Shown: one piece after another, positions 1 to 64,000 of the stretch
Position numbering within the stretch: position 1 is the stretch's first letter
Layout of the letters: the number at the start of each line of letters is the position of its first letter
Assembly: GCA_000002445.1 (NCBI GenBank)
Contig: CP000066.1
Location: 992,001 to 1,056,000 of the forward strand
Reading direction: 5' to 3'
From: Trypanosoma brucei
Lineage: Eukaryota
Length of the DNA: 64,000 bases
Program-made: the position numbers and the translations under genes
The notes under the pieces: generated by a model
Databases searched by the model: none
Told to the model about the DNA's origin: nothing
What the model saw: the letters and a program-made list of their open reading frames with translations, nothing else

Positions 1-2
1 GC

Positions 3-641
3 GCCGGAAGGCACGGCCCCGACGATTTTTTCATCAATGATGTAGATGAGATCAGTCGCCGCGTGGCGCAGATGCGCTCGGCGGATATCAGCAAAGCATG
101 TGCAGATTTGTTTTCGCGATCTGAAGAGATGGACCGGCTACTAAGAGCCCCAGCAAACAATCGCTGGGACGATTGCATGGAGATGGATTGGGGTGGTGAC
201 GACGAGGCCGACTTGATGGCATACCTTGACCAGGATGATTCGGCGGGTTACGCTAATCGTGCAGAGGCCCGTGTGGGGGCTCAGCTTCAGCGTGACCTAC
301 GAACGTTCGACGATGAAGAGATGTATGACGATGATGCGCAGGAAGAGGAGAGTGAGGACCTCGATGATGAATTGGAGAAGGCCGACTTCGAGCGTATGCT
401 CTTAAGCAAGCTTTACTTGCTTGCAGAAAGTGTGGGAATGGAGGATGCAGCTTGCGAGTGTCGAGCAAAGAGACATAAAGAGGGTGAGGCGTTGGGTTTT
501 GGGGGAGGAGAGCCAAGGCAACCTGATACTGTTGATGATTTGGAGGAGGATCATTTGCAGATAAGTGATGATGCGGACAGCGACACTTGGGAGACGGAGG
601 GAGATTTTGAGGAGGAAGAGGTTGAAAGTTCCGGGGGTTAA
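3..641 (+). CDS. 3' part of a highly acidic (D/E-rich) protein; the ORF is open to the window start, so the gene is 5'-truncated here
   Basis: Frame 3 is open from nt 3 with no upstream stop. Extreme D/E content gives a protein-like composition. No domain recognised. Confidence 0.4.
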   Translation, partial: AGRHGPDDFFINDVDEISRRVAQMRSADISKACADLFSRSEEMDRLLRAPANNRWDDCMEMDWGGDDEADLMAYLDQDDSAGYANRAEARVGAQLQRDLRTFDDEEMYDDDAQEEESEDLDDELEKADFERMLLSKLYLLAESVGMEDAACECRAKRHKEGEALGFGGGEPRQPDTVDDLEEDHLQISDDADSDTWETEGDFEEEEVESSGG

Positions 642-1468
642 TCTCGTTGTCTTTACGATCCGGGAACGTTACGGTCTTTCCCAAGGTTTCCGGTAGGAGT
701 CAGTACGAAGTTTAAATCTTTAACGCACGAAATAAGAGGATACCAGATTGTTATTCTATATGGTTTCTCGCTATGAGGGAATGAAGGGAGAATATGTGTC
801 GTTCCTTTCCGCACTCCCGTTTCTTTTCAGAGTTCTGCTGCACTGTCAACTTCCTTATCTTTTACGATCGAACATCCGTGTTGCCAACACTCTCAAGTTC
901 TTTTTTTAAATTTTTGCAAGTCGGATGACTATGATGGTCGAGTTTATCATTTAGAACTGTGTGTGTACGGAAATTCGGCGCAACTGCCGAGTTGGGTTGC
1001 ATTTGAATGCTTTGGTCGGTGTTAGGGTACCTTGCGCGGCCTTGATGAGTTCGGTTGCGTAATATCGGCGTAGTTTTGCCTGTGTGTGTGTGTGTGTTTG
1101 CACGCGTGGAGAAACATGGGAATGACCCGGTTTGTGCTGCTGGTGGGCGTTCATTTTCCCTTTGGGATATGACAGTGAGCAGACTGCTATGCAGACTCTG
1201 AGATTGCACTACATGCCGCGGTTAATTCACACTCACAACCATATACATATTTGTGCTCATGTGCGCCTCATTCCAGAAGTGCTCTGCTGTTTCACAAGAA
1301 AATGTTATTGCTCAACCGTATACGTGGTTGCTTGCATCCAGTATGCTTTCCAAACCCATTTCTTCTTTTCAATTTTTCACGATTCTTGTGCATACCATTT
1401 GCTTCACGTGTATAAGGCAAAATATTATATATATTCAAAGAATATATATTACCTGTGCTGTTTCGATC

Positions 1469-2611
1469 ATGTTGAGGAGGATGGAAGATTGCTATATTGA
1501 TTATGTGGCGGGGCTTCTGGCACGGGGTAACATTGACATGAACGTTGTAAGGACAACACTTGTTTCACTGGGCTTTGATGATAGAAGCATAGACATCATG
1601 CTCGGTGAGGCTCTGAATTTGCGTTGGACGAGTGGTTCCTCATCAACCACACTGACCGCCTCCGAACCCGCCTCGGAGACGGCTTCGAGAACGAGTCTAG
1701 AGAAGGGGGCCGTTCCCTTCCTGTGTGGGGATAACGCGGTTAAGCTCTCACGATCTTATCCATTGGGGGAGGTTCCGGAGGGCACGGGTAGTGTCGACAC
1801 AAGTCAGCAGCGCCTTCCTGTTGACTTTAGGGACAAAATTATATCGTTGTCGAGCACCGGCAGCCATTCGTGCATGTGCCAGGAAGACCCTTCTTCCTCT
1901 TGCACGACTGGTATGGGCTACGAACCTGAGGTTGGATTGCCACCCTTCATCAATGCAGAAGGCTGCCAGCAAGACCGTGGTAATGTGCCAGGTGAGCGCT
2001 ATAAAAGACATTTGGAAGCCTTGGAAGAATTACTCGGTGTTGTCTGGTTTCCTAGCAATGAGGTTGTTGATAGGTGTGTACCCCTGAGAGTGCGGAATGA
2101 GCTGTGCCGAAGCCGACTGAAGAAGTTGATAATGTGTGGCAAGGGGCCAGATAAAATACTTCTCCCCCTGCCACAGTACCTTTATGAAGCGGAACGTGAG
2201 GATTGGGGAACGCCTCAGAAGAGTTACGATGACCGAGCGGTTCGTTTTTTCCGCCATTTGGACACGTGTGATAGACATCATTCCTCCATTCAACGGCGAA
2301 GGAGTCGCTCCCCCCGGCAAAGACGTCCCTGTGATGGTGCCCTGGGTCACTGCGAACTGTGTAGGACCCTATCTTATAGATTTCTTTTATCCTGCAAAGG
2401 AGAACAACGCTCACGGCCGCAGACAACATCCGCCGCCGCTGGTGGTGCGTGCCATGTGAAAATGAGACCGCTTTCTGTTAACACGGTTGGGTGTGGAAGG
2501 ATTAACGTAAAAGCCGTTGCGACGACGCTTCCGCGGCGTGAGGATCGCGTGGGGAAGGCCCTTGCCTACCGTGCTGCGTGGAGCAGATTTGGTCTCTGGC
2601 CTGCGATATAA
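1469..2611 (+). CDS. hypothetical protein (~380 aa); the ORF-track start at 1253 is probably a 5'UTR read-through, and the first plausible ATG is at 1469
   Basis: 1253-1468 is AT-rich, low-complexity and pyrimidine-rich spacer sequence. From 1469 the composition becomes coding-like. No recognisable domain. Confidence 0.45.
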   Translation: MLRRMEDCYIDYVAGLLARGNIDMNVVRTTLVSLGFDDRSIDIMLGEALNLRWTSGSSSTTLTASEPASETASRTSLEKGAVPFLCGDNAVKLSRSYPLGEVPEGTGSVDTSQQRLPVDFRDKIISLSSTGSHSCMCQEDPSSSCTTGMGYEPEVGLPPFINAEGCQQDRGNVPGERYKRHLEALEELLGVVWFPSNEVVDRCVPLRVRNELCRSRLKKLIMCGKGPDKILLPLPQYLYEAEREDWGTPQKSYDDRAVRFFRHLDTCDRHHSSIQRRRSRSPRQRRPCDGALGHCELCRTLSYRFLLSCKGEQRSRPQTTSAAAGGACHVKMRPLSVNTVGCGRINVKAVATTLPRREDRVGKALAYRAAWSRFGLWPAI

Positions 2612-2997
2612 GTTGAGAGTGGTGTGCTGATTTTGACATCTTGTTAGGTGTGCGGGTCAGCGGGCGCACTATTATCGGTGTGTTTTCCCTTTTGTTGCCA
2701 GCGAGAATTGCACCCCCTTTCCCTTTCTTTTTGTTTTCACGAGCTCTTCGCTTGTATAGCGAGGCTTTAGTGCCACGTACGTGTTGTGCTGGGTCGTTTT
2801 TACCGCGACAGGTGACATAGATTTTTCCTTCTGCTCGTTGCGAACCTCACGTGGATACTGCTCTCTTGGTGGGTAGCCTCAGTCTACATGGCAAACCCTT
2901 GCGTGTAATGGAGGGGGCTTGCCTTTGACTTCTGCTTGAACATTTCTAGTTTATACTCAGCTTGTTTCGCAGGGAAGGTTCAAAATAGAAGAGTGTA

Positions 2998-4533
2998 ATG
3001 ATGTCAACTGCCCCAACGGGTGGTTTTGGCGGCTTTGGCGCCGCGGCGAAGGGTGGTTTTGGAGCAGTGACGGCGACGGGAGGTACTGGCTTTGGAACTG
3101 CAGCAACGGGGAGTACAGGCAACTTTGGTGGCTTCGGAACCGCAACGGGGAGTGGTTTTGCTGCCGTTACAACCACTGGCACATTTGGTGGATTCGGTGC
3201 TGGTAAGGGTTTCGGCACGACTGTTGCTACCCCCGCTCAGCCTCACCTTCCTCAGTACAAGGGTATTAAAGGTCCAGGTTCATCGACCGAATGGCTTCAT
3301 GGTGTTAACCTTTCCATCCTTCGTGATGACGTCGTATTTGAAGACCTTCCCGTTCCTCTGCAGCAGCATCTCACAGACTTTCACAACTTCATACAAGCGG
3401 AACACGATGCTAAGCAGGTTGTTGAGGCCTTTTTGACGGATTCCGCAACACCGAATGCAACTCCTGCACCTAGCTATAGAGAGTTGGTTAAAAAGATGAA
3501 TCAACTCGCAAGTGGGGAGAACGCTGTTGATGGCATTCGTGTGGAGTGTTTTGAACGTGAGGTTCAAGCGCATCGGCTCGGACAAACCCTGGATAAATGT
3601 GAGGACGACATCCTTGACTATATGAAGAATGTTTGGAAGCCGCTTTCTGAGATTGATTTTACGCAGCGTGCTGGTGGTAACAGGCCAAAACCCGCATCTG
3701 AGCCATTTCAACGTATTCTTCGTGAAATTCAGGGATGCATGGACGCCATTTCGGCAGCTGTCTCTGAGTTGGAGGCCGCGGTGGTGCCCTGTGGTCGGCG
3801 GGTGAGGGGTCCAGTTACCGATGATGCCAGCAGGAGTAACGCCGCACCGGAGCCGCCTTGCGCCTCTGCCTCCGAGTTTCTTACAAAACTTACTGGTGGT
3901 GTAGAATTGCCTGATGTTCCGCCACCTGGATTGGGCTCGGCTGCGTCGGCACATCCCGTTTCTCGGATAAACGCATCTCTGAGCAACCAGTTAACAACCC
4001 TTCTGAATTTGGCCGCGTGGACACTGCGGCTTCACACGAGGGCTGATAGCGCCCGCGATCTCTTTGTTCACAACTACGGGACATCAGAGGCGGAGTTGCT
4101 TCTTGCTCAGCAGCATCAGCAAGCAGAGTCGTCTGCGGGGCCTCGGAGACCATTTTTGTTGCCTTCCTCTACCGGTGCAGCGGCGGCGGAGGTTAACCAA
4201 GACACTGTGGGTGATATTCATAGGCGTTCTGCCTTTCCTCACCGCTCAAAGGCCTTGTCCAACGGGGAACGCAAGATGCAGTACGATGTTCTTCTCGAGC
4301 GAAAGTATCAAACAGCCGCCCCGGCAGCTGCACCACTGTCAACAGCAACTGCTTCCGGTACCGCTTCTTCAGTTGCCGGAGCGACTCTTGGCGCAACATC
4401 GTCAACCTCCACCATAGCTACCGGTTTTGGCGCTCCCCAGTCTTTAGGTACAATCGGAGGCGCCACCATATTTGGTGCGGGGACCTCTGCTGCTGACCCA
4501 AGGAAGACCCTGAACAAAACCGGTCGCTCATAA
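2998..4533 (+). CDS. FG-repeat nucleoporin (GGFG/GFGT repeats at both termini, central helical domain)
   Basis: N-terminus carries GGFGGFGAAAKGGFG...GFGT repeats. The C-terminus has ATGFGAPQ and IFGAG FG-type repeats. The middle is a charged alpha-helical segment. This architecture matches trypanosome FG-Nups of the Nup53/62 class. Confidence 0.7.
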   Translation: MMSTAPTGGFGGFGAAAKGGFGAVTATGGTGFGTAATGSTGNFGGFGTATGSGFAAVTTTGTFGGFGAGKGFGTTVATPAQPHLPQYKGIKGPGSSTEWLHGVNLSILRDDVVFEDLPVPLQQHLTDFHNFIQAEHDAKQVVEAFLTDSATPNATPAPSYRELVKKMNQLASGENAVDGIRVECFEREVQAHRLGQTLDKCEDDILDYMKNVWKPLSEIDFTQRAGGNRPKPASEPFQRILREIQGCMDAISAAVSELEAAVVPCGRRVRGPVTDDASRSNAAPEPPCASASEFLTKLTGGVELPDVPPPGLGSAASAHPVSRINASLSNQLTTLLNLAAWTLRLHTRADSARDLFVHNYGTSEAELLLAQQHQQAESSAGPRRPFLLPSSTGAAAAEVNQDTVGDIHRRSAFPHRSKALSNGERKMQYDVLLERKYQTAAPAAAPLSTATASGTASSVAGATLGATSSTSTIATGFGAPQSLGTIGGATIFGAGTSAADPRKTLNKTGRS

Positions 4534-4713
4534 TACCTCCGTCGCAAGGGTATTCGAACGGTGCATGTGTGCAGGGTTGCTTTGATTCCGCCGCCGGCGT
4601 CCCCCTGCTGTAGCCGGGGTCTGACATATGTTGTCTTCAGGGTGTTGACCGCTTCGGTAGCCACCCGCCTGCAGTTTTTACTTCATTTTACTCCAACTAT
4701 GTCATGCCGGGGC

Positions 4714-4810
4714 TGCCCCCTTTCTTTCCTTTTCTTTCCTTATGCTTTCGTTAAATTGCCTTCGTCTTTCTCTTACTACTTTGCTTTTTCCGGGTCGATT
4801 TTGCGTTCCC
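4714..4810 (+). promoter_or_regulatory. polypyrimidine tract upstream of the 1163-aa ORF
   Basis: ccccctttctttccttttctttccttatgctttcg...ctttctcttactactttgctttttcc, immediately 5' of the ATG at 4854. Confidence 0.4.
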
Positions 4811-4853
4811 ATATTGCAACGCGGTTGCTAAAATTCAAGTCACGGTAGATGAG

Positions 4854-7800
4854 ATGTCACACTCTGCCTTTTTGCACAATCGCCTGTGGAGAAAACAGGC
4901 TGGGGGGTTGACAATAAAGAGTTTCAACCGTTTTGACGATTTAGGGCCGCTTACAGTGCCGGTTTCACCCCCAACAAGCGATTTATCAGATGCTGGTATT
5001 ACCGTGCGCCGCTCTGCTTACTCCGTGCTCAGGATGCGTAACAGTCAACCGGGCGTATGCGCGCAAAATTTACTTTCTTGCTCTGGTAAAAGTATTGAAC
5101 CCGAGATGCACAAGTGCTGCTGTTCCGCCTTGTTGTACCGGTCGCCACACCGTGGCGAGGCATCAACAACCTTGTCATCGGATGAGGAGCTGGAGCGTGA
5201 CGATTTTGTGTTTTCGCTAAAGCTCGCAGAAGTGGAGCAGATGCTGCAGGAGCTTGTAGGAGTGGTACGGTATGAGGAGTTGGTTGGCCCGGCTCTAGCA
5301 GATGCTCGATGGATTGGAATGTGTCAGAGCATGCCAGAGGCGGTTGAAGGTGCAGGGGGTTGGATTGCGCGGGTGCTTTTAACTCCGGAGGAAGAGCACC
5401 GTATCAAGTGGCTGCGTGAGGATGGGGTGCAGCTATCCGACAAGCTTGCTTGCATTCCGTCATTCAAAGCGTTATACGTTGCATTCCACACAGTAGGAGG
5501 GGAGGGCTTGGGATTGAGCCACTTTGAGGTCATTGAGAAGCGGATGCGAGAGGGCTCCGTGAAGTGGGACATGTCTGATGCTGCTGTCGCATGCTTCTTT
5601 GCAATGCACCGCGTGGAGTCGCGTCCTTTTTGCTGCCATGTGGTGCGTGATGTGTTGCTGGAGACGGGATCGCAGGGGGGCATGGTGGCTGCAACGGCTC
5701 CTGAGCCGACGCTGCGTCACGTATTAGGGGCTACGCTGTTATTACGCATGGTGGGAGTGTTGTTGCTTGAGGCGCAGGGGACTAGTGGTGCGGGGTTGGA
5801 TCCTCCCATGTACCTGTTTGCAGCCATCACAGAGTTTCTCGCATTTGTTAAATCCCTTCCAGTGGGTAGGTTTACTTGCGTCTTAAGGGAAATTGCAGTT
5901 GAATGCCGCGCAAGGGTGGCATCGCTTGCATCTTTTTATACTGTTCCGGTGGGTAGTTCGTGTCTACCGGATTTCACCTTGTGGCTGCTGCGAGAGGTTC
6001 CCAACTCCGCCTCGTGCCACCTCCACTTTCGTCACATGACGTTGCGCAGTCATACGGAGGCCATCACATTACTGGAGAAATCATTCCTCCTTTCACCCCA
6101 GTGTCTGGATCTTCATGTGGTGGTGGATGTTTTGTTCCCCCTCCTTGATTCTAGCGAGGTGGACGACTTCTACTTCATTGTGTTTAATGAGGTGCTTACC
6201 AGACTTGGGGAACGACTCCATCGCAACGTACAGTCGTTCACAGAAGACGACTTTCGGCTCATCACCGCCCTTGGAGTTCGTCTTTTTGAGGGACAAGGGA
6301 GTGGGTTGGGTCAGTCCTCCTCTCAAACCGCTGGAAACTGCCCCTTCGATGCGAAAAAGCTTGAGCAACTGGAGCAGCTTCAGGTGATGGGTGGTAGCCC
6401 GTGGTCATTCATTGTGCTCTCTTATGATTATCTCAAGGAGGTTATGCGGTCACTAGTCAGGGATGGGCGGCAGTCGAGGTATCAACGTCAATATGGAAGG
6501 TCCCCCATATCGAGTGTCGCTGAAGCGGCCGCTCTTGGTGGCGGTGGTGGGATTCAGCGCAAATCGCTGTTTCCTAAGGCTGTGGAACGTGGTAAGAACA
6601 ACATTCCGTGCATCATCACAACAACCGGTACTGAGTGCCCCGACGCGAGCGAAGGGGGCCTTGGATCCGATGGTGCCATGACGTTTAGGAAAGGGTATCC
6701 ATTGCTGTCGCCATCGTCATTAACTTCACTGCGGGAACGCTTTGTTGTGTTTGTTGAGGAGTTGGTGAAGACCCTTGTTGACGAGAGAGGAATTCATCAC
6801 CGCAGTTCCAGCGTGGTGAGTGATGATTTGTTTACGTTCGTGAGCAAACATATGTCTTTGCCCAACATTCATGACGAGTACCGCCGAAAGATATATCTTT
6901 TGGTTAACATAATGACCAAAGAAACATCCACAAGGATAGGTGATGAGGGCAGGAGTATCGCTACATCTGAGGACGATATCCCGCCGGAGCTCCGCTATCT
7001 TGTCACGTCTCTTTCTCTGATGCTTTCCCCGTGGGCGGCAGTAATGATTCTGCGGGATGTTTTGAGCGAGTCGTCTGGGATGAACCCCCGCTACACTTAC
7101 GTCCTTAACGCCGCAATCGACCTACAGTTGCCCACATCTACAACGCGCTCGCGCATGGCAACGACGCTTAACATGTGGCGTTTCATAAGTTCGCAATCAA
7201 GAAAGATGACGTTCGCCGAGCATATGGCTATGAAGCGGCGTTGCGCCGTAAACATTCCCCTTTCGTACATACTGTCATCATACTGGTCCCTTTTGACGTG
7301 GCTAACGCTTCTGACAATTGTTGGTCTTAATGTTGCCGGGCTTGACCTGGAGTCACAATACGCTGCCACTTGCCTGTTTCGTGATTTTGCGCCACCCGAA
7401 GATGTTATCGTACCCCTTGCAGATGAGTCCTGCCTCAACACAGTCCACGGTGCCGTTTCTAGCTACTTTGAGGGCTCGGGACTGAATGGGGCCAAGGGGC
7501 TAACGGGAAAGAGTGGAAGAAGGGAGGTAACGTGGGATCGCATTTCGCAAGAGGGACTGTTTTCGTCGGCGCCATATATTTTCTCACGTGCCGCGGACCG
7601 TAGACTTCCTATGACTGTTGTTTCCGTCGGCAGCGAGGGGAGTGTGTCTGCTGTTGATCAAGTTTCGAGGGAGTTCGCATGTGCCTCCACATTTCTCCAC
7701 GAGCTGGCAGGCAGGTCGATTTTTCCATTTTATCTTTCAATTGATCAGATGCTCTCGGCCGATCTTATCGTTGCTCGCGTGGCGGAACGTATACGGAGGG

Positions 7801-8345
7801 TTTCGTTTGACAATGCTTGGTTTGTCAGTCGAGCTGTCTTTCGAACCTTCCCGTTGGGCCGAGCCCACACCGAACATAGTTTAGTCACCCATACCTGTGA
7901 TCAGGCGAGTTCCAAGCGTCGGCGGATTACTTTTCTCTTGTACGTTCAACGCAACATTCCCATACCGCCTCAGTTATTATTGCGTCTTAGCGACAGTGTG
8001 CTTGCGCAGCATGGGGATCTTGTACTTGTGACGCACGATGTTAGCTTGAAGGTCGGGGGTTGTACTCCTAAGGTGCTTGAGCAACTCGCCGAAGCGCACC
8101 GGATTCGTTGTATACCGTGCGCACCAACAGGTGGAGTAGATGGCGGTGAATCAATGTGTTTGAGTAGGTTCTGGGAGTTGTGGGCCCATGGGAACGAATT
8201 AACTCGCAGGTGTGGGGCGTTCGCAAAGCTTTTGTGGTCTGCTGACCATGTTGTATGTTCAAGCCGACACTTAAGGAATCCTTCTGCAGCTGCTCTACAT
8301 CCTACCAAGCGCGTGCTAACCGATTTCCGTTGCTACAGTCTTTAA
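4854..8345 (+). CDS. large hypothetical protein (1163 aa), Leu/Ser-rich, no recognisable domain
   Basis: Uninterrupted 3.5 kb ORF on the sense strand of the transcription unit, with an upstream polypyrimidine tract at 4714-4810. Confidence 0.6.
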   Translation: MSHSAFLHNRLWRKQAGGLTIKSFNRFDDLGPLTVPVSPPTSDLSDAGITVRRSAYSVLRMRNSQPGVCAQNLLSCSGKSIEPEMHKCCCSALLYRSPHRGEASTTLSSDEELERDDFVFSLKLAEVEQMLQELVGVVRYEELVGPALADARWIGMCQSMPEAVEGAGGWIARVLLTPEEEHRIKWLREDGVQLSDKLACIPSFKALYVAFHTVGGEGLGLSHFEVIEKRMREGSVKWDMSDAAVACFFAMHRVESRPFCCHVVRDVLLETGSQGGMVAATAPEPTLRHVLGATLLLRMVGVLLLEAQGTSGAGLDPPMYLFAAITEFLAFVKSLPVGRFTCVLREIAVECRARVASLASFYTVPVGSSCLPDFTLWLLREVPNSASCHLHFRHMTLRSHTEAITLLEKSFLLSPQCLDLHVVVDVLFPLLDSSEVDDFYFIVFNEVLTRLGERLHRNVQSFTEDDFRLITALGVRLFEGQGSGLGQSSSQTAGNCPFDAKKLEQLEQLQVMGGSPWSFIVLSYDYLKEVMRSLVRDGRQSRYQRQYGRSPISSVAEAAALGGGGGIQRKSLFPKAVERGKNNIPCIITTTGTECPDASEGGLGSDGAMTFRKGYPLLSPSSLTSLRERFVVFVEELVKTLVDERGIHHRSSSVVSDDLFTFVSKHMSLPNIHDEYRRKIYLLVNIMTKETSTRIGDEGRSIATSEDDIPPELRYLVTSLSLMLSPWAAVMILRDVLSESSGMNPRYTYVLNAAIDLQLPTSTTRSRMATTLNMWRFISSQSRKMTFAEHMAMKRRCAVNIPLSYILSSYWSLLTWLTLLTIVGLNVAGLDLESQYAATCLFRDFAPPEDVIVPLADESCLNTVHGAVSSYFEGSGLNGAKGLTGKSGRREVTWDRISQEGLFSSAPYIFSRAADRRLPMTVVSVGSEGSVSAVDQVSREFACASTFLHELAGRSIFPFYLSIDQMLSADLIVARVAERIRRVSFDNAWFVSRAVFRTFPLGRAHTEHSLVTHTCDQASSKRRRITFLLYVQRNIPIPPQLLLRLSDSVLAQHGDLVLVTHDVSLKVGGCTPKVLEQLAEAHRIRCIPCAPTGGVDGGESMCLSRFWELWAHGNELTRRCGAFAKLLWSADHVVCSSRHLRNPSAAALHPTKRVLTDFRCYSL

Positions 8346-9767
8346 TGCGAGGGGCGTATTCGAATGGTGAAGGAAGCGCAGATATGTAAGGCTGTGAAAA
8401 GCTAGGGTGCAGTTTGTCGCGGTCTTTGGATTGCCGTGATGCTTTTTCCTCATAGTCTCCAGTCGTCATGGTTATTGTCGTACTTCCATTTTTTTCTTTT
8501 TTTGTTTCAGGTTCTTTCCTCCCTTGTACCTTTTGCGCAAAGCGATCATACGTCATGTGATTACGGTATAGCTTTGACAATTTCAACTCCCTGTTGGAGC
8601 CTATCGTCGTTTTTGTTCCGCCCGTTGCTCTTACCATCACTTTACTGTTGTTGTGTTGTTTCTGCTTGCTCCTCGTTGCACCGACTACGGGTTTCAAAAT
8701 GTGGGGGATGGGCGTGTTTGTAAGGCGTCATAATGCTGTCCATCTTTTTATTTCCCCCCCGCAATGGGTCTATCGATGCGTACCGCGCCTTCTTAAAATT
8801 CTTTTATTATCCTCCTCACGTGCCATACCTCAGGACCGCTACTGGAGGGTAATACGACGTCACGCCAACGTGTGTGTGTGTGTGGCTTTATGTAGGAAAA
8901 TGTGTGTTGGTGTCCCATAGTTTGTTTTCCAGTTCCTGCTGGGGGGTAAAAATCTCAGGTTAGTTGCCCTTGAAAGATTTGTGTAATTCGATGCGTGGTG
9001 TTACTTTTTTTTGTTGCATATTGTTTCATTTAAGCGGTTCTTGGGCCAGGTGGACACTCACTGGCTTGCTTTACAGAATTCAACACGTGTGTACGTTAGT
9101 AGTGGGTTGCGGGAGGAAAGAGGGGAGGGGTGCATGTGAGGTTTTGTGATCAGCTCTTTCTTTGAACCTAATGCGTACTTCATTACTTTGGAAGAGGGAG
9201 GATGAGTTGACTTTCTCATGTGAGCACCCTTACCGACTGACTGCCGCCTTTCCTATTTGATTAGAGCGACCGAGCACAAACTCCTACACAAAACTAACCT
9301 CAAGGACCTTTTATTCCGGTTCTGCATGTTTAGTTTTTGTTGTGTGTGATGTGGACTGAGACTGAGCTACGCTCATCAGCTGTCAACGATAGTAAGTCTT
9401 CCTTCCACACACGTACACACGCATATATTGGCATGCGTGCCGTTAGAATGTGTAGGGTGTCAATGAAACAATATGTTCCTGTAATGATTCAGCAATACCC
9501 CTTTTGTGAATCCATATGGAGGTAAGGAGATACACGTACCATTTCATGCACTCGCACCCATTCCTTCCCCATCTTTCCTTTTTTTCTCTGTTGTTGTTTC
9601 GTGTGGATACTGAAATAAGGGAAAGAAATAATAAAAACGAAAAGTTCTCGGAAGTAAAAAGGAGGAACACAACAAAGAGAGAAGACGAAGAGGGAAAAAA
9701 AGTTCGCTTGCTAAAGGTCATTTTTCTAAAAAAAGGTTAACTTAAGAAGGGTGGGTGAACGGAAACA

Positions 9768-11642
9768 ATGGCGACAGTTAAGAAACTCTTGGAGCGCCTC
9801 AATGATGGTAAGGTACTCACTACCGAGGAGATGATTTATTGGGCCGATAAGAGCGATGAAACGCACTCTCAAACATTCTTCGGCAAAAATATTGAGGATG
9901 CGAGGCACTGTGTACGGTGTGTCGCTGACACCCTTATAAAGAAATACATGAACAACCCTGATGTCAGTGAATTGCCCATAGAGAAGAAAACACGGGCGTG
10001 CCTCATTGTGAGTAACTTTGCTCTGTACAAACCTGTGCGCAACTGCATCTTCGATTTGCTGGACAAGTTGGAGGCTGTGTTTGAGGAGTCCATAAAGGCA
10101 GACGCGGCACTGCCTTTCAATCCCGAACTTGGACGTATGACAGAGCACGTAGCTGTGCTTCTCATGCGGGTGACGGGCTATAAGCTTAAGGCTGCAAATG
10201 TGTTTGAATTTACCGATGGTAATGTGCAGTTTTCAGTGCAATTAATGCTTGCCGTTTTGCTGAAGGAGCCTCCATACGAGCCTGCACTCCGCTGTAACTG
10301 CATAAGTATTATTCTCGGGTTCACACAGCCGCAAGCGTACTTCAATGATGCTGCGGGTGTAGAGGACGCCTCATGCCAGGATTTCACTGAGAAGATCGAC
10401 GGCATCCTCAAACTGATGCTCCGCTTAAATGCCGTTCAAGTGTTTGACGATGTTCTGTCAGAGCAGTTGGACAACGTCAAGGAGGTAACGCCCCTTCTCC
10501 ATGTGGCCGTGTGCAGTGCGATGCGGTGCGTAATGAACATTTTCCGCTTCTCTTCCACCGGTGGCACGCAGTGGCGCCAGCACATTCTCCTTTCTACCAC
10601 GCACCTGGACCATTCCGTGACGGTATACCTCCAGCTGCAATGCATTTCCCTGCAGAAATCGTTGTCACTACCTCAGCCGACCGCTAGCGTGGAAATGTTG
10701 CGTGGTATGTCCCTAGGGTACAAGTTCGCTTCCCTCTGCACATTTGGTATGGGATGTCATACACGAGAGACCCGGCTGTTTTTCCCGTACCTACATGATA
10801 TGCTCCAGCTCCCCGTAAAGAGTATTCTGGGCAGCCCGGCACTGGCAAATGCGGTGATGCGTGTATATGTGGACATGTTCCACCTTATAGCAAATATAGA
10901 CGCTCTAGGTGGTGATGAGGGCCTACCGACAGGGGATATGTTCCCGCAGCTGCAAAGTGCTGAGCTCGTCAAGAGCGTGACGGGCTTCTTGAAGCGAGAG
11001 GTCGCACCGTGCGGGTTAGCTTTTATCCAGGCCTGGCACAACGCCCTTAAAACCGTGGAGCCCGACACGCTTGTTGAGCGCGGGACGCCAACTTTCCTCG
11101 AGTTGGAGAAAATATTCAGCGAAGTGGAGTCTGCCGTTGAGAAGCAGAGTGCACCACGACCACCACCGCCACCCCAGCCGTCAGCGCCGGCTCCGGTCCC
11201 CGCCTCAACACCTGAGCAGGCGCCCGTTGATTTATGCTTTGTCGGAAGGAGCCATCTTGCGGACATACCACCAATCCATCGGAAGGCAGCGGACCAGAAG
11301 ATCTCCATTGACAATGCTGCCGTTCCTGTTGCTCCGTCAAATCGCACAAAACCTGTGGACCGCAACTCCGCGATTGGTATCGACGAGAGGATGCTGTGCG
11401 CTCTTACTGGAAACGTCATGAAGAAGCCCGTCGTTTCACCACACGGTCACACTTTCGATCACGAGGCGATCCTCGCATGGTTGGAGCAAAACGGTTCGGT
11501 GTGCCCCGTCACTGGTAAGCCGCTGGTCGCCACGGAGTTGCGGCCGAACAAAGAGATTACGGCGCTCATTATGCGGCAGACGATTGCGCAGAGCATGACG
11601 GCACCTAACCAGGAGAATGAAGTGGATATTTATGACTTTTAG
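9768..11642 (+). CDS. U-box domain E3 ubiquitin-ligase-like protein (C-terminal U-box preceded by a Pro-rich linker)
   Basis: The C-terminal ~70 aa (LCALTGNVMKKPVVSPHGHTFDHEAILAWLEQNGSVCPVTGKPL...) matches the U-box fold of CHIP/PRP19 and lacks Zn-ligand cysteines. It is preceded by PRPPPPPQPSAPAPVP. Confidence 0.7.
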   Translation: MATVKKLLERLNDGKVLTTEEMIYWADKSDETHSQTFFGKNIEDARHCVRCVADTLIKKYMNNPDVSELPIEKKTRACLIVSNFALYKPVRNCIFDLLDKLEAVFEESIKADAALPFNPELGRMTEHVAVLLMRVTGYKLKAANVFEFTDGNVQFSVQLMLAVLLKEPPYEPALRCNCISIILGFTQPQAYFNDAAGVEDASCQDFTEKIDGILKLMLRLNAVQVFDDVLSEQLDNVKEVTPLLHVAVCSAMRCVMNIFRFSSTGGTQWRQHILLSTTHLDHSVTVYLQLQCISLQKSLSLPQPTASVEMLRGMSLGYKFASLCTFGMGCHTRETRLFFPYLHDMLQLPVKSILGSPALANAVMRVYVDMFHLIANIDALGGDEGLPTGDMFPQLQSAELVKSVTGFLKREVAPCGLAFIQAWHNALKTVEPDTLVERGTPTFLELEKIFSEVESAVEKQSAPRPPPPPQPSAPAPVPASTPEQAPVDLCFVGRSHLADIPPIHRKAADQKISIDNAAVPVAPSNRTKPVDRNSAIGIDERMLCALTGNVMKKPVVSPHGHTFDHEAILAWLEQNGSVCPVTGKPLVATELRPNKEITALIMRQTIAQSMTAPNQENEVDIYDF

Positions 11643-13259
11643 TGGTATAGAGTTTTGCACAGATGAGGGGGAGGCGAATATCTGATACTCTTTGGGTAGA
11701 GATATGAACCCCGGTCATTTTGATTTTCGGGGGAAGTTGTGCCACTGGTGCACTCATATATGCATATGTTTATACTTATATACGTATATATAGGTAAGGT
11801 GTGTTGCGGAAAGTGAACCGAGGTAATAAAAAAAGGACAAAAGGATCATATGGCGTGCGCCGCCCCCGTAGTGGTATGTTGACGGTTGGCCACGCTCAAC
11901 AAAAGGAAAGGGGCGACGTGCATGCTCGGGAGCTGAGTGTGCGCGAGAGGCCTTGTTTCTTGTTTGGCAATAAGCAACTTTTGTGGGGCCCAAGCAGGAT
12001 GGGAGACGGATGCTCGGATGTGTTTTCCTTTTTCGTGTGCTTGTGTTTGCGTGTGTGTTTGTGTCACACGTTTAGAGCAAGGTATAAGTAATATGAGGGA
12101 GGCTGCAAACCAATGGGATGTAGAGAAAAAGAGCACGTTGTTTTTGAACCACACTGGGTTTGAGAGTATCCCCTTTTTGTATTCGTACCTGTGTACGTCC
12201 TACTGTGTTGGGAGGCAAAGAAGTGTCCATGATGGTTACCCTGACCTTGCCCGTGTTATGGATGGAATGAATATACGTGGGAAGACATGCCCATTTGGAA
12301 TGGATGTAAGCCATTGGTGGAGAAGGTGGAAAGTGTCGGGACTAGGGGGAAGGGATGGGGTGTGGAGCTATAAAAGGAGGAAGTGTGGGTGGCTCAATTG
12401 AAATGAGGTAGGAACGAAAGGAAAACAGGCTGAAGATTTGAACGTAGGGGCCGAGTTGGGCACTTCTCTGCCCGAACCCGCCGCAGAGTGCGCGTTCTGT
12501 GCTGATGAAGGCTCGAATGCGGTTTCGTTCGATATTTTTATATTCCTGACTGGATTGAGGTGTATGCGCGTGCGTTTGTGCGAGAAGATAGTATGAACGA
12601 TGCAGGGGTGGGAAATATATATATATATATATATGAGTACATACGTGAGATTAAGCGGTAACAAGCTTATATCCATTCTTACCCCGCTTTCTTTCGCATC
12701 AGCTGCTGCTGTGACGCTCTTCCCGAATCTTTTTGGTTGCATACGTCCACCTTTCGGCTGATATTGCGAATGTGGACACTCTCTCCATTTTTCTGTGTGT
12801 TCACGTTCACTTTGCATTGTTTTTTTTTTCGTTGATCCTCGCTTTATTTGTTTACCTGCAGTATCACTCCTATTTTTCTTCCTTTTGTTTCTTTTTTCAG
12901 CTGCTGCTGCCACTGCTGTGATATGTTCCCTTTTCCCTTCTTTGGTGCTGATTGGGCTATGAGCCGTTGCGGGATCGGAAACATTCTGCACGGAGAAGAC
13001 GAGTGCTGGCACAAGGGGAAGGGGAGGGAGTGCCTCCACCGAACATACCGCTTGGATGGGAGGCATATCTATGCGTGCATTTTTTTTTCTTCCTTTTTTT
13101 TTTAAATGGCGTTGCTTTTTCACCACTATTAATATCTATGAACACACACATGAATACGCACGTGCACGTGCATAATCTCGTCTACCCATTTTATGCACGC
13201 AGAACCGCTTTGGTATGTGCGGGGCGTGGCCGGATACCCAGTGGGGCGTTTGCCACGTT

Positions 13260-13345
13260 TCTCTGCTTTATTACCCTCCTCGTGCTTCGCTCTCTTTTAC
13301 GAAATTTGTCCTTATTCTTTCATTTTTCTTCTTTACACTCCGCTA
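13260..13345 (+). promoter_or_regulatory. polypyrimidine tract upstream of the small TM-protein gene
   Basis: ctctgctttattaccctcctcgtgcttcgctctcttttacg...ttcatttttcttctttacactcc. Confidence 0.4.
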
Positions 13346-13409
13346 ATCTGCGCTGGTGGTTCGTAGGGTCTGTATTCATTACTGGTGCGCGTTTGCGGCA
13401 GTTGGGCTC

Positions 13410-13898
13410 ATGACTACTAGTAACGGCTTCGAATCGCCGCGTGAGTCCGTTGCGGCAGCGGCGGCATGCAGCTCTCAGTTGCGGGAGGCTGCTGAACGGG
13501 CACGAAAGGATCCCTCCAAAGATATTGGTCTGACAACAGAGGAACTTCAGGAGCGGAAAAGGTGCGCTGCGGAGCCACACCGTTTCGTAAGTAAGTCCAC
13601 AAGTCGCCCTTTTGAGGTGAAGAGTTCCTCGCGGGCGCAGCAGATTATGACTAAGGGTGTGGTGGAGCGACAAGTCACAGCACGGCAGAAGGAGGTGCTT
13701 CGGAAGGTATCTTCACTCCGTAAACTGCAGGTGGGTCTTTTTTTTGTTGGTGTCGGGTTTGCGTACTGGGTGGGGGTGGAGTTCCTGCTGCCGCATTACG
13801 CTGCCGTACAGGAGCGGAACCGCATTTTGAGGTTGCGGTACGAGATGGCGCAGAGGAAGCGCGAGGAGCACTTACGAGTGCAGGGGTCATCGCAGTGA
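13410..13898 (+). CDS. small hypothetical protein with one predicted C-terminal transmembrane helix
   Basis: Polypyrimidine tract at 13260-13345, then the first ATG at 13410 (the ORF-track start at 13356 lies inside the pyrimidine tract). Hydrophobic segment LQVGLFFVGVGFAYWVGVEFLL. Confidence 0.4.
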   Translation: MTTSNGFESPRESVAAAAACSSQLREAAERARKDPSKDIGLTTEELQERKRCAAEPHRFVSKSTSRPFEVKSSSRAQQIMTKGVVERQVTARQKEVLRKVSSLRKLQVGLFFVGVGFAYWVGVEFLLPHYAAVQERNRILRLRYEMAQRKREEHLRVQGSSQ

Positions 13899-14159
13899 GG
13901 ATGTAATGCGAATGTCGTTGTTAGTATCGTGGGCAGCGATGCCGATTCTTCGAGAAATTACCACGGTTGTGTGGCAGTGGGTACGTGGCCACAGTTTCTG
14001 TTTTGATTTGTACAGTGGCAGCAGTTCATTCAGCGTCCCTGCAAAAGTAAGGTGTGCTCACATGCATGTCTGTATATATATATATATATAGACACATATG
14101 TGTGTATGTGTGCGTGCGAGTGTGACTAAACGCAGTGACGGGGAAGCATCGGGTAATTG

Positions 14160-14245
14160 TACTGTTTTTAATTTGTTTTCGCTGGCTGTTCTCTTTCCCT
14201 TTTGCATGTCCATTTTTCTCTTTCCCTTGTCGCCTGATATTTATG
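14160..14245 (+). promoter_or_regulatory. polypyrimidine tract upstream of GRP94 (probable trans-splicing/polyadenylation coupling signal)
   Basis: A C/T-rich run is followed by AG dinucleotides and a ~400-nt purine-rich leader before the ATG at 14672. This is typical kinetoplastid gene-boundary architecture. Confidence 0.45.
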
Positions 14246-14671
14246 AATGCGTTTATATGTGTGAAGGAATAGGCCAACATAATACGTGAAAAGATTGCAC
14301 TACTCAGTCCCAGAGGATACGACAGGGAGGGTGACAGAACGAGGGAAAGAAGGTAGAAAGAGAAAGGTTAAAGAGTAATATATTACTCGTTTTTGAAACC
14401 GCCAGAGTCTCTTTTGTAAAGGGTAAGGGTAAAAGGGAGTGGTGTTGTTGACTCCCCAAGTAGGCAGAAGACTAGGTGTTGGAGAGGCGTGCTACTTTAA
14501 ATAAAGCAGGGTTGTGGTAGAGGGATAGGGAACTTGTTAAGCGAGCTGGTTTATAACCTGCATCAAACTCCACCGAAACGAAGGGGAATCAGGGGAAGGT
14601 ATTCTGTAGTGACAAGAATAGGAATCGACTAGAACAGGTGCGCGCGTGGGTGTAAGAATCGGAAAAAAATA

Positions 14672-16999
14672 TTGAAAATGATCCAATCGGGTATGTTCTT
14701 CGCCCTCCGGGTGCTGTTCGTTGTCTTTGTGATGTTAACTTCCGCCCCGGTGGAAATTGCATTGGGCGACGACAGTGAATTGAAATCCAACGCAACATTT
14801 TCCAAGGGGAAATCGATTCCCTTTCAAGCTGAGGTAAGCAAGATGCTTGACATCCTCATTCATTCACTGTACACCAACCGCGCTGTCTTCTTGCGCGAGT
14901 TGATTTCTAACGGCAGTGACGCCCTGGACAAAATTCGCATGCTTTACCTCACGACCCCGAAGGAGCCCGTGAACAAGGACGGTGAGGCTCCAACAATGGA
15001 TATCCGCCTGTCGGTGGACCCTGAGCAGAAGACGCTGACTCTGCGCGATGGTGGAGTGGGGATGACCCGACAGGAGCTGGAGGCCAATCTCGGTTCTCTT
15101 GGGAGCTCGGGGACAAAGCGTTTTATGGAGAAACTACAGGAAACGAAGGATTCAAATCTTATCGGACAGTTCGGCGTGGGTTTTTACTCCGCATTCCTCG
15201 TGGCCGAGCGCGTGCGTGTCGCATCAAAGAGTGATGACGACGAAAAGCAATGGGTATGGGAATCCGCAGCGGATGGGCAGTATTATGTATATGAAGATGA
15301 GCGCGGCAACACACTCGGACGCGGGACGGAGATAACTCTGGAGCTGAAGCCCGACGCGCTTGATTTCCTTTCACCAGAGACCGTGCGTAACACAGTTCGC
15401 CAGTACAGCGAGTTTGTGCACTTCCCTATTAGGATGAAGCGGGGGGAAGAGTGGGATGTTCTGAACGAGAACCAGCCTATCTGGACACGTAAGCCCTCTA
15501 ATGTGTCCAAGGAAGAGTATGAAAAGTTCTACATGGCTCTCTCTCGCGACTACCGTCCGCCTATGTATTACTCCCACTTCAACGTTGAGGGAGAGGTCGA
15601 ATTCAGTTCAGTTCTCTTTGTTCCCCAAGAAGTCGCCCAGGAAAACTTCATAAACAATGAGAATACACGGGATAACATCAAACTGTACGTGCGCCGCATC
15701 TTCATCACGGACGAATTCCGTGAGTTACTTCCGAGGTACCTTAACTTCGTGAAGGGTGTCGTTGACAGCAATGACCTCCCCCTCAATGTGTCCCGTGAGG
15801 TACTTCAGGAGAGTCGAATTTTACGTGTGATAAAGAAGAAACTCGTGCGGAAGGTGCTTTCCATGTTCGCGGAAATTGCGGCTAACGACGCCAGAATGAA
15901 GGAGCAGGGTAATGTAAGCGAGGAAGTAAACGCAGAGGTGAATACAACAAACTCCACCTCCGGCAGCAAGAAGAAGGGGCCACTCTATCCCAAGTTTTGG
16001 GCCCAGTTTGGTAAACACTTGCGCCTCGGTATCCTCGAGGATGCCAACAACCGAGGGAGGCTTGCGAAGCTTCTGCGCTATGTTTCGAGCAAAAGCAACG
16101 GCACCCTCGTCAGTTTTCAGGAGTACATAGACCGTATGCAACCCAACCAGAAGGGCATATATTATATGACGGGTGACTCCGTGGAGAAGATGATGCAATC
16201 GCCACACATGGAGGAACCGAAGATGCGCGGTGTGGAGGTACTCTTGATGACGGATGCCATTGACGAGTATGTTGTTGGACAAGTACACGACTTTGCTAAC
16301 AAGAAGCTTATCAATATTGCCACTGACAGTGCACAGCTTGACGACGTTACAGACAAACAGAAAGCAATCGAAAAGAAACGCAACGAAAAGTTCCGGCCCC
16401 TCACCGATGCACTGACGCGCGTCTTCAAGGGCAATCGTGTCCGCAAGGTGATCCTCACAAAGCGAAAGACCTCTGAGCCATTCATCTTGTCTTCGCAAGA
16501 AAATGAAATGTCACCACGCTTGGCCAACATAATCAAGCAGCAGGCTGTTTCTTCTGATCACTCTGTGTTCCACACGCTTGTGCTGGAGATTAACTACCGT
16601 CATCCTGTTGTGCAACAGCTGCTTGCTCGATTTCAAGCCAATGCAAACGATCAGGTTGCACTAGACATCGCGTGGGTTCTTTTCGGCACGGCGAGTTTGC
16701 AGGCGGATTCTCCGGTGCCAGACCAGGCGATGTACGCGAAGCGCGTGACGCGGTTGGTGCGTGGACGGATGGACCTCCCCCTTGATGATGCGCTTCTACC
16801 ACCCGATGATAACGAGTACGACGTGGAAGGTGTGAAACCTGACACTGTGGATTCCGAAGAGGAGGTGTTGCTCCCAGTGGATAATGATGAGGAGGGGACG
16901 AAGGGCAAGTCGGCTGAAAAGGGGCAAAAGAAATCTTCAGAGAAGGTGGAGAAGAAGCCTGGGAAGAAATCCACTGGAGCCAATGCTGGAGACTTGTAA
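14672..16999 (+). CDS. GRP94: GRP94/endoplasmin, the ER-lumenal HSP90-family chaperone (LPG3 orthologue)
   Basis: N-terminal signal peptide. HSP90 ATPase motifs are present (LRELISNGSDALDKIR, GQFGVGFYSAFLVA), plus the HSP90 middle and C domains and an acidic C-terminal tail. Confidence 0.9.
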   Translation: MKMIQSGMFFALRVLFVVFVMLTSAPVEIALGDDSELKSNATFSKGKSIPFQAEVSKMLDILIHSLYTNRAVFLRELISNGSDALDKIRMLYLTTPKEPVNKDGEAPTMDIRLSVDPEQKTLTLRDGGVGMTRQELEANLGSLGSSGTKRFMEKLQETKDSNLIGQFGVGFYSAFLVAERVRVASKSDDDEKQWVWESAADGQYYVYEDERGNTLGRGTEITLELKPDALDFLSPETVRNTVRQYSEFVHFPIRMKRGEEWDVLNENQPIWTRKPSNVSKEEYEKFYMALSRDYRPPMYYSHFNVEGEVEFSSVLFVPQEVAQENFINNENTRDNIKLYVRRIFITDEFRELLPRYLNFVKGVVDSNDLPLNVSREVLQESRILRVIKKKLVRKVLSMFAEIAANDARMKEQGNVSEEVNAEVNTTNSTSGSKKKGPLYPKFWAQFGKHLRLGILEDANNRGRLAKLLRYVSSKSNGTLVSFQEYIDRMQPNQKGIYYMTGDSVEKMMQSPHMEEPKMRGVEVLLMTDAIDEYVVGQVHDFANKKLINIATDSAQLDDVTDKQKAIEKKRNEKFRPLTDALTRVFKGNRVRKVILTKRKTSEPFILSSQENEMSPRLANIIKQQAVSSDHSVFHTLVLEINYRHPVVQQLLARFQANANDQVALDIAWVLFGTASLQADSPVPDQAMYAKRVTRLVRGRMDLPLDDALLPPDDNEYDVEGVKPDTVDSEEEVLLPVDNDEEGTKGKSAEKGQKKSSEKVEKKPGKKSTGANAGDL

Positions 17000-17575
17000 G
17001 GTTTAACAAAGTTTGGGCGTGACATTCAGCGCTGATTGCTTTACTCTTGAACCTCTGTTGAGTTGGTTTGTTTTACCTCGGGAGTAATGTGGGCGTTTAA
17101 TGGAACCGATAATGGAGAGAAGGCTGATGTAAGTGAAGTGAGGTTGAGCAGCACGGGTTGTTTCAGCAGATGAAAGAAAACGAAGATGTGTATTAAACCC
17201 ACGCCAGTACCTGTAGAAACTTAAGGTGAGGAGTTGCAGTGAATGGAAGCGGACGTGTTGATGCTTGTGCGGATGCCTGGAGGTTAAACCGACCTCCTCC
17301 AGGTTGATTTTGTTTTTCTTTCTACTGTTTATCGCGAAACAACAGGGGATATGTTTCAAAGCACTGCGGGGGGCAGGGGGGGGGGAGCACGGTGAAACGA
17401 AACTGCGTTTCAGGAAGCTGTAGATGAGGGAAGGAGGGTGTGCGGTGACACACACCGTGCGACTGTTGTGGCTATTATTCTCTTATTTTTTTTTTCTGTC
17501 CACACTCTTGGGACTGCAGAGTGTGCGCCGCGCCAGTGACGTTTACCTGCCGTACCCCACATATCTCCCAGCCCC

Positions 17576-17640
17576 TTTATTATTATTACTATTATTACCA
17601 CCGCCATTATTATTATTATTGTTATTATTGTTTTTATTTT
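17576..17640. repeat. imperfect (TTA)n trinucleotide repeat (~65 bp)
   Basis: tattattattactattattaccaccgccattattattattattgttattattg. It produces the spurious poly-Leu and poly-Ile ORFs on both strands. Confidence 0.85.
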
Positions 17641-18114
17641 TGACTTTGTTCACGCTGTGTCGTTCGCACCTAACATCCCCTTGCCGCGTGACGGTGTAGT
17701 GATCACGGCGCGTGGGTGGTGGTGTTTGACAGGCGCACGGGTTACGGGTTGGTGTCGATAGGTAAGGAACTAAATGTCTTTTAGCAATATCAATTTCTTC
17801 TTACCCACTATATTCCTTCTCCTATTTCCTTTTTCCCTGTTTCTACGCATTTCATCTTAAACATATGAGAACGCGCACTTGAGCAACGTAGGAGGACATC
17901 TCCGGGAGTACGTTCGCGCACACCCGCAAGTAAGCCGACCCGCACACAAGATTGTGAAGGCAGTATCACGTAGTCGTATTGTTATATTGCTGTTATTTTT
18001 TTTATTGATTTCTTTTTTCTATCCTTCTGTGTGTGCGTGTGTGCGTTAAACTTGTGTAACGGAGTGGGGCGGTGTTGTTTCTCCTTCAGCCGCTAGCTGA
18101 CCAGTAGCGGACAC

Positions 18115-20133
18115 ATGGTAACTGCGATGGCAAACACAAAAAAGAAAGTTAAGGCATCGGTACCTGAAGGGGCGACATCGTCATTGAAAACAGAAGATAT
18201 GACGGTACCGCGGGATCAAACATCTACCAGTAAGTTACCCATTAGCCGGGTGAGCCGCCGCCTTGGTAGTGTACAGGCGAAACTTGACGGTGGACCCGAT
18301 GTCTTTTTGTCATCCCGCCAGGGTGGCAGCGATCTCACCCGCGAGTGCCTTGCGTCACTATACAAGTTAGCTTCCTCTATGCATTCGCGGCAGTTGACAT
18401 ACTACAGTAAGTCACTAGAAACAAGCCGAGCGCGGCACGTGACATTGGAGCAGATATGGGGTCAGATGAGCATGCTCCTCCCGCCTGTCTTCCGTCGCCT
18501 ACGGGAAAATGTGCGGCGCGCACAGAAGATGTACGGCTGTGGAGAAACTCAAGGGTCGCAGGTCAAGCAGAGGTCTAGTGACAATAAGAGCGGGAGCGGC
18601 ATGCACAACGGTAAGAAAGACAAAGAGGACAATAGAGAGGATGATGTTGACGCGTCTTCGGCACACACTTCCCAACTAAACGAAAGTGACCTTGACAATG
18701 AGATTGCAGAACTTCTTGCCAAGCAGCGTGAGGCAAGAAAACGCAGGAAGAGGAACGCGGCCGACGACTCGTGGCGTTACGTTTTTGGCAAGGGGGATGG
18801 AGAGGAGGATGCCGATGCCGAGGGTGGTGAGGGATGGAGCGAGGGGGAAGAAGACCGGGAGGACGGCAGCGAGAGTGGTAACGATAATGAAATGGATGCT
18901 TTGCGCGGCCGCCGGAAGGGCTCACGTGATGTGACAGCTCCGGGAGATTTTGGTGGTGACGGTGAAGATGCTGATGACGAAGAGAAGCAATTAGCGCAGG
19001 AAGAGTTGGAGGCCCTGAAAGAGATGTACGGCGAAGACTTTGTGCCAAATGAAGAGGATGAAGAATGTGAGTATGACGATGGGGAGGGTGACTTGGGAGA
19101 TGACGATCAGTTACTCGAAGAAGATCTGAAGTGGGATGACCCATCGGCAGTGTTTAGTGGAAAAGATGCTGCCCTTAAGGGTGAAGGAGAAGGTTGGTAC
19201 GATGGCGAAGATGATATCCTTGCAGAAACGGGCCAAGAAGGTGACATGGGTGACGATATGGAGGATGATGCGGCATTGAATGACCCCAGTCTTACCGAAT
19301 TGCAGCGTGAGCGGCTACGTGAACGGCGCTTTGTTGAAAAACTTGAGCAGGCGAGACTCTACAGTACGCAGTGGGCGATGTCAGGCGAGGTGAGCGGCAG
19401 CAATCGGCCTCGTGATGCCTTGCTTGACGAGGCACTCGACTTCGAGTACGCCATGAAGGCGGTACCAGTCATTACCGAGGGGTTTACCGCAAAGCTGGAG
19501 GACCGCATCCGCCGCCGCATCGTTGACAATAATTACGACGATGTGCAGCGTCGCACTGCGTTATCGACACCTAGTGATTTAGCTTCAATGTCGCGGCGCG
19601 ACGATGCGTCTGCTAAGGACTCGGAGAAGGCGCGTATGTCGCTGATGGATTTATACGAGAAGGAGTATCTGGACCGCGTGCGGCGTGCTGAGGAGAGCGC
19701 CGCTGGGGGCAGTGCCGCTGAATCTGCTGAGCCGTTGACGGAGATTGAGAAGGACGAGCTGCGTGCCATTCATATGTGGCGGCGACTAGCCCAGCATCTC
19801 GATGCGCTCAGCAATTTCCACTACACGCCAAAGCCCGTGCAAGAGGATCTGTCGGCCCGCGTGCGCGCGGTGGAGGGCCAGGCCCCAGCAATTACTTTTG
19901 AAACAGTTGGGAATTTTGCCACTACGCGCGAAGCTGCACTTGCTCCACAGGACTTATATCGTGGCTCAGATCGCAAGTTTGCGGATGTTGGGGTAAACGA
20001 ACTTCAGCCACATGAGAGGCGGGCGCTGCGCCGTGCAAAGAAGGAGCAGGTGAGTACCTCACAGGCGATAAAGGAAAAACATAAGGAACGAGCCAAGAGG
20101 GCCAAGGAGCAGCTACGGAAGGCTGCTGCATAG
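18115..20133 (+). CDS. probable U3 snoRNP protein MPP10 (long D/E-rich centre, Lys/Arg-rich C-terminus)
   Basis: The C-terminal segment DFEYAMKAVPVITEGFTAKLEDRIRRRIVDNNYDDVQRR resembles the conserved Mpp10 PVIT...LEDIIKRRI motif as I remember it. The overall acidic architecture is also consistent with Mpp10. Confidence 0.5.
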   Translation: MVTAMANTKKKVKASVPEGATSSLKTEDMTVPRDQTSTSKLPISRVSRRLGSVQAKLDGGPDVFLSSRQGGSDLTRECLASLYKLASSMHSRQLTYYSKSLETSRARHVTLEQIWGQMSMLLPPVFRRLRENVRRAQKMYGCGETQGSQVKQRSSDNKSGSGMHNGKKDKEDNREDDVDASSAHTSQLNESDLDNEIAELLAKQREARKRRKRNAADDSWRYVFGKGDGEEDADAEGGEGWSEGEEDREDGSESGNDNEMDALRGRRKGSRDVTAPGDFGGDGEDADDEEKQLAQEELEALKEMYGEDFVPNEEDEECEYDDGEGDLGDDDQLLEEDLKWDDPSAVFSGKDAALKGEGEGWYDGEDDILAETGQEGDMGDDMEDDAALNDPSLTELQRERLRERRFVEKLEQARLYSTQWAMSGEVSGSNRPRDALLDEALDFEYAMKAVPVITEGFTAKLEDRIRRRIVDNNYDDVQRRTALSTPSDLASMSRRDDASAKDSEKARMSLMDLYEKEYLDRVRRAEESAAGGSAAESAEPLTEIEKDELRAIHMWRRLAQHLDALSNFHYTPKPVQEDLSARVRAVEGQAPAITFETVGNFATTREAALAPQDLYRGSDRKFADVGVNELQPHERRALRRAKKEQVSTSQAIKEKHKERAKRAKEQLRKAAA

Positions 20134-20933
20134 GAGTAAATAAGAATTTCGTATGATTTTTTCCGATGCGATTAACAACTGTGTCCTGTCGTGTGGCCAC
20201 AGGGGAGGAAGTAACGAGTGTGGGCTAAGAGGACGTCAGATCCGCAACGGGTGAAGTGTGTTCGGTGACTTTTCCGGGCACCTTCCCACTTTCTTACTCC
20301 TTCCTTCATTCCTTCTAATAAAGGGACACATTACATTAATAATAAAAGTGAAGAAGACGACGGCAGAGAGTTTGCTTGCAGGTGTGGCACATTGTGGGAA
20401 GGTACTACATTACTCTTGTGGTCGACCGCATTCGCGGTCAAATTACTTGAGGGGTATTGTTTTCAATTTATTCTTCCCTTTTTTTCTTCGCAACCGATGA
20501 TGCTTAGCTGTTGAGCTAGTATTTGGTTAAGTTGGGTAGCTGGAAGAAGTATGGAAATAGTGCGAGTAGGGGAGGAAAATAGGCCATTAGTCTGCTTGCT
20601 CGTCTCTGTTCTGGGTCATAAGTTTCTCTCTTATTCCGAGAAAGTTACCTTACTTCTACGATTTCTTTGGATTTTGTACCTTGTATCAGGTGTGGGTGGC
20701 TCTGACCTCCGGTATCTGGATTTTCTTTTTTCCATTTATCTTTTTTGTTACTACCACTTCTGTAAGGACCGAGCAAGTTTTCTACTTATATACTCAGTTC
20801 AACTTCTGCGTTGAGTATATATATATATATATATTTTCGGCACCCCAAACTGTGCGAGGGAGTTGGGGTTTCTCACATCGAGCAACTCATATTGAGGTGA
20901 AGGTCAGTAGCCACTTCACTACGGGAATTTCAC

Positions 20934-21458
20934 GTGTTACTTCGGCCAGCACGCTGCCGCTTCCAAAGAGCTATGCCCATGCTGGTCCCTTCCAAACCCG
21001 TGTACGTGAAGTCCAAAGAAGAATATCAGATGGCGCTGCGCGGGAGTTTCTCCGCTCCCAAGTCTGAGTGGCCGCTACCTGCTGAAGTGAATATCAAGCC
21101 CTGCGTAGTTTCCGCTCCAGCATCCGTCCCAATGTGCGGGGGCGCAGGGTTCACCGAACCTTCTACAGTTTCCTCTTCTCCCTCAGCTTCGGCCTCATCC
21201 ACCATGTTTCCCGTGCGTCGTTTTCCCTCTGCGAGTGCTTTAACGGGAACGAACGGCCCTTTGCCGATGGTAAAGACGGCCGACAGTTTTGGAATGGTTG
21301 GAAACCGGATGCCTCCTGCATGGAAACCTTTAGCGCAGCCCATGACAAAGGGCGCTAAGAGAGGCAGGAAACCGGGAAGTAAAACGGTAAACAAAGTGGA
21401 CATGGCCGCGGGCACAAAACGACAGCGCGGGATAGAAAGTTTTCTCATCCGGAAATAA
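20934..21458 (+). CDS. small basic Ser/Pro-rich hypothetical protein ending in a PIP-box-like motif (QRGIESFL) with an AT-hook-like KRGRKPG; an alternative start is at 20973
   Basis: Coding-like GC-rich composition inside an otherwise low-complexity spacer. The C-terminal QxxIxxFL lies 4 residues from the stop, as in PAF15 and p21. See findings. Confidence 0.35.
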   Translation: MLLRPARCRFQRAMPMLVPSKPVYVKSKEEYQMALRGSFSAPKSEWPLPAEVNIKPCVVSAPASVPMCGGAGFTEPSTVSSSPSASASSTMFPVRRFPSASALTGTNGPLPMVKTADSFGMVGNRMPPAWKPLAQPMTKGAKRGRKPGSKTVNKVDMAAGTKRQRGIESFLIRK

Positions 21459-21540
21459 TACAAATCAATGTCTATTTGTGTACCGCTACTGTTCGAGAAT
21501 CTTTCTTTCTGTTTGATCGTTGATTTTCCTTCGTTACGGA

Positions 21541-21560
21541 CACACACACACACACACACA
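21541..21560. repeat. (CA)10 microsatellite
   Basis: Direct reading. Other (GT/TG)n-rich tracts are at 1081-1097, 24090-24150 and 25352-25396. Confidence 0.9.
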
Positions 21561-22520
21561 CCCATATATATAGTTCTCATATAAACAAGTGTGATTCGCA
21601 CTTTGGTGGAGGATTTGTTTTTTTTTTTTTCGAGAAACCAAATTTTCAGTGGTCTCTCAATTCTTGAGGGATAACCGAAATCAACAAAAAATACAAACTT
21701 ATATATCTGCGCGTAAATAAGCAGTTTTATAAATACGTACCCAGTGCTCTCGAAGTGGTTCTCTGTTTGTTGAGTGTTTCCCCTTATCAGTGAACATTCC
21801 CTCACACGATGTGTTTTTGCAGTAAAACAAAATGAGTAAGGAGGCTGTCAACCAAATACTGTGTGCGCGTTGATGGCGATGTATGTCAGTGCAAAGGGCG
21901 ACATTTTTGTATATGTTCGTGCAAACGACGTTACTTTTCTTTCTTTATTTTTGTTTGTTGGAGTTATAACTGTGCGAGTGGGTTGAGAGATTGCAGGGAG
22001 AATGCGAATGGATGATAATTTTGGCGTGAGTGGGACCGCACAGAAAGAGGTTAATTGGATGGAAGGCCCCAAAAAGTCTTCGTCGATTTGTGGGAAGCCT
22101 TCAGAGCATCTTTTTTTTTTGGTGTGCGCATGCTATCTTTTCACTGCTTCCTTATTGTGCGTGACGTGGACACGCCTATATACAGATATGCGCGCGTATG
22201 TCTGTATTATTAATTCTCTCTCCCTCCTAATCTTTCCAGTTGCCTCACTTTTCTCGCTATATGTAACTGGGTTCTTCATTTTGGAAGTCGGACTTTTTCT
22301 TTCTTTTTCGTTGGATTTTTTTTACCGTCCTTTGCCCTGGCCCGTGGAAGATGTGCAAATATCAAATAATTCTGGTGAGCTTGTGGCGTGTGTTTGCTTA
22401 AATGGGGGACACAGGTATTTGACTCACACGGAAAATAATTGCGCAGTAGTGGCTGTTCTACTGGTGACGCTCAAGTGAAGGTAAATGGATGAGCGTACGT
22501 GAACGCAAATAAATTAATAA

Positions 22521-22551
<31 letters not shown>

Positions 22552-22845
22552 ACGATAATAATAATGCTTTGGCGAATGCTTACACGCTCATGCACTGACC
22601 CTCAGTGGTATGATTTGGCTTTCCTTCACCCTCTTCTGATTTTTAGTACCGTCAACCTTCGGGTGCCCATCGAGAAGAAGCGCAGCCACGCGCCGGCGCG
22701 TACAAAGTAAGCACCCAACGCGCAGAAAAGGAAAAGGAGCGAGTCCTGAGGAACATTAGTCATAGCAATTGATTGGAAATTCAGTTTTAAGAGGAAGTGA
22801 GAAAAAGGAAACACTGAAGGAGCACAACAGGGACGCGAGTGAAAC

Positions 22846-23931
22846 ATGCCTTCATTTGTTCTCCACCCCGGATTTGCGGGACACAGTCTTCGGTGTAACC
22901 CATGGCAACCAACGCAATTCTTGGTGACGGCGTCAGAACATTTCGGTGTTGCTGGCAGCGGGAAGGTATATGTTGTGAACACCTCACAGGGGCTGCAACC
23001 ACATTCACCTGTGCAGCTTGTTGGTTGCTGGGGGACAAGTGACGCGGCTTTTGACGCTTGCTTCAGTGAGGTCGATCGTGACCTCGTGGCAGTGGCATGT
23101 GGAGACGGTGTGAAGTTGTATAGCCTCCAGCAGTCCTTCAACCGTGACGGGGTCATGCCGGTCGCACATTCAACAGAGCATCGCGCTGAAGTTGTTGGAG
23201 TTGCGTGGTGTCGTGATGCGTTTCTTTCCTGCAGTTGGGATGGGGCTGTGAAGCTCTGGAAGGCTGCGACTCCCCAGGTTTCTTTTATGACATTCCACGA
23301 ACACTTGAAAGAGGTTTATGAGGTGTCCTGCAGCACCTTTAACCCTGCGTCGTTTCTTTCATGCTCTGGGGACGGGACATGGAGGTTGTGGGACTCTCGT
23401 TCGCCACGGTCGGTTTTGACGCAAATTGGTCACGGGCACCAGCCCATCCTCAGTATTGATTTTAATAAGCAGGACAACAGTATCTTTGCTACTGGTGGTG
23501 TTGATCGCACAGTCCATTTGTGGGATGTGCGTCGACCGCAACGGCCCCTTACAGTGTTGCCCGGCCACGATAACGCGTGCCGACGGGTTCGCTTCTCCCC
23601 TCATTCGCGCACATTGCTCGCTTCCTCCGGCTACGACTGCCGTGTGTGCTTGTGGGACCTCAACCAACCACAGCGGCCGCTTACTGCCCGTTATGCCCAT
23701 CACCGGGAGTTTGTTGTTGGCCTCCAGTGGTCACTCGCTACTCCCAATGCATTAGCTTCCGTGTCATGGGACGGCAGCGCATTCTTTTGGACAAATGGCC
23801 AGCCGCTTACGCCGTCACCCTCTTCCCAACCGCTTCCACCTGCCATCCCACCGCCACGCGTTCGGCCTCCTCGCCCAAAAGGTGTCCCCGACATTTCTGC
23901 GCTCCCGCTTACCGTGCCCCCAGTCAGGTAG
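22846..23931 (+). CDS. PEX7: peroxin-7 (PEX7), the PTS2 receptor for glycosomal import; WD40 protein with a Pro-rich C-terminal extension
   Basis: The N-terminus AGHSLRCNPWQPTQFLVTASEHFGVAGSGKVYVV parallels the PEX7 N-terminus (HGYAAEFSP...AQHYGIAGCG). Multiple WD repeats (HLWDV, CLWDL, SWDG). Confidence 0.8.
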   Translation: MPSFVLHPGFAGHSLRCNPWQPTQFLVTASEHFGVAGSGKVYVVNTSQGLQPHSPVQLVGCWGTSDAAFDACFSEVDRDLVAVACGDGVKLYSLQQSFNRDGVMPVAHSTEHRAEVVGVAWCRDAFLSCSWDGAVKLWKAATPQVSFMTFHEHLKEVYEVSCSTFNPASFLSCSGDGTWRLWDSRSPRSVLTQIGHGHQPILSIDFNKQDNSIFATGGVDRTVHLWDVRRPQRPLTVLPGHDNACRRVRFSPHSRTLLASSGYDCRVCLWDLNQPQRPLTARYAHHREFVVGLQWSLATPNALASVSWDGSAFFWTNGQPLTPSPSSQPLPPAIPPPRVRPPRPKGVPDISALPLTVPPVR

Positions 23932-24723
23932 CTTGTGTGCAACAGCCGTCTTCAAGGGGTGAGGTGAGGAGGGATGAGGGGGAAAATAAAGAGAAGGGGA
24001 AGGGATATATTACTCCATAAAGTTTTAAAGATTCGAGCAGGTTTGATGCGCGCGGCGGGAAATCGTGCGTCGATATGAACAAAGTGTATTGCTGTGTGTT
24101 CTGTGTGTTCTGTGTGCATCTGTGTGTGTGTGTATGTGTGTGTGCGTTTTTGTGGATGGTTTAAGCATCTAAGACGTTGGAATGCGTAGGGTAACGTTCG
24201 TTTGGATTGGTATAGTGGGTCTAGTTCGGCCTCGTGTTGCGCGGCCCTAAATGGCCTCGGGTATCACACTACTCGGTATTGTTTTTTTTTCCCTCCCCTC
24301 TTGTGGTGCGTTGGCGGGAATGTATGTAGATGAGGCATGGGAGGGTATGTGTATGGCATTGCGGAATTCATGAACCGCTCAATATATACAATAAATGCGC
24401 ATACGTGATCATTAGGGGCTTCAACTTCTACGCAAAGTGCCGTACTTTATACATGGGAACGCCTACCTCTACCGCGTGCGTGTTTTCCTCGGCTTTCCTC
24501 ACGCCGAGCGCTTACTGGTGGCTGTTTATTGCTCCACGTTCAAATCGTTTGCTTCGGTACATTTCCTCTTTTTTTTTTCGGTCCTTTTTGTGCCCCGCAA
24601 GTCACAGCCTTTACGAGCGTAGCAGCATAATTAGGGAGAGGGAGGTAAGGGGAAAACGAAACACGGGGAGGAGGTTTGTGTAGAAGAAAAAGAAGGGGGT
24701 TGAGGGTGTAGTAACCGGACGAG

Positions 24724-25194
24724 ATGTCGACATTCCAACGCCGGAAGCGCGTGACCACAGCGCTTTCTGTCAATGTGCAGGATCGCCGTCACCACACGCG
24801 CACGCTGATGGAGACGCGCCAAAGGAAATCTGCGCTGTTAGCTCTGGACTCAGAGGAGGTTGTGCATCGCCTTCGGGCCATGCGCCCCCCTGAGGGTCTC
24901 TTGGACAGCGAATTTCCGAAGGCCGATGTGGAGGATTTTCAAAGTAGGGCTCGTAGTAGAGGGGGAGATAGCGCCTCGAATGAAGAGGGGAAAGAACTTC
25001 CACCGGTGCCGCCACCGCCCAGGACGTTCAAACAGTGGGCAGATAAGGGGTTCCCGACGACATCGTGGAGACCACTGCTCTCGGAGGAGTTGTATCACCC
25101 CCTTGAGGCACAGAAGATGATTTTAACTAACAAATACACGCCGTCTCAGAAATTGAAGTCAAAAATGAAGGATAACGCAGAGCCAGACTCCTGA
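24724..25194 (+). CDS. small hypothetical protein (156 aa), basic N-terminus
   Basis: ORF on the sense strand preceded by a polypyrimidine tract at 24540-24600. No domain recognised. Confidence 0.35.
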   Translation: MSTFQRRKRVTTALSVNVQDRRHHTRTLMETRQRKSALLALDSEEVVHRLRAMRPPEGLLDSEFPKADVEDFQSRARSRGGDSASNEEGKELPPVPPPPRTFKQWADKGFPTTSWRPLLSEELYHPLEAQKMILTNKYTPSQKLKSKMKDNAEPDS

Positions 25195-26361
25195 GTAAAC
25201 GCACACAAGTGTGTGGAAAGATGTTTCTCTACCTCTGTATTCATCGATGCGCAGGTGGCGCTCGCTCTCCCGCCGGCATGTCTCCCAGTATGATGCCAAT
25301 AGTTTGATGTTGGTTCTTCTTTCGTTAGGCTCGTGTGCGTGCATTGCTCACAGTGTGTGCGCATGTGCATGTGTGTGTGTGTGTGCGTGTGTGGAGTAAT
25401 TGAAGGAGGGGAAAAGGGATGCCGAATGTTTCCATGTGTTTATTTGTCTCCGTCTTCTCACTTTGAGGTTTACTTCCGGTCTTTCTTCCTCAATACGTCG
25501 AGTCTTCCCATCTTTTCTTATCAGTTGTGTATTCGTTTGTTTTTGTTGAAGTGCCTTCCTTTTGTTTGCATGAGAAAAAATAATCTGGTGACTCAGGCAT
25601 ATATACTAGTATATATATGTGTGTGTGCGCATGTCAGTTGCTACTTCCCTGTTGCTTCTCTGCAACGTAACGGAGTTCGGGCGCATTTCTTTTTTTTCTT
25701 TCTCTTTCTCTCTCTTTCTTTGCCTGCCTTTGCCTGCTATACCGCGTCATTCCCCTTCTTCGTATTTTGCACTACTAAACTTGGAATGTGCTCATCTTCT
25801 GCGAGCGGAATTTAGTTCCAACCAATGATGTGAAAATGTGTGTATTTGTACTTTCATTTTTGTTTTGTGACTTCACCGGTGGTTTCGGAAGCCTCTGCGT
25901 GCTTGCGCTTGCATGTATTAGTGTGTATCTGTCGGTGGCCCCGCCCATTGCCGAAACCTTACAATGAAAAGGAGGCGGAACAAGCGTGTTTGTTATGTGC
26001 ACACGGAAGGCTGAGGGGGTGGGGAATGACAGGTGTGTATTAGTCCTTGTCCATTAAAAGGTGCGCAGGATTTTTTGTGGTGTCAAATATTCGCATGGGG
26101 GGGGGGAGGAAAACATTTGCTATTAGTGCATGTGAGGCTGCTGATGTGAGGCGTGTGCCCATAATATATTTTCTCTTCCTTTTTTTCTTCTGTACATTCG
26201 AATATAACACCTGGTTGTACTTGTCGTCGTGCCCAGTTGATGGGCGATTAGGTGTTTTCATATTGCAGAACAAGCAAAGAAGCACGTAACCGATATAGTA
26301 CAATTTCAATTTATCGCTTGAGGGGACACATATACATATACATACAGTATCATCCCACTGA

Positions 26362-27186
26362 ATGTTGTTTCGTACGATTCGGCACTTTGACCTCCGCAGA
26401 CCGACTCTTATGGAATTGGTGAGGGAGCTTCGTTTCCGCACGGAGGCACCAATCGCCGACTGCTGCGCAGCGCTAAAGGAGGCAAATGAGAACATGGATA
26501 GGGCACTGGAAGTGCTTCGTAACAAGGGGCTCGCGAAGGCTGTAAAAAAGGGATCGCGTGTAACTGAGCATGGCAGTGTCGTAGCATGCGTGGGGGAAAC
26601 ATTTGGTGCCGCCATTGTGACTGTGTGTAGCGAGACGGACTTCGCGGCTCGCAGTCTCCAATTTCAGCGCGTGTGTGGGACCGTAATGGAAACGCTTCGC
26701 ACACAGATCATTTCCACGGAAGGAACGGCCCTTGATGACTGTGCTGCGGTTCATCGCCTTCTCACTGACGCTGCGGCGGAGCAGATTCAGGCAACCATTG
26801 CGGTGTTGGGTGAAAATGTCACCATCAAGTCGATCCAACCCTTGCGATTTGCTCCTCATGTTGCTGAGCACATTTCCATTGGTGCCTACACTCACGGGAC
26901 GCTTTCTGTACAGAATGTCGGCCGTGTTGCTGGTGTTGTCGCAGTGAGTCGTACTGACCCTTCAGCTCGAGTACCCGAGGAGAAACTAGTTGATGTGGCA
27001 CGGCATTTTGTGGCATGCAGCGGAGCGGAGGGAAGCTACGCCCACCAAAACTTTTTTGGAACAGAGGAAACCGTTGGGCAGTGGTTGAAGCGACACGGCC
27101 TTCGCTTCAGCAGCAGTTTAGTGGTGGATTTTGGCAAAGAGCCCATTATTCATACGGCCCCTCAGCCGGTGGCAGGAACAAAGTAA
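26362..27186 (+). CDS. elongation factor Ts (EF-Ts), presumably mitochondrial
   Basis: The N-terminal UBA-like EF-Ts signature LMELVRELRFRTEAPIADCCAALKEANENMDRALEVLRNKGLAKAVKKGSRVTEHG aligns with bacterial/mitochondrial EF-Ts ([20 protein letters not shown]...KAAKKAGRVAAEG). Confidence 0.8.
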   Translation: MLFRTIRHFDLRRPTLMELVRELRFRTEAPIADCCAALKEANENMDRALEVLRNKGLAKAVKKGSRVTEHGSVVACVGETFGAAIVTVCSETDFAARSLQFQRVCGTVMETLRTQIISTEGTALDDCAAVHRLLTDAAAEQIQATIAVLGENVTIKSIQPLRFAPHVAEHISIGAYTHGTLSVQNVGRVAGVVAVSRTDPSARVPEEKLVDVARHFVACSGAEGSYAHQNFFGTEETVGQWLKRHGLRFSSSLVVDFGKEPIIHTAPQPVAGTK

Positions 27187-28326
27187 CAACAAAATATATA
27201 TCAGGAGTAGTCCATGCCTTATCTTTCTTGTATTGAATGAAGAGAGAGGAAAAAAGGAGAACTGGTAGTTACAACTTTCGTTGTGACTCCCGCACCTATC
27301 GTTAGCATCGTTGGGGGTCTTGCAGTACAGTCGAGTTCCTACATTACGGGAGAGATAAATTTACTGGTGATAAGGAAGGTAGTGAAGATGCCCTTCGCCC
27401 GCCTCCCACGCAGAGGTGGAGAGGGATTGGGTTCGGTTGGGTGGATGTTTCAAAAACTTACTCTTTGCGACACTTATCCTAAGTGTGATGTGAAGCACAA
27501 GAATTATCATGGTTGCCGAATCTCACGTGAATATGGGTAAAGGCTTGACTATTCCTTTTGCATACTTTCCCCCCTCCCCCCGAAAAAAAGAAAACCTTTT
27601 CCGTCCTTATTTGGGCGCGGTGGCGGCAGGAGGCCTCGTGTGGGTTTAGTGCTGCTCAAGAGCAGAGTTGCGTACACGGACCTTCCATTTGTTGTGTTTT
27701 CCTACTTGTCGCTCCATCGCTGGTGGTGGTGACGGTGTGGTTTACCCATCTTTTCTCCCCTGGAGTGTTGGCTGTGCAGCCAGCTGTGGGGGTTGATTAT
27801 CACTTCAACGAATGGGGAACAAAGGAAGAATAAGAAAAAAAACACGAATATATATTTATATACGTATAAGGAAACGCACAAAGCAAAGCAATAATGCAAA
27901 TTAGGAGACATGGGGCCCCTACCTTCCAAGTGCTTTAGTCTCCACCTAATGCTGTGAAAAGCTACGCTAAACTCTTTTTCTTCTTTTTTTGTTTTTTTTC
28001 CCCTTATCTTTCCTTTTTGTATGATAACAGTTGCGTGGGCCCGGAGAGGTTGAGTGGGAGGGCGTTCCTTGAAGGGGAAAAAGAGCTGACAAAGCAATAC
28101 AAGCAAAGGAGGGAAGAAGAGCCAAAATAAGAGAAAAGAAGAGCGGCTCTACCCGAGGTGGAGTGACGCCGCTGTACACCACTGGATAAGTAAGAGGTGT
28201 GGGGCAAAGGGTGGGGGACACTGCTGTTTTTTACCCGTTGTTCTTTTCGGACACTCGTCTTTTAACACGTGCGGTGAACGAGCGCGATATTTGTAGCGGA
28301 TTCGTAAGGGGCACACGCAAAAAGGT

Positions 28327-30621
28327 GTGGAGTTGGGTGGAGTGGAAGGGGAGAGTGAGCTGAGGATGATTAGCTCCCATGATATTGAATTAGTTGGACG
28401 AGAAATTGCATCAGTGTCGTCAACATTCCCGAGATGTTTGGTCGTATATCCGTTGGGCAAGAAGAATAAGCAGCGATTAGGGATCGGTGAGAGGGATGGT
28501 GTTGTGTCCTCCTTTTCTGTGGGCAAAGGAAACGAGAGGTCGGTGGCTTTTAGTACGCCACCTCGGAGCCATCCAGTAAGCTGCATGACGCTGTATGATG
28601 ACCAAGTTTTCTTCGTGCATGGTAGTAAGTTGGTTGCGTACTCGAGAAAAGGTCGCGAGTTCTTTGCGTTTGATACAAATGTGACGGAGACGCCTCATAC
28701 TATCTTTGTGTCCACCCCTTTTATCATAATATGTGGAAGTTTCATGGTCACTGGATTTTGTGAAGCAACGGAGCTTGGCTTTTACATGGCCCCAGACCAC
28801 ATAAACGCTATGGTGGCGTTCATTGCACCCTCCGCACAGAAGCGATCTTCTGTTACTTTTAGTGACTATCGCTGTGTTATTGGATGTAGTGACCGTGTCG
28901 TTCGTATGCTGTGTGATAACAAACTTTTATCGGAGCTAAGCTGTGAGGCCGCAATCTCAGCATTGTGCGTGAGTGAAACGCAGAATGCAGTATACTATGG
29001 CACTGAGGCGGGCTCACTGGGTTGTCTGGACTTTTGTAAGAGTAACGTAATACTAACACGGGTTTTCAGTTATATCCCTAGCGACGCACAGCCGTCCGTA
29101 ACCGCATTGACGGTGCGTGACATCAACTCTGACTCGAAGGAGGAGGTGGTTGTTGGTAGGTTAGATGGCTCAGTGCAAGTCTTTTTAGTTGACAAGGGTG
29201 AGGAAAGCGACGAGCTGACACCGGTCTGCATTTGGTCAGGCTGCGTTGATGGTCGTGTGCTTACCATAGAGACTGGTTTCGTGACACATTCTCAGATGCT
29301 TGACGTGATTGTTCACTCTTTCAGTGGGAAAATCACTGCCTTCACAGTTAAGGAGGTGGAGCGTGTTCCGAAAGGAGAAACAGTACCTATGGAACTAATC
29401 GAGGACTCCGTTGACGAACAAATTGAGGCTATGGAGAGGGAGATTGAGAGGCTCAGAAAAGAGCTAATGGATACTACGCAAGAGCTGGCGAGGTGCACGG
29501 GTTCAACTGTCGTCAATGCCCCTGTATTGGCTGTTTCCTCCACCTTCACTTCGAAGTGTACAATATCCCAACAGGCGGAATCTCCGGCGCTTTTGTTGAC
29601 GATCGAGTCCGACACCCCGCTAGACAATATCGTCCTGCATAGTGACGTCGAGTTGCACTTTCTTCAGTCGGTGGGGGTTACAATGGTTGAACAGGCAGTT
29701 GGACCCGAAAATAATCCATGCGGAGTAACCCGGGCTATTCTTCGACCGCTGCGGGAACACATGTACGGCTGCTCGGTCAGGTTTTGGTTGGAAGACGGAC
29801 GGCTGGGTGCCGTAAAACTCACTCTTTTGGCCGCCCCGGCACCCCGGACAGCGCAAGTAAAGACTGTTATGCTGAGACCACTACCGCTCTTTTCGCGCGT
29901 CGGTTGTAGTGATGTTGCTGACGACAATGATCATGATAGTGTGGAGGTTACGGACCCTTCGGCTGCTCAATCCGTGCTGGAGGTGGAGGGTGACTTCACC
30001 GCAAGGGACATGCATAGCTGGCTGCAGCGGATGCTCCCAGGGACACCCGAGTTATATCGGGCAAATCAGGCAACACTACACTACGAAAACGTCTTTTTTC
30101 ACAGCATCATCAAAGTAGAGTATGGTGACAGGCGTGCGGCATTCTTTACTGGTTCATTGGTTGCGTTGTCCGCCATCAAATGCTTTTTGACGAGCTGCGG
30201 ATTGGAGCGGTCCTTAGAGGTGAAGGTTGTCGTGTCCCTCCACGATAACGCATTGCAATGTGAGCTACAACATATAGCAACGCGTATTGCTGCTTGTAAT
30301 AAGGTTGTCAGTGATGTCCAGTTAATTGAAGCCATTCGTGAGATGCAAGGCGACTGCGAAGGGTGCGACATGAGTTTTCTATTGGAGGAGCGCAATCGAC
30401 TTCTCGCTGAGCCTGAGGTTGTTGGGAAGGATCGCTCACGGGCCTTGCAGAATAAGGAGTACTTGCAGCGTTTCCTCCTACGCCTGTATAACGGTGCATC
30501 AGACATAATGCCCCGCCCACCCAAAGCCACATCCGCTGTAGGAGAGGCGCTAGGGGCGGCCTGCAACTGCGGGGATGCCACTGCGCTATTGGCGGAGCTT
30601 CGGCGTATTTTTCGTTGTTAA
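28327..30621 (+). CDS. BBS7: Bardet-Biedl syndrome protein 7 (BBSome subunit BBS7); the true start may be Met at 28366
   Basis: Blocks GERDGVVSSFSVGKGNERSVAF, YSRKGREFFAFDTNVTETPHTIFVS and GCSDRVVRMLCDNKLL line up with human BBS7 ([62 protein letters not shown]). Length and beta-propeller plus coiled-coil layout fit. Confidence 0.7.
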   Translation: MELGGVEGESELRMISSHDIELVGREIASVSSTFPRCLVVYPLGKKNKQRLGIGERDGVVSSFSVGKGNERSVAFSTPPRSHPVSCMTLYDDQVFFVHGSKLVAYSRKGREFFAFDTNVTETPHTIFVSTPFIIICGSFMVTGFCEATELGFYMAPDHINAMVAFIAPSAQKRSSVTFSDYRCVIGCSDRVVRMLCDNKLLSELSCEAAISALCVSETQNAVYYGTEAGSLGCLDFCKSNVILTRVFSYIPSDAQPSVTALTVRDINSDSKEEVVVGRLDGSVQVFLVDKGEESDELTPVCIWSGCVDGRVLTIETGFVTHSQMLDVIVHSFSGKITAFTVKEVERVPKGETVPMELIEDSVDEQIEAMEREIERLRKELMDTTQELARCTGSTVVNAPVLAVSSTFTSKCTISQQAESPALLLTIESDTPLDNIVLHSDVELHFLQSVGVTMVEQAVGPENNPCGVTRAILRPLREHMYGCSVRFWLEDGRLGAVKLTLLAAPAPRTAQVKTVMLRPLPLFSRVGCSDVADDNDHDSVEVTDPSAAQSVLEVEGDFTARDMHSWLQRMLPGTPELYRANQATLHYENVFFHSIIKVEYGDRRAAFFTGSLVALSAIKCFLTSCGLERSLEVKVVVSLHDNALQCELQHIATRIAACNKVVSDVQLIEAIREMQGDCEGCDMSFLLEERNRLLAEPEVVGKDRSRALQNKEYLQRFLLRLYNGASDIMPRPPKATSAVGEALGAACNCGDATALLAELRRIFRC

Positions 30622-30824
30622 GCTGGAGGTATGTGTGGCTGGCGTCATCGTGTGGCGTGTGTGTGTGTTGACCACGGACGTGCTCTGCACGATCCTTCTC
30701 CCTCCCTATGAAGAATGTCATGCCTCATATGGATTGTGTTTGTTATGGGGGATTTCTCTCATGTTTTTTTTACTACATCCCCTTGAATTCTTTCTCTTCC
30801 TCTCCTTGTTTTACCCCTGTTTGA

Positions 30825-30850
30825 TATATATATATATATATATATATATA
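30825..30850. repeat. (TA)13 microsatellite
   Basis: Direct reading. Similar (TA/AT)n tracts occur at 12615-12634, 14074-14090, 20817-20834, 22525-22550, 40843-40865, 56461-56482, 58195-58214 and 63950-63967. Confidence 0.9.
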
Positions 30851-30895
30851 CGCATTGCCACTGCGCCAGCACTTTCTTTGTGTATCGAGGCGTTG

Positions 30896-32569
30896 ATGGA
30901 GCCTCTGTGGGACTCTGGAGGCGCAGCTGGCGGGCAAAGGCTTCCTTCATCGAGCCCAACACATGACCGTTCTGGAAAACAGGCACTTCCTTTTGTGCTT
31001 CGGGCCCCTGTACGGCAGGCGACTTTTCACTCATTAGAATTTGTTGAGGGTCTTGTTCAGCATGCTCGTGGTGTGGAGCAGGAGCATAGCGCTTTCACAC
31101 TGCCCCTTCAGCGGGACTTTGGAGCCAGGCAAGTGCTTTCACGCATAATACAGGAGTCCCAGTGCGTGGAGGGCTGGCCGAAGCTTTTTCCAAAGTCAGA
31201 TGACGAGTCGTGCCATTTCTCCATGATGCCGTCTTCGTATGTGTTGCGCGCAGGACTCATGCGCGCACTCGGTTTTTCTGCTCCGGGGCACAATGACAAC
31301 AGCGATAGCCGTGCAGTAACACTAGACAGAGTCATAGTTAGGCCCTCGCGGTTGGTGGACAAGCAAGGTGTTGAGATGCTATTTTACCGTGAGGCGGCGC
31401 AGGATCAGCTGAAACATATTGCGCTGTGTGAGTGGTGCGAGGACCTGATTTTCTTCGCGCTTCACCGTGGATTTTCGCCCCTGCAGGTTCAGTGCTTGCT
31501 GCTGACGGCGATGCATCTCATGAGGGCCATCGCGGAGGCGCCTTCCAATGCGATAGACGATGACTCAATTGTAGAGGAGCGGTGCACTCGCGTGCTGCAG
31601 GAGGCACTGATCGAGCAGTCGTGTTCGTTGCCACGCAAAGTTTATGATGTGCGCCGATCTGTAGAAGATGTCACGTATGAGGAGAAGGATGCAGAGTTCG
31701 TTGCCGCTATCGAAGCTAAACTTGCGAAGGAGAAGAATAAGAAACAGCAACAGTTACTGTTGGAGCAACTGGAGAATGCGCCAGTGGAGATTAAGTCGCG
31801 ACGTGAGGTTGTAAAAAAGAAGGTAGTGTACGAAGTTATTGTTGGGCCGTACTTCACACCACAGGAGCTGGCACAGATACTGAACTTCTTCTGTACCACT
31901 GCAGTGCGTCACTGGAGGCTGTTTCATACCTTCCTTTTGGCCGCGCAGCCTTCTGAGACCTGTGACGTTAGCTTAGTTCACGACGATATTTTCCCTTTCT
32001 GCGTGCCTCCACTGCAGGAATTTCTGGAGGAGGGCATGCTAAACATGGAGGCCGAACGGCGAGCGGTTGTGGATGAATGTGAAACGCTGCTCAGGAGTAT
32101 CTTTGAAGAGGAGTTCATGAAGCCCATACGTGAGCTCGAGCAATATCGAAATGAGGCTTTGAGGGTTTCAATTGAAAAGGAGCGGAAAGAGTTCGAGGAT
32201 AACATGAAAAATGTGTTGGATACCTCAAATTACCGGAGGGTTTCTAGAGCATTTGAGCTGCGCTTGGAAAAGCGGCTCGAACGGAGCGAACTGGCGGCCC
32301 CCGAGGTGGCACCTCCGCCCGTAATGGAGCAGCCCGCTGCCGTTTCCTCGAGGCGCGAGAGCATGAGGAGGAAGTCTAGAGTGGCTCACCGTCCGCGCCT
32401 GGATTCCCTCGTGGGGAGCCCCGGCATATCGACTACGGCGGCAGCGGCGGTGGCTGCAGAAGCTCAGGTTGATGTGGTCTTTTCTTTGGAGGATGTGGAA
32501 GCCCGCATGTCAACACTGGAACACGCCGTGGCGGGAGTCTCCAAAGGGAGGTCAAGAAAGGGTCGTTAG
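30896..32569 (+). CDS. hypothetical coiled-coil protein (~557 aa); the ORF-track start at 30575 overlaps the BBS7 3' end and an (AT)n tract, so the likely start is 30896
   Basis: 30575-30895 reads through the stop region of the upstream gene and a (TA)13 microsatellite. Coding-like sequence begins at MEPLWDSGG. The C-terminal half is E/K/R-rich heptad-like. Confidence 0.5.
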   Translation: MEPLWDSGGAAGGQRLPSSSPTHDRSGKQALPFVLRAPVRQATFHSLEFVEGLVQHARGVEQEHSAFTLPLQRDFGARQVLSRIIQESQCVEGWPKLFPKSDDESCHFSMMPSSYVLRAGLMRALGFSAPGHNDNSDSRAVTLDRVIVRPSRLVDKQGVEMLFYREAAQDQLKHIALCEWCEDLIFFALHRGFSPLQVQCLLLTAMHLMRAIAEAPSNAIDDDSIVEERCTRVLQEALIEQSCSLPRKVYDVRRSVEDVTYEEKDAEFVAAIEAKLAKEKNKKQQQLLLEQLENAPVEIKSRREVVKKKVVYEVIVGPYFTPQELAQILNFFCTTAVRHWRLFHTFLLAAQPSETCDVSLVHDDIFPFCVPPLQEFLEEGMLNMEAERRAVVDECETLLRSIFEEEFMKPIRELEQYRNEALRVSIEKERKEFEDNMKNVLDTSNYRRVSRAFELRLEKRLERSELAAPEVAPPPVMEQPAAVSSRRESMRRKSRVAHRPRLDSLVGSPGISTTAAAAVAAEAQVDVVFSLEDVEARMSTLEHAVAGVSKGRSRKGR

Positions 32570-33517
32570 GGGTTTATTTCCTCCTTTCCCTCTTTACCTC
32601 TTTTCGTCCTTTCTTTGCTTGATTTATTTTGGCAAGAGGAGTGACCCCGACATGTGTGTGCGTGTGGTCCTGCAATGGTGTGAGAGTCGGAAGTGCGGAC
32701 GGGGTTGAAGCTTTCTGGCCTTCATAGTTTTGTGTTGCGCTGTGTTTAGTTTCCCTTTATCGTTCCCTTCAAACGGTTCGTTTTTGTGTTAACTTGTCGC
32801 GCTCGCCACAGCGGCGCGTGGTTATGCGTTTCCGCGTGTATTTGTTTCTGTGTGCACGTTCTAGCAATGTAGATTATACCAACAGCGCATGCTTTGTTTG
32901 TTTAACCCCTCTCTGTTTGGATATTTTGTTCCCTTCCTGCGTTTTTCTTTCTCCGCTCATTGGTGTTTTTTTCTTTTTCGCGGGCAATGCTAACCGATAT
33001 GTGTATCGCTTGCCTCGCCGTACTTGGGTCGCTGGATGTTGGAGGTTGTCGCGTGGGACAGGGGGAGGGATAGAGGAAGTGGGGATGGGATGAACAGAGG
33101 TAGACGAAGGTACGATAAATGGTGTGCGCGCATATCGAGGGTGAGGAACGGCTTCATAGAACTCACAAAATGGGAGGCTGATATCTCTCCGTATGCACAC
33201 GCATGTCTGTATGTATATGTATATATATATGTGTGTGTATGCGCGTGGAAGTGCTTGTGTTCTGTGTGTTTCCCGGCCCCTTTTTCTTTTTCTTTCCCCC
33301 TCTTACATCCCCAGCTTCAGTTGGCGTGGATTTGTACATGCAGGTTAAGTAACTCCTTTTCTTGTCATTCGTCATTATTGCTCGCAATGTGACCACCATG
33401 CAGTGCAGACATTGAGGCTTCTCTTATTTGTCTTACCTCTCGCACTTACGTGCCCACAAGGTGCCCACTTAGTTTCCTATTCGCTGACCCTTAGGGTGTT
33501 TCTGCTACAGCAGCCCC

Positions 33518-34312
33518 ATGCTGACTTTACGCAAGCAAACACTGCCTGTTGCAACAGCAACACTTCTCTTGCAGCGTCGGGGCGTGGAGTACTGGGGTTC
33601 CTCTGTAACGGGACGAACACAACCTTATGCACAGGGTGACTTGATCCCTCGTGTAGACAACATGCGTCATGTTGTAAGCAAATCATCCAGCGCTGCGGCA
33701 AATCTTACGGGCAGCAATTTGGGTGTTGCGTACGACAGTGACACTATCTTTTCTGTTGCCGGTTACAGTCGGGCGGAGAAGGAGCACTATCGGCCGCTTC
33801 GTGGAATCGCGCGGTATAAAATAGAACCCATGGCAGAGAGCGACACAGTGGCGGCCCAGGGTTTGTTAGAGCAGGCAGAAATGAGCAAAAGTATAAGCTT
33901 TGTTGTGTCATGGTGGGGCGGTGTGCTAAAGGATTTTCCTTCTTTGAAGAAAGTATGTGATGATACGTTCAAGGAAGAGTTCACCAGCTTCTATAAGAGC
34001 GCCCTGTCGGTGGCGCACGATGATGCCGCCGTGAAGGCTCTGGCGGTGCCGTTTGTGCGGCGCCAGATGCAGGAGCACTACATTAGCTTTCCTATGTTTT
34101 GGCGTATAGCAGAGAAGTTAGCGGATGCCATTGAAAAGGTTCCCCAAATGCAGAAACCCGCAAGGAGTGTCTCCCGCATAGCGGTGGAGCGCGTAACGAA
34201 AATTGCGCTAAACACAATTGCAGATGAGCCGTGGGCTCTTGATGAGATGACAAGTCCACTGCTTTTTGATGTGTCAAACTTCCGCGCCTGGCATGAGGCG
34301 GGAAACTGGTAG
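33518..34312 (+). CDS. hypothetical protein (264 aa) with a presequence-like N-terminus (possibly mitochondrial)
   Basis: N-terminal MLTLRKQTLPVATATLLLQRRG is basic/hydroxylated, amphipathic-like and free of acidic residues. No domain recognised. Confidence 0.45.
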   Translation: MLTLRKQTLPVATATLLLQRRGVEYWGSSVTGRTQPYAQGDLIPRVDNMRHVVSKSSSAAANLTGSNLGVAYDSDTIFSVAGYSRAEKEHYRPLRGIARYKIEPMAESDTVAAQGLLEQAEMSKSISFVVSWWGGVLKDFPSLKKVCDDTFKEEFTSFYKSALSVAHDDAAVKALAVPFVRRQMQEHYISFPMFWRIAEKLADAIEKVPQMQKPARSVSRIAVERVTKIALNTIADEPWALDEMTSPLLFDVSNFRAWHEAGNW

Positions 34313-35143
34313 AAAATGTGTGTATGAAAGTGACCCCTTTGTTGACGGGCGTAAGGAGATACGTGTGCAAGAGTGCATGGGGCGTCTACTCTTTTCGTGC
34401 CTTTTCGTGTTTCTTTTTTTTTTTCAGTGCGCGTGCACAGCAGTTTACACGGAGGCTGTGGGTGTGTGGGATTCCACAGCACTGAAATAAAAATCCAACG
34501 TGACTATACCGCAATATCACTGGTGTCGGGAATATTGATGTTGGGAAGGTGGGTAAAGTAGAAGTGATAAATATGGGTGATGATGATAGTAGTATTTATA
34601 GCTCGTGATGTGCGCCAGCGTATGTGCATTTTTAAAAATTGAATTCATAGTGTATTTCGAGGCGGGGTAATATAAATCCCTTCCTTTTTTTCCAGAGATG
34701 GGCGTAGAAGACGAGCGGTCGTGTGGTGGATGTTTGAACGCATAGGCATCTGGGAGAGTGAGTGGGGATTTGATGTCGTTGGTAAAATTTGCGGGACGGA
34801 GATCTCTTAACGAAGGACGCGGCTGGTGAATCTTCCATGTTTTTTTCTCTTTTTGCTACCCGGTACATACATTTGCGTGTGTTTACAACAAGCTGGTGTA
34901 ATTATCGACGTTGTTGCGTTTCCCCACTTTACGGCACATTCTGCCTTACCTTCTTCTGTACTTGGGGTCACCCACTTTTCTCCCTCATTCTTGAAAACTT
35001 GCTTCACCGTGGTATCTCTTTTCTTCGTACACTACTACCACGCCCTCTGTTATTCCTTGTGCCGTTGCTTTATTTGCAACATAAAACCATTTAATCACTT
35101 TTACAGAGTGAGGAAAAGGGGAGAAGGGAGGATTTAGTTAAGA

Positions 35144-37015
35144 ATGCGAGGAAGAGGGAGAGGTTCAATGCGGTTCTTTGGTGACCGAGGCGGGATGGAG
35201 CGCGGGGCGGGATCGTTTCGTGGGAGAGGCGGCAGCCGCAGTATGGGGGGAAGAGGATTTTCACGTGGTGCTGGCACAAGCAGAGGAGGCAATAACACGG
35301 GTTATACGGCCACAAAGCACAACGAACCATTGGATGGTAGTGGTCGTAACAGCAAAACTGACAACAATAAATTCAGCACTAACGACAAAAGCATCGCCGG
35401 AAAGGCAGTTGACAAGCGCCCTGTGCCGAGTCAGACCCAGCGCGTTGTAACCACGGTGACAGAAAATGGTACGGAGTTACCGAAAAAACTCAACACCAAG
35501 GTGTTTGTTGATGGTCTGCCATACGAAAACGAGGTGAAGTCGAGCTCGCTGAGTGTGGAGGAGGAGTTGATGCAGTTTGTGATTGCATGGAAGGTGGGAA
35601 AGCCACTGCGCCTCATCAAGAAGGACGGACAGGGTTTTGGGTTCCTTGTTTTCCAATCTCCGCACAGCGTGGATGTTGCAGTGCGGGTTTTGAATGGCCG
35701 CAAATTCCTTGGGCGTTCACTGCGAGTGGAGGTGCCGAAACCGAGGGATATGGAAGGTGCTGGGGGATCTTATGGTGCCAATGATTCCGGGAAGTGCAGT
35801 TATGCCCGACAAGTTCTTCTTTCAGACTTAGCTAAGGTAGCACAACCGGAGATTATCCGAGAGATTCTGAGGGACGTGGCACCCCAGTTAGAGAAGCGCT
35901 TGGATTCAATAAAGATGACCTCCAAGAATCGGAAAGCTTTCTTGACCTTCCAGTCCTCCGAGGACGTCGAGGCTGCCGTGAAGTTCCTTGATGGGTTTTC
36001 TATGTTCGGTCGTCGTATCAGCGCAGCGCAGGCTGCAGCGCCGGGGTCATTACCGTATTCCAAGGCCCCCATTCGCAGTACCGCACTTCATGCCGCCGAA
36101 GGTGTGCTGGTGGGAGACGGTGACGCCGATATGGTTGCGGCCGCCGGGCCCAATCACGGGGATGAGGGTGAATTAGTCGTGCCTTTGGGCCTCGATGTTC
36201 CTCCGGCAAACAGACCAGTGAAGGGAATGGAGAAGCGGAAGCCTGCGCCCGCCGCAGCTGCAAAGCCCAATGCGCTTCCCAGCAACATCACTGGTGTGAC
36301 GGAAAAATATAACTTACTTGACAATGGTCCTGCAGAGGTGTTTGTTGGAAATTTAGGTGAAGACGTGACGGAAGAACAACTGAAGGCCCACTTTTCGGTC
36401 TGTGGGAAAATAAACAGCTGCAAAATTATCGTGAATAAGAACACCAGGTTGCCCACGGGTATTGCAAGTATCGTATTCGCTATCCCTGCTTATGCTGCAT
36501 ATGCGCAGAAACATATGCATGGCTCCTGCCTCCGTGGGCACGTTCTTCGGGTGGATCGTGGTGAAGAGGCCAGCGCCCCACTCGTCTCGGAGTTGCCGCC
36601 GCGGGATGATGAGGAAACAATTGACGAGGACGGTTACATGGAGCATTTCGGTGTTACAAACAAGAAAGAGTACTTCAAGGGCACGTCATTCGAAGAGAAA
36701 CCCGGCTGTGGGAAGAAGAGGGCGAGGGACAGCGAAGCAGGCGGTGAGAAGCGAAAGGGCAAGGGTAAGAAGAATAAAGGTGAACCTCCGAAAAAAGCAT
36801 CGTCGCCGAAAACCTCACATGGCTGCGGCACAAATGGGAGTCACCACTCTCGCGGTGATGATGACGACGACGACGACGAGGAGCATTTCTTCGATGTTGA
36901 TGAGGGTGATAACGTTCGGGCAAAGCCCACAGGGAAACAAAAGAACACCAAGAAGGGAGCTCCCGTTCCCCGGAAGGGAGTGAAAAAAAAGGGGAAGGGG
37001 AAGAAATCTTCTTAG
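35144..37015 (+). CDS. RNA-binding protein with an N-terminal RGG/RG box, three RRM-like domains and a Lys-rich C-terminal tail
   Basis: RGRGGSRSMGGRGFSRGAGTSRGG at the N-terminus. RNP-like blocks KVFVDGLP, GFGFLVFQ, KAFLTFQS and EVFVGNLGEDVTEEQLKAHF...ASIVFA. C-terminal KKGKGKKSS. Confidence 0.7.
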   Translation: MRGRGRGSMRFFGDRGGMERGAGSFRGRGGSRSMGGRGFSRGAGTSRGGNNTGYTATKHNEPLDGSGRNSKTDNNKFSTNDKSIAGKAVDKRPVPSQTQRVVTTVTENGTELPKKLNTKVFVDGLPYENEVKSSSLSVEEELMQFVIAWKVGKPLRLIKKDGQGFGFLVFQSPHSVDVAVRVLNGRKFLGRSLRVEVPKPRDMEGAGGSYGANDSGKCSYARQVLLSDLAKVAQPEIIREILRDVAPQLEKRLDSIKMTSKNRKAFLTFQSSEDVEAAVKFLDGFSMFGRRISAAQAAAPGSLPYSKAPIRSTALHAAEGVLVGDGDADMVAAAGPNHGDEGELVVPLGLDVPPANRPVKGMEKRKPAPAAAAKPNALPSNITGVTEKYNLLDNGPAEVFVGNLGEDVTEEQLKAHFSVCGKINSCKIIVNKNTRLPTGIASIVFAIPAYAAYAQKHMHGSCLRGHVLRVDRGEEASAPLVSELPPRDDEETIDEDGYMEHFGVTNKKEYFKGTSFEEKPGCGKKRARDSEAGGEKRKGKGKKNKGEPPKKASSPKTSHGCGTNGSHHSRGDDDDDDDEEHFFDVDEGDNVRAKPTGKQKNTKKGAPVPRKGVKKKGKGKKSS

Positions 37016-37506
37016 CGGAATGCATGTGAGGCGATAACCGTTTCGTATTTACTCTTCAAGGACTTCCTGCTGCAACCCTCGTGGTGAGTGGGGAGTGGTG
37101 GTGGTGGTGGTTGGGCCACTTATTTGGGTGCGCGCCGTATTCATAAGCGCACTTATGCCTACGTGTAAACTCGCGCCTCTGTTTGTGCTCCTTGACTGAG
37201 GTGACCATAATATAAAGCGACTAAGGAAGGGAACGAAGATGAACTAGTTCTTTCACTAAAAATTTAAACAATATCGTCGGGTGTTATGTCTTCCGACTAG
37301 TCACCACTTGTCACTTTGATTTTACTGTTGCTAACATTTTTGTCTTTGCGCTCCTCACATTTGGAAACGATACGTTTCCCGTCTCCGCTTTCGTTGTATT
37401 TCTTTTATCGCGTCAGGTATCGGATAATTTGATTTGCTTTTTTTTTTTTTTTAGTAGCCCCTTCATCGGCAAATTATTTGAGAGGTGGGTTTGCATCACG
37501 TGTTGA

Positions 37507-37920
37507 ATGCCGCCGGTTACGGGCCGCCCCATCGGACGCGCCCCCGCCCCGCATCCCGTCATACGCCGCACTCGCAGTTGGAGGGGCATCATGCAGGTGC
37601 GTTTTAATGATACCCGCGCTGACCGTAACCGGATTCTCAAACATGCGTTTCTATGGGCACCAGTGCGTATCTTTGGAATATGTTTCGTTACCACCACAAT
37701 GATATACTTCACCATTGGTCACGACCGCTTTATGCATACGCTATTTGGCTATGAGTCGGAAATGCACTATGAGGCCCGTGTTAATCCCGACGCCAGTATC
37801 TTAATTGGGGACACACTCTTAGACAAGGATCGTGCTTGGAAATCACCCCTTCGAAATTTAGAGAAACCACTTCATCCACGCCGTGAATTCGACGTCCTGC
37901 GCGACCCCAAATCGACATAA
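37507..37920 (+). CDS. small hypothetical membrane protein (one TM helix); the start could instead be Met at 37591
   Basis: Poly(T) tract at 37440-37453, then the first ATG at 37507. Hydrophobic helix VRIFGICFVTTTMIYFTIG. Confidence 0.35.
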   Translation: MPPVTGRPIGRAPAPHPVIRRTRSWRGIMQVRFNDTRADRNRILKHAFLWAPVRIFGICFVTTTMIYFTIGHDRFMHTLFGYESEMHYEARVNPDASILIGDTLLDKDRAWKSPLRNLEKPLHPRREFDVLRDPKST

Positions 37921-38605
37921 TGCCCCCGACCTTGTTATATCTCTGACAATGTCCGGGCTGCGTTGCGGAGTTGGAGATGGTGCCCAGCATGCCTTCCCTT
38001 TTGTCGTTGTTGTTGTTGAGTGTCTGAGGTTTGGGTTGTTATTCGCAGTCTAGGAATTATCGCATGTCTTTCTTTTCACCCTTTGTTTCGCTTATATTCC
38101 CTTCGCAGCTGCTTTGTTGTATTGTTGCATGTTGTATTTTCGGGACATGTTTGTGGAACACACCCGTGGGCCGGCATGTGGGTGCGTATCTGTACGTTCA
38201 ATTCCTTGTGGCGTGCCATCTTTTCGCCCGTTGGTTCCATAAACTTCGTGTCATTGACCAGAGCTGTCTCTTGTGACCGGTATTCCACCCCCCCCCCACA
38301 CGTAAAGACAGCTATTCATTTTTGTTTTGTCAATAGCGATCTTCCGTTTCTAACTGGTAATGCCTTTACATGGGCACCCCCTTGCGGATAAATTGCTGGT
38401 TCGCTGCACGTTATGTAATACTGGTGGGAGATAACTTTGTCTCTGCGTGTGTGAACACCTTTCTTTCTTTCTTTTCCCCTACCCTTTTAATTGCACTCTC
38501 GTTCTCTCTAATATATGCTAAATTCGTAGAGCCGCGAGGAGAAGGGTTCCCCACACCTTCATTAGTCAGTGTTTTATCAAATATTAACATTTAGATAATT
38601 GTGGC

Positions 38606-40282
38606 TTGCGGGCTCAATCCTACAGTATCCACACTATGGCTAGTCTCACAGATGATGACATCCGGGTATCGCCATTATGGGAACATATGAAGAAGGTTCT
38701 GCTGCAAGTTGTTCAGCAGCAGCCGAGTTGTGCATTGGAGGCGGTTGTCCCGGCATCGCTAACTGTACAAACGGGTACCTCCGTGCCACCTCGAGTTACC
38801 ACAGAATTTGGTGACCACAGACCCAAAGTTGTGAACACCGTCCCGCCTGATGCTTTGGAGAATCTCCGATGGGCCTCAAGTTTTGGGACAGCGTTGGTGC
38901 CGCCGAAGCCACGCCGTAAGCCACAAGAAGATGAGGAAGACATGATTCCGGAAGACATCGAGGAGGAGGAGGAGGAAGTGCTCGGAGAGGTTGGGGACGT
39001 GGTGGCAGAGCAGGCGATATTTAATTCGGTTGGCGAGGGTTTACCTCCTGAAGAGGCCTTCCGACTAGTTGTTGGCATGAAGCAGCTGATGCGCACGGAG
39101 CCGCTTGCAAACGTACGCTTCTGGGGTAAATTTTACGGCAGCGTTGGGGATTATTACATCGTGGAGACGAAGATTGACCCCAACCGTATCCCTGAGGAGG
39201 GTGATGAGGACGGGTTCGATGAGGTGGATGAGGAGGAGGACGGTGAGCCAGTCGAGAATATTGCCGATGTATTGTTTGCCCATGGGCCTAAGGCTCATGC
39301 CGACACCGGCGTGGAATCTTCGGGAACCGGTTTGAACGAGTTTGTATACTATGCTGCCAACACCACTGACCCTACACGATGGGCTCGGCTTCCTGACGTG
39401 ACCCCAACACAAATCATCGCCGCCCGTCTTATCCGCCGCGGGTTCACAGGTGATCTAGAGGCCACTGTTGACACACACCCGCGGTTCCCTGGCTGCGAGA
39501 AACACTATGTTCGTGCTCAGATCGCCCGCATCAACTGCACTTGCAGAGTTGCGCCAATTGATATGTACACAACGGAGGGTGCCGTACCGGTTGAAGAGGA
39601 TGAAGACGGCAACTTGCTGCCTCCGCCGGCTACCGTACCGGCGTACTCCGTGCTTCCCCCTTTAATTCCGCAGGAAGTTCCTGATGAGGAGGATGCCGAA
39701 GCTATTGAGCCCGTGAAGTCATGGTTTTATGGTTACCGTGACGATGAGTTGCTTCAGGGAAAATATTGGGTTCACATCGCGCCCACATTACTTCTGAATG
39801 GTCGCACTGTTGCATCTGAGCAGGAGACGGCTGGCGACGATGATGGGAGAGGAGGGGAGGTTGACCACAGTGAGAAGATTCATCCATTTCTGTGTGAGGT
39901 GAGTCGTGATGAACCCCTGCGATACACGTGTCACAGTCGTAGCCAACTCCCTGCATGGTCTTTCCGCAAAGCATTTCACGATGAAAGCAGTAAGAAGCGA
40001 ACATACGTAGCCCGCTCATGTCTGTGGCCTGGCGCCTACACATATGTTGTTACGGAGCTGGGGAAGCCTGGTAGTAGTTTCCAGAGCGTTTATATTGGTT
40101 CTGGATTGAAGAGTCTGCAGGGTGTCAATTACGCCCCGAAACTTCCCCCGCGCTGCCTTGTCGAGTACCCGGAGGTCGATTTGCTCCTACAGCGCGATGG
40201 CACGTTGGATGATGAGCTCGAATATGCACCACCACCACCAAAGCCTGAAGATGCTGGGGAAGATGAAGAAGAATATGATTAG
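38606..40282 (+). CDS. radial spoke head protein RSP4/6-like (flagellar axoneme); the start is possibly at 38636
   Basis: Segment FRLVVGMKQLMRTEPLANVRFWGKFYGSVGDYYIVETK followed by acidic runs parallels RSPH4A/6A as I remember it (FLALKQL...RFWGKILG..NYIVAEVE + EEE). The tail is acidic (EDEEEYD). Confidence 0.6.
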   Translation: MRAQSYSIHTMASLTDDDIRVSPLWEHMKKVLLQVVQQQPSCALEAVVPASLTVQTGTSVPPRVTTEFGDHRPKVVNTVPPDALENLRWASSFGTALVPPKPRRKPQEDEEDMIPEDIEEEEEEVLGEVGDVVAEQAIFNSVGEGLPPEEAFRLVVGMKQLMRTEPLANVRFWGKFYGSVGDYYIVETKIDPNRIPEEGDEDGFDEVDEEEDGEPVENIADVLFAHGPKAHADTGVESSGTGLNEFVYYAANTTDPTRWARLPDVTPTQIIAARLIRRGFTGDLEATVDTHPRFPGCEKHYVRAQIARINCTCRVAPIDMYTTEGAVPVEEDEDGNLLPPPATVPAYSVLPPLIPQEVPDEEDAEAIEPVKSWFYGYRDDELLQGKYWVHIAPTLLLNGRTVASEQETAGDDDGRGGEVDHSEKIHPFLCEVSRDEPLRYTCHSRSQLPAWSFRKAFHDESSKKRTYVARSCLWPGAYTYVVTELGKPGSSFQSVYIGSGLKSLQGVNYAPKLPPRCLVEYPEVDLLLQRDGTLDDELEYAPPPPKPEDAGEDEEEYD

Positions 40283-42039
40283 AGAGGAAGAGAAGAAGTA
40301 CATGCATATGAGCCTGCATGAGAGTAAGATGGAAGGAGTTTGTAGAGCTGGATATGCTGCAAAAAGATTACCGCCTGCACTCCCTTTTTGACGTGGTTGT
40401 TCGTTTTTTTTTTCGCCATTGGCATGCGCTGGCTTTACTCTTTTTCTTTCTTGTTTTTGCATGTTCGCCTTTGATGTATAAAAAACGGTTACCTCCTACA
40501 AAAACGGAAAAAAAAAGGAAGAGAAACAAAGAAGAAAGAAAAGAGGAAAAGTGGGGAACTGAGTTATAGAAGTGTTTGTATGAGGGTGAAAAGGGGAGAG
40601 ATGCACTATGGGGACCAGAAAAGAAACGGAATGTTATAAAAAAAAGGACAGTGAGGAGTGTATAAAGGGTTAGAAAAAAATATTTCGCTCCATGTGAGAA
40701 AGGAGTGAAGCTTGTGTGGGCATTATTAACATTGTAGAATACCCACAGGTAAATGTAGGGAAAAGGAAAGAGGGAAAGAGAAAACAAAAAGGGGAGAGTG
40801 AAAGAGAAGGAGAGTCATTATGAAAAGTAAATGGGAAAAAGTATATATATATATATATATATATACGGGTCTTGATGTTTTGTTGTCAAACGACCATCAC
40901 TTTTTCTCATCGGTTCCTCTTTTTCGAAATGTGGTGCACATGTAAATGCAACCGTTCCCTTTTCTGACTTCCTTTTCTTTTTGTGACACTTAATCATCGC
41001 TCCCTGGCGCTTTTCTCGCCTTATCATTTGGTTAACTTCTATTACCCTTTTTTCTTTTGGTTTTGTAACTTCCCCTTATTGTTGTTATTATTATTCTCTT
41101 TCCTCTTTCCTCCCTCCTCCCTTTCTCTTTATTTTATCTCCAAGATATTCTTAAGATATTTTTTCGCACAGGACAAGAAATTATTGCATATAGGTTGCGT
41201 TAGTTCGTTGCATATAACAAAGCAGTAGTTCTCCCATACAATGAACATTCCTTAGTCATGAAGAGTTGTGTAGGTGAATCATTAACTCTTATGTGAAGGT
41301 GCCATATTTTTCTTTAAGAGGGGAATGAGAAAGTAGATGGTTTGCTCCCTTCTCGCCTTCCATATGGGTGTCTCTTCTTTTTTTTTTTGTGGGGGGGGGG
41401 TGGAGAAGGGACGCCACAGCGAGGCGTGAAATGTCAACTGGTCACTCAGGTGTCAGACATCATGTTGAAATAGCGATAGTAATAACAATAATAATAATAA
41501 TGACAGTTGATGTTGGTATAACCTCTGGGAAAGAGAGTGGATTGCATGTACCACTCGGCTATACATTCAACTGGATTATTGATAGAATTTATTGTTGTGC
41601 GCGGCTGCAAGTTTTGCATAAGTGTCGTGGGAAATATTCTCCAACTGTTTGCTCAAAAATGGGAGTGGTGTGCAGGTTTCCTATTTGCTCATACATCCTT
41701 ATTGGTATTTCTCTCGGCCAATTTCCCCGACGGTACGGTATTGCGTTGTGTGTCGCGATGTTTGTGTACTTTGTTTTTGATAGAGCGCTAACATCTTGTG
41801 TTTGTTTCATTTATCGTCTTCAGAAGCGGCAGTGGCACGTGAGCGTACCGCTATCACATAGGTTTACTATACCATTTAATATGAGTAACCGCACATAGTG
41901 TCTTTCCTGCAATTGCTGCTACGATTACAGTACTCGCTTCAGGGTCGCCGCTTACATATCGCATGCAGTTGCGTATATAAGACAAGACACCGCAAAAGCA
42001 TTTTTTTCCTTTGTTTTTTGTTCTTCCTTCACAAAGTAG

Positions 42040-42816
42040 ATGAAGCGGGCGGTTGCAGCTCAGAAGGCGGTTGGTGGCGCTGTGGCAAAGCGCTCAGTGG
42101 CAAACGCTAACGCCCCTCGCACTCGGTTGCCATTTCTTCGCAATGTCGCACAGAACGCACGGCGTTCACCCGACACTTATCGTACGGCAACACCCTTCAC
42201 GTCATATCCGCCGCATGTCAGCGGCCAGCAGCAGAAGAAACCGACAAGCCACGTGCTTTACAAGGATCCGCAGTGCATAATAGTGAATGATGCATATCCC
42301 AAATCGCGGTTGCATTGTCTTGTCATACCACTTGATCTTTCTCTTGACTCGCTTAGCGCCTTACGCCCCAATCACGTGCCATTGCTGCAGCACTTAATGG
42401 AAGTAGCGGAGCAATACGTGCAGTTTACACGCGAGGATGCGGCTTCAAATGAGGCAGGGATTCAGGCGCTTTCATTCATGACGGGATTTCATTCCCTCCC
42501 GTCGTTGCCGCAACTCCACATGCACCTTATCTCACGCGACCTCGACGGTCCCTGCATGAAGACCAAGAAACATTACAACAGCTTTGCCACACCGTTTTTC
42601 TTGCCAGCTGACCAGGTGGTGAATGACTTACGGAAGAATGGATGCGTGACCCTTAATCGAAATGTGGAGGAACTGAACCGGTTTGAACATGAGGAACCGC
42701 GATGCCTGTGGTGTGGGCTAAACCCTGGTGGTTTTCAGCAGCTGCGCGTCCACCTCCGCACCTGTAAGGGTAACCGTGCGTATGTAGCATCATCTACGGC
42801 TCCAGTGCAACAGTAG
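42040..42816 (+). CDS. aprataxin-like protein: HIT-superfamily nucleotide hydrolase domain plus a C-terminal C2H2-type zinc finger (DNA-repair deadenylase)
   Basis: CIIVNDAYPKSRLHCLVIP matches the aprataxin HIT N-block (YPKARYHWLVLP). The HIT histidine triad region is LPQLHMHLISRDLD (aprataxin HLHLHVISQDFD). The C-terminus CLWCG...LRVHLRTC is C2H2-like. Confidence 0.65.
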   Translation: MKRAVAAQKAVGGAVAKRSVANANAPRTRLPFLRNVAQNARRSPDTYRTATPFTSYPPHVSGQQQKKPTSHVLYKDPQCIIVNDAYPKSRLHCLVIPLDLSLDSLSALRPNHVPLLQHLMEVAEQYVQFTREDAASNEAGIQALSFMTGFHSLPSLPQLHMHLISRDLDGPCMKTKKHYNSFATPFFLPADQVVNDLRKNGCVTLNRNVEELNRFEHEEPRCLWCGLNPGGFQQLRVHLRTCKGNRAYVASSTAPVQQ

Positions 42817-43271
42817 GCAATGTTGTAAACACAGGGGTATGCGTGTATGTATGTACGTGCTTGTGTGTGCGCGTTTGGCGCCGTTTTACAATTTTCATTG
42901 GAACTCTGCTTTGGCTCTCCGCTGTTGCTTTAACTGTTGTTGCTGACTGCACGGTCCATACAACTATTACCTACTCGCCTGCATAGAGAGTTTAAATCCT
43001 TTCGCCTTTCCTATGTTTCCTTTGTTTTCTCCGTGTGGCTTGAGTGACGTTAGCCTTTAGGGGGCTGGATAACCGAGGTGGAGACAAACCCGCGTTTTCT
43101 TAAGCTTCCCCCCCCGCACGCGCGTGCCCATACGATATTTTACTCTTTTAAGCACTTAGCGTGTATACAAGTACGGACGGACGCACAATAATTCGAAAAA
43201 AATAAAGCTGCGGTTTCTGGTTGTTTAGCTACTATTTTGTCCGTCGCTGCCATTAGTGTTTACTTCTGCGT

Positions 43272-43634
43272 GTGATGCAGCCGCAGAGCTCCCTTTTCCG
43301 CGCGCGGGCCCAAGCGCATGGCGAGGCCCGTCCAAATGGTACTGGCGCACTGACTGAAAATGCCGTGGCGGAGAATGATCAGATTATGTCCGCATTGCTT
43401 AGTGACGTGAGGGCTGTAAAGAAAAACTTCACCTCCATGGGCGTCGAGGTGCGGCGACAGAATTCTTTTTTAGACTCACTTCAAGATACATTTGGACGTA
43501 CGCGCGCGCGCTTAAACCGTACGATGAGGTACTTGAACCTGCCGGAACTCACAAGTGCGAAACATATGTGGGTGCTTTTCGTGTTCGTGTTCGTCGTCCT
43601 TGTGCTGATATATATAATGCTGAAGTCCCGGTGA
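43272..43634 (+). CDS. Bet1/Sft1-like Qc-SNARE (tail-anchored)
   Basis: 120 aa. A heptad SNARE motif (IMSALLSDVRAVKKNFTSMGVEVRRQNSFLDSLQDTF) with a central Gln, followed by a C-terminal TM anchor WVLFVFVFVVLVLIYIML. Confidence 0.6.
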   Translation: MMQPQSSLFRARAQAHGEARPNGTGALTENAVAENDQIMSALLSDVRAVKKNFTSMGVEVRRQNSFLDSLQDTFGRTRARLNRTMRYLNLPELTSAKHMWVLFVFVFVVLVLIYIMLKSR

Positions 43635-45446
43635 GGCCGCTCCGCGTGTTGTTGACGGCAGTGGATGTTGTTGTGACTTTCCTTCCTTCCCTTCCACCTT
43701 AAAATTATTGCACTTGCCGTTGCGTCGTTTGCATTTCTACGCCTCACTGCCATTGCTTTGTATGTGTGCGTGCGTAGTGTCTCTTTGTCTCTTTCTTTCT
43801 GTTTCTCTTTGTTGTCGTTGTTGTTTGCGTGTCACCGTCATTTTTTCCCTTCTCCTCCCTTCATTTTTTTTTTGATGGCTGTAGACATTAATTTACTGAG
43901 GTACTCCGCCTTGTTATGATATGTTTGGGAGGATGGAGGGGGGCAGCATGTGGCTTACTCCGTTCAGTCAATCACTTTTCTTGGATATGTCTGATATAAA
44001 AATAAGTAAGTAAATATATATGTGTTTATTTGTAACTGTATTCGCTTGTGTTCGTGAATGCATCTGTTCTCCTCTTGCTTTGTTGTGTTATCTTCTGCTA
44101 TTTCTCTTTTCTTCTTTTTGTTTCTTTCTCCGTCCCCCTCTATCATACTTCTCGTAACGGATAATATTATTAACCTCCTGATTTTCGCTGTCTCTTTTTG
44201 GCAGACAAATCGAGCATAATTATTTTTTCTTTTTGTTTTACTTTTGGTGTATCCAATCCGAAAGCATCTACACTAGTATTTGCTACGCGTTTATCCTTTA
44301 CTATTTTACTTTTTCCCCCTAATTTATTGGGAGAACTGGCGCCACTGACGTGAGTTCTCCGCACCCCTTCACTTTAATTCAACTGCCACTTTATCGTTAT
44401 TTTCTTACTAATATTAGTTTTAATATCCTTCAACTGACTAGAAGTTTCTGGTGGTCTTTTTAAAGTTTTGACTAATCTTGTTTTATTTCGTGTTGTTTAA
44501 TTTTTTTTTGTTGCTTGCGCCACCGCTCGTTGGCAAACCCAATAGACAGTTATTGGAAGCTTTTATTTCTTACCAGAGGGGGGGGGGAAACAAAGAGAGA
44601 GCAGTGGTGTGGGAGTATAAAAATACGGAAAAAGTTAGGAAAAAATATTCTGAAGTAAGAAATTGAGGAAAGGAGGGAGAGGAGTAAAAATAAGAAAAAA
44701 AAGATTTTATTTTTGCTGTATTTTTGTTTTTAACAACCAAAAGGAAACGGAGGGTGAAACTAAAACCCCAAACAAAAAGGGCTAATATTTATAACTCTTT
44801 GCAGACTTCGGCTTTTCAGTCAGTTTACTCACAAGAAGAGCAAATACACGCGTGTGTGAAGGCTTTATAAGGCCCACTGGTGTGTCATCGTCAGCGATTG
44901 TCTTACTTAAGAAACACTTGACGTGTAGACATCGCAAGTAAAGTAGAAGGGGGAAAAAGTGGATTACGCCATTGACTTCCATCGTACTAATCAAAAGATT
45001 AAAGAATAAAAGAAAAGGAAACAATAGTAAAACAGAATAAGAACGAATACAGTGAACAAAGGGTGTGTGTGTTTGTGTGCGCCTGAGAACAATAGAGAGG
45101 CACAGCTGAAAGTTAGGCTACATAAAGTCATATCAAAATACGAAAAGAACGGAAAGCATAAAGTCACATAAACATAAAGCTAAGGAATAAGGGAGAGAAA
45201 AGCCAAAAAGAAAGAAAAAGGTTAATAGGCGCACAACCGTCATTTGACTGGTGCTGCAATCGCTTCAGAGGAGTTTCTAGAACAAGAATTAGTAGTGACG
45301 TGATATTTCTTACAGCGTAAAGGGAAATAAGGAAACAACAAAGGGGAAGAAGGCCGGGCAGGAGCCCAGCAGTTATTCGAACAAATAATAGGAAGGGTAC
45401 CACCAAATAAAAACAACCAACCAACCAGTTCCCTCCTAAAAAGGCC

Positions 45447-45530
45447 ACGCAACTCACTTTTTGTTTGTGCGTGGTGGCATAGTAAATACCTTTTTTTGTT
45501 TTATTTTAGTGCCTTGAGGCACGAGGAATT
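45447..45530 (+). promoter_or_regulatory. polypyrimidine tract upstream of the ABCA transporter gene
   Basis: The C/T-rich tract (ccaaccaaccagttccctcc...ctttttttgttttattttag) ends ~60 nt before the ATG at 45593. Confidence 0.45.
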
Positions 45531-45592
45531 TTACCAACAGGAGGATTTGCAGAAAACTGTACGTAACCCTGCTGAAGTTGCAGTGAAGAGAG

Positions 45593-48500
45593 GTGAGTAC
45601 TAAGGACGGAAGCAGGGAAATGGCATCGGCGTGGTGCATTCAGTTCAGGGCATTCCTGTGCAAGGTGCTCCTGCAACTCAAGTCAGCATTATTTACCACT
45701 ATTTTTATGTTGCTACTTCCAACCCTCGTAATGCTTGTGCTGGTTGCAGGATACCGCTCAACCGCCATCATTCACGTGCCGGAAATGCAATATGATGAGA
45801 ATCCTCTTATAAATTCTTCAAAGATTTTCGAGAACCACTTTTGCACGAATCGTGATGCCCCGTTTTCGTTTCGTAGGCGTTTGCCTGTTCCGATGTGCTA
45901 CCCACCGTCGGAAGAGTTTGAGTGCCTTCCTTCCGTGCGTGGAGGTTCATTGTGTGTTCTCGATGCCACGTTGGCACGTGAGGCACTCGCGCAGCTGTTT
46001 GTAGCGGCTGGCCCCGTTGTTATTCCAACACTCGATGCCTATTTGGGACTGTCAGCGTTTGTGACACATGAGTTACGGCGCGAGAACCCGAGTCTGTTCG
46101 CCCGCTCCGCAAAAGAGGGCATGGGCCACTACGGTAAACTATTACTTGTGGATACGAAATCTGCCAATCATGGTGCTGCAGCGCGTTTCAGGACATTTTG
46201 TTCCAATGTAAGCGTTCTTTGCAATGAGGTGTTAGGCGATTTGCCCATTTTTGCATCTATGGCCGATGCCCGCCGGTATGCCATGGAGAACGATGGGGAG
46301 GTATGGGCTATTGCGGATATCACTGACGACCACCGGGGCGTTGGAAATTTCGTGGGGCGCGGGAATCACTTCACTATTAGCATGAATTACTCCGCAACCC
46401 CGTGGACGACGGAGGCGGCCATACCAACAACCAAAGCGATGGAGGAAGGTAACAATCTGCTGTACATCACTAGCGGGTTTCTTACTTTGCAGAACGCCAT
46501 CCAACAATTTTATGTGCGGGAACGTTTGGGGGGTAGGCTTAATTCCTCCGCGATTTTTCAGTACACTAATCTGTATGGACCTACGACTGTGGCAATGCCG
46601 TCTCCACCGCAATTCAAAAGCACATTTTATAAGTGGGGACATTACATGCCCTTGCTCGCAATTATCGCTGCTCTTTTATCCGGCATGGTGTTTGCGCGTT
46701 TAATTGTGAATGAGAAAGCTCGAATGATTCGGGGGTGTATGGAAGTAATGGGACTTCGGTGGTCCGCTATGGCATTGGGGTGGCTCATCATTGCGTTCTT
46801 GATGGACTTCATTGCTGTATGTGTGCCCGTCTTATTGGTAGGGTTCACCTTTTTCCACTACGTGAACTTGGCAGTACTGTTCGTATTATACTGGAGTTTC
46901 TTGTGCCAAATAAGAGCGTTGTGCCTCTTCTTGAGTACCTTTTTCACGAAGCCACGGTACGTGAAATTGGCTATATGTGTTGTTACAGTGTGTTGCATCA
47001 TGTCGTACTATCGCACACCGGAAAGTTACCATGCACCAAAGGTGAAGTTCATGAGTCTACTCCCTTGTGTCGGCTACCTTGCGTCATTTGACCAGCTGAT
47101 CCAGCATGCGAGCACGAGCCAAAAGTTCCATTGGAGGGATACCGTTGAAGGGTGCAACTCTGTGGCACTTCTTGTTGGTATGACATGGGTTTCCACGTTC
47201 ATTATGTTGGTACTGTGGAGTTACTTGGACCAAGTGCTTCCTACTTCATCGTGCTGTCGTAAACACCCGCTTTTTTTCCTTCAGGCGTTTCGTCGCTTTC
47301 TGTGCCACCCTCGGGACGAAAACACAGATGTTATTTCCTTTCCATGGAGGGAACTGGGAAAGGATGAGATACCGCCGTCCATGAAGTCTGTGCTGGATCA
47401 GCATCCAGAGTGCCGGGATACAGAGAATCAGACGATAGCTGCGGTACTTTATGGGCTGTGTAAGCAGAAGAAAAGGCAGAACTGGTTCTGTTGGAAGCGC
47501 GGCTCTAGTGCAGGCATCTCATTCGGAACCAGCGGTAGTGCGGCTGTAGATGACGTTTCGTGCGCGCTCGAGTTCGGAAAGGTGAATATGCTTATTGGAC
47601 CCAGCGGGTGCGGCAAGTCCACGCTCATAGGCATGGCTGTTGGTGCTGTGAGGCCCGATGCTGGTGCCGTCTACATTTGTGGCCACTCTACAGTAACTGA
47701 GCCCGAGAAGTGCCGCAGGAACATTGGATACTGCCCACAATCAGACGTTTTGTGGGAGGATCTTACTGTGGAGCAGCACCTTACCTTCTATGCTCGACTA
47801 AAGTGTGGCGGTGTTTGGGATGTGCGAGAGATTGTGAATGACATTATTGACACCCTAAATTTGGAGGCACAGTGGCTTACAAAGGCGCGGAATCTATCGA
47901 GGGGTCAGCGCCGTCGCTTATGCGTCGGTATTGCATTGATTGGTGACCCTGCCGTGCTATTTCTTGATGATCCAACGGCAGGGATGGACGTTAAGGGGCG
48001 AAGGGCGGTGTGTGAGGCGCTGAGCAAGGGGCGTGAAGGGCGTGCCGTGCTGATAGCCACCCACGAAATTGATGACGCGGAACGTATCGGGGATTACATC
48101 CACGTCATGCAGGGTTGTACTGTACGTGACTCGGGCTCGCCGCTCGTTTTAAAATCAAAGGCAAGTGCTGGGTACGTTTTAAAATGTGTCGTTAGCCCTG
48201 GCCTGACGATTGAAGAGGAGGATGACTGCATCAACCGACTTGTAGATTTCGTACGGGCTATTGCCCCTGGCGATTACGGCAGTCGTCCCGCGCGGGAGAG
48301 TCACGGTACGGTTTGTGGTGTTGGGCTCCTTGGTGTAGAGCGGCGGGGGCGTCAGGTTTCATTCCGCTTTCCGCTCGCCCTGCTCTCGTCTGAAGGCGTC
48401 TCCGTTGTTGGCGAAATAGAGGCTCGTCGCAGCGAGTTCCACCTGCAAAGTATTGGACTGAGCATCGCAACGCTACAGGATGTTTTGGATTACCTGACGG

Positions 48501-51157
48501 TTCAGCATCAACCAACGGCCGGTGCAAATGGAGACAGTGGGCTGTGTGGACTGTCGTTGGATGAAACGAATACGCCGCGCCGCGCTGGTGGCAATGGTTC
48601 CACTGTTTCCGTGGAATTTACCCCGTCTGGGACGATTCGAGACGATGAAAAGTTCTCTGCTACTTCCGGCCTCGGTCGAGCGGACACGAATGCCACACGA
48701 GACGGGGGGCTTCAGTGGACGTTCTTCTCGCATTTCGCTGCTCTTTTTGTGAAGCGGCTACATTCGGCGAAGTGGGATGCACAGCTCATGTTTTACTACA
48801 TTGTGATGCCTCTCGCATTCGCTCTTCTTTCGCTTCCCGTTGGTAAGGTTAAGCCAACTGTTCAGCCAGCGTTAACACTCGACTCTTCAATGTACCGCGC
48901 CGGCCAGAAGTCTCCCAACTCTACTCTTGTTTGGACTTACTCCAGTGTTCTTGATGACGCGTTTGGTGTTGCAAAATCTGATCTGCGTAATGTTTTCGGG
49001 CCCTATTATACGCCGGTGATGGTTGAATGTCACAGAGCGGGTTGTACCGAAGCCTTGTCTGACGTTCTTTATCAGTACTTGAATGGTAACAACTCTCATG
49101 CCGATGTTGCTATCGCACTTACCGGTGCGATGTATGGGGTTGCCACTTCTGTAACGATGCACAACCTCTCTTCACCCCATGCAGCGGCCCAGTCCCTCAA
49201 CATGCTGTACGATGTGGTGAACAATCAGCTATTTGGCGAAGGATCTTTTGTGACAGCACGTAATGAACCAATGCCAATGGGCCCGCACGAGGAGGAAATG
49301 TTTGCCGCGTTCCACCGCATTATTGCTGCTCTCTTTGTTATATTGGCCTTTATTCTCATTCCGGCTAACGTCGTTGGTCGTATTGTGAAGGAGGTGCAGT
49401 GTGGCGCGTATCATCTCCAATGTTTGGCTGGTGCTAATGCATTCTCCTTCTGGCTTAGTGCCATGCTCTTCGATTTCTTATGCTACGTTGTGGCTGAGAT
49501 TCTCGTGTTGATCGTGTTGTTTGCGTCTGGGTGCGATGAACTCGTTGGCGATGGCCATACAATTCTTGCCGCACTAGCTCTTTTTACGATGTTCGGCCTT
49601 TGCCACATTCCGTTCTCCTACGTTCTGAGCTTTCTGTTCAAATCCTCACGAAGAGCGCAAAGCACCGTTCTTGTTGGGAGCCTCGTGCTTGGAATTATGT
49701 GGATTCTGATTGAGCCTTTGGCCGTTAAAAACAACCGTGTGGCAGGCATTGTTATGGGCGTGACAAGTTTTCTGCGCGTCACACCGTGCCTTGCTTTCAG
49801 TGAGGCCCTCATGGCTATGGTGTGTACGAGGTTGGCGAATATACGAAAGCCGCTGAGGGAGCGACCAAGTCTCTTCAGCCCGCTAGGTTACAGTAGGGGT
49901 GGTTTAACCGGTGGTACCGGAACGGGTCTCCTGTACATGGTAGGTACCTTTTTCGTTTGCCTGTTGTTATTTGCCCTACTAGAGCTGCTGAGGCGTCGGG
50001 GAGCGGTGTGTTGCCTCGGACCGTGCTCGGAAGGGGATGGTGATGGGAAGCTAAACGCTGCTGCGCATCGAGGCAACCGTAAGAGAATGAAGAGACGGGG
50101 AAAAGGCACCCCCGAAGATTGGTGCGCCAACGAAGAGATGACCTCTTACCGTAATGGGGAGTTGGAGGAGGGGCGGGGTGCCGCGGCAGTGGGCCTCTCA
50201 CTTCAACACGTCACCAAGAGATACGCGGGAGTCTCCACTTTGGCCCTTCGAGACATTTCAATATCTGTGTACAAGGGGGAGACGCTGACGGTTTTGGGTC
50301 TTAATGATTCCGGTAAGTCAACAATTCTTTCTATCCTTGCAGGCAGGGTACCACCAACAACTGGGTTTGCTGGCGTCGGTGAAACCATCGTACGTCCCAA
50401 CGCCGCCCAAAGTAAGGTTGGTTACTGCCCACAAAAAGATGCGCTGATGGACAACTTAACACCATATGATCATCTTCTCTTGTTCTCTAGGCTGCGTGGT
50501 AGCACTGAGGAGCAAATCCACAGTGAGGTACCGCGGCTTCTTTGCGTGTTGGGTTTGGAGGACGTGAAGAACTGCCTCGTGCGCACACTAACTCCGGCTC
50601 AGAAGAGGCGGTTGTCGCTCGCTGTAGCCTTCGTCGGTGGGACCACGTATCTTCTGCTGGATGAGCCAACCGCCGATATGGACTTCATGTCACGAAGGCA
50701 AGTTTTCGCTGCTGTACAGGGATTAGGCAGGGCAAAGTCCGTCATTCTTGCGTCACGCCACCTGGAGGAGATGGAGGTGCTTGTGGATCGTGCCGCTTTT
50801 ATTGAGTACGGACGCTTGCGATACATTGGCACTCCTCAGGAATTGATGTCGCACTTTACCTGCGACGTCATGTACACTGTGAGGGTGGCGTTTGGCAACA
50901 CTGTCGCCCCACAGCTGGACCCGCTGGGGGAAACCGTGCGAAACCTTTGTAAGTGCTTTGACAAGGCGCAGGGTTCGCGGGGTTGTCGCATAAAGAGTGT
51001 TGTTGGTCGCACCGTTACGCTGGCGGTGACCTGCGATCTCTTGTTTGTGTGCCAGCAAAGTGCCGCGATTAGTGAAGGGGCAATCCCCGGTCTATCGCCA
51101 GTGGTACAGGTGAGCGCCACACAACCGCAGTTGGACGACATCTTGTTGGATTTTTAA
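45593..51157 (+). CDS. ABC transporter, ABCA subfamily (full transporter: TMD1-NBD1-TMD2-NBD2, with a large loop after TM1)
   Basis: Two Walker A motifs (GPSGCGKST, GLNDSGKST), two ABC signatures (LSRGQRRRL, LTPAQKRRL) and two multi-helix hydrophobic domains. 1854 aa, with the long extracytosolic loop after the first TM typical of ABCA. Confidence 0.9.
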   Translation: MSTKDGSREMASAWCIQFRAFLCKVLLQLKSALFTTIFMLLLPTLVMLVLVAGYRSTAIIHVPEMQYDENPLINSSKIFENHFCTNRDAPFSFRRRLPVPMCYPPSEEFECLPSVRGGSLCVLDATLAREALAQLFVAAGPVVIPTLDAYLGLSAFVTHELRRENPSLFARSAKEGMGHYGKLLLVDTKSANHGAAARFRTFCSNVSVLCNEVLGDLPIFASMADARRYAMENDGEVWAIADITDDHRGVGNFVGRGNHFTISMNYSATPWTTEAAIPTTKAMEEGNNLLYITSGFLTLQNAIQQFYVRERLGGRLNSSAIFQYTNLYGPTTVAMPSPPQFKSTFYKWGHYMPLLAIIAALLSGMVFARLIVNEKARMIRGCMEVMGLRWSAMALGWLIIAFLMDFIAVCVPVLLVGFTFFHYVNLAVLFVLYWSFLCQIRALCLFLSTFFTKPRYVKLAICVVTVCCIMSYYRTPESYHAPKVKFMSLLPCVGYLASFDQLIQHASTSQKFHWRDTVEGCNSVALLVGMTWVSTFIMLVLWSYLDQVLPTSSCCRKHPLFFLQAFRRFLCHPRDENTDVISFPWRELGKDEIPPSMKSVLDQHPECRDTENQTIAAVLYGLCKQKKRQNWFCWKRGSSAGISFGTSGSAAVDDVSCALEFGKVNMLIGPSGCGKSTLIGMAVGAVRPDAGAVYICGHSTVTEPEKCRRNIGYCPQSDVLWEDLTVEQHLTFYARLKCGGVWDVREIVNDIIDTLNLEAQWLTKARNLSRGQRRRLCVGIALIGDPAVLFLDDPTAGMDVKGRRAVCEALSKGREGRAVLIATHEIDDAERIGDYIHVMQGCTVRDSGSPLVLKSKASAGYVLKCVVSPGLTIEEEDDCINRLVDFVRAIAPGDYGSRPARESHGTVCGVGLLGVERRGRQVSFRFPLALLSSEGVSVVGEIEARRSEFHLQSIGLSIATLQDVLDYLTVQHQPTAGANGDSGLCGLSLDETNTPRRAGGNGSTVSVEFTPSGTIRDDEKFSATSGLGRADTNATRDGGLQWTFFSHFAALFVKRLHSAKWDAQLMFYYIVMPLAFALLSLPVGKVKPTVQPALTLDSSMYRAGQKSPNSTLVWTYSSVLDDAFGVAKSDLRNVFGPYYTPVMVECHRAGCTEALSDVLYQYLNGNNSHADVAIALTGAMYGVATSVTMHNLSSPHAAAQSLNMLYDVVNNQLFGEGSFVTARNEPMPMGPHEEEMFAAFHRIIAALFVILAFILIPANVVGRIVKEVQCGAYHLQCLAGANAFSFWLSAMLFDFLCYVVAEILVLIVLFASGCDELVGDGHTILAALALFTMFGLCHIPFSYVLSFLFKSSRRAQSTVLVGSLVLGIMWILIEPLAVKNNRVAGIVMGVTSFLRVTPCLAFSEALMAMVCTRLANIRKPLRERPSLFSPLGYSRGGLTGGTGTGLLYMVGTFFVCLLLFALLELLRRRGAVCCLGPCSEGDGDGKLNAAAHRGNRKRMKRRGKGTPEDWCANEEMTSYRNGELEEGRGAAAVGLSLQHVTKRYAGVSTLALRDISISVYKGETLTVLGLNDSGKSTILSILAGRVPPTTGFAGVGETIVRPNAAQSKVGYCPQKDALMDNLTPYDHLLLFSRLRGSTEEQIHSEVPRLLCVLGLEDVKNCLVRTLTPAQKRRLSLAVAFVGGTTYLLLDEPTADMDFMSRRQVFAAVQGLGRAKSVILASRHLEEMEVLVDRAAFIEYGRLRYIGTPQELMSHFTCDVMYTVRVAFGNTVAPQLDPLGETVRNLCKCFDKAQGSRGCRIKSVVGRTVTLAVTCDLLFVCQQSAAISEGAIPGLSPVVQVSATQPQLDDILLDF

Positions 51158-52173
51158 CATAATTATGGACTGGTGTCCGTGAGAAAGGTGTAGGTTGTGC
51201 CGTTTCCCGTGTTTGCGTCTGGCGGAAGAGAGTGCTTGCGTGTTCCTTTTTGTTACTCACACACACCTCGTTCCCCCTTTTCATTCGAAGTGTGAGGTTG
51301 AATATGTGAAGAGGGAGGTGAAAAGGAGCAAGAAGGACAATTGTCTAACTGGCGCAAATTCAGGTAGACATCTCAGGAGTGAACAAATATGGGGTTCAAA
51401 GGCGCGCGCGCTGGGGGAGGGGAGGGAGCGGTTCCCACTTCCTAACACAATGAGACCAACGTACTTTTCTTACTTTATTATTATTAATTTATTTTCTTAG
51501 TCTTACGTAAGTCAAGGGCATCCAGTGGTTGTGCTGTATTTGTTGACTGCGCGAGTGTTTGAGTGGATGGAAGAGAGGAAAGAGGTGCTGGTTCGCTAAT
51601 GAAGAGTTAGTGGAAGGGAAATATTGTAACATCGCGTTTTCATCTTGTTGTACACCTATTGGAGGAGATGCGAGTAAGCTTGTGGTAATATTTAAAAGAA
51701 AGTTATTCCAAGGAAGTTAAGTTATAAATTTATTTATTCGTGTATGTAGTTTCCTTTTCTATTTCCCTTATTCCTTTTAGCAGATCGAAGGAGTGCATAC
51801 TGCAGTAGCACAGCATATAGAATTTTCTTCTCTGCCATTGTCTAATACTGCTATTTTTTTTTCTTTTGTTGGCTCATCTATTTTTAAATATTTTCCGTTA
51901 GTCCCCTTTCTTACTGCTGGTTAGTAGAGCTTTTGGGAGGTAGGTGTCCGGAGACATCTTCCACTCTTTCTTTCCTTTTCATTTTCCTTTGCTTCGCTCT
52001 CCACCATTTGTTTTCGCTTTCTTTTTCTTCACGTCCTTTCTTAGTTGTCTCATCAAACATCTGGTTGACAAGGTCTCGCCATAGCTGCAGTGAGGCGGTG
52101 AAGGACACAACAAAGGCAGTAGCAAAGGGCTGCGCCTCTCAACCTTCGCACAGCGCTCTCGGTTCTACAGAAC

Positions 52174-54048
52174 TTGCAGAAAATGAGAAACATCTGGGTT
52201 TCTGTTCCCAACGGCCACGGACACGGACAAGGCGCAGCTGTCCCGGCCACGGATAATTCGTCGATATCTGCAGATTCCTCCCCGCCGTGTACCAAACGGA
52301 TGCGGCGTTATATAGCTCCAACCAGCGTAGACCTGCAACGCTGCCGAAAGGAAGAGCCGATTCCGATGCCGATGCCAGCGCCGTCACCTTCGACTATGCT
52401 TTCAGCTAAACAGTGGCCCCAACACATGCTTCAGGGCCGCGTGCATGTGGCAGCGACCTGTGGGCAACCCACAGTGACCGTTGGCTCCAAGTTAATTCCG
52501 CCATTTTCCACAGCGACCGTAAGAGTTGGCGGGCCGACTTTCAGAGCTGGTGTTACTGTTAGTGCGCCTCTGCAGCCTGTCCCTTTTCAAGGGCATCAAA
52601 GCCAGGAGCCGCGAGGGAAACATTTGTGCGTGCGGATGTATCTCCCACAGTCGGATCCTCCTCTGCAGTCGTGGTGTGACGTGCACCCAAACCCATTAAT
52701 AGGACTTCCAGGCCGAGTGACTAACGCACCCCCGATGGAGCGTGAGCCACCCAAATACTTCTGCGACCCGTGCCAGAAAGGGTACAACACACAAGAGCAG
52801 TATGACCGTCACATGAAGACTCACATTTGGTGCTCATTTCCCGGCTGCAAGTTCACCTGCCTGCGAAGCCGCGAGTGGAAGATGGAAGCGCACATTGAGA
52901 CTCTCCACAATAGGCCCGACGCGCCTAATCTCAGTGATGTGGGGGCCTACCTGGCGCAGCGCAGGGGCCGTTTTCCCACCCAGGATTCCGTCAAGGCTAA
53001 AATGGAGGAGCTCTTCTATAAGGCTTCAAGGGGAGTTGTGCTCCCGGATGATCGTAGACGGTGGCTTCGTCAACATGGTATTTTGGTGGGGAAGCGCCCG
53101 CGAACAGGGGAGAGTTACATTGTAACTAGTGCGTCACGAAATGCAAAGAAAGTGGTTTGCTCCGAGTCAGAAGATGTAAAGGCCAATGAGGGACGTGCCG
53201 ACACATCTGATGCACCGGAAACTCAACGGGTATGTGAAGAGGGATGTAGTGGTGCCAGTGACAGTTCTCAGTGCGACGGTAACCGTCTGCGTAATAAGGA
53301 GGATCCATCCGTTTCCGTTGGTCGAGGCGGTGAATGTGAGTCCGCCGACTGCACCGGGAGTGCGATTGAGCACCGTCAGCACAAACAGAAGGATCACAGT
53401 CGGCCAAGGAGGATTATACCCTGTGGTCCTAATGGTTCCCTTTCGAACGCTCAAAAGGTTCAACTTATACGCGAGCGTTACCGCGAGGCAAAAACTGTGC
53501 CACGGTTTTACGTATGTAGTTGCTGTGGCGAGAAGGGGCAGCATTGGGTAACTGACTGCCCAAAAAGGAGTGATCAAGTGTTTGAGCGGCGTATCGTATG
53601 GGGTGAGGAGCGACGGGACCCTCCGAAACCGAAACTCCGTGATGACAATATCGTACCAGCAATGACATCATGCAGTGAAGGGAATGCTGTTGTTGATGAG
53701 ACCGCTGCCGGACCGAGTAGCGGTGATGTTGGGGTTACCAGCGATGTGGCTGAGCCTTGGGTTGAGGATGTGGGCCCTCCGCCTGAGCTGCCGGCTAGAA
53801 GGGCATGTAACGAAGAGGACAGCCGCGTGCCCAACAACGCCGCGGAGGGAAGAGGAGGTGCAACTCACAAGTGTGGCGTCAAAGAGGAGAGAAGGCAACG
53901 GGCGCAGCGCCGTGATCATCGACGTGTCCCGCCTCCGCCACCCACATTGTTTGAGCGGCTTACGGAGGATCGGAACTCGGTGGAACACGGGCTTCTTCTG
54001 CAGGCGATACGTTTTTTTGTGAAGAGTAATTTCTTTGAGCCTCGTTAA
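52174..54048 (+). CDS. zinc-finger protein with C2H2 fingers and a CCHC-like zinc knuckle; the true start may be downstream
   Basis: FCDPCQKGYNTQEQYDRHMKTH is a canonical C-x2-C-x12-H-x3-H finger, followed by a second C2H2-like finger (CSFPGC...HIETLH). CSCCGEKGQHWVTDC is a variant knuckle (C-x2-C-x5-H-x4-C). Confidence 0.6.
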   Translation: MQKMRNIWVSVPNGHGHGQGAAVPATDNSSISADSSPPCTKRMRRYIAPTSVDLQRCRKEEPIPMPMPAPSPSTMLSAKQWPQHMLQGRVHVAATCGQPTVTVGSKLIPPFSTATVRVGGPTFRAGVTVSAPLQPVPFQGHQSQEPRGKHLCVRMYLPQSDPPLQSWCDVHPNPLIGLPGRVTNAPPMEREPPKYFCDPCQKGYNTQEQYDRHMKTHIWCSFPGCKFTCLRSREWKMEAHIETLHNRPDAPNLSDVGAYLAQRRGRFPTQDSVKAKMEELFYKASRGVVLPDDRRRWLRQHGILVGKRPRTGESYIVTSASRNAKKVVCSESEDVKANEGRADTSDAPETQRVCEEGCSGASDSSQCDGNRLRNKEDPSVSVGRGGECESADCTGSAIEHRQHKQKDHSRPRRIIPCGPNGSLSNAQKVQLIRERYREAKTVPRFYVCSCCGEKGQHWVTDCPKRSDQVFERRIVWGEERRDPPKPKLRDDNIVPAMTSCSEGNAVVDETAAGPSSGDVGVTSDVAEPWVEDVGPPPELPARRACNEEDSRVPNNAAEGRGGATHKCGVKEERRQRAQRRDHRRVPPPPPTLFERLTEDRNSVEHGLLLQAIRFFVKSNFFEPR

Positions 54049-55550
54049 GGCGTGAGCGGTACCGTAGGCTCCCCTTTCATGTGTTCCCACTGACACATCA
54101 TCTATGCCTGCATATGCATTTCTTTGTGGAGTGTAAAGTTTGAGAAAAAAGTATGCAATAATAAAAGGAAATGGGTGCGTGAGCGACTATGTGATGAGTT
54201 GCGGCGAAGTCCCCTTTTCCCTTTCTCTTTTTTTGTTCTTTTTTTTGTTCTCACGGTTGTTGAAGGGACTAATTTCTATACCTTTGTGTGTGTGTGTGTT
54301 TTCGTGCCGCTGGGAAGGGAACGAGTAAGATCAACGAAATAATAATAACACAAAAGTACTTTCGTCTGGCCCTTTTAATTCCTTATCTCCTTCTGCGTTT
54401 GCCACACTTTCCCAGTTCTTGTTTTTTTTTCGTGTTTTGTGGCTTCCATTGGGGTTTCTCAAGCGTATCGAGCGCATTGGATAGTGTTTGTTGAAATACC
54501 AGTGAGCTAACAACTGCAGTGGCGACGATAGTTGACGAGTGGTGCCGTGTTTGATGCCTTTCCTCATTTTTCCCTCATGTTGGGAAAGGGGATAATCTTA
54601 GTGCACATTTCATTCGCGTCGGTTCCCTAATTGTTCTCTCTTTTGTTATTTTCTTTTTAAATTGCAAATACTCTTTTTCTGCTTTTGGTGCAATATATGC
54701 TACTCCTCTCCACATTTTTTTAAAAAATAAAATATGCTTCGATTACCATAGGAACTGGGACAAGGTGGTGACATCGACGAGTAGCTGACGTAACATGTCC
54801 TCCTTTCATTCCATTATGTTCGCACATTTACACATGTGAATATCAATGACATGAAAATAGGAGAGTGTGGGGGGAATGATCTATAAGGAAAGGAAGGGGA
54901 AAAGCATTTCTGAGCGGGGTGTTACGCTTCTGATTTCCCTTTTGTTTTGTTTCTTTTCCGATACTCCCTCATTCGGAAGGCAAAAGAAAAATAGAAAAAA
55001 AATAGGGTCGCACAGAAATTAACGATGGCCATTCAACATTACCTCAGGGAAATGCACGGGGAACACTGGGACACAATAAAAAAACAAGACAAAAACAAAA
55101 AACAAATGCCGACGGGGATGACATCGCCAGCGGGAAGAGGAAGGTCGGGGTGCAGCATTGTTTTTTTTTCTTCTGTGTTAGCGCTTTCTCTCTTTCTCTT
55201 TATTTTTTTTCGCTTTGAAACTCTTCGCTAATATGGAGCTGTAAGTTTTACACATGGGTTTCTTTTGATTAATCATCTTTTGTGTGTAAACCACCATTTT
55301 GTGCTTTCCCCCCCTTTCCCATTCTTGGCGCTAAACACTGTTAATTGCCTCATTTGTTTCTTCCTCTTTTCCCCCTGCTTTTGTTTCTTTTCCCACCACC
55401 TGTTTCATAAATTAGAGACTTGAAGGGAGCACCAAAGTACGAACAGAAGTGTTTATTTTTTTTAATTTTTTTTTTTCGTTTTGCGAGTGAAGAGAAAAGA
55501 AGGAAAGAAAGAAAGAACGAAAAAAAAAAGAAAGCAAAACCAAGAGGAAT

Positions 55551-56081
55551 ATGTCGACTCAACTTATTTCCGGTGGTGAAGATGGGAGCCACTCCCAACT
55601 GATGGATTTGGTTCTAACGAATTGCAGCCGACCTCAAAGCCGCGCCTCCGACAATAAACAATCCACAGATGGTGTTGTACGTCTCACATCATATGTGGAT
55701 TTACCCAATCGTGACACGCTTCTGCCACCAATTGCAGAACCCAAAGGTGGTGTACCCGAAACTTCAGAGACACTTTTCCCTCGCCGTCTTGGATTTGATA
55801 TGATTGGCGTCAGCAGCGTTTCGGAGGAGATGTTACGCGACCTTTACGAAGTGTTTGATGTGCATCAAAGCGGTGGTGTTGAGCGCGGTGTTTTGCGGGA
55901 GATGATGCGCAGCGGCTTTTCACATTTTGGTGCGCCATGCAGTGATCGGGATCTCGATCGCTTTTTTGAGAATGTGACGCCGTTTCGTGTCCGCCGCCGC
56001 CGCACTCCAAAGGAAGGAGAGGTGGATGTTGTGCCTTTTAATGAATTCTGCGTGGCTTTTCTTTCGTGGCTGCGTCGGTAA
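55551..56081 (+). CDS. hypothetical protein (176 aa) with a possible EF-hand-like pair
   Basis: Polypyrimidine tract at 55260-55420, then a purine-rich leader and the ATG. LRDLYEVFDVHQSGGVERGVLREMM is weakly EF-hand-like. Low certainty. Confidence 0.4.
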   Translation: MSTQLISGGEDGSHSQLMDLVLTNCSRPQSRASDNKQSTDGVVRLTSYVDLPNRDTLLPPIAEPKGGVPETSETLFPRRLGFDMIGVSSVSEEMLRDLYEVFDVHQSGGVERGVLREMMRSGFSHFGAPCSDRDLDRFFENVTPFRVRRRRTPKEGEVDVVPFNEFCVAFLSWLRR

Positions 56082-58457
56082 TTACCATATATTTGCTGTC
56101 TAATAAAACAACGAGTGAAAAGGGACGGAAATCAGAATTGAAAAGAAAAAAGAAAAGAGAAGAGAAAATAAAAATGAAAGAAAGGGAGAAAGTAAACGAA
56201 AAAGAGGATAGTGATGTGGAGAGTCCAAACTCTGCACTCGGCTCTTTGTGTCGTTGTTTGTACGAATTCCGTATTGGAGAAAGCAAATGGTGGCAATTAG
56301 TGGCAAACAGACAAACAAACAAACGAGCAGGAAAAATAAAGAGAAGAGTGAAGGGCATTTGGGCGAGTTGAAAACATGTTGACTTCATTAGCGGAAGCTA
56401 ATGACGTGCAATTCTCAAACGCATTTTTAAATGTGCTTGACGTTTGACATACGCACAAACATATATATATATATATATATATGTTTATGTATATGTATTT
56501 TTAATATATCTTTCTAATTTCTTCTTTTCTTCAGCGCATATATGTATATAATACATGTGTCTACGTGTGTTCGGCGCGGGCTCGAATTGACCCAACGAAA
56601 GCAACGGGGAAAAATGGGGGAAAAGCAATTGAAAAAGAAAGTAGGGAGGAAACGAAGCAGACAATGAAAAGAAGGAAAACAAAATAAAGCCAACGAAAAA
56701 AGGAAGAGAGGTGAACATGAGGGGATTTCATGGTGGGGAGGGGGAAAAAAGGAATACGCGGCGTAACACCTTCTCTATGAGATCTGCAACGGCAAAAAAA
56801 AAAAAGAAATGGCGCGGAAAAAAAGAAGGGACTGTGACGGATTTGAGTCGTTCGGTTTATTCCTCTATTTTTTTTCTCTCCTCTTCTTATTTTGTTTAAA
56901 GTCTCTTTCTCTCTCTTACTCTCTCTTACTCCTCTCTTCCCCTCTTATTCTTTTTTGTTTTTTTACTTTATATATATTTTCTTGTATCGCATCTCCGCAT
57001 TTCAAAGAGGGTGGAGATGAGCATTTTTTCAGTGATAAACGGAAATAAACGAGGATTATGAACACGGATGATTACAACAAGAGAATAATAAAGAAAACAG
57101 TACGTACCAAAAAGAAAAAAAACAAAAGGCAAAGAGTTGAAAGGAAGAGGAAAGGAGCAGGGATGAGCGGGGAAGGAAAGGAAAAGAAGAAGAGAAGTGC
57201 ACTCATTTGTTGTTAAATTCTTTTAGGCACGAACTGAGCTGATGTTCGGTTTTTTTTTCTACTTTTACATGTTTGTTTCAACATTTTGTTTCGATTTTGA
57301 CTTATAAGTAATTATGTATTTGTGAAGGTTTAGTTGGGCGTGATACGTAAATAAATAAATATATATATATTCGTTTATGTATATATGTATGCGTGTACAC
57401 GTTTATGTGTGTGCACGTAACGCAACAAGTAAAGGAAAAGGGTTGCATTTCATGCGGCTCTCCGGGGGTTCCCCCATTTTCCTTCTTTCTTTCCTCTTGT
57501 ATTTTTTATTTGTTTTTTTCTCTTTTTTTTTCTTTCTCTTTATACCCTCTACTTCATTTCTTTATTTTTATTTATTTACCTATTTTATTTTTACTTTTTC
57601 CAGCCGTATTGTCCGTGCGTCCAAGTCACTTTTCGTTCGGTTCCTGCATCACTGCTTGTGTTATTTCATGAGTGTCTGTTTCTGTTTTCATCCTGTTTAG
57701 TATCATACACTAACCAAATATTTTCTTTCTCATATTTTCATGTATCTATGCATATTCCTACATATATGTCAGCTGCTGGTGGCAACGGGTGGAAGTACCG
57801 AAGACAAATTATGTATCAGAAGTTGTAGTAATGTGAAAAAAAAACAATGATTAGGTAAACACATATCAAAGGAAAAGCGTGTGTGCATGTGCTTCACAAA
57901 CCGTCGCATTTGTGATGATCGCAATTACGCATCACCTCCCCTCTCTACTCAAGCACTTCTTAAGGAGATTTTTTTTTTGTGAGGTTTTCACAAAATGCTA
58001 CTGCGAGAGTTACCGTTGTGCCGCTGCTGTTGTGCAACCTGTCGATATTGCAGCTTTAAATTATACCGTCACATGTGCAAAAATAAACCGGGCATACGCA
58101 TGGGAAGGTTATATGCACTTGGTGGAATGCAACGTGACCGAAGGCTCAAAGCTTTCGTAAATGAAACCATTATCGGTGCGTATATAATTGTATACATATA
58201 TATATATATATATACATACGTGTGTACGAGAGGTGTGTGTGTATCAGTGTGACGAGAGGAATCACTTGCTTCATAGCTATGGTAGCAAGGTGGTGTGTTT
58301 GCAACAGCTGCTACTGTTACTGCTCATGTGACCCGTGTGTTCACCTTTACCCTCTCTTTCATTACTCCTTGTTATCTTTCCTATATGAACCACGAGGTTC
58401 AAGACAAGCGCACTGCTAAACCGAAAGAACAAACAAGACATTCAACTCATATTGTAA

Positions 58458-58898
58458 TTGACGATGTCTGGCCTCACTAAGTATCTTCCTGGCGCAACCA
58501 ACCTGCTGTCCAAGTCGGGTGAAGTTTCACTGGGATCCCTCGTTGGGAAAACTGTGTTTCTTTACTTTTCTGCCTCCTGGTGCCCCCCATGCCGGGGTTT
58601 TACACCGGTCCTCGCCGAGTTCTACGAGAAGCATCATGTGGCGAAAAACTTCGAAGTCGTGCTGATTTCCTGGGATGAAAACGAGAGCGACTTCCATGAT
58701 TACTACGGCAAGATGCCATGGCTCGCTCTCCCATTTGACCAACGCTCGACAGTTTCGGAATTGGGCAAGACATTTGGCGTGGAATCCATTCCGACTCTTA
58801 TCACAATCAATGCTGATACCGGTGCCATCATTGGCACTCAGGCCCGTACCCGTGTCATTGAGGATCCCGATGGTGCCAACTTTCCGTGGCCCAACTGA
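58458..58898 (+). CDS. TXN: tryparedoxin, tandem copy 1 (thioredoxin-fold oxidoreductase of the trypanothione system); the likely translational start is the internal Met at 58464 (144 aa)
   Basis: WCPPCR active site. The sequence from MSGL... to ...FPWPN is the length and composition of trypanosomatid tryparedoxin as I remember it. Confidence 0.9.
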   Translation: MTMSGLTKYLPGATNLLSKSGEVSLGSLVGKTVFLYFSASWCPPCRGFTPVLAEFYEKHHVAKNFEVVLISWDENESDFHDYYGKMPWLALPFDQRSTVSELGKTFGVESIPTLITINADTGAIIGTQARTRVIEDPDGANFPWPN

Positions 58899-59542
58899 GA
58901 TGCCATGCTGTCTGTGAAGGAAGTGATAAGTATTGATGAAGTACGGTATGGTGTGGGGCATCTGGTGTGGAAGCACTAGTTATTCGGGAGCAAGAAAATA
59001 AGTAAGTGAAAAGTACAGAGCGAACAGGAGGGAGGGAATGAAAGTGAAAATGCTACGGAACTGAGCAGTAAGCGAAAATGGAAAATATGCTTTTGTGCCA
59101 GGGGAACATTTGTCATGCGGTCCTGCGTGTGTTTTTGTCGGATATCTCGTCATCCATCTTGCGGAGTTTTGTTTATTGCTCTTTGTTTCGGGGTTGGATT
59201 CCTGTTGTGCAGGGGTCCTGTTCCTCACACTTTTGTCATTACATATGTTCTGACCGGCACGCGCCATAATCTTCTGTGGCGTGGTTTGAATCGGTGTGGG
59301 GATATGAGCAGGAGCGGTAAGATATTGAGATATGACGAAATATTGCCTTTACAAATGCTTTCCCACCAGTTTCTTGGTATAGCTGTGTGATTACATATCC
59401 TTTGCGTGTGGGATTGAATTTCACTACGGTCAGTGGAAGCACACGCGTAACTGTTTATTCGCCATCTCTTTCCCTTCCTTCTTCACGTGACGAAGTTGAT
59501 TGATACAAGCAATAACAGGATTCAGAGAGCAGTTTTGTAACC

Positions 59543-60403
59543 ATGAGTGCAACAGAGGCGGTTGTTGAGCCGAAGGCTCCCGATGTATGCACAGAAGCGA
59601 ATGAGAGACCCCCCACGGAGAGTGGTGTGGCTGCTCCTGTGAAGCGCCTGTTCGACCTTCTTCAGGAAGACTCCAAGGAGCGTGTGGTTCGGTTGCTGAC
59701 GGCCTTTCGTGAACTCACATTGCTGGAGCAGGAGTCACTGGCGCAGGAGATGGGCGTAACACTCCCAAAGGAGGAGAAATGGCGGGCACCGTGTCCTCTG
59801 ATTGCACGGCAGCCGTCTGGTCCGTCGCTGGAAGTGCGGCGCCGGGATCCCAGTTATGTGGCATTGTGTCCGTCTGTATCTTCCGCCCTCCGTGAGTTAG
59901 GATCGAAAGAGGCTGCCCGTCGCCTCCCGGATGCGGACTTGCGGAAGTTGGTGGAGGGGGCTCTGGGAGAGGACGGCGTGTACTTGACGGTTCCCGAGTC
60001 TGATGGAGAAGGGTGTGCTGCTGCTTCCGAGCGGGTGGGAGTGGTGGATGACGGCAAGCCACCGCTGCTGGTGCGCAGCCGCTGTTATCAGGCGCTGCGG
60101 CTTGCACGCGATGAAGAGATCGAGACGGACGCTCAATACACAAGGCCAAGGGTGCTGAATGTCACTGGCATTCCATTGGAAGAAAGTGACGTGTGGGAAT
60201 GGTTTAACTTGCTGGACGTAGCGCGGAACGGTACTGTGGGTGTGGATGCTTTCCTGACGAGTGTCCGTGAGCTTGATCGCGGGTTTGGAACAAGCAGCAA
60301 GGTACAGGAAGCGTTCGAGGATGAATCACGTTCCCTCTCGGTCGATGGGCAGCTCTCTTTTGATAAGTTCGCGTATTTGGTGACACGGTTCTCTAGGTAC
60401 TAA
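59543..60403 (+). CDS. hypothetical protein (286 aa), copy 1 of the duplicated pair; weak EF-hand-like C-terminus
   Basis: A long ORF within the duplicated unit is conserved identically in copy 2. DVARNGTVGVDAF and VDGQLSFDKF are loosely EF-hand-loop-like. Confidence 0.55.
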   Translation: MSATEAVVEPKAPDVCTEANERPPTESGVAAPVKRLFDLLQEDSKERVVRLLTAFRELTLLEQESLAQEMGVTLPKEEKWRAPCPLIARQPSGPSLEVRRRDPSYVALCPSVSSALRELGSKEAARRLPDADLRKLVEGALGEDGVYLTVPESDGEGCAAASERVGVVDDGKPPLLVRSRCYQALRLARDEEIETDAQYTRPRVLNVTGIPLEESDVWEWFNLLDVARNGTVGVDAFLTSVRELDRGFGTSSKVQEAFEDESRSLSVDGQLSFDKFAYLVTRFSRY

Positions 60404-61576
60404 GTGATGCTTGTCCGCATGTGAAATGGGAACGGTTGTCCGCAGAATGGATGGGACGGGCTGACAGTTTCCATATCTTCATGCCTTCTGTTAGTCTCAC
60501 GCCCTGCTCAGCGCGCAATGTAAACTGCCGTTTTCTTTATTGTTTCCGAGTTGTCCGGAAGTAGTGAAGGCAACACGATGTATGTACGATATGGAAAGCG
60601 TGGGTAGAGTTTTTTATTTTTACACGTGTAGGAAGTGACACAGTATGGTGAGAGTTTCCAGCCGTGACATTACCGCCCTTTCTTTGGTGATGCATGTAAA
60701 GTTCCCTTTTGATTCATGTAGTTTAGGTGTGTGGGGCTGTGCAACGAGAAGTTATCTAACACGTAGTGTTGTAGCGTATTGTGGGTTTGCACACTGTTGG
60801 AAGTACTGTAAAATCTTTGTTTGTTTCCAATATCCTGTTTGTTAGTAATATTATTCTACTCTGAGCACTTCTTCGCAACTATTACCATTCAATTGATATG
60901 GCAGTCGTGGTGTCACAGCTTTATCTCGGTGTTTGTTCGTTTTTTTCATTTTTCCTTCGATTTCGCATACTGTATCTGTAATTCGGTTAAATGATTTTTT
61001 TGTAGATATGGTGTTTTTCTGCTGTCGGTAGCGATCGGGGACTGGTGGTTACACCGTTGATGGACTGTTCGTGGCATTATGTTGTCGATAACATAAAACT
61101 TCAGCAATAGCACCTGGCACCGCCACGACGTGCGGTGCAATCACCTTACACGCTTAGCTGGCCCAACTGGTCGCCGTAATTTTGGTGTGTGTGGATTTTT
61201 TAAATTTTCTTTTCTCGATATAGTCCTCTCTCAAATGCCACAAAGGTGCTAACCACATGGTAGTGGTGGCTCCCTACTTCTCTTATGTTCATGCGAGTGG
61301 ATGGTGTGCTGTTACAAGGGCTTGGACTGCGTGTGTACGTGTGTACGAGAGGTGTGTGTGTATCAGTGTGACGAGAGGAATCACTTGCTTCATAGCTATG
61401 GTAGCAAGGTGGTGTGTTTGCAACAGCTGCTACTGTTACTGCTCATGTGACCCGTGTGTTCACCTTTACCCTCTCTTTCATTACTCCTTGTTATCTTTCC
61501 TATATGAACCACGAGGTTCAAGACAAGCGCACTGCTAAACCGAAAGAACAAACAAGACATTCAACTCATATTGTAA

Positions 61577-62017
61577 TTGACGATGTCTGGCCTCGCTAAG
61601 TATCTTCCTGGCGCAACCAACCTGCTGTCCAAGTCGGGTGAAGTTTCACTGGGATCCCTCGTTGGGAAAACTGTGTTTCTTTACTTTTCTGCCTCCTGGT
61701 GCCCCCCATGCCGGGGTTTTACACCGGTCCTCGCCGAGTTCTACGAGAAGCATCATGTGGCGAAAAACTTCGAAGTCGTGCTGATTTCCTGGGATGAAAA
61801 CGAGAGCGACTTCCATGATTACTACGGCAAGATGCCATGGCTCGCTCTCCCATTTGACCAACGCTCGACAGTTTCGGAATTGGGCAAGACATTTGGCGTG
61901 GAATCCATTCCGACTCTTATCACAATCAATGCTGATACCGGTGCCATCATTGGCACTCAGGCCCGTACCCGTGTCATTGAGGATCCCGATGGTGCCAACT
62001 TTCCGTGGCCCAACTGA
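61577..62017 (+). CDS. TXN: tryparedoxin, tandem copy 2; differs from copy 1 by Thr6Ala (counted from MSGL)
   Basis: Identical to copy 1 except act->gct at 61595. WCPPCR motif. Confidence 0.9.
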   Translation: MTMSGLAKYLPGATNLLSKSGEVSLGSLVGKTVFLYFSASWCPPCRGFTPVLAEFYEKHHVAKNFEVVLISWDENESDFHDYYGKMPWLALPFDQRSTVSELGKTFGVESIPTLITINADTGAIIGTQARTRVIEDPDGANFPWPN

Positions 62018-62661
62018 GATGCCATGCTGTCTGTGAAGGAAGTGATAAGTATTGATGAAGTACGGTATGGTGTGGGGCATCTGGTGTGGAAGCACTAGTT
62101 ATTCGGGAGCAAGAAAATAAGTAAGTGAAAAGTACAGAGCGAACAGGAGGGAGGGAATGAAAGTGAAAATGCTACGGAACTGAGCAGTAAGCGAAAATGG
62201 AAAATATGCTTTTGTGCCAGGGGAACATTTGTCATGCGGTCCTGCGTGTGTTTTTGTCGGATATCTCGTCATCCATCTTGCGGAGTTTTGTTTATTGCTC
62301 TTTGTTTCGGGGTTGGATTCCTGTTGTGCAGGGGTCCTGTTCCTCACACTTTTGTCATTACATATGTTCTGACCGGCACGCGCCATAATCTTCTGTGGCG
62401 TGGTTTGAATCGGTGTGGGGATATGAGCAGGAGCGGTAAGATATTGAGATATGACGAAATATTGCCTTTACAAATGCTTTCCCACCAGTTTCTTGGTATA
62501 GCTGTGTGATTACATATCCTTTGCGTGTGGGATTGAATTTCACTACGGTCAGTGGAAGCACACGCGTAACTGTTTATTCGCCATCTCTTTCCCTTCCTTC
62601 TTCACGTGACGAAGTTGATTGATACAAGCAATAACAGGATTCAGAGAGCAGTTTTGTAACC

Positions 62662-63522
62662 ATGAGTGCAACAGAGGCGGTTGTTGAGCCGAAGGCTCCC
62701 GATGTATGCACAGAAGCGAATGAGAGACCCCCCACGGAGAGTGGTGTGGCTGCTCCTGTGAAGCGCCTGTTCGACCTTCTTCAGGAAGACTCCAAGGAGC
62801 GTGTGGTTCGGTTGCTGACGGCCTTTCGTGAACTCACATTGCTGGAGCAGGAGTCACTGGCGCAGGAGATGGGCGTAACACTCCCAAAGGAGGAGAAATG
62901 GCGGGCACCGTGTCCTCTGATTGCACGGCAGCCGTCTGGTCCGTCGCTGGAAGTGCGGCGCCGGGATCCCAGTTATGTGGCATTGTGTCCGTCTGTATCT
63001 TCCGCCCTCCGTGAGTTAGGATCGAAAGAGGCTGCCCGTCGCCTCCCGGATGCGGACTTGCGGAAGTTGGTGGAGGGGGCTCTGGGAGAGGACGGCGTGT
63101 ACTTGACGGTTCCCGAGTCTGATGGAGAAGGGTGTGCTGCTGCTTCCGAGCGGGTGGGAGTGGTGGATGACGGCAAGCCACCGCTGCTGGTGCGCAGCCG
63201 CTGTTATCAGGCGCTGCGGCTTGCACGCGATGAAGAGATCGAGACGGACGCTCAATACACAAGGCCAAGGGTGCTGAATGTCACTGGCATTCCATTGGAA
63301 GAAAGTGACGTGTGGGAATGGTTTAACTTGCTGGACGTAGCGCGGAACGGTACTGTGGGTGTGGATGCTTTCCTGACGAGTGTCCGTGAGCTTGATCGCG
63401 GGTTTGGAACAAGCAGCAAGGTACAGGAAGCGTTCGAGGATGAATCACGTTCCCTCTCGGTCGATGGGCAGCTCTCTTTTGATAAGTTCGCGTATTTGGT
63501 GACACGGTTCTCTAGGTACTAA
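62662..63522 (+). CDS. hypothetical protein (286 aa), copy 2; protein identical to 59543..60403
   Basis: Same translation as copy 1, with an exact 3119-nt offset. Confidence 0.55.
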   Translation: MSATEAVVEPKAPDVCTEANERPPTESGVAAPVKRLFDLLQEDSKERVVRLLTAFRELTLLEQESLAQEMGVTLPKEEKWRAPCPLIARQPSGPSLEVRRRDPSYVALCPSVSSALRELGSKEAARRLPDADLRKLVEGALGEDGVYLTVPESDGEGCAAASERVGVVDDGKPPLLVRSRCYQALRLARDEEIETDAQYTRPRVLNVTGIPLEESDVWEWFNLLDVARNGTVGVDAFLTSVRELDRGFGTSSKVQEAFEDESRSLSVDGQLSFDKFAYLVTRFSRY

Positions 63523-64000
63523 GTGATGCTTGTCCGCATGTGAAATGGGAACGGTTGTCCGCAGAATGGATGGGACGGGCTGACAGTTTCCATATCTTCA
63601 TGCCTTCTGTTAGTCTCACGCCCTGCTCAGCGCGCAATGTAAACTGCCGTTTTCTTTATTGTTTCCGAGTTGTCCGGAAGTAGTGAAGGCAACACGATGT
63701 ATGTACGATATGGAAAGCGTGGGTAGAGTTTTTTATTTTTACACGTGTAGGAAGTGACACAGTATGGTGAGAGTTTCCAGCCGTGACATTACCGCCCTTT
63801 TTTTGGTGATGTATGCAAAATTGCAAGGATGTGTTTTGCGATTTTTGAAGTGTTGCCGTTGATTTTATGTTAGTTCTTTTGCATGTTGTTGTTGTGTTTT
63901 TTTTATTTTAATTTCCTCTTCCTTTTTTGTTGTTGAATCTAATTGTAAAATATATATATATATATATGAATTTTTGTGGAGATCCAAGTGTGTCTCTGTA

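Follow-up and report, generated by a model that had tools for sequence, protein, structure and literature searches.

The spacer between MPP10 and PEX7 on chromosome 3 of Trypanosoma brucei TREU927 contains a trans-spliced protein-coding gene at positions 20973–21458 (+ strand) of the window, the 64,000-nucleotide stretch of DNA that was analysed. The gene is real and is missing from the GenBank T. brucei annotation. It belongs to a kinetoplastid-specific family that is annotated in other species only as "hypothetical", and its product seems to consist of short linear motifs strung together. Judging from these motifs, we see about an even chance that the gene encodes a small PCNA-tethered adaptor or regulator acting at replication or repair sites.

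A trans-spliced gene between MPP10 and PEX7

The spacer measures 2712 bp from the MPP10 (Tb927.3.3590) stop at 20133 to the PEX7 (Tb927.3.3610) ATG at 22846. The ORF that the preliminary description of this DNA had placed in a 2.7 kb spacer is there: on the + strand the frame 20934–21458 is open, comprising 174 codons from a GTG at 20934, or 161 codons if counted from the first ATG, at 20973, and ending in TAA. Translation must start at ATG 20973, yielding a protein of 161 aa, and not at the GTG, because GTG is an implausible eukaryotic start and the orthologues all begin M-x(1-3)-LVP, matching 20973.

The mRNA 5' end is mapped. A C/T run followed by AG is the typical context of a kinetoplastid splice acceptor, and upstream of the ORF a 26-nt C/T run, representing the polypyrimidine tract, occupies 20721–20746 (+), with the next AG at 20765. 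This AG (20765–20766, +) immediately precedes a published spliced-leader addition site (SAS), the predominant SAS at chr3 1,012,767, with a dispersion of 0, which was credited to "Tb927.3.3600" (Kolev et al. 2010, Table S12, PMC2936537). Chromosome coordinates equal window coordinates plus 992,000, an offset that was anchored on the SAS and 5'UTR values of MPP10 and PEX7; the first base after spliced-leader addition is therefore 20767. All three mapped SAS, those of MPP10, the ORF and PEX7, sit directly after an AG in the window. An acceptor upstream of the ORF had been predicted at ~20840–20930, and the prediction was right about its existence and wrong about its position. There is no ATG anywhere in 20601–20972, so the mapped transcript has a 206-nt 5'UTR (20767–20972, +) devoid of upstream ATGs, and its first ATG is the one at 20973. 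The 3'UTR is placed at 21459–22600 (+), the end being approximate; PEX7 has the next mapped SAS, at 22647. The CAUAGAA S-phase element is absent from both UTRs of the transcript. One PUF9-type UUGUACC occurs at 20674, 5' of the mapped splice site. An Rfam scan of 20000–23000 returned sub-threshold noise only, and therefore no known RNA gene is hidden in the spacer.

Composition and comparative data identify the ORF as coding. Its G+C content is 0.547, compared to 0.435 and 0.414 in the flanks, in keeping with the coding-like composition noticed earlier. Within the T. cruzi clade the ORF differs by indels of 39, 9, 21, 9 and 3 nt, all multiples of three, and its third codon positions are the most variable. 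The comparison of reading frames that the preliminary description had called for thus gives a coding pattern, which, together with the open orthologous frames and the spliced-leader acceptor mapped upstream, establishes a CDS rather than UTR. The dN/dS ratio ranges from 0.26 to 0.73 overall and is fairly high, 0.5–0.7, within the T. cruzi clade. In T. b. equiperdum the ORF is intact, with one synonymous and two non-synonymous changes and no indel, although three substitutions are too few to inform on selection. A codon-usage log-odds score trained on the long genes of the window is non-discriminating, because the probably spurious neighbouring ORF Tb927.3.3600 scores equal to the 161-codon ORF. 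This score, the fairly high dN/dS of the T. cruzi clade and the absence of the protein from T. brucei-group protein sets would all suit a chance ORF inside a UTR, without protein product, but that reading is effectively refuted by the comparative data: nine taxa have an open frame of 106–249 codons in the syntenic slot, and these frames share their first and last motifs; the indels preserve the frame, the T. brucei ORF starts at the first ATG past the mapped splice acceptor, and six other genome projects have called the ORF a gene.

The GenBank annotation of the spacer lists AAZ10393 (Tb927.3.3600), which corresponds to the ORF 22002–22478. This ORF has a UTR-like G+C content of 0.438, finds no match in the syntenic intervals of other species, and is broken in T. 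b. equiperdum by a 2-bp indel at 22111–22112. Tb927.3.3600 is probably spurious and apparently lies within the 3'UTR of the 161-codon gene. None of the T. brucei-group protein sets in a collection of 15 billion proteins contains the T. brucei protein itself, and six other genome projects have called a gene at the orthologous slot. The earlier expectation that the protein would prove unannotated or merely hypothetical was correct, since it has no GenBank T. brucei record and is "hypothetical" in other species. Recognition of the ORF 20973–21458 as the real gene between MPP10 and PEX7 corrects the reference-genome annotation; in RNAi screens, tagging and proteomics keyed to gene models, the real gene would be missed or miscredited.

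The orthologous family in kinetoplastids

An ORF occupies the MPP10-PEX7 slot in T. b. equiperdum and in eight other kinetoplastid taxa: T. cruzi, T. vivax, T. theileri, T. rangeli, T. conorhini, L. donovani, Leptomonas pyrrhocoris and a metagenomic kinetoplastid (L011). The annotated members are TM35_000091810 (T. theileri), TraAM80_02894 (T. rangeli), Tco025E_03321 (T. conorhini), TcCL_NonESM06072 (T. cruzi), LdCL_290012500 / LDHU3_29.1060 (L. donovani), XP_015658828 (Leptomonas) and TRVL_02807 (T. vivax), and throughout they are labelled hypothetical or uncharacterised. The T. brucei protein shares with this family its synteny, the N-terminal LVP...E[FY]...L...W and the C-terminal GxKRxR; like the T. 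brucei ORF, the named proteins lie in the syntenic slot with N- and C-terminal motifs, and they are true orthologues. Syntenic conservation in trypanosomatids, proposed earlier as a check on the ORF, thus extends to both terminal motifs. The annotated orthologues are 135 to 249 aa long, a spread due to the disordered middle, which lacks conservation. TRVL_02807, the T. vivax model, extends too far at the 5' end and has no C-terminal PIP tail of the kind described below. No mention of the locus tags was found in the literature searched, and LDHU3_29.1060 has no entry in an L. donovani Ribo-seq supplement.

With the T. brucei protein as the query, a word-indexed search of 5.8 billion proteins yielded nothing at E <= 10, and phmmer, run in full against 1.84 billion representative proteins, yielded nothing at E <= 0.001. 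Short length, disorder and divergence put the family beyond the reach of such single-sequence searches. A profile built from eight sequences found no members beyond those of T. theileri and T. vivax, both already in the alignment, with low-complexity words saturating the candidate list. In Pfam the T. brucei protein had no hit at E <= 1, and the eight aligned members had none even with the threshold relaxed to E <= 10; a profile search of PDB chains, POLD3 and Pol32 among them, with the C-terminal alignment was empty. These searches detected no homology to PAF15, p21 or POLD3, nor to any entry of Pfam or PDB.

Short linear motifs in a disordered protein

The T. brucei protein has 161 aa, a mass of 17 kDa and a pI of 10.45, and 48% of its residues are S, P, A, G or T. 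AlphaFold2 (AF2) predicts, at a mean pLDDT of 59.5, only two short helices (residues 15–25 and 154–157) and disorder elsewhere, in agreement with the Ser/Pro/Ala-rich, disordered body described earlier. Conservation is concentrated in three islands: one at the N-terminus, the KRxR of the second basic element described below, and the C-terminal tail. The N-terminal island comprises residues 4–33 (20982–21071, +), delimited by alignments A1 and A4 and the AF2 model. It follows the pattern [LF]-[VL]-P-x5-[VIL]-[LK]-[ST]-x-x-E-[FYLM]-x3-[LM]-x(8-10)-W, which can also be written LVPxxPVxVLSxxE[FY]xxxL...W. P6 and E17 are invariant in all nine taxa of these alignments, and the helix 15–25 falls in a block with a pLDDT of about 92. 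In four T. cruzi strains residues 1–28 are invariant, and the polymorphisms fall outside them.

Two basic elements precede the C-terminus. The first, K126-K141 (KGAKRGRKPGSKTVNK; 21348–21395, +), delimited in the orthologue alignment, is basic in most orthologues without any conserved sequence, and is probably the upstream half of a bipartite nuclear localisation signal (NLS) or a generic DNA- or PCNA-flanking charge. It holds the KRGRKPG stretch that had been likened to an AT-hook. The AT-hook core is R-G-R-P, with G-R-P invariant and basic flanks; the T. brucei K-R-G-R-K-P-G has K before P and lacks the R-G-R-P core, and the orthologue counterparts are KAKKAKKP, KVRNRTRP, KAGKGKK and KSRRGHS, with KGRPGK in L. 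donovani only. We therefore reject the AT-hook assignment, the patch being conserved as basic only. The second element, G147-T-K-R-Q-R152 (21411–21428, +), overlaps position 1 of the PIP-box-like motif. Its G-x-K-R-x-R (G147, K149, R150, R152) is invariant in 8/8 taxa of alignment A1, and KRxR is kept even where the PIP tail is missing (GRKRRR in T. vivax, ATKRLR in L011). KRxR fits a monopartite NLS, and on this evidence the protein is probably nuclear.

The C-terminus, ...KGAKRGRKPGSKTVNKVDMAAGTKRQRGIESFLIRK-stop, reads exactly as quoted in the preliminary description. The PIP-box-like motif Q151-R-G-I-E-S-F-L158 (21423–21446, +), recognised from the sequence and the orthologue alignment, is followed by I-R-K-stop, and I154, F157 and L158 lie in the peptide AAGTKRQRGIESFLIRK. 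The PIP class is defined by Q-x-x-[ILM]-x-x-[FY]-[FYLM], with K, R or M as non-canonical residues at position 1, and in high-affinity members positions 5 and 6 are acidic and the flanks basic. The family tail shows these acidic and basic features too; it has the consensus GxKR[QRK]Rx[IM][ED]x[FY][FLM]xR, in which the PIP part is [QRK]-x-x-[IM]-[ED]-x-[FY]-[FLM]-x-R. Seven of the nine taxa fit the PIP consensus (T. brucei, T. cruzi, T. rangeli, T. conorhini, T. theileri, L. donovani and Leptomonas), so the motif reported earlier is present and is conserved in most lineages. Position 1 is Q in five taxa, R in T. cruzi and K in T. theileri, and position 8 is polymorphic for F/L within T. cruzi. 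In the AF2 model I154-F157 form a short helix at moderate confidence (block pLDDT about 65). The motif had been said to sit at the extreme C-terminus as in PAF15 and p21, which holds for p21 but not for PAF15, whose PIP-box is central (residues 62–69 of 111).

The aromatic tail is absent from T. vivax, which ends KRRRGTE-stop in two assemblies, and from L011, which ends KRLRDDDIVERVSTHLK-stop. No convincing frameshifted or read-through PIP motif was found past the T. vivax stop codon. Both taxa retain the N-terminal motif and KRxR, so some lineages can do without the PIP-like tail, and the central role of the family may accordingly be something other than PCNA docking. Translated in six frames, the window contains 14 matches to the strict PIP regular expression, although only QRGIESFL ends an open frame of at least 100 aa. 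With so many chance occurrences, it is conservation that makes the case for a PIP-box, and conservation at the same C-terminal position in the orthologues places the motif above chance. Trypanosomatid PCNA uses PIP-box interactions (PMC7255605; PMC5053586), and binding of PCNA by this tail is plausible.

Candidate functions and comparison with known PCNA partners

We favour a nuclear, PCNA-tethered adaptor. KRxR and the upstream basic patch would act as a nuclear localisation signal; Q-R-G-I-E-S-F-L would form a short PIP helix that inserts into the hydrophobic pocket of PCNA, assisted by the flanking basic residues; and the N-terminal helix motif LVPxxPVxVLSxxE[FY]xxxL...W would bind a second partner. 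Being conserved, lineage-specific, disordered and probably nuclear, and having a conserved docking motif besides its PIP-type tail, the protein is a candidate parasite-specific PCNA partner. Kinetoplastid nuclear replication has gaps that are relevant here: there is no Cdt1, ORC is divergent, and the composition of Pol delta in trypanosomatids is uncharacterised according to a review (PMC5662062).

The alternative that fares best, possible though less probable than the adaptor, is that the tail is not a PCNA ligand and that the family core consists of the N-terminal helix motif and the NLS. I-x-x-F-L would then bind some other partner or extend the NLS, and the protein would be a nuclear adaptor or chaperone apart from the clamp. 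PIP-like motifs also bind Rev1, Mlh1 and others. The distribution of motifs is consistent with this alternative, the N-terminal motif and KRxR being present in 9/9 taxa and the aromatic tail lost in T. vivax and L011, as are the frequency of the PIP regular expression by chance and the failure to find a replication-type regulatory element or homology to clamp partners in our searches. Against it, seven lineages spanning Trypanosoma and Leishmaniinae hold Q/K/R at position 1, I/M at 4, F/Y at 7 and F/L/M at 8, together with acidic residues at 5 and 6 and basic flanks, a pattern more specific than a generic hydrophobic tail. Furthermore, on direct reading the tail misfits the consensus sequences of the RIR (which needs FF), MIP, APIM and RVxF patterns. 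Should PCNA binding fail, the locus still provides a useful, ordinary gene model for an uncharacterised kinetoplastid family.

A more specific proposal, that the family stands in for a missing replication factor, either as a minimal third subunit of Pol delta or as a p21/Cdt1-style protein loaded onto PCNA and controlled through it, is unlikely. If true in either version, it would make the N-terminal helix-Trp motif a new partner-binding module, and in the p21/Cdt1-style version it would reveal a previously unseen layer of trypanosome S-phase control.

As a minimal, highly diverged POLD3/Pol32/Cdc27-like subunit, the protein would use its N-terminal motif to bind POLD2, followed by a disordered charged linker and a terminal PIP-box for PCNA. 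The T. brucei C-terminus, ...KRQRGIESFLIRK-stop, closely parallels the tails of human POLD3 (...NRQVSITGFFQRK-stop), yeast Pol32 (...QGTLESFFKRKAK-stop) and S. pombe Cdc27 (...QKSIMSFFGKK-stop), a resemblance that serves as a lead rather than a test. The overall layout also matches, with a binding element at the N-terminus, a PIP-box at the other end and a long disordered stretch between them, and no description of a kinetoplastid POLD3 was found in the literature searched. However, no family member matches Pfam CDC27 (PF09507) even at E <= 10, the 11-residue AF2 helix contrasts with a POLD3 winged-helix domain of about 100–140 residues, the PDB-chain search that included POLD3 and Pol32 was empty, and the T. 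brucei protein has only a third to half of the usual length. We consider this subunit assignment improbable.

Less credible still is a PIP-degron substrate or p21-like inhibitor, destroyed on chromatin-bound PCNA in S phase, whose N-terminal module would inhibit a CDK or other S-phase target by analogy with p21, Xic1, Cdt1 and Spd1. A PIP degron (p21, Cdt1, Set8 and Spd1, recognised by CRL4-Cdt2) has T-D at PIP positions 5–6 and a basic residue at +4. The architecture resembles that of p21, in that a disordered linker joins an N-terminal helix and conserved Trp to an NLS and PIP-box at the C-terminus. The T. cruzi-clade tails QRTIEDFLARRR, QRSIENFLARQR and RRTIEEFFSRQR, with a basic residue at +4, recall the PIP-boxes of Cdt1 (QRRVTDFFARRR) and p57 (LISDFFAKRKR). 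The degron features are nevertheless missing from the T. brucei protein, which has E-S instead of T-D at positions 5–6 and ends at +3, leaving no +4 basic residue; Leishmania has E at +4, and +4 R is confined to the T. cruzi clade. T. brucei has a nuclear CUL4-DDB1 ligase, which favours a degron, but a CDT2 orthologue is tabled as absent from Trypanosoma (PMC11763709). Nor is there a Pfam CDI match or a conserved RxL.

The CIP/KIP kinase-inhibitory domain has the form RxLFGPVD ... WNFDF. When the family profile was compared by hhalign with p21, p27 and p57, the alignment covered only 15 columns at the PIP peptide, without significance (probability 0.8%, P = 0.069, or 0.07 when rounded), and nothing in the kinase-inhibitory domain. 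We therefore reject CIP/KIP homology, and homology to PAF15 or p21 is unsupported, there being no Pfam, PDB or profile hit. The resemblance to p21 CIP1 lies in the PCNA-binding region (GRKRRQTSMTDFYHSKRR), where an NLS-like KR cluster is likewise fused to a near-terminal PIP-box in a disordered protein; unlike p21, the T. brucei protein has no detectable kinase-inhibitory domain, TD pair or +4 basic residue.

PCLAF/PAF15 (about 111 aa) is similarly a small, basic and disordered nuclear protein, with a PIP-box as its main recognisable feature (QKGIGEFF compared to QRGIESFL). It differs in possessing KEN and D-box degrons and an H3-like N-terminus. The T. brucei protein, on direct reading, contains no KEN, no RxxL and no H3-like N-terminus, has a terminal PIP-box and shows no sequence homology to PAF15, and the kinetoplastid family carries instead its own N-terminal helix-Trp motif. 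With POLD3, Pol32 and Cdc27 the protein shares a PIP-box at the extreme C-terminus followed by 2–5 mostly basic residues (QRGIESFL-IRK-stop in T. brucei), a partner-binding element at the N-terminus and, for most of its length, a charged and disordered body; it differs from them in its much shorter length and in lacking a CDC27 Pfam match and a winged-helix domain. The archaeal C-terminal PIP-boxes belong to unrelated proteins from a different domain of life, and the similarity is at the motif level only; they share with the T. brucei tail F-L at positions 7–8, a terminal location and basic residues after the motif (RFC large subunit, ...QATLFDFLKK-stop), and in these archaeal proteins Q-x-x-[IL]-x-x-F-L is a functional PIP variant.

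A trans-spliced gene between MPP10 and PEX7

The open frame 20934-21458 (+) lies between the genes for MPP10 (18115-20133; AAZ10392, XP_843951) and PEX7 (22846-23931; AAZ10394, XP_843953), whose products are identical to the T. brucei brucei TREU927 proteins and which are both on the 1.65-Mb chromosome 3. The frame and its C-terminal peptide, as first described, are exact in the window, and the spacer, put at about 2.7 kb, measures 2712 bp. Position 20934 is a GTG and the first ATG is at 20973, giving 161 codons. The G+C content of the ORF is 0.547, with flanks of 0.435 and 0.414.

The preliminary description had proposed a check for a spliced-leader site upstream of the ORF, and a mapped acceptor was found in the table of predominant spliced-leader acceptor sites (SAS) of Kolev et al. 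2010 (PMC2936537, Table S12; chr3 v4). Its coordinates equal window positions plus 992,000, an offset set by the entries for MPP10 (Tb927.3.3590; SAS 1,009,870, 5'UTR 245) and PEX7 (Tb927.3.3610; SAS 1,014,647, 5'UTR 199). The site between them, chr3 1,012,767 (dispersion 0), is credited to Tb927.3.3600 with its 5'UTR given as NA. All three sites fall immediately 3' of an AG; the middle one is window position 20767, directly after the AG at 20765-20766, and a 26-nt polypyrimidine tract, picked independently of the SAS table, lies upstream at 20721-20746. No ATG occurs in 20601-20972, which makes ORF 20973-21458 the first reading frame on the mRNA from 20767 and gives a 5'UTR of 206 nt. The next SAS downstream, at 22647, belongs to PEX7.

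Two microsatellites flank the coding sequence: a (TA)n tract (20817-20836, +) within the 5'UTR, with a one-unit length difference in T. b. equiperdum, and an (AC)n tract (21540-21562, +) just past the stop codon. A PUF9-type UUGUACC (20674-20680, +), one of four copies in the whole window, lies ~90 nt before the acceptor, in sequence that is either MPP10 3'UTR or intergenic; the CAUAGAA cycling element was not found within 20134-22845.

The GenBank gene in this interval, Tb927.3.3600 (AAZ10393, XP_843952; 158 aa), is a different ORF, 22002-22478 (+), with a UTR-like G+C of 0.438. The syntenic intervals of the other species contain nothing that matches it, and in T. b. equiperdum a 2-bp indel at 22111-22112 breaks it. 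This GenBank and RefSeq gene looks spurious; since it lies between the acceptors at 20767 and 22647, the ORF is probably within the 3'UTR of the mRNA of the 20973-21458 gene. Protein-sequence searches with the 161-aa protein returned no match, T. brucei-group genomes included, and its 161-, 159- and 142-aa versions are all missing from a 15-billion-protein collection. As anticipated, the gene is absent from the GenBank T. brucei annotation, although a later community gene model may cover it, and the family is uncharacterised in all other species.

Orthologues and coding signature

The MPP10 neighbourhoods of other kinetoplastids were fetched via MPP10 orthologues, and the order MPP10-X-PEX7 was found everywhere among them. 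X, an ORF 106-249 codons long, opens with M-x(1-3)-LVP, and its end resembles a PCNA-interacting peptide (PIP) in most taxa. The orthologues comprise 159 aa in T. cruzi (unannotated in CL Brener, called in four newer assemblies), 175 in T. theileri, 143 in T. rangeli, 135 in T. conorhini, 249 in L. donovani, 242 in Leptomonas pyrrhocoris, 180 in T. vivax (counted from the homologous Met) and 106 in a metagenomic kinetoplastid.

In a nucleotide alignment of three T. cruzi-clade genes, all indels (39, 9, 21, 9 and 3) are multiples of three. Variation is highest at the third codon position, both there and between L. donovani and Leptomonas. Nei-Gojobori dN/dS values of 0.51-0.73 (T. cruzi clade) and 0.26 (Leishmaniinae) indicate selection that is purifying yet relaxed, in line with what a disordered protein would be expected to show. 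Residues 1-28 are invariant among four T. cruzi strains, with substitutions concentrated mid-protein. T. b. equiperdum keeps the ORF intact, with one synonymous and two non-synonymous changes, and carries seven indel events in the spacer around it. The findings named in advance as ones that could overturn a coding reading thus favour coding sequence over UTR (conserved ORF, triplet indels, acceptor): 20973-21458 is a genuine gene, conserved and trans-spliced, whose product is a small, basic, disordered protein.

Several deposited models merit comment. T. vivax TRVL_02807 (290 aa; locus L004 4306-5178) is over-extended 5' by ~110 codons, the homologous Met being at L004 4636, and a frameshifting mid-ORF indel separates this assembly from the second (L003 10163-11094). 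The metagenomic locus (L011, JGI metagenome 3300075940, 2254-5808), from a compact genome, has two extra genes between MPP10 and the orthologue, encoding 416 and 718 aa without Pfam domains, the latter probably a coiled coil; the called 141-aa orthologue probably starts ~35 codons too early. The T. rangeli AM80 contig (L006 7621-8635, 9015-10667) contains N-filled gaps flanked by duplicated sequence, and its partial second copy of the orthologue start and duplicated PEX7-internal block look like assembly artefacts.

Protein anatomy and rejected identities

The 161-aa protein has a mass of 17 kDa, a pI of 10.45, 48% S/P/A/G/T, and 23 K+R versus 8 D+E. AlphaFold2 (8-sequence alignment; mean pLDDT 59.5, pTM 0.19) predicts two elements only, a helix at 15-25 (block pLDDT ~92) and a short one at 154-157, in agreement with the disorder first proposed. 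Island 1 reads [LF]-[VL]-P-x5-[VIL]-[LK]-[ST]-x-x-E-[FYLM]-x3-[LM], followed by Trp after 8-10 residues; its P6 and E17 are invariant in 9/9 taxa. Island 2, G-x-K-R-x-R, is invariant in 8/8 aligned taxa (K-R-x-R in 9/9; A replaces G in L011), and together with the upstream basic patch it fits a putative nuclear localisation signal. Island 3 overlaps island 2 and reads [QRK]-x-x-[IM]-[ED]-x-[FY]-[FLM]-x-R, 1-3 residues before the stop.

The middle is unalignable between genera. Secondary islands were read there, at residues ~100-125 (window ~21270-21345), in orthologues L001, L006, L008, L007 and L010: a small SPW[SK]/PPAWK island common to Trypanosoma species, with D-[VL]-x-x-[VL]-S-P-W-S in the T. 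cruzi clade and PPAWK of T. brucei as its possible match, and an acidic VLISEDE/IIDVDEMDD stretch in Leishmaniinae and T. theileri that resembles a SUMO-interaction motif.

The reading of KRGRKPG as an AT-hook-like DNA-binding motif is rejected: it has RGRKP where an AT-hook core has RGRP, and orthologues share no more than its basic character. Nor did the suggested kinship with PAF15 and p21 survive, neither PAF15 nor CIP/KIP homology giving a match in Pfam, PDB or large databases; KEN and D-box are missing for the former and the kinase-inhibitory domain for the latter. A canonical PIP degron is rejected in T. brucei: E-S stands where T-D would be needed, the protein stops at +3, and Trypanosoma is reported to lack CDT2, though CUL4-DDB1 is present (PMC11763709).

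The C-terminal motif and its possible ligand

A six-frame translation of the window yields 14 occurrences of the strict pattern Q..[ILM]..[FY][FYL], and its presence in one species alone is therefore not evidence. Only one of these, the tail of ORF 20973-21458 (QRGIESFL, residues 151-158), stands at the end of an open frame 100 aa or longer. The proposed terminal PIP-type motif is present, with all PIP-defining positions kept in seven lineages across Trypanosoma and Leishmaniinae, but it is lost in T. vivax and the metagenomic kinetoplastid. The T. vivax protein ends in KRRRGTE-stop in two independent assemblies, with no frameshifted PIP motif downstream of the stop, and the metagenomic one in KRLRDDDIVERVSTHLK-stop; both keep islands 1 and 2, and the tail is thus lineage-dispensable. 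Position 8 toggles F/L among the four T. cruzi strains. The predicted helical turn covers I154-F157, and hhalign against p21 aligned only GTKR-QRGIESF, with GRKRRQTSMTDF.

In trypanosomatids, binding to PCNA through a PIP is documented (PMC7255605, PMC5053586). Judged from its sequence, the tail has about an even chance of docking onto PCNA, and the most likely mechanism would be a nuclear PCNA-tethered adaptor whose N-terminal helix motif may engage a second partner. The main rival takes the N-terminal motif and the NLS as the core and gives the tail a ligand other than PCNA. A diverged kinetoplastid POLD3 is improbable: the terminal Q-x-x-I-x-S-F-[FL]-x-R-K-stop is strikingly like the POLD3 and Pol32 tails, and no account of a kinetoplastid POLD3 came up in a literature search, but the CDC27 domain and winged-helix fold that would make it recognisable are both missing.

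The protein is lineage-specific, with a conserved C-terminal motif of PIP type. Many roles in kinetoplastid replication are still unfilled, and the PCNA-adaptor hypothesis is cheap to test. In the seven lineages the tail carries acidic or polar residues at positions 5 and 6 and has basic flanks, as strong PIPs do. Precedents for K/R as residue 1 and L as residue 8 of the motif are found in Pol iota, Pol kappa, p12, RNase H2B and archaeal RFC-L.

Follow-up and report, generated by a model that had tools for sequence, protein, structure and literature searches.

The TXN1-PFC6 locus of Trypanosoma brucei chromosome 3 is very probably an older two-unit tandem duplication whose copies have been homogenised and whose function would lie in gene dosage. 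The tandem repeat itself is real, ordinary for trypanosome genomes, and already known: the tryparedoxin genes are annotated as TbTXN1a/TbTXN1b (PMC2935891) and the proteins of the region are deposited as AAZ10408-AAZ10412. The window analysed here, a 64,000-nucleotide stretch most likely from chromosome 3 of T. b. brucei TREU927, contains the following features at and around the repeat.

55551-56081, + strand: upstream neighbour PFC7, 176 aa (Tb927.3.3750 / AAZ10408.1)
56082-58216, + strand: left flank, 2.1 kb of low-complexity intergenic DNA between PFC7 and U1
58217-60700, + strand: U1, repeat unit 1, 2484 nt, identical to U2 at offset 3119 except for 4 mismatches
58464-58898, + strand: TXN1b coding sequence, 144 aa, Thr5 (Tb927.3.3760 / AAZ10409.1 / XP_843968.1)
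59543-60403, + strand: PFC6 copy 1, 286 aa (Tb927.3.3770 / AAZ10410.1)
60674-60700, + strand: decayed 3′ edge of the repeat, carrying 3 of the 4 inter-copy mismatches (60682, 60693, 60697)
60701-61335, + strand: spacer S, single-copy, 635 nt, between U1 and U2
61336-63819, + strand: U2, repeat unit 2, 2484 nt, matching U1 at offset 3119
61583-62017, + strand: TXN1a coding sequence, 144 aa, Ala5 (Tb927.3.3780 / AAZ10411.1 / UniProt TYPX_TRYBB)
62662-63522, + strand: PFC6 copy 2, 286 aa (AAZ10412.1), equal to copy 1 in DNA and protein
63820-64000, + strand: right flank, unique, colinear with L001 (the T. b. equiperdum chromosome CM010674.1) 11159-11340 and with L003

A base-by-base comparison at an offset of 3119 nt revealed that 58217-60700 and 61336-63819, 2484 nt each, differ at only 4 positions (58476, 60682, 60693, and 60697), and that identity drops just outside the repeat to ~25%, the random level. 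A separate repeat search of the window recovered the identical pair of units (family D2). The comparison confirms two claims of the earlier note, namely that two head-to-tail units of ~2.48 kb lie 3119 nt apart and that their identity spans the non-coding flanks: the repeat interior, non-coding DNA included, is 99.96% identical between units. The coding regions agree fully for PFC6, in DNA and protein, but not quite for tryparedoxin, where position 58476 makes residue 5 Thr in the first copy and Ala in the second. U1 opens with 247 nt that lie upstream of TXN1b and include a polypyrimidine tract and AG, continues through TXN1b, the stretch between the genes, and PFC6 copy 1, and closes with a 297-nt 3′ flank; each unit contains one 144-aa tryparedoxin ORF and one 286-aa ORF. 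Both copies sit within one long same-strand polycistronic transcription unit; among the window's 20 ORFs that reach 250 aa or more, 18 are on the + strand. The assembly dates from the Sanger era, and a repeat consensus could overstate the identity between copies.

The array consists of exactly two units in the TREU927 chromosome 3 assembly. The possibility, raised earlier, that it continues past the window end is contradicted by the last 181 nt: the array ends at two units because 63820-64000 is the unique, single-copy flank of the next gene, which encodes 1024 aa. A polypyrimidine tract and (TA)n lie within this right flank, and in two other assemblies base 64000 of the window aligns to the first base (ATG) of that gene. 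On the opposite side, the left flank (56082-58216) is purine-rich, with TA and TG repeats. TXN2 occupies this position in T. vivax and T. congolense, and no TXN2 relic was found in 56082-58216. The upstream neighbour PFC7 is a paraflagellar rod (PFR) component (PMC2645819); it contains an EF-hand motif and has no detectable paralogy with PFC6. Between the units, the tail of unit 1 that had been taken as unique (60700-61336, ~640 bp) is indeed single-copy and measures 635 nt (60701-61335). This spacer has no second copy anywhere in the 64-kb window, resembles neither flank more closely than shuffled controls do, and shows no likeness to the TXN2 locus and no match to an Rfam family. For PFC6 copy 1 it probably supplies the distal part of the 3′ UTR together with the intergenic region. 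A spacer unlike either flank is not what simple tandem duplication predicts, and it counts against the explanation we favour.

Both tryparedoxin coding sequences begin at an ATG (58464 and 61583), correcting the upstream TTG start assigned previously, and both ORFs retain an intact WCPPC active site within the motif SASWCPPCRGF. The match to Pfam Thioredoxin_8 scores 90.5 bits against a cut-off of 27 (E=9e-26). TXN1a agrees with PDB 1O73 at 144/144 residues and TXN1b at 143/144, the sole difference being Ala5Thr. Both proteins finish with ...GANFPWPN, without the hydrophobic C-terminal tail that marks the TXN2/TXN3 class (PMC2935891) and that is carried by the 194-198-aa TXN2 proteins of T. 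congolense, T. theileri, and T. b. gambiense. Judged by sequence, the two copies are members of the cytosolic TXN1 class (~144 aa, WCPPC, tail-less), and trypanothione-dependent reduction of peroxidases would follow from their identity with the characterised enzyme (TYPX_TRYBB, 1O73). The published account equates TbTXN1a and TbTXN1b with Tb927.3.3780 and Tb927.3.3760, respectively, and describes two genes in T. b. brucei and T. b. gambiense (PMC2935891).

The 286-aa ORF, previously called uncharacterised, is PFC6 (Tb927.3.3770), a component of the paraflagellar rod (PMC2645819, PMC2766642, PMC2813431). PFC6 was found by comparative flagellar proteomics and is lost from flagella upon PFR2 RNAi, which ablates the PFR (PMC2645819); it self-interacts in yeast two-hybrid and has T. 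cruzi and Leishmania orthologues (PMC2645819, PMC2766642, PMC2813431). An exact protein look-up identified AAZ10408-10412 as PFC7, TXN1b, PFC6, TXN1a, and PFC6. The identity of PFC6 fits its placement between Tb927.3.3760 and 3780, and a T. equiperdum record that clusters with it at 90% identity carries the name 'paraflagellar rod component'. The earlier note held that a premature stop in relatives would argue against a gene; the ORF is intact, with full-length orthologues in five trypanosomes (T. vivax, T. theileri, T. melophagium, T. rangeli, and T. cruzi), and the T. congolense orthologue is truncated by its contig. The orthologues of these six species are 42-62% identical and always lie downstream of TXN1.

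The C-terminus of PFC6 (residues ~214-283) contains an EF-hand-like pair. The AlphaFold model places helix 214-224, strand 231-233, and helix 234-244 ahead of helix 252-265, strand 270-272, and helix 273-283, with a local pLDDT of 67-90. In a Foldseek search of the PDB, every local alignment of ~70-80 residues among the 50 matches listed is to an EF-hand protein (calmodulin, centrin, troponin C, or sorcin), with an rmsd of ~3-4 Å and no match at E<=1e-3 among the matches listed. The PFC6 family profile matches the calmodulin C-lobe (E=4e-6), EF-hand_7 reaches 19.9 bits, under the Pfam gathering cut-off of 30, and 5/8 orthologues have sub-threshold Pfam EF-hand matches. A canonical EF-hand Ca2+ loop spans 12 residues, of which positions 1, 3, and 5 are acidic ligands and position 12 is Glu; both loops of PFC6 depart from this pattern. 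Loop 1 (D-V-A-R-N-G-T-V-G-V-D-A) has Ala at positions 3 and 12 (Pro at 12 in other species), and in loop 2 (S-L-S-V-D-G-Q-L-S-F-D-K) position 1 is Ser or Ala and position 12 is Lys; the position-12 Glu is missing from both loops in the 7 aligned orthologues spanning them, with Lys or Ala in loop 2. As modelled, this region is a degenerate EF-hand pair, formed by two helix-loop-helix motifs packed against each other, and Ca2+ binding by PFC6 appears doubtful because neither loop has the full canonical set of ligands. The N-terminal ~210 residues of PFC6 contain no known domain.

Because trypanosome genes have no individual promoters, a second copy with the same trans-splicing signals and TXN 3′ UTR should roughly double the output of tryparedoxin mRNA. 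Gene dosage as a rationale for tandem arrays, invoked in the earlier note, agrees with the published view of T. brucei (PMC1855330) and is plausible at this locus. PFC6 would most simply be a passenger, co-duplicated because it is adjacent to TXN1, and this adjacency is conserved out to Leishmania. In trypanosomes it is the splice signal further downstream that determines where an mRNA is polyadenylated. The two units diverge fully 297 nt past the PFC6 stop codon and, because this downstream sequence differs, the PFC6 polyadenylation sites must presumably differ between copies, yielding two putative PFC6 mRNAs with different 3′ UTR lengths. This divergence, together with one nonsynonymous difference at TXN codon 5, could mean that the units are functionally differentiated and that selection maintains both, either for the Thr5/Ala5 tryparedoxins or for PFC6 3′ UTR variants, one mRNA running into the spacer and the other into the right flank and the two being regulated or used differently. 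We consider such differentiation unlikely. In the exact protein look-up, the Thr5 sequence matches only T. b. brucei TREU927, and the Ala5 sequence matches T. brucei, T. b. gambiense, and T. b. equiperdum records. Thr5 looks young and neutral because it is private to TREU927, with Ala5 found in both T. b. gambiense copies and in T. b. equiperdum. Residue 5 is also far from the WCPPC site, and the units do not differ in the TXN 5′ region or anywhere in the intergenic region 3′ of TXN.

Homogenisation of an older duplication accounts for the distribution of differences within and between genomes. At 58324, 58379, 59114, 59342, 59435, and 60254, and at a 14-nt indel at 58423, both TREU927 copies share one state, and all T. 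b. gambiense copies and T. b. equiperdum share the other; across these 7 shared events, paralogues within a genome are closer than positional orthologues between TREU927 and T. b. gambiense/equiperdum. The only interior site that differs between the TREU927 copies is 58476, and either genome (TREU927 or T. b. gambiense) has just 1 interior difference between its copies. The ~1.19 kb of non-coding sequence per unit shows no inter-copy difference bar 3 at the 3′ edge; purifying selection on the proteins cannot account for the identity because this non-coding DNA is equally unchanged. Three of the four inter-copy differences fall within the last 19 nt, an event with a chance of ~2e-6 under a uniform spread (our own arithmetic). 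Position 60697 distinguishes the two copies in TREU927 as well as in T. b. gambiense, and 60682 and 60693 are variable among strains. This pattern points to a duplication that is older rather than very recent and whose copies have evolved in concert. The duplication very probably arose within the T. brucei (Trypanozoon) lineage and, since T. b. gambiense has the U1-spacer-U2 layout, predates the split between TREU927 and T. b. gambiense. Gene conversion and/or unequal crossing-over have very probably since kept the copies near-identical in coding and non-coding DNA, the homogenised tract halting just before the original 3′ boundary.

The earlier note proposed a very recent duplication or ongoing gene conversion; the 7 copy-shared differences better support conversion, and the T. 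b. gambiense layout disfavours recency. A duplication too young to diverge, for which gene conversion is unneeded, would be compatible with an interior 99.96% identical even in its non-coding DNA and with the one copy seen in species sampled outside the T. brucei group. It is nonetheless less likely still than functional differentiation: T. b. gambiense also has the U1-spacer-U2 architecture, and not by independent duplication, given the same junctions and 99.2% ungapped identity across both; the 7 copy-shared inter-genome differences would need parallel identical mutations without homogenisation; and the mismatches cluster at the 3′ edge, one of them copy-specific across genomes.

Comparing copy number in related species, as the earlier note suggested, gave one copy each of TXN1 and PFC6 in T. 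cruzi, T. theileri, T. melophagium, and T. vivax. The chromosome-level T. b. equiperdum sequence (CM010674.1) has a single unit, arranged left flank-U-right flank, which reflects either a true copy-number difference or a collapsed repeat. On the T. b. gambiense DAL972 chromosome, the end of U1, the spacer, and the start of U2 are contiguous at 99.2% identity, ungapped, the spacer itself being 99.2% identical. The T. b. gambiense assembly has an N100 gap, redundant sequence, and a re-started left flank at the locus, and is no clean second witness for total copy number because of the gap and the redundancy. Short-read contigs (Logan) also cover the region: L005 contains U1, the entire spacer, and 30 nt of U2, L006 ends 15 nt before U2, and L004 and L007 cross the U1-to-spacer junction. 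That assembly falsely doubled a single-copy locus, as the one T. b. equiperdum unit and the visibly troubled T. b. gambiense assembly (N100 gap, re-started left flank) might suggest, is highly improbable, given that the spacer joins a unit end and a unit start in T. b. gambiense and L005, the unit-end/spacer junction is also covered by three more short-read contigs, the copies truly differ at 58476 with both protein variants deposited, and TXN1a and TXN1b are handled as two genes in T. b. brucei and T. b. gambiense (PMC2935891).

Compared with known proteins, the C-terminal ~70 residues of PFC6 share two helix-loop-helix motifs with the calmodulin C-lobe and centrin, by profile and by fold. 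Unlike calmodulin and centrin EF-hands, PFC6 falls below the Pfam cut-off, lacks the position-12 Glu, and has ~210 N-terminal residues with no known domain.

The alternating alpha/beta-tubulin array is an example of a T. brucei tandem array. Concerted evolution has been described for such arrays, and gene dosage where individual promoters are absent has been proposed as their role (Jackson 2007, PMC1855330); the TXN1-PFC6 locus resembles them in its head-to-tail units within a polycistronic unit, in non-coding DNA as conserved as coding DNA, and in paralogues closer within a genome than orthologues between genomes. It differs in having only two units, in combining two functionally unrelated genes per unit, and in its unique spacer, which makes the array not perfectly periodic; a tryparedoxin array is absent from the main text of that study (PMC1855330). 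TbTXN1a/TbTXN1b and PFC6 of T. brucei chromosome 3 (GenBank/TriTrypDB) are this same locus, with proteins exactly equal to AAZ10409-AAZ10412. Published accounts name its genes and leave the repeat boundaries, unique spacer, and conversion pattern undescribed (PMC2935891, PMC2645819). Leishmania likewise has tandem tryparedoxin genes directly upstream of PFC6, in the order LmjF29.1150 (TXN2), LmjF29.1160 (TXN1), and LmjF29.1170 (PFC6) (PMC2935891, PMC2813431), and L. braziliensis has TXN1a/TXN1b (PMC2935891). By gene numbering, however, only TXN and not PFC6 is duplicated in Leishmania, and Leishmania TXN1 and TXN2 have become distinct enzymes, in contrast to the homogenised copies of T. brucei.

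A self-comparison of the window, shifted by 3119 nt, revealed two repeat units (58217–60700 and 61336–63819) that are ~100% identical, whereas identity immediately outside the repeat falls to ~25%, the random level. A repeat-finding search of the window recovered the same pair, and only four positions (58476, 60682, 60693, and 60697) distinguish one unit from the other. Within each unit, ORFs of 144 and 286 aa lie on the + strand. The window has 20 ORFs of 250 aa or longer, and 18 of them share this strand, in line with a single polycistronic unit as usual in kinetoplastids. The features of the locus are:

55551–56081: PFC7 (176 aa, Tb927.3.3750), upstream of the array
58217–60700, + strand ORFs: unit 1, tryparedoxin (TXN1) and PFC6
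60701–61335: spacer, 635 nt, occurring once by BLAST against the whole window
61336–63819, + strand ORFs: unit 2, tryparedoxin (TXN1) and PFC6
Unit start: 247 nt upstream of the TXN ATG, with AG dinucleotides after an extended polypyrimidine tract (58331–58405)
Unit content: also the complete TXN–PFC6 intergenic region and 297 nt past the PFC6 stop codon

The offset comparison, the repeat search, and the ORF content bear out the coordinates and description of the duplication in the earlier note, which was also right to call it a tryparedoxin tandem duplication, as the 144-aa protein is T. brucei tryparedoxin. Its suggestion that the array might continue past the window end does not hold: positions 63820–64000 are colinear, in both T. 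b. equiperdum (CM010674.1) and T. b. gambiense DAL972 (FN554966.1), with unique post-unit sequence leading to the next gene, which encodes a 1024-aa protein and whose first base aligns with window base 64000.

Tryparedoxin, a drug-target candidate, has the central role in distributing reducing equivalents within the trypanothione system. The WCPPC site is intact in both copies. Of the 144 residues of the upstream copy, 143 agree with the PDB 1O73 chain, the sole difference being Thr5 for Ala; the downstream copy has Ala5 and is hence identical to the chain. An exact-sequence look-up returned the consecutive GenBank proteins AAZ10408 (PFC7), AAZ10409 (tryparedoxin Thr5), AAZ10410 (286 aa), AAZ10411 (tryparedoxin Ala5), and AAZ10412 (286 aa), with the Thr5 variant on record for T. 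b. brucei TREU927 only; by this match the window most likely comes from TREU927 chromosome 3. Castro et al. (2010) named the genes TbTXN1a (Tb927.3.3780) and TbTXN1b (Tb927.3.3760), and also list two TXN1 genes for T. b. gambiense (PMC2935891). The two-gene state is thus already reflected in annotation and literature and matters little beyond bookkeeping, yet knock-out, tagging, or quantification of tryparedoxin has to reckon with two near-identical, mutually recombining genes, and likewise with two of PFC6. A 14-nt stretch, AAAGAACAAATCCA, is absent from both TREU927 copies at window 58423 (and 61542), in the presumed TXN 5′ UTR, whereas every T. b. gambiense copy has it, as does the one unit of T. 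b. equiperdum. Judged by its sequence, the indel resembles a slippage event in a short A-rich repeat.

Independent assemblies contain the same arrangement. The T. b. gambiense DAL972 chromosome has the end of unit 1, the complete spacer, and the start of unit 2 without a gap, at 99.2% identity. Among short-read contigs, one (L005) runs from unit 1 through the entire spacer into 30 nt of unit 2, another (L006) ends 15 nt before unit 2, and two more (L004 and L007) cover the junction between unit 1 and the spacer. The DAL972 locus is irregular elsewhere. It lacks window 56573–58324 upstream of its first unit (FN554966.1, 8786–8769 junction of locus L003), and a 100-N gap after its second TXN gene (12488–12587 of L003) is followed by a re-start at window 56217, a redundant left flank; the ~200 nt preceding the gap are rich in mismatches and indels. 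These irregularities point to a mis-join or haplotype mixture at the locus. In T. b. equiperdum (CM010674.1, 8661–11340 of locus L001), a single TXN1–PFC6 unit sits directly between the left and right flanks, with no spacer. Either this chromosome-level assembly collapsed the repeat, or inter-copy recombination produced a true one-unit allele. Protein records identify assembly GCA_003543875.1 as T. brucei equiperdum.

The layout of unit 1, spacer, and unit 2 is common to TREU927 and T. b. gambiense, and the duplication is therefore older than their divergence. An alignment of all copies revealed six substitutions (58324, 58379, 59114, 59342, 59435, and 60254) that are specific to the genome, not to the copy. 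At these sites, and at the 14-nt indel, both TREU927 copies have one state and all T. b. gambiense copies and T. b. equiperdum the other, while in the interior of the repeat the copies differ at one site per genome, 58476 in TREU927 and 59017 in T. b. gambiense. Genome-specific differences combined with near-identical copies are the classic signature of concerted evolution. Of the two explanations first offered for the identity, ongoing gene conversion is thus supported by the shared genome-specific differences, and a very recent duplication is disfavoured by the T. b. gambiense layout. Selection on the proteins is not the cause either, since identity is equally complete in the ~1.19 kb of non-coding and the 1.30 kb of coding sequence.

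The edge of the repeat bears on the same process. Three of the four TREU927 inter-copy differences fall within its last 19 nt, which by our arithmetic has a chance of ~2e-6 under a uniform spread; the state at position 60697 depends on the copy in TREU927 and T. b. gambiense alike, and 60682 and 60693 vary among strains. This pattern is what variable ends of conversion tracts would produce on an older duplication. TXN1 and PFC6 are both single-copy in T. cruzi, T. theileri, T. melophagium, and T. vivax, and the T. congolense contig terminates within PFC6. As far as sampled, the duplication is specific to the T. brucei lineage, in agreement with published gene lists (PMC2935891).

The spacer is unlike either flank and is not predicted by a plain tandem duplication. 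Smith-Waterman scores against the left and right flanks lie within those of shuffled controls, and BLAST found no source elsewhere in the whole window. Against the T. b. gambiense TXN2 locus (TXN2 being a distinct tryparedoxin class), BLAST returned nothing for the spacer and only (TA)n matches for the flanks. The spacer did not align with T. congolense intergenic regions, but this comparison says little, as the upstream arm of the unit itself, used as positive control, failed to align too. In Rfam the spacer gave only low-complexity matches to microRNA models, far below threshold. A duplication mechanism in which the (TA)n tracts at 58186–58216 and ~63945–63970 underwent unequal exchange is rejected, as it predicts a spacer derived from the right flank, which is not seen. 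Two tandem copies of the octamer CGTGTGTA stand at the junction of the spacer and unit 2 (61330–61345) and one copy at the junction of the left flank and unit 1 (58213–58226), a sequence feature that hints at microhomology or slippage where spacer and unit were joined.

A synteny junction specific to T. brucei lies at the left edge of the repeat. Gene order is PSP1-TXN2-TXN1-PFC6 in T. cruzi, T. theileri, and T. melophagium, and ZnF-PFC7-TXN2-TXN1-PFC6 in T. vivax and T. congolense; T. brucei has ZnF-PFC7-[TXN1-PFC6]x2, with TXN2 ~370 kb away as PSP1-TXN2-XPB. Placed on the accepted species tree, these three orders cannot be explained by a single rearrangement, and the pattern suggests that both junctions formerly had TXN2, with reciprocal loss afterwards. 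If so, one and the same repair event could have left behind both the duplication and the 635-nt spacer. A search for a TXN2 relic in the 2.1-kb left flank by tblastn with T. congolense and T. theileri TXN2 matched only the two TXN1 genes, ruling out a TXN2 pseudogene there. We consider it rather unlikely that unit copy number is polymorphic in the T. brucei group (one in T. b. equiperdum; two in TREU927 and T. b. gambiense) and that, in addition, the unit lies at the scar of a T. brucei-specific rearrangement separating TXN1 from TXN2.

The left flank itself (56082–58216) is an unusually long, low-complexity intergenic region composed of purine-rich and pyrimidine-rich runs, (TA)n, and (TG)n; its GC content drops to 0.30, and it gives spurious sub-threshold Rfam microRNA matches. 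Further upstream in the same transcription unit lie genes for a 1854-aa ABC transporter (45593–51157; domains ABC2_membrane_3/ABC_tran, seen in the homologous locus) and a 624-aa zinc-finger protein (52174–54048; C2H2 (jaz-type) and CCHC motifs). The ~4.4 kb of T. vivax sequence covered upstream of its zinc-finger gene contains no call for the ABC transporter.

The 286-aa ORF, previously described as uncharacterised, is PFC6 (Tb927.3.3770), as identified by exact-sequence look-up and the literature (PMC2645819). PFC6 and PFC7 are paraflagellar-rod components depleted from flagella upon PFR2 RNAi, with an EF-hand motif reported for both (PMC2645819). In yeast two-hybrid tests, PFC6 self-interaction was seen in four of four assays, and its interaction with PFR5 and PFR6 was weak (PMC2766642). 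Orthologues have been listed for T. cruzi and Leishmania, where LmjF29.1170 directly follows the TXN1 gene LmjF29.1160 (PMC2813431). We found orthologues at 42–62% identity in T. vivax, T. congolense, T. theileri, T. melophagium, T. rangeli, and T. cruzi, in every case downstream of TXN1. The TXN1–PFC6 distance is ~4 kb in T. vivax (L016, 10436–14613), with three called ORFs (384, 164, and 154 aa) in between, versus ~0.6–1.2 kb in the other species examined. A reading of PFC6 and PFC7 as paralogues from a larger ancient repeat is rejected on BLASTP similarity (E=27).

The AlphaFold model of PFC6 has low confidence overall (mean pLDDT 53), and only its C-terminal domain is interpretable, where residues ~214–283 form two confident helix-loop-helix motifs. 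Among the Foldseek PDB matches listed, every local alignment of ~70–80 residues is to an EF-hand protein (calmodulin, centrin, troponin C, or sorcin), none of them at E<=0.001. A PFC6 family profile matches the calmodulin C-lobe at E=4e-6, and Pfam EF-hand_7 scores below threshold (19.9 vs 30 bits). Seven aligned orthologues extend over the loops; in these, neither loop has the position-12 glutamate, and the position-1 aspartate is also missing from loop 2. The PFC6 C-terminus thus appears to be a degenerate EF-hand pair, which would more likely mediate protein–protein contact than canonical Ca2+ sensing.

Because the unit includes the TXN upstream and intergenic sequence, both TXN copies have identical 5′ processing signals and 3′ UTRs, and both would be expected to contribute equally to tryparedoxin mRNA. 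Kinetoplastid genes have no individual promoters, which by a general argument makes copy number a main lever on output (PMC1855330); the second unit would then raise tryparedoxin output. PFC6 may most simply be a passenger of its ancient adjacency to TXN1, and its two mRNAs would differ in the distal 3′ UTR, drawn from the spacer in one and the right flank in the other.

Our analysis adds the exact repeat boundaries and evidence that identity is due to conversion, not youth, along with the seemingly non-canonical EF-hand loops of PFC6, a possible copy-number difference in T. b. equiperdum, and the odd TXN2 synteny. The duplication itself is already known, an annotated and named feature of the reference genome that behaves like other T. 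brucei tandem arrays.
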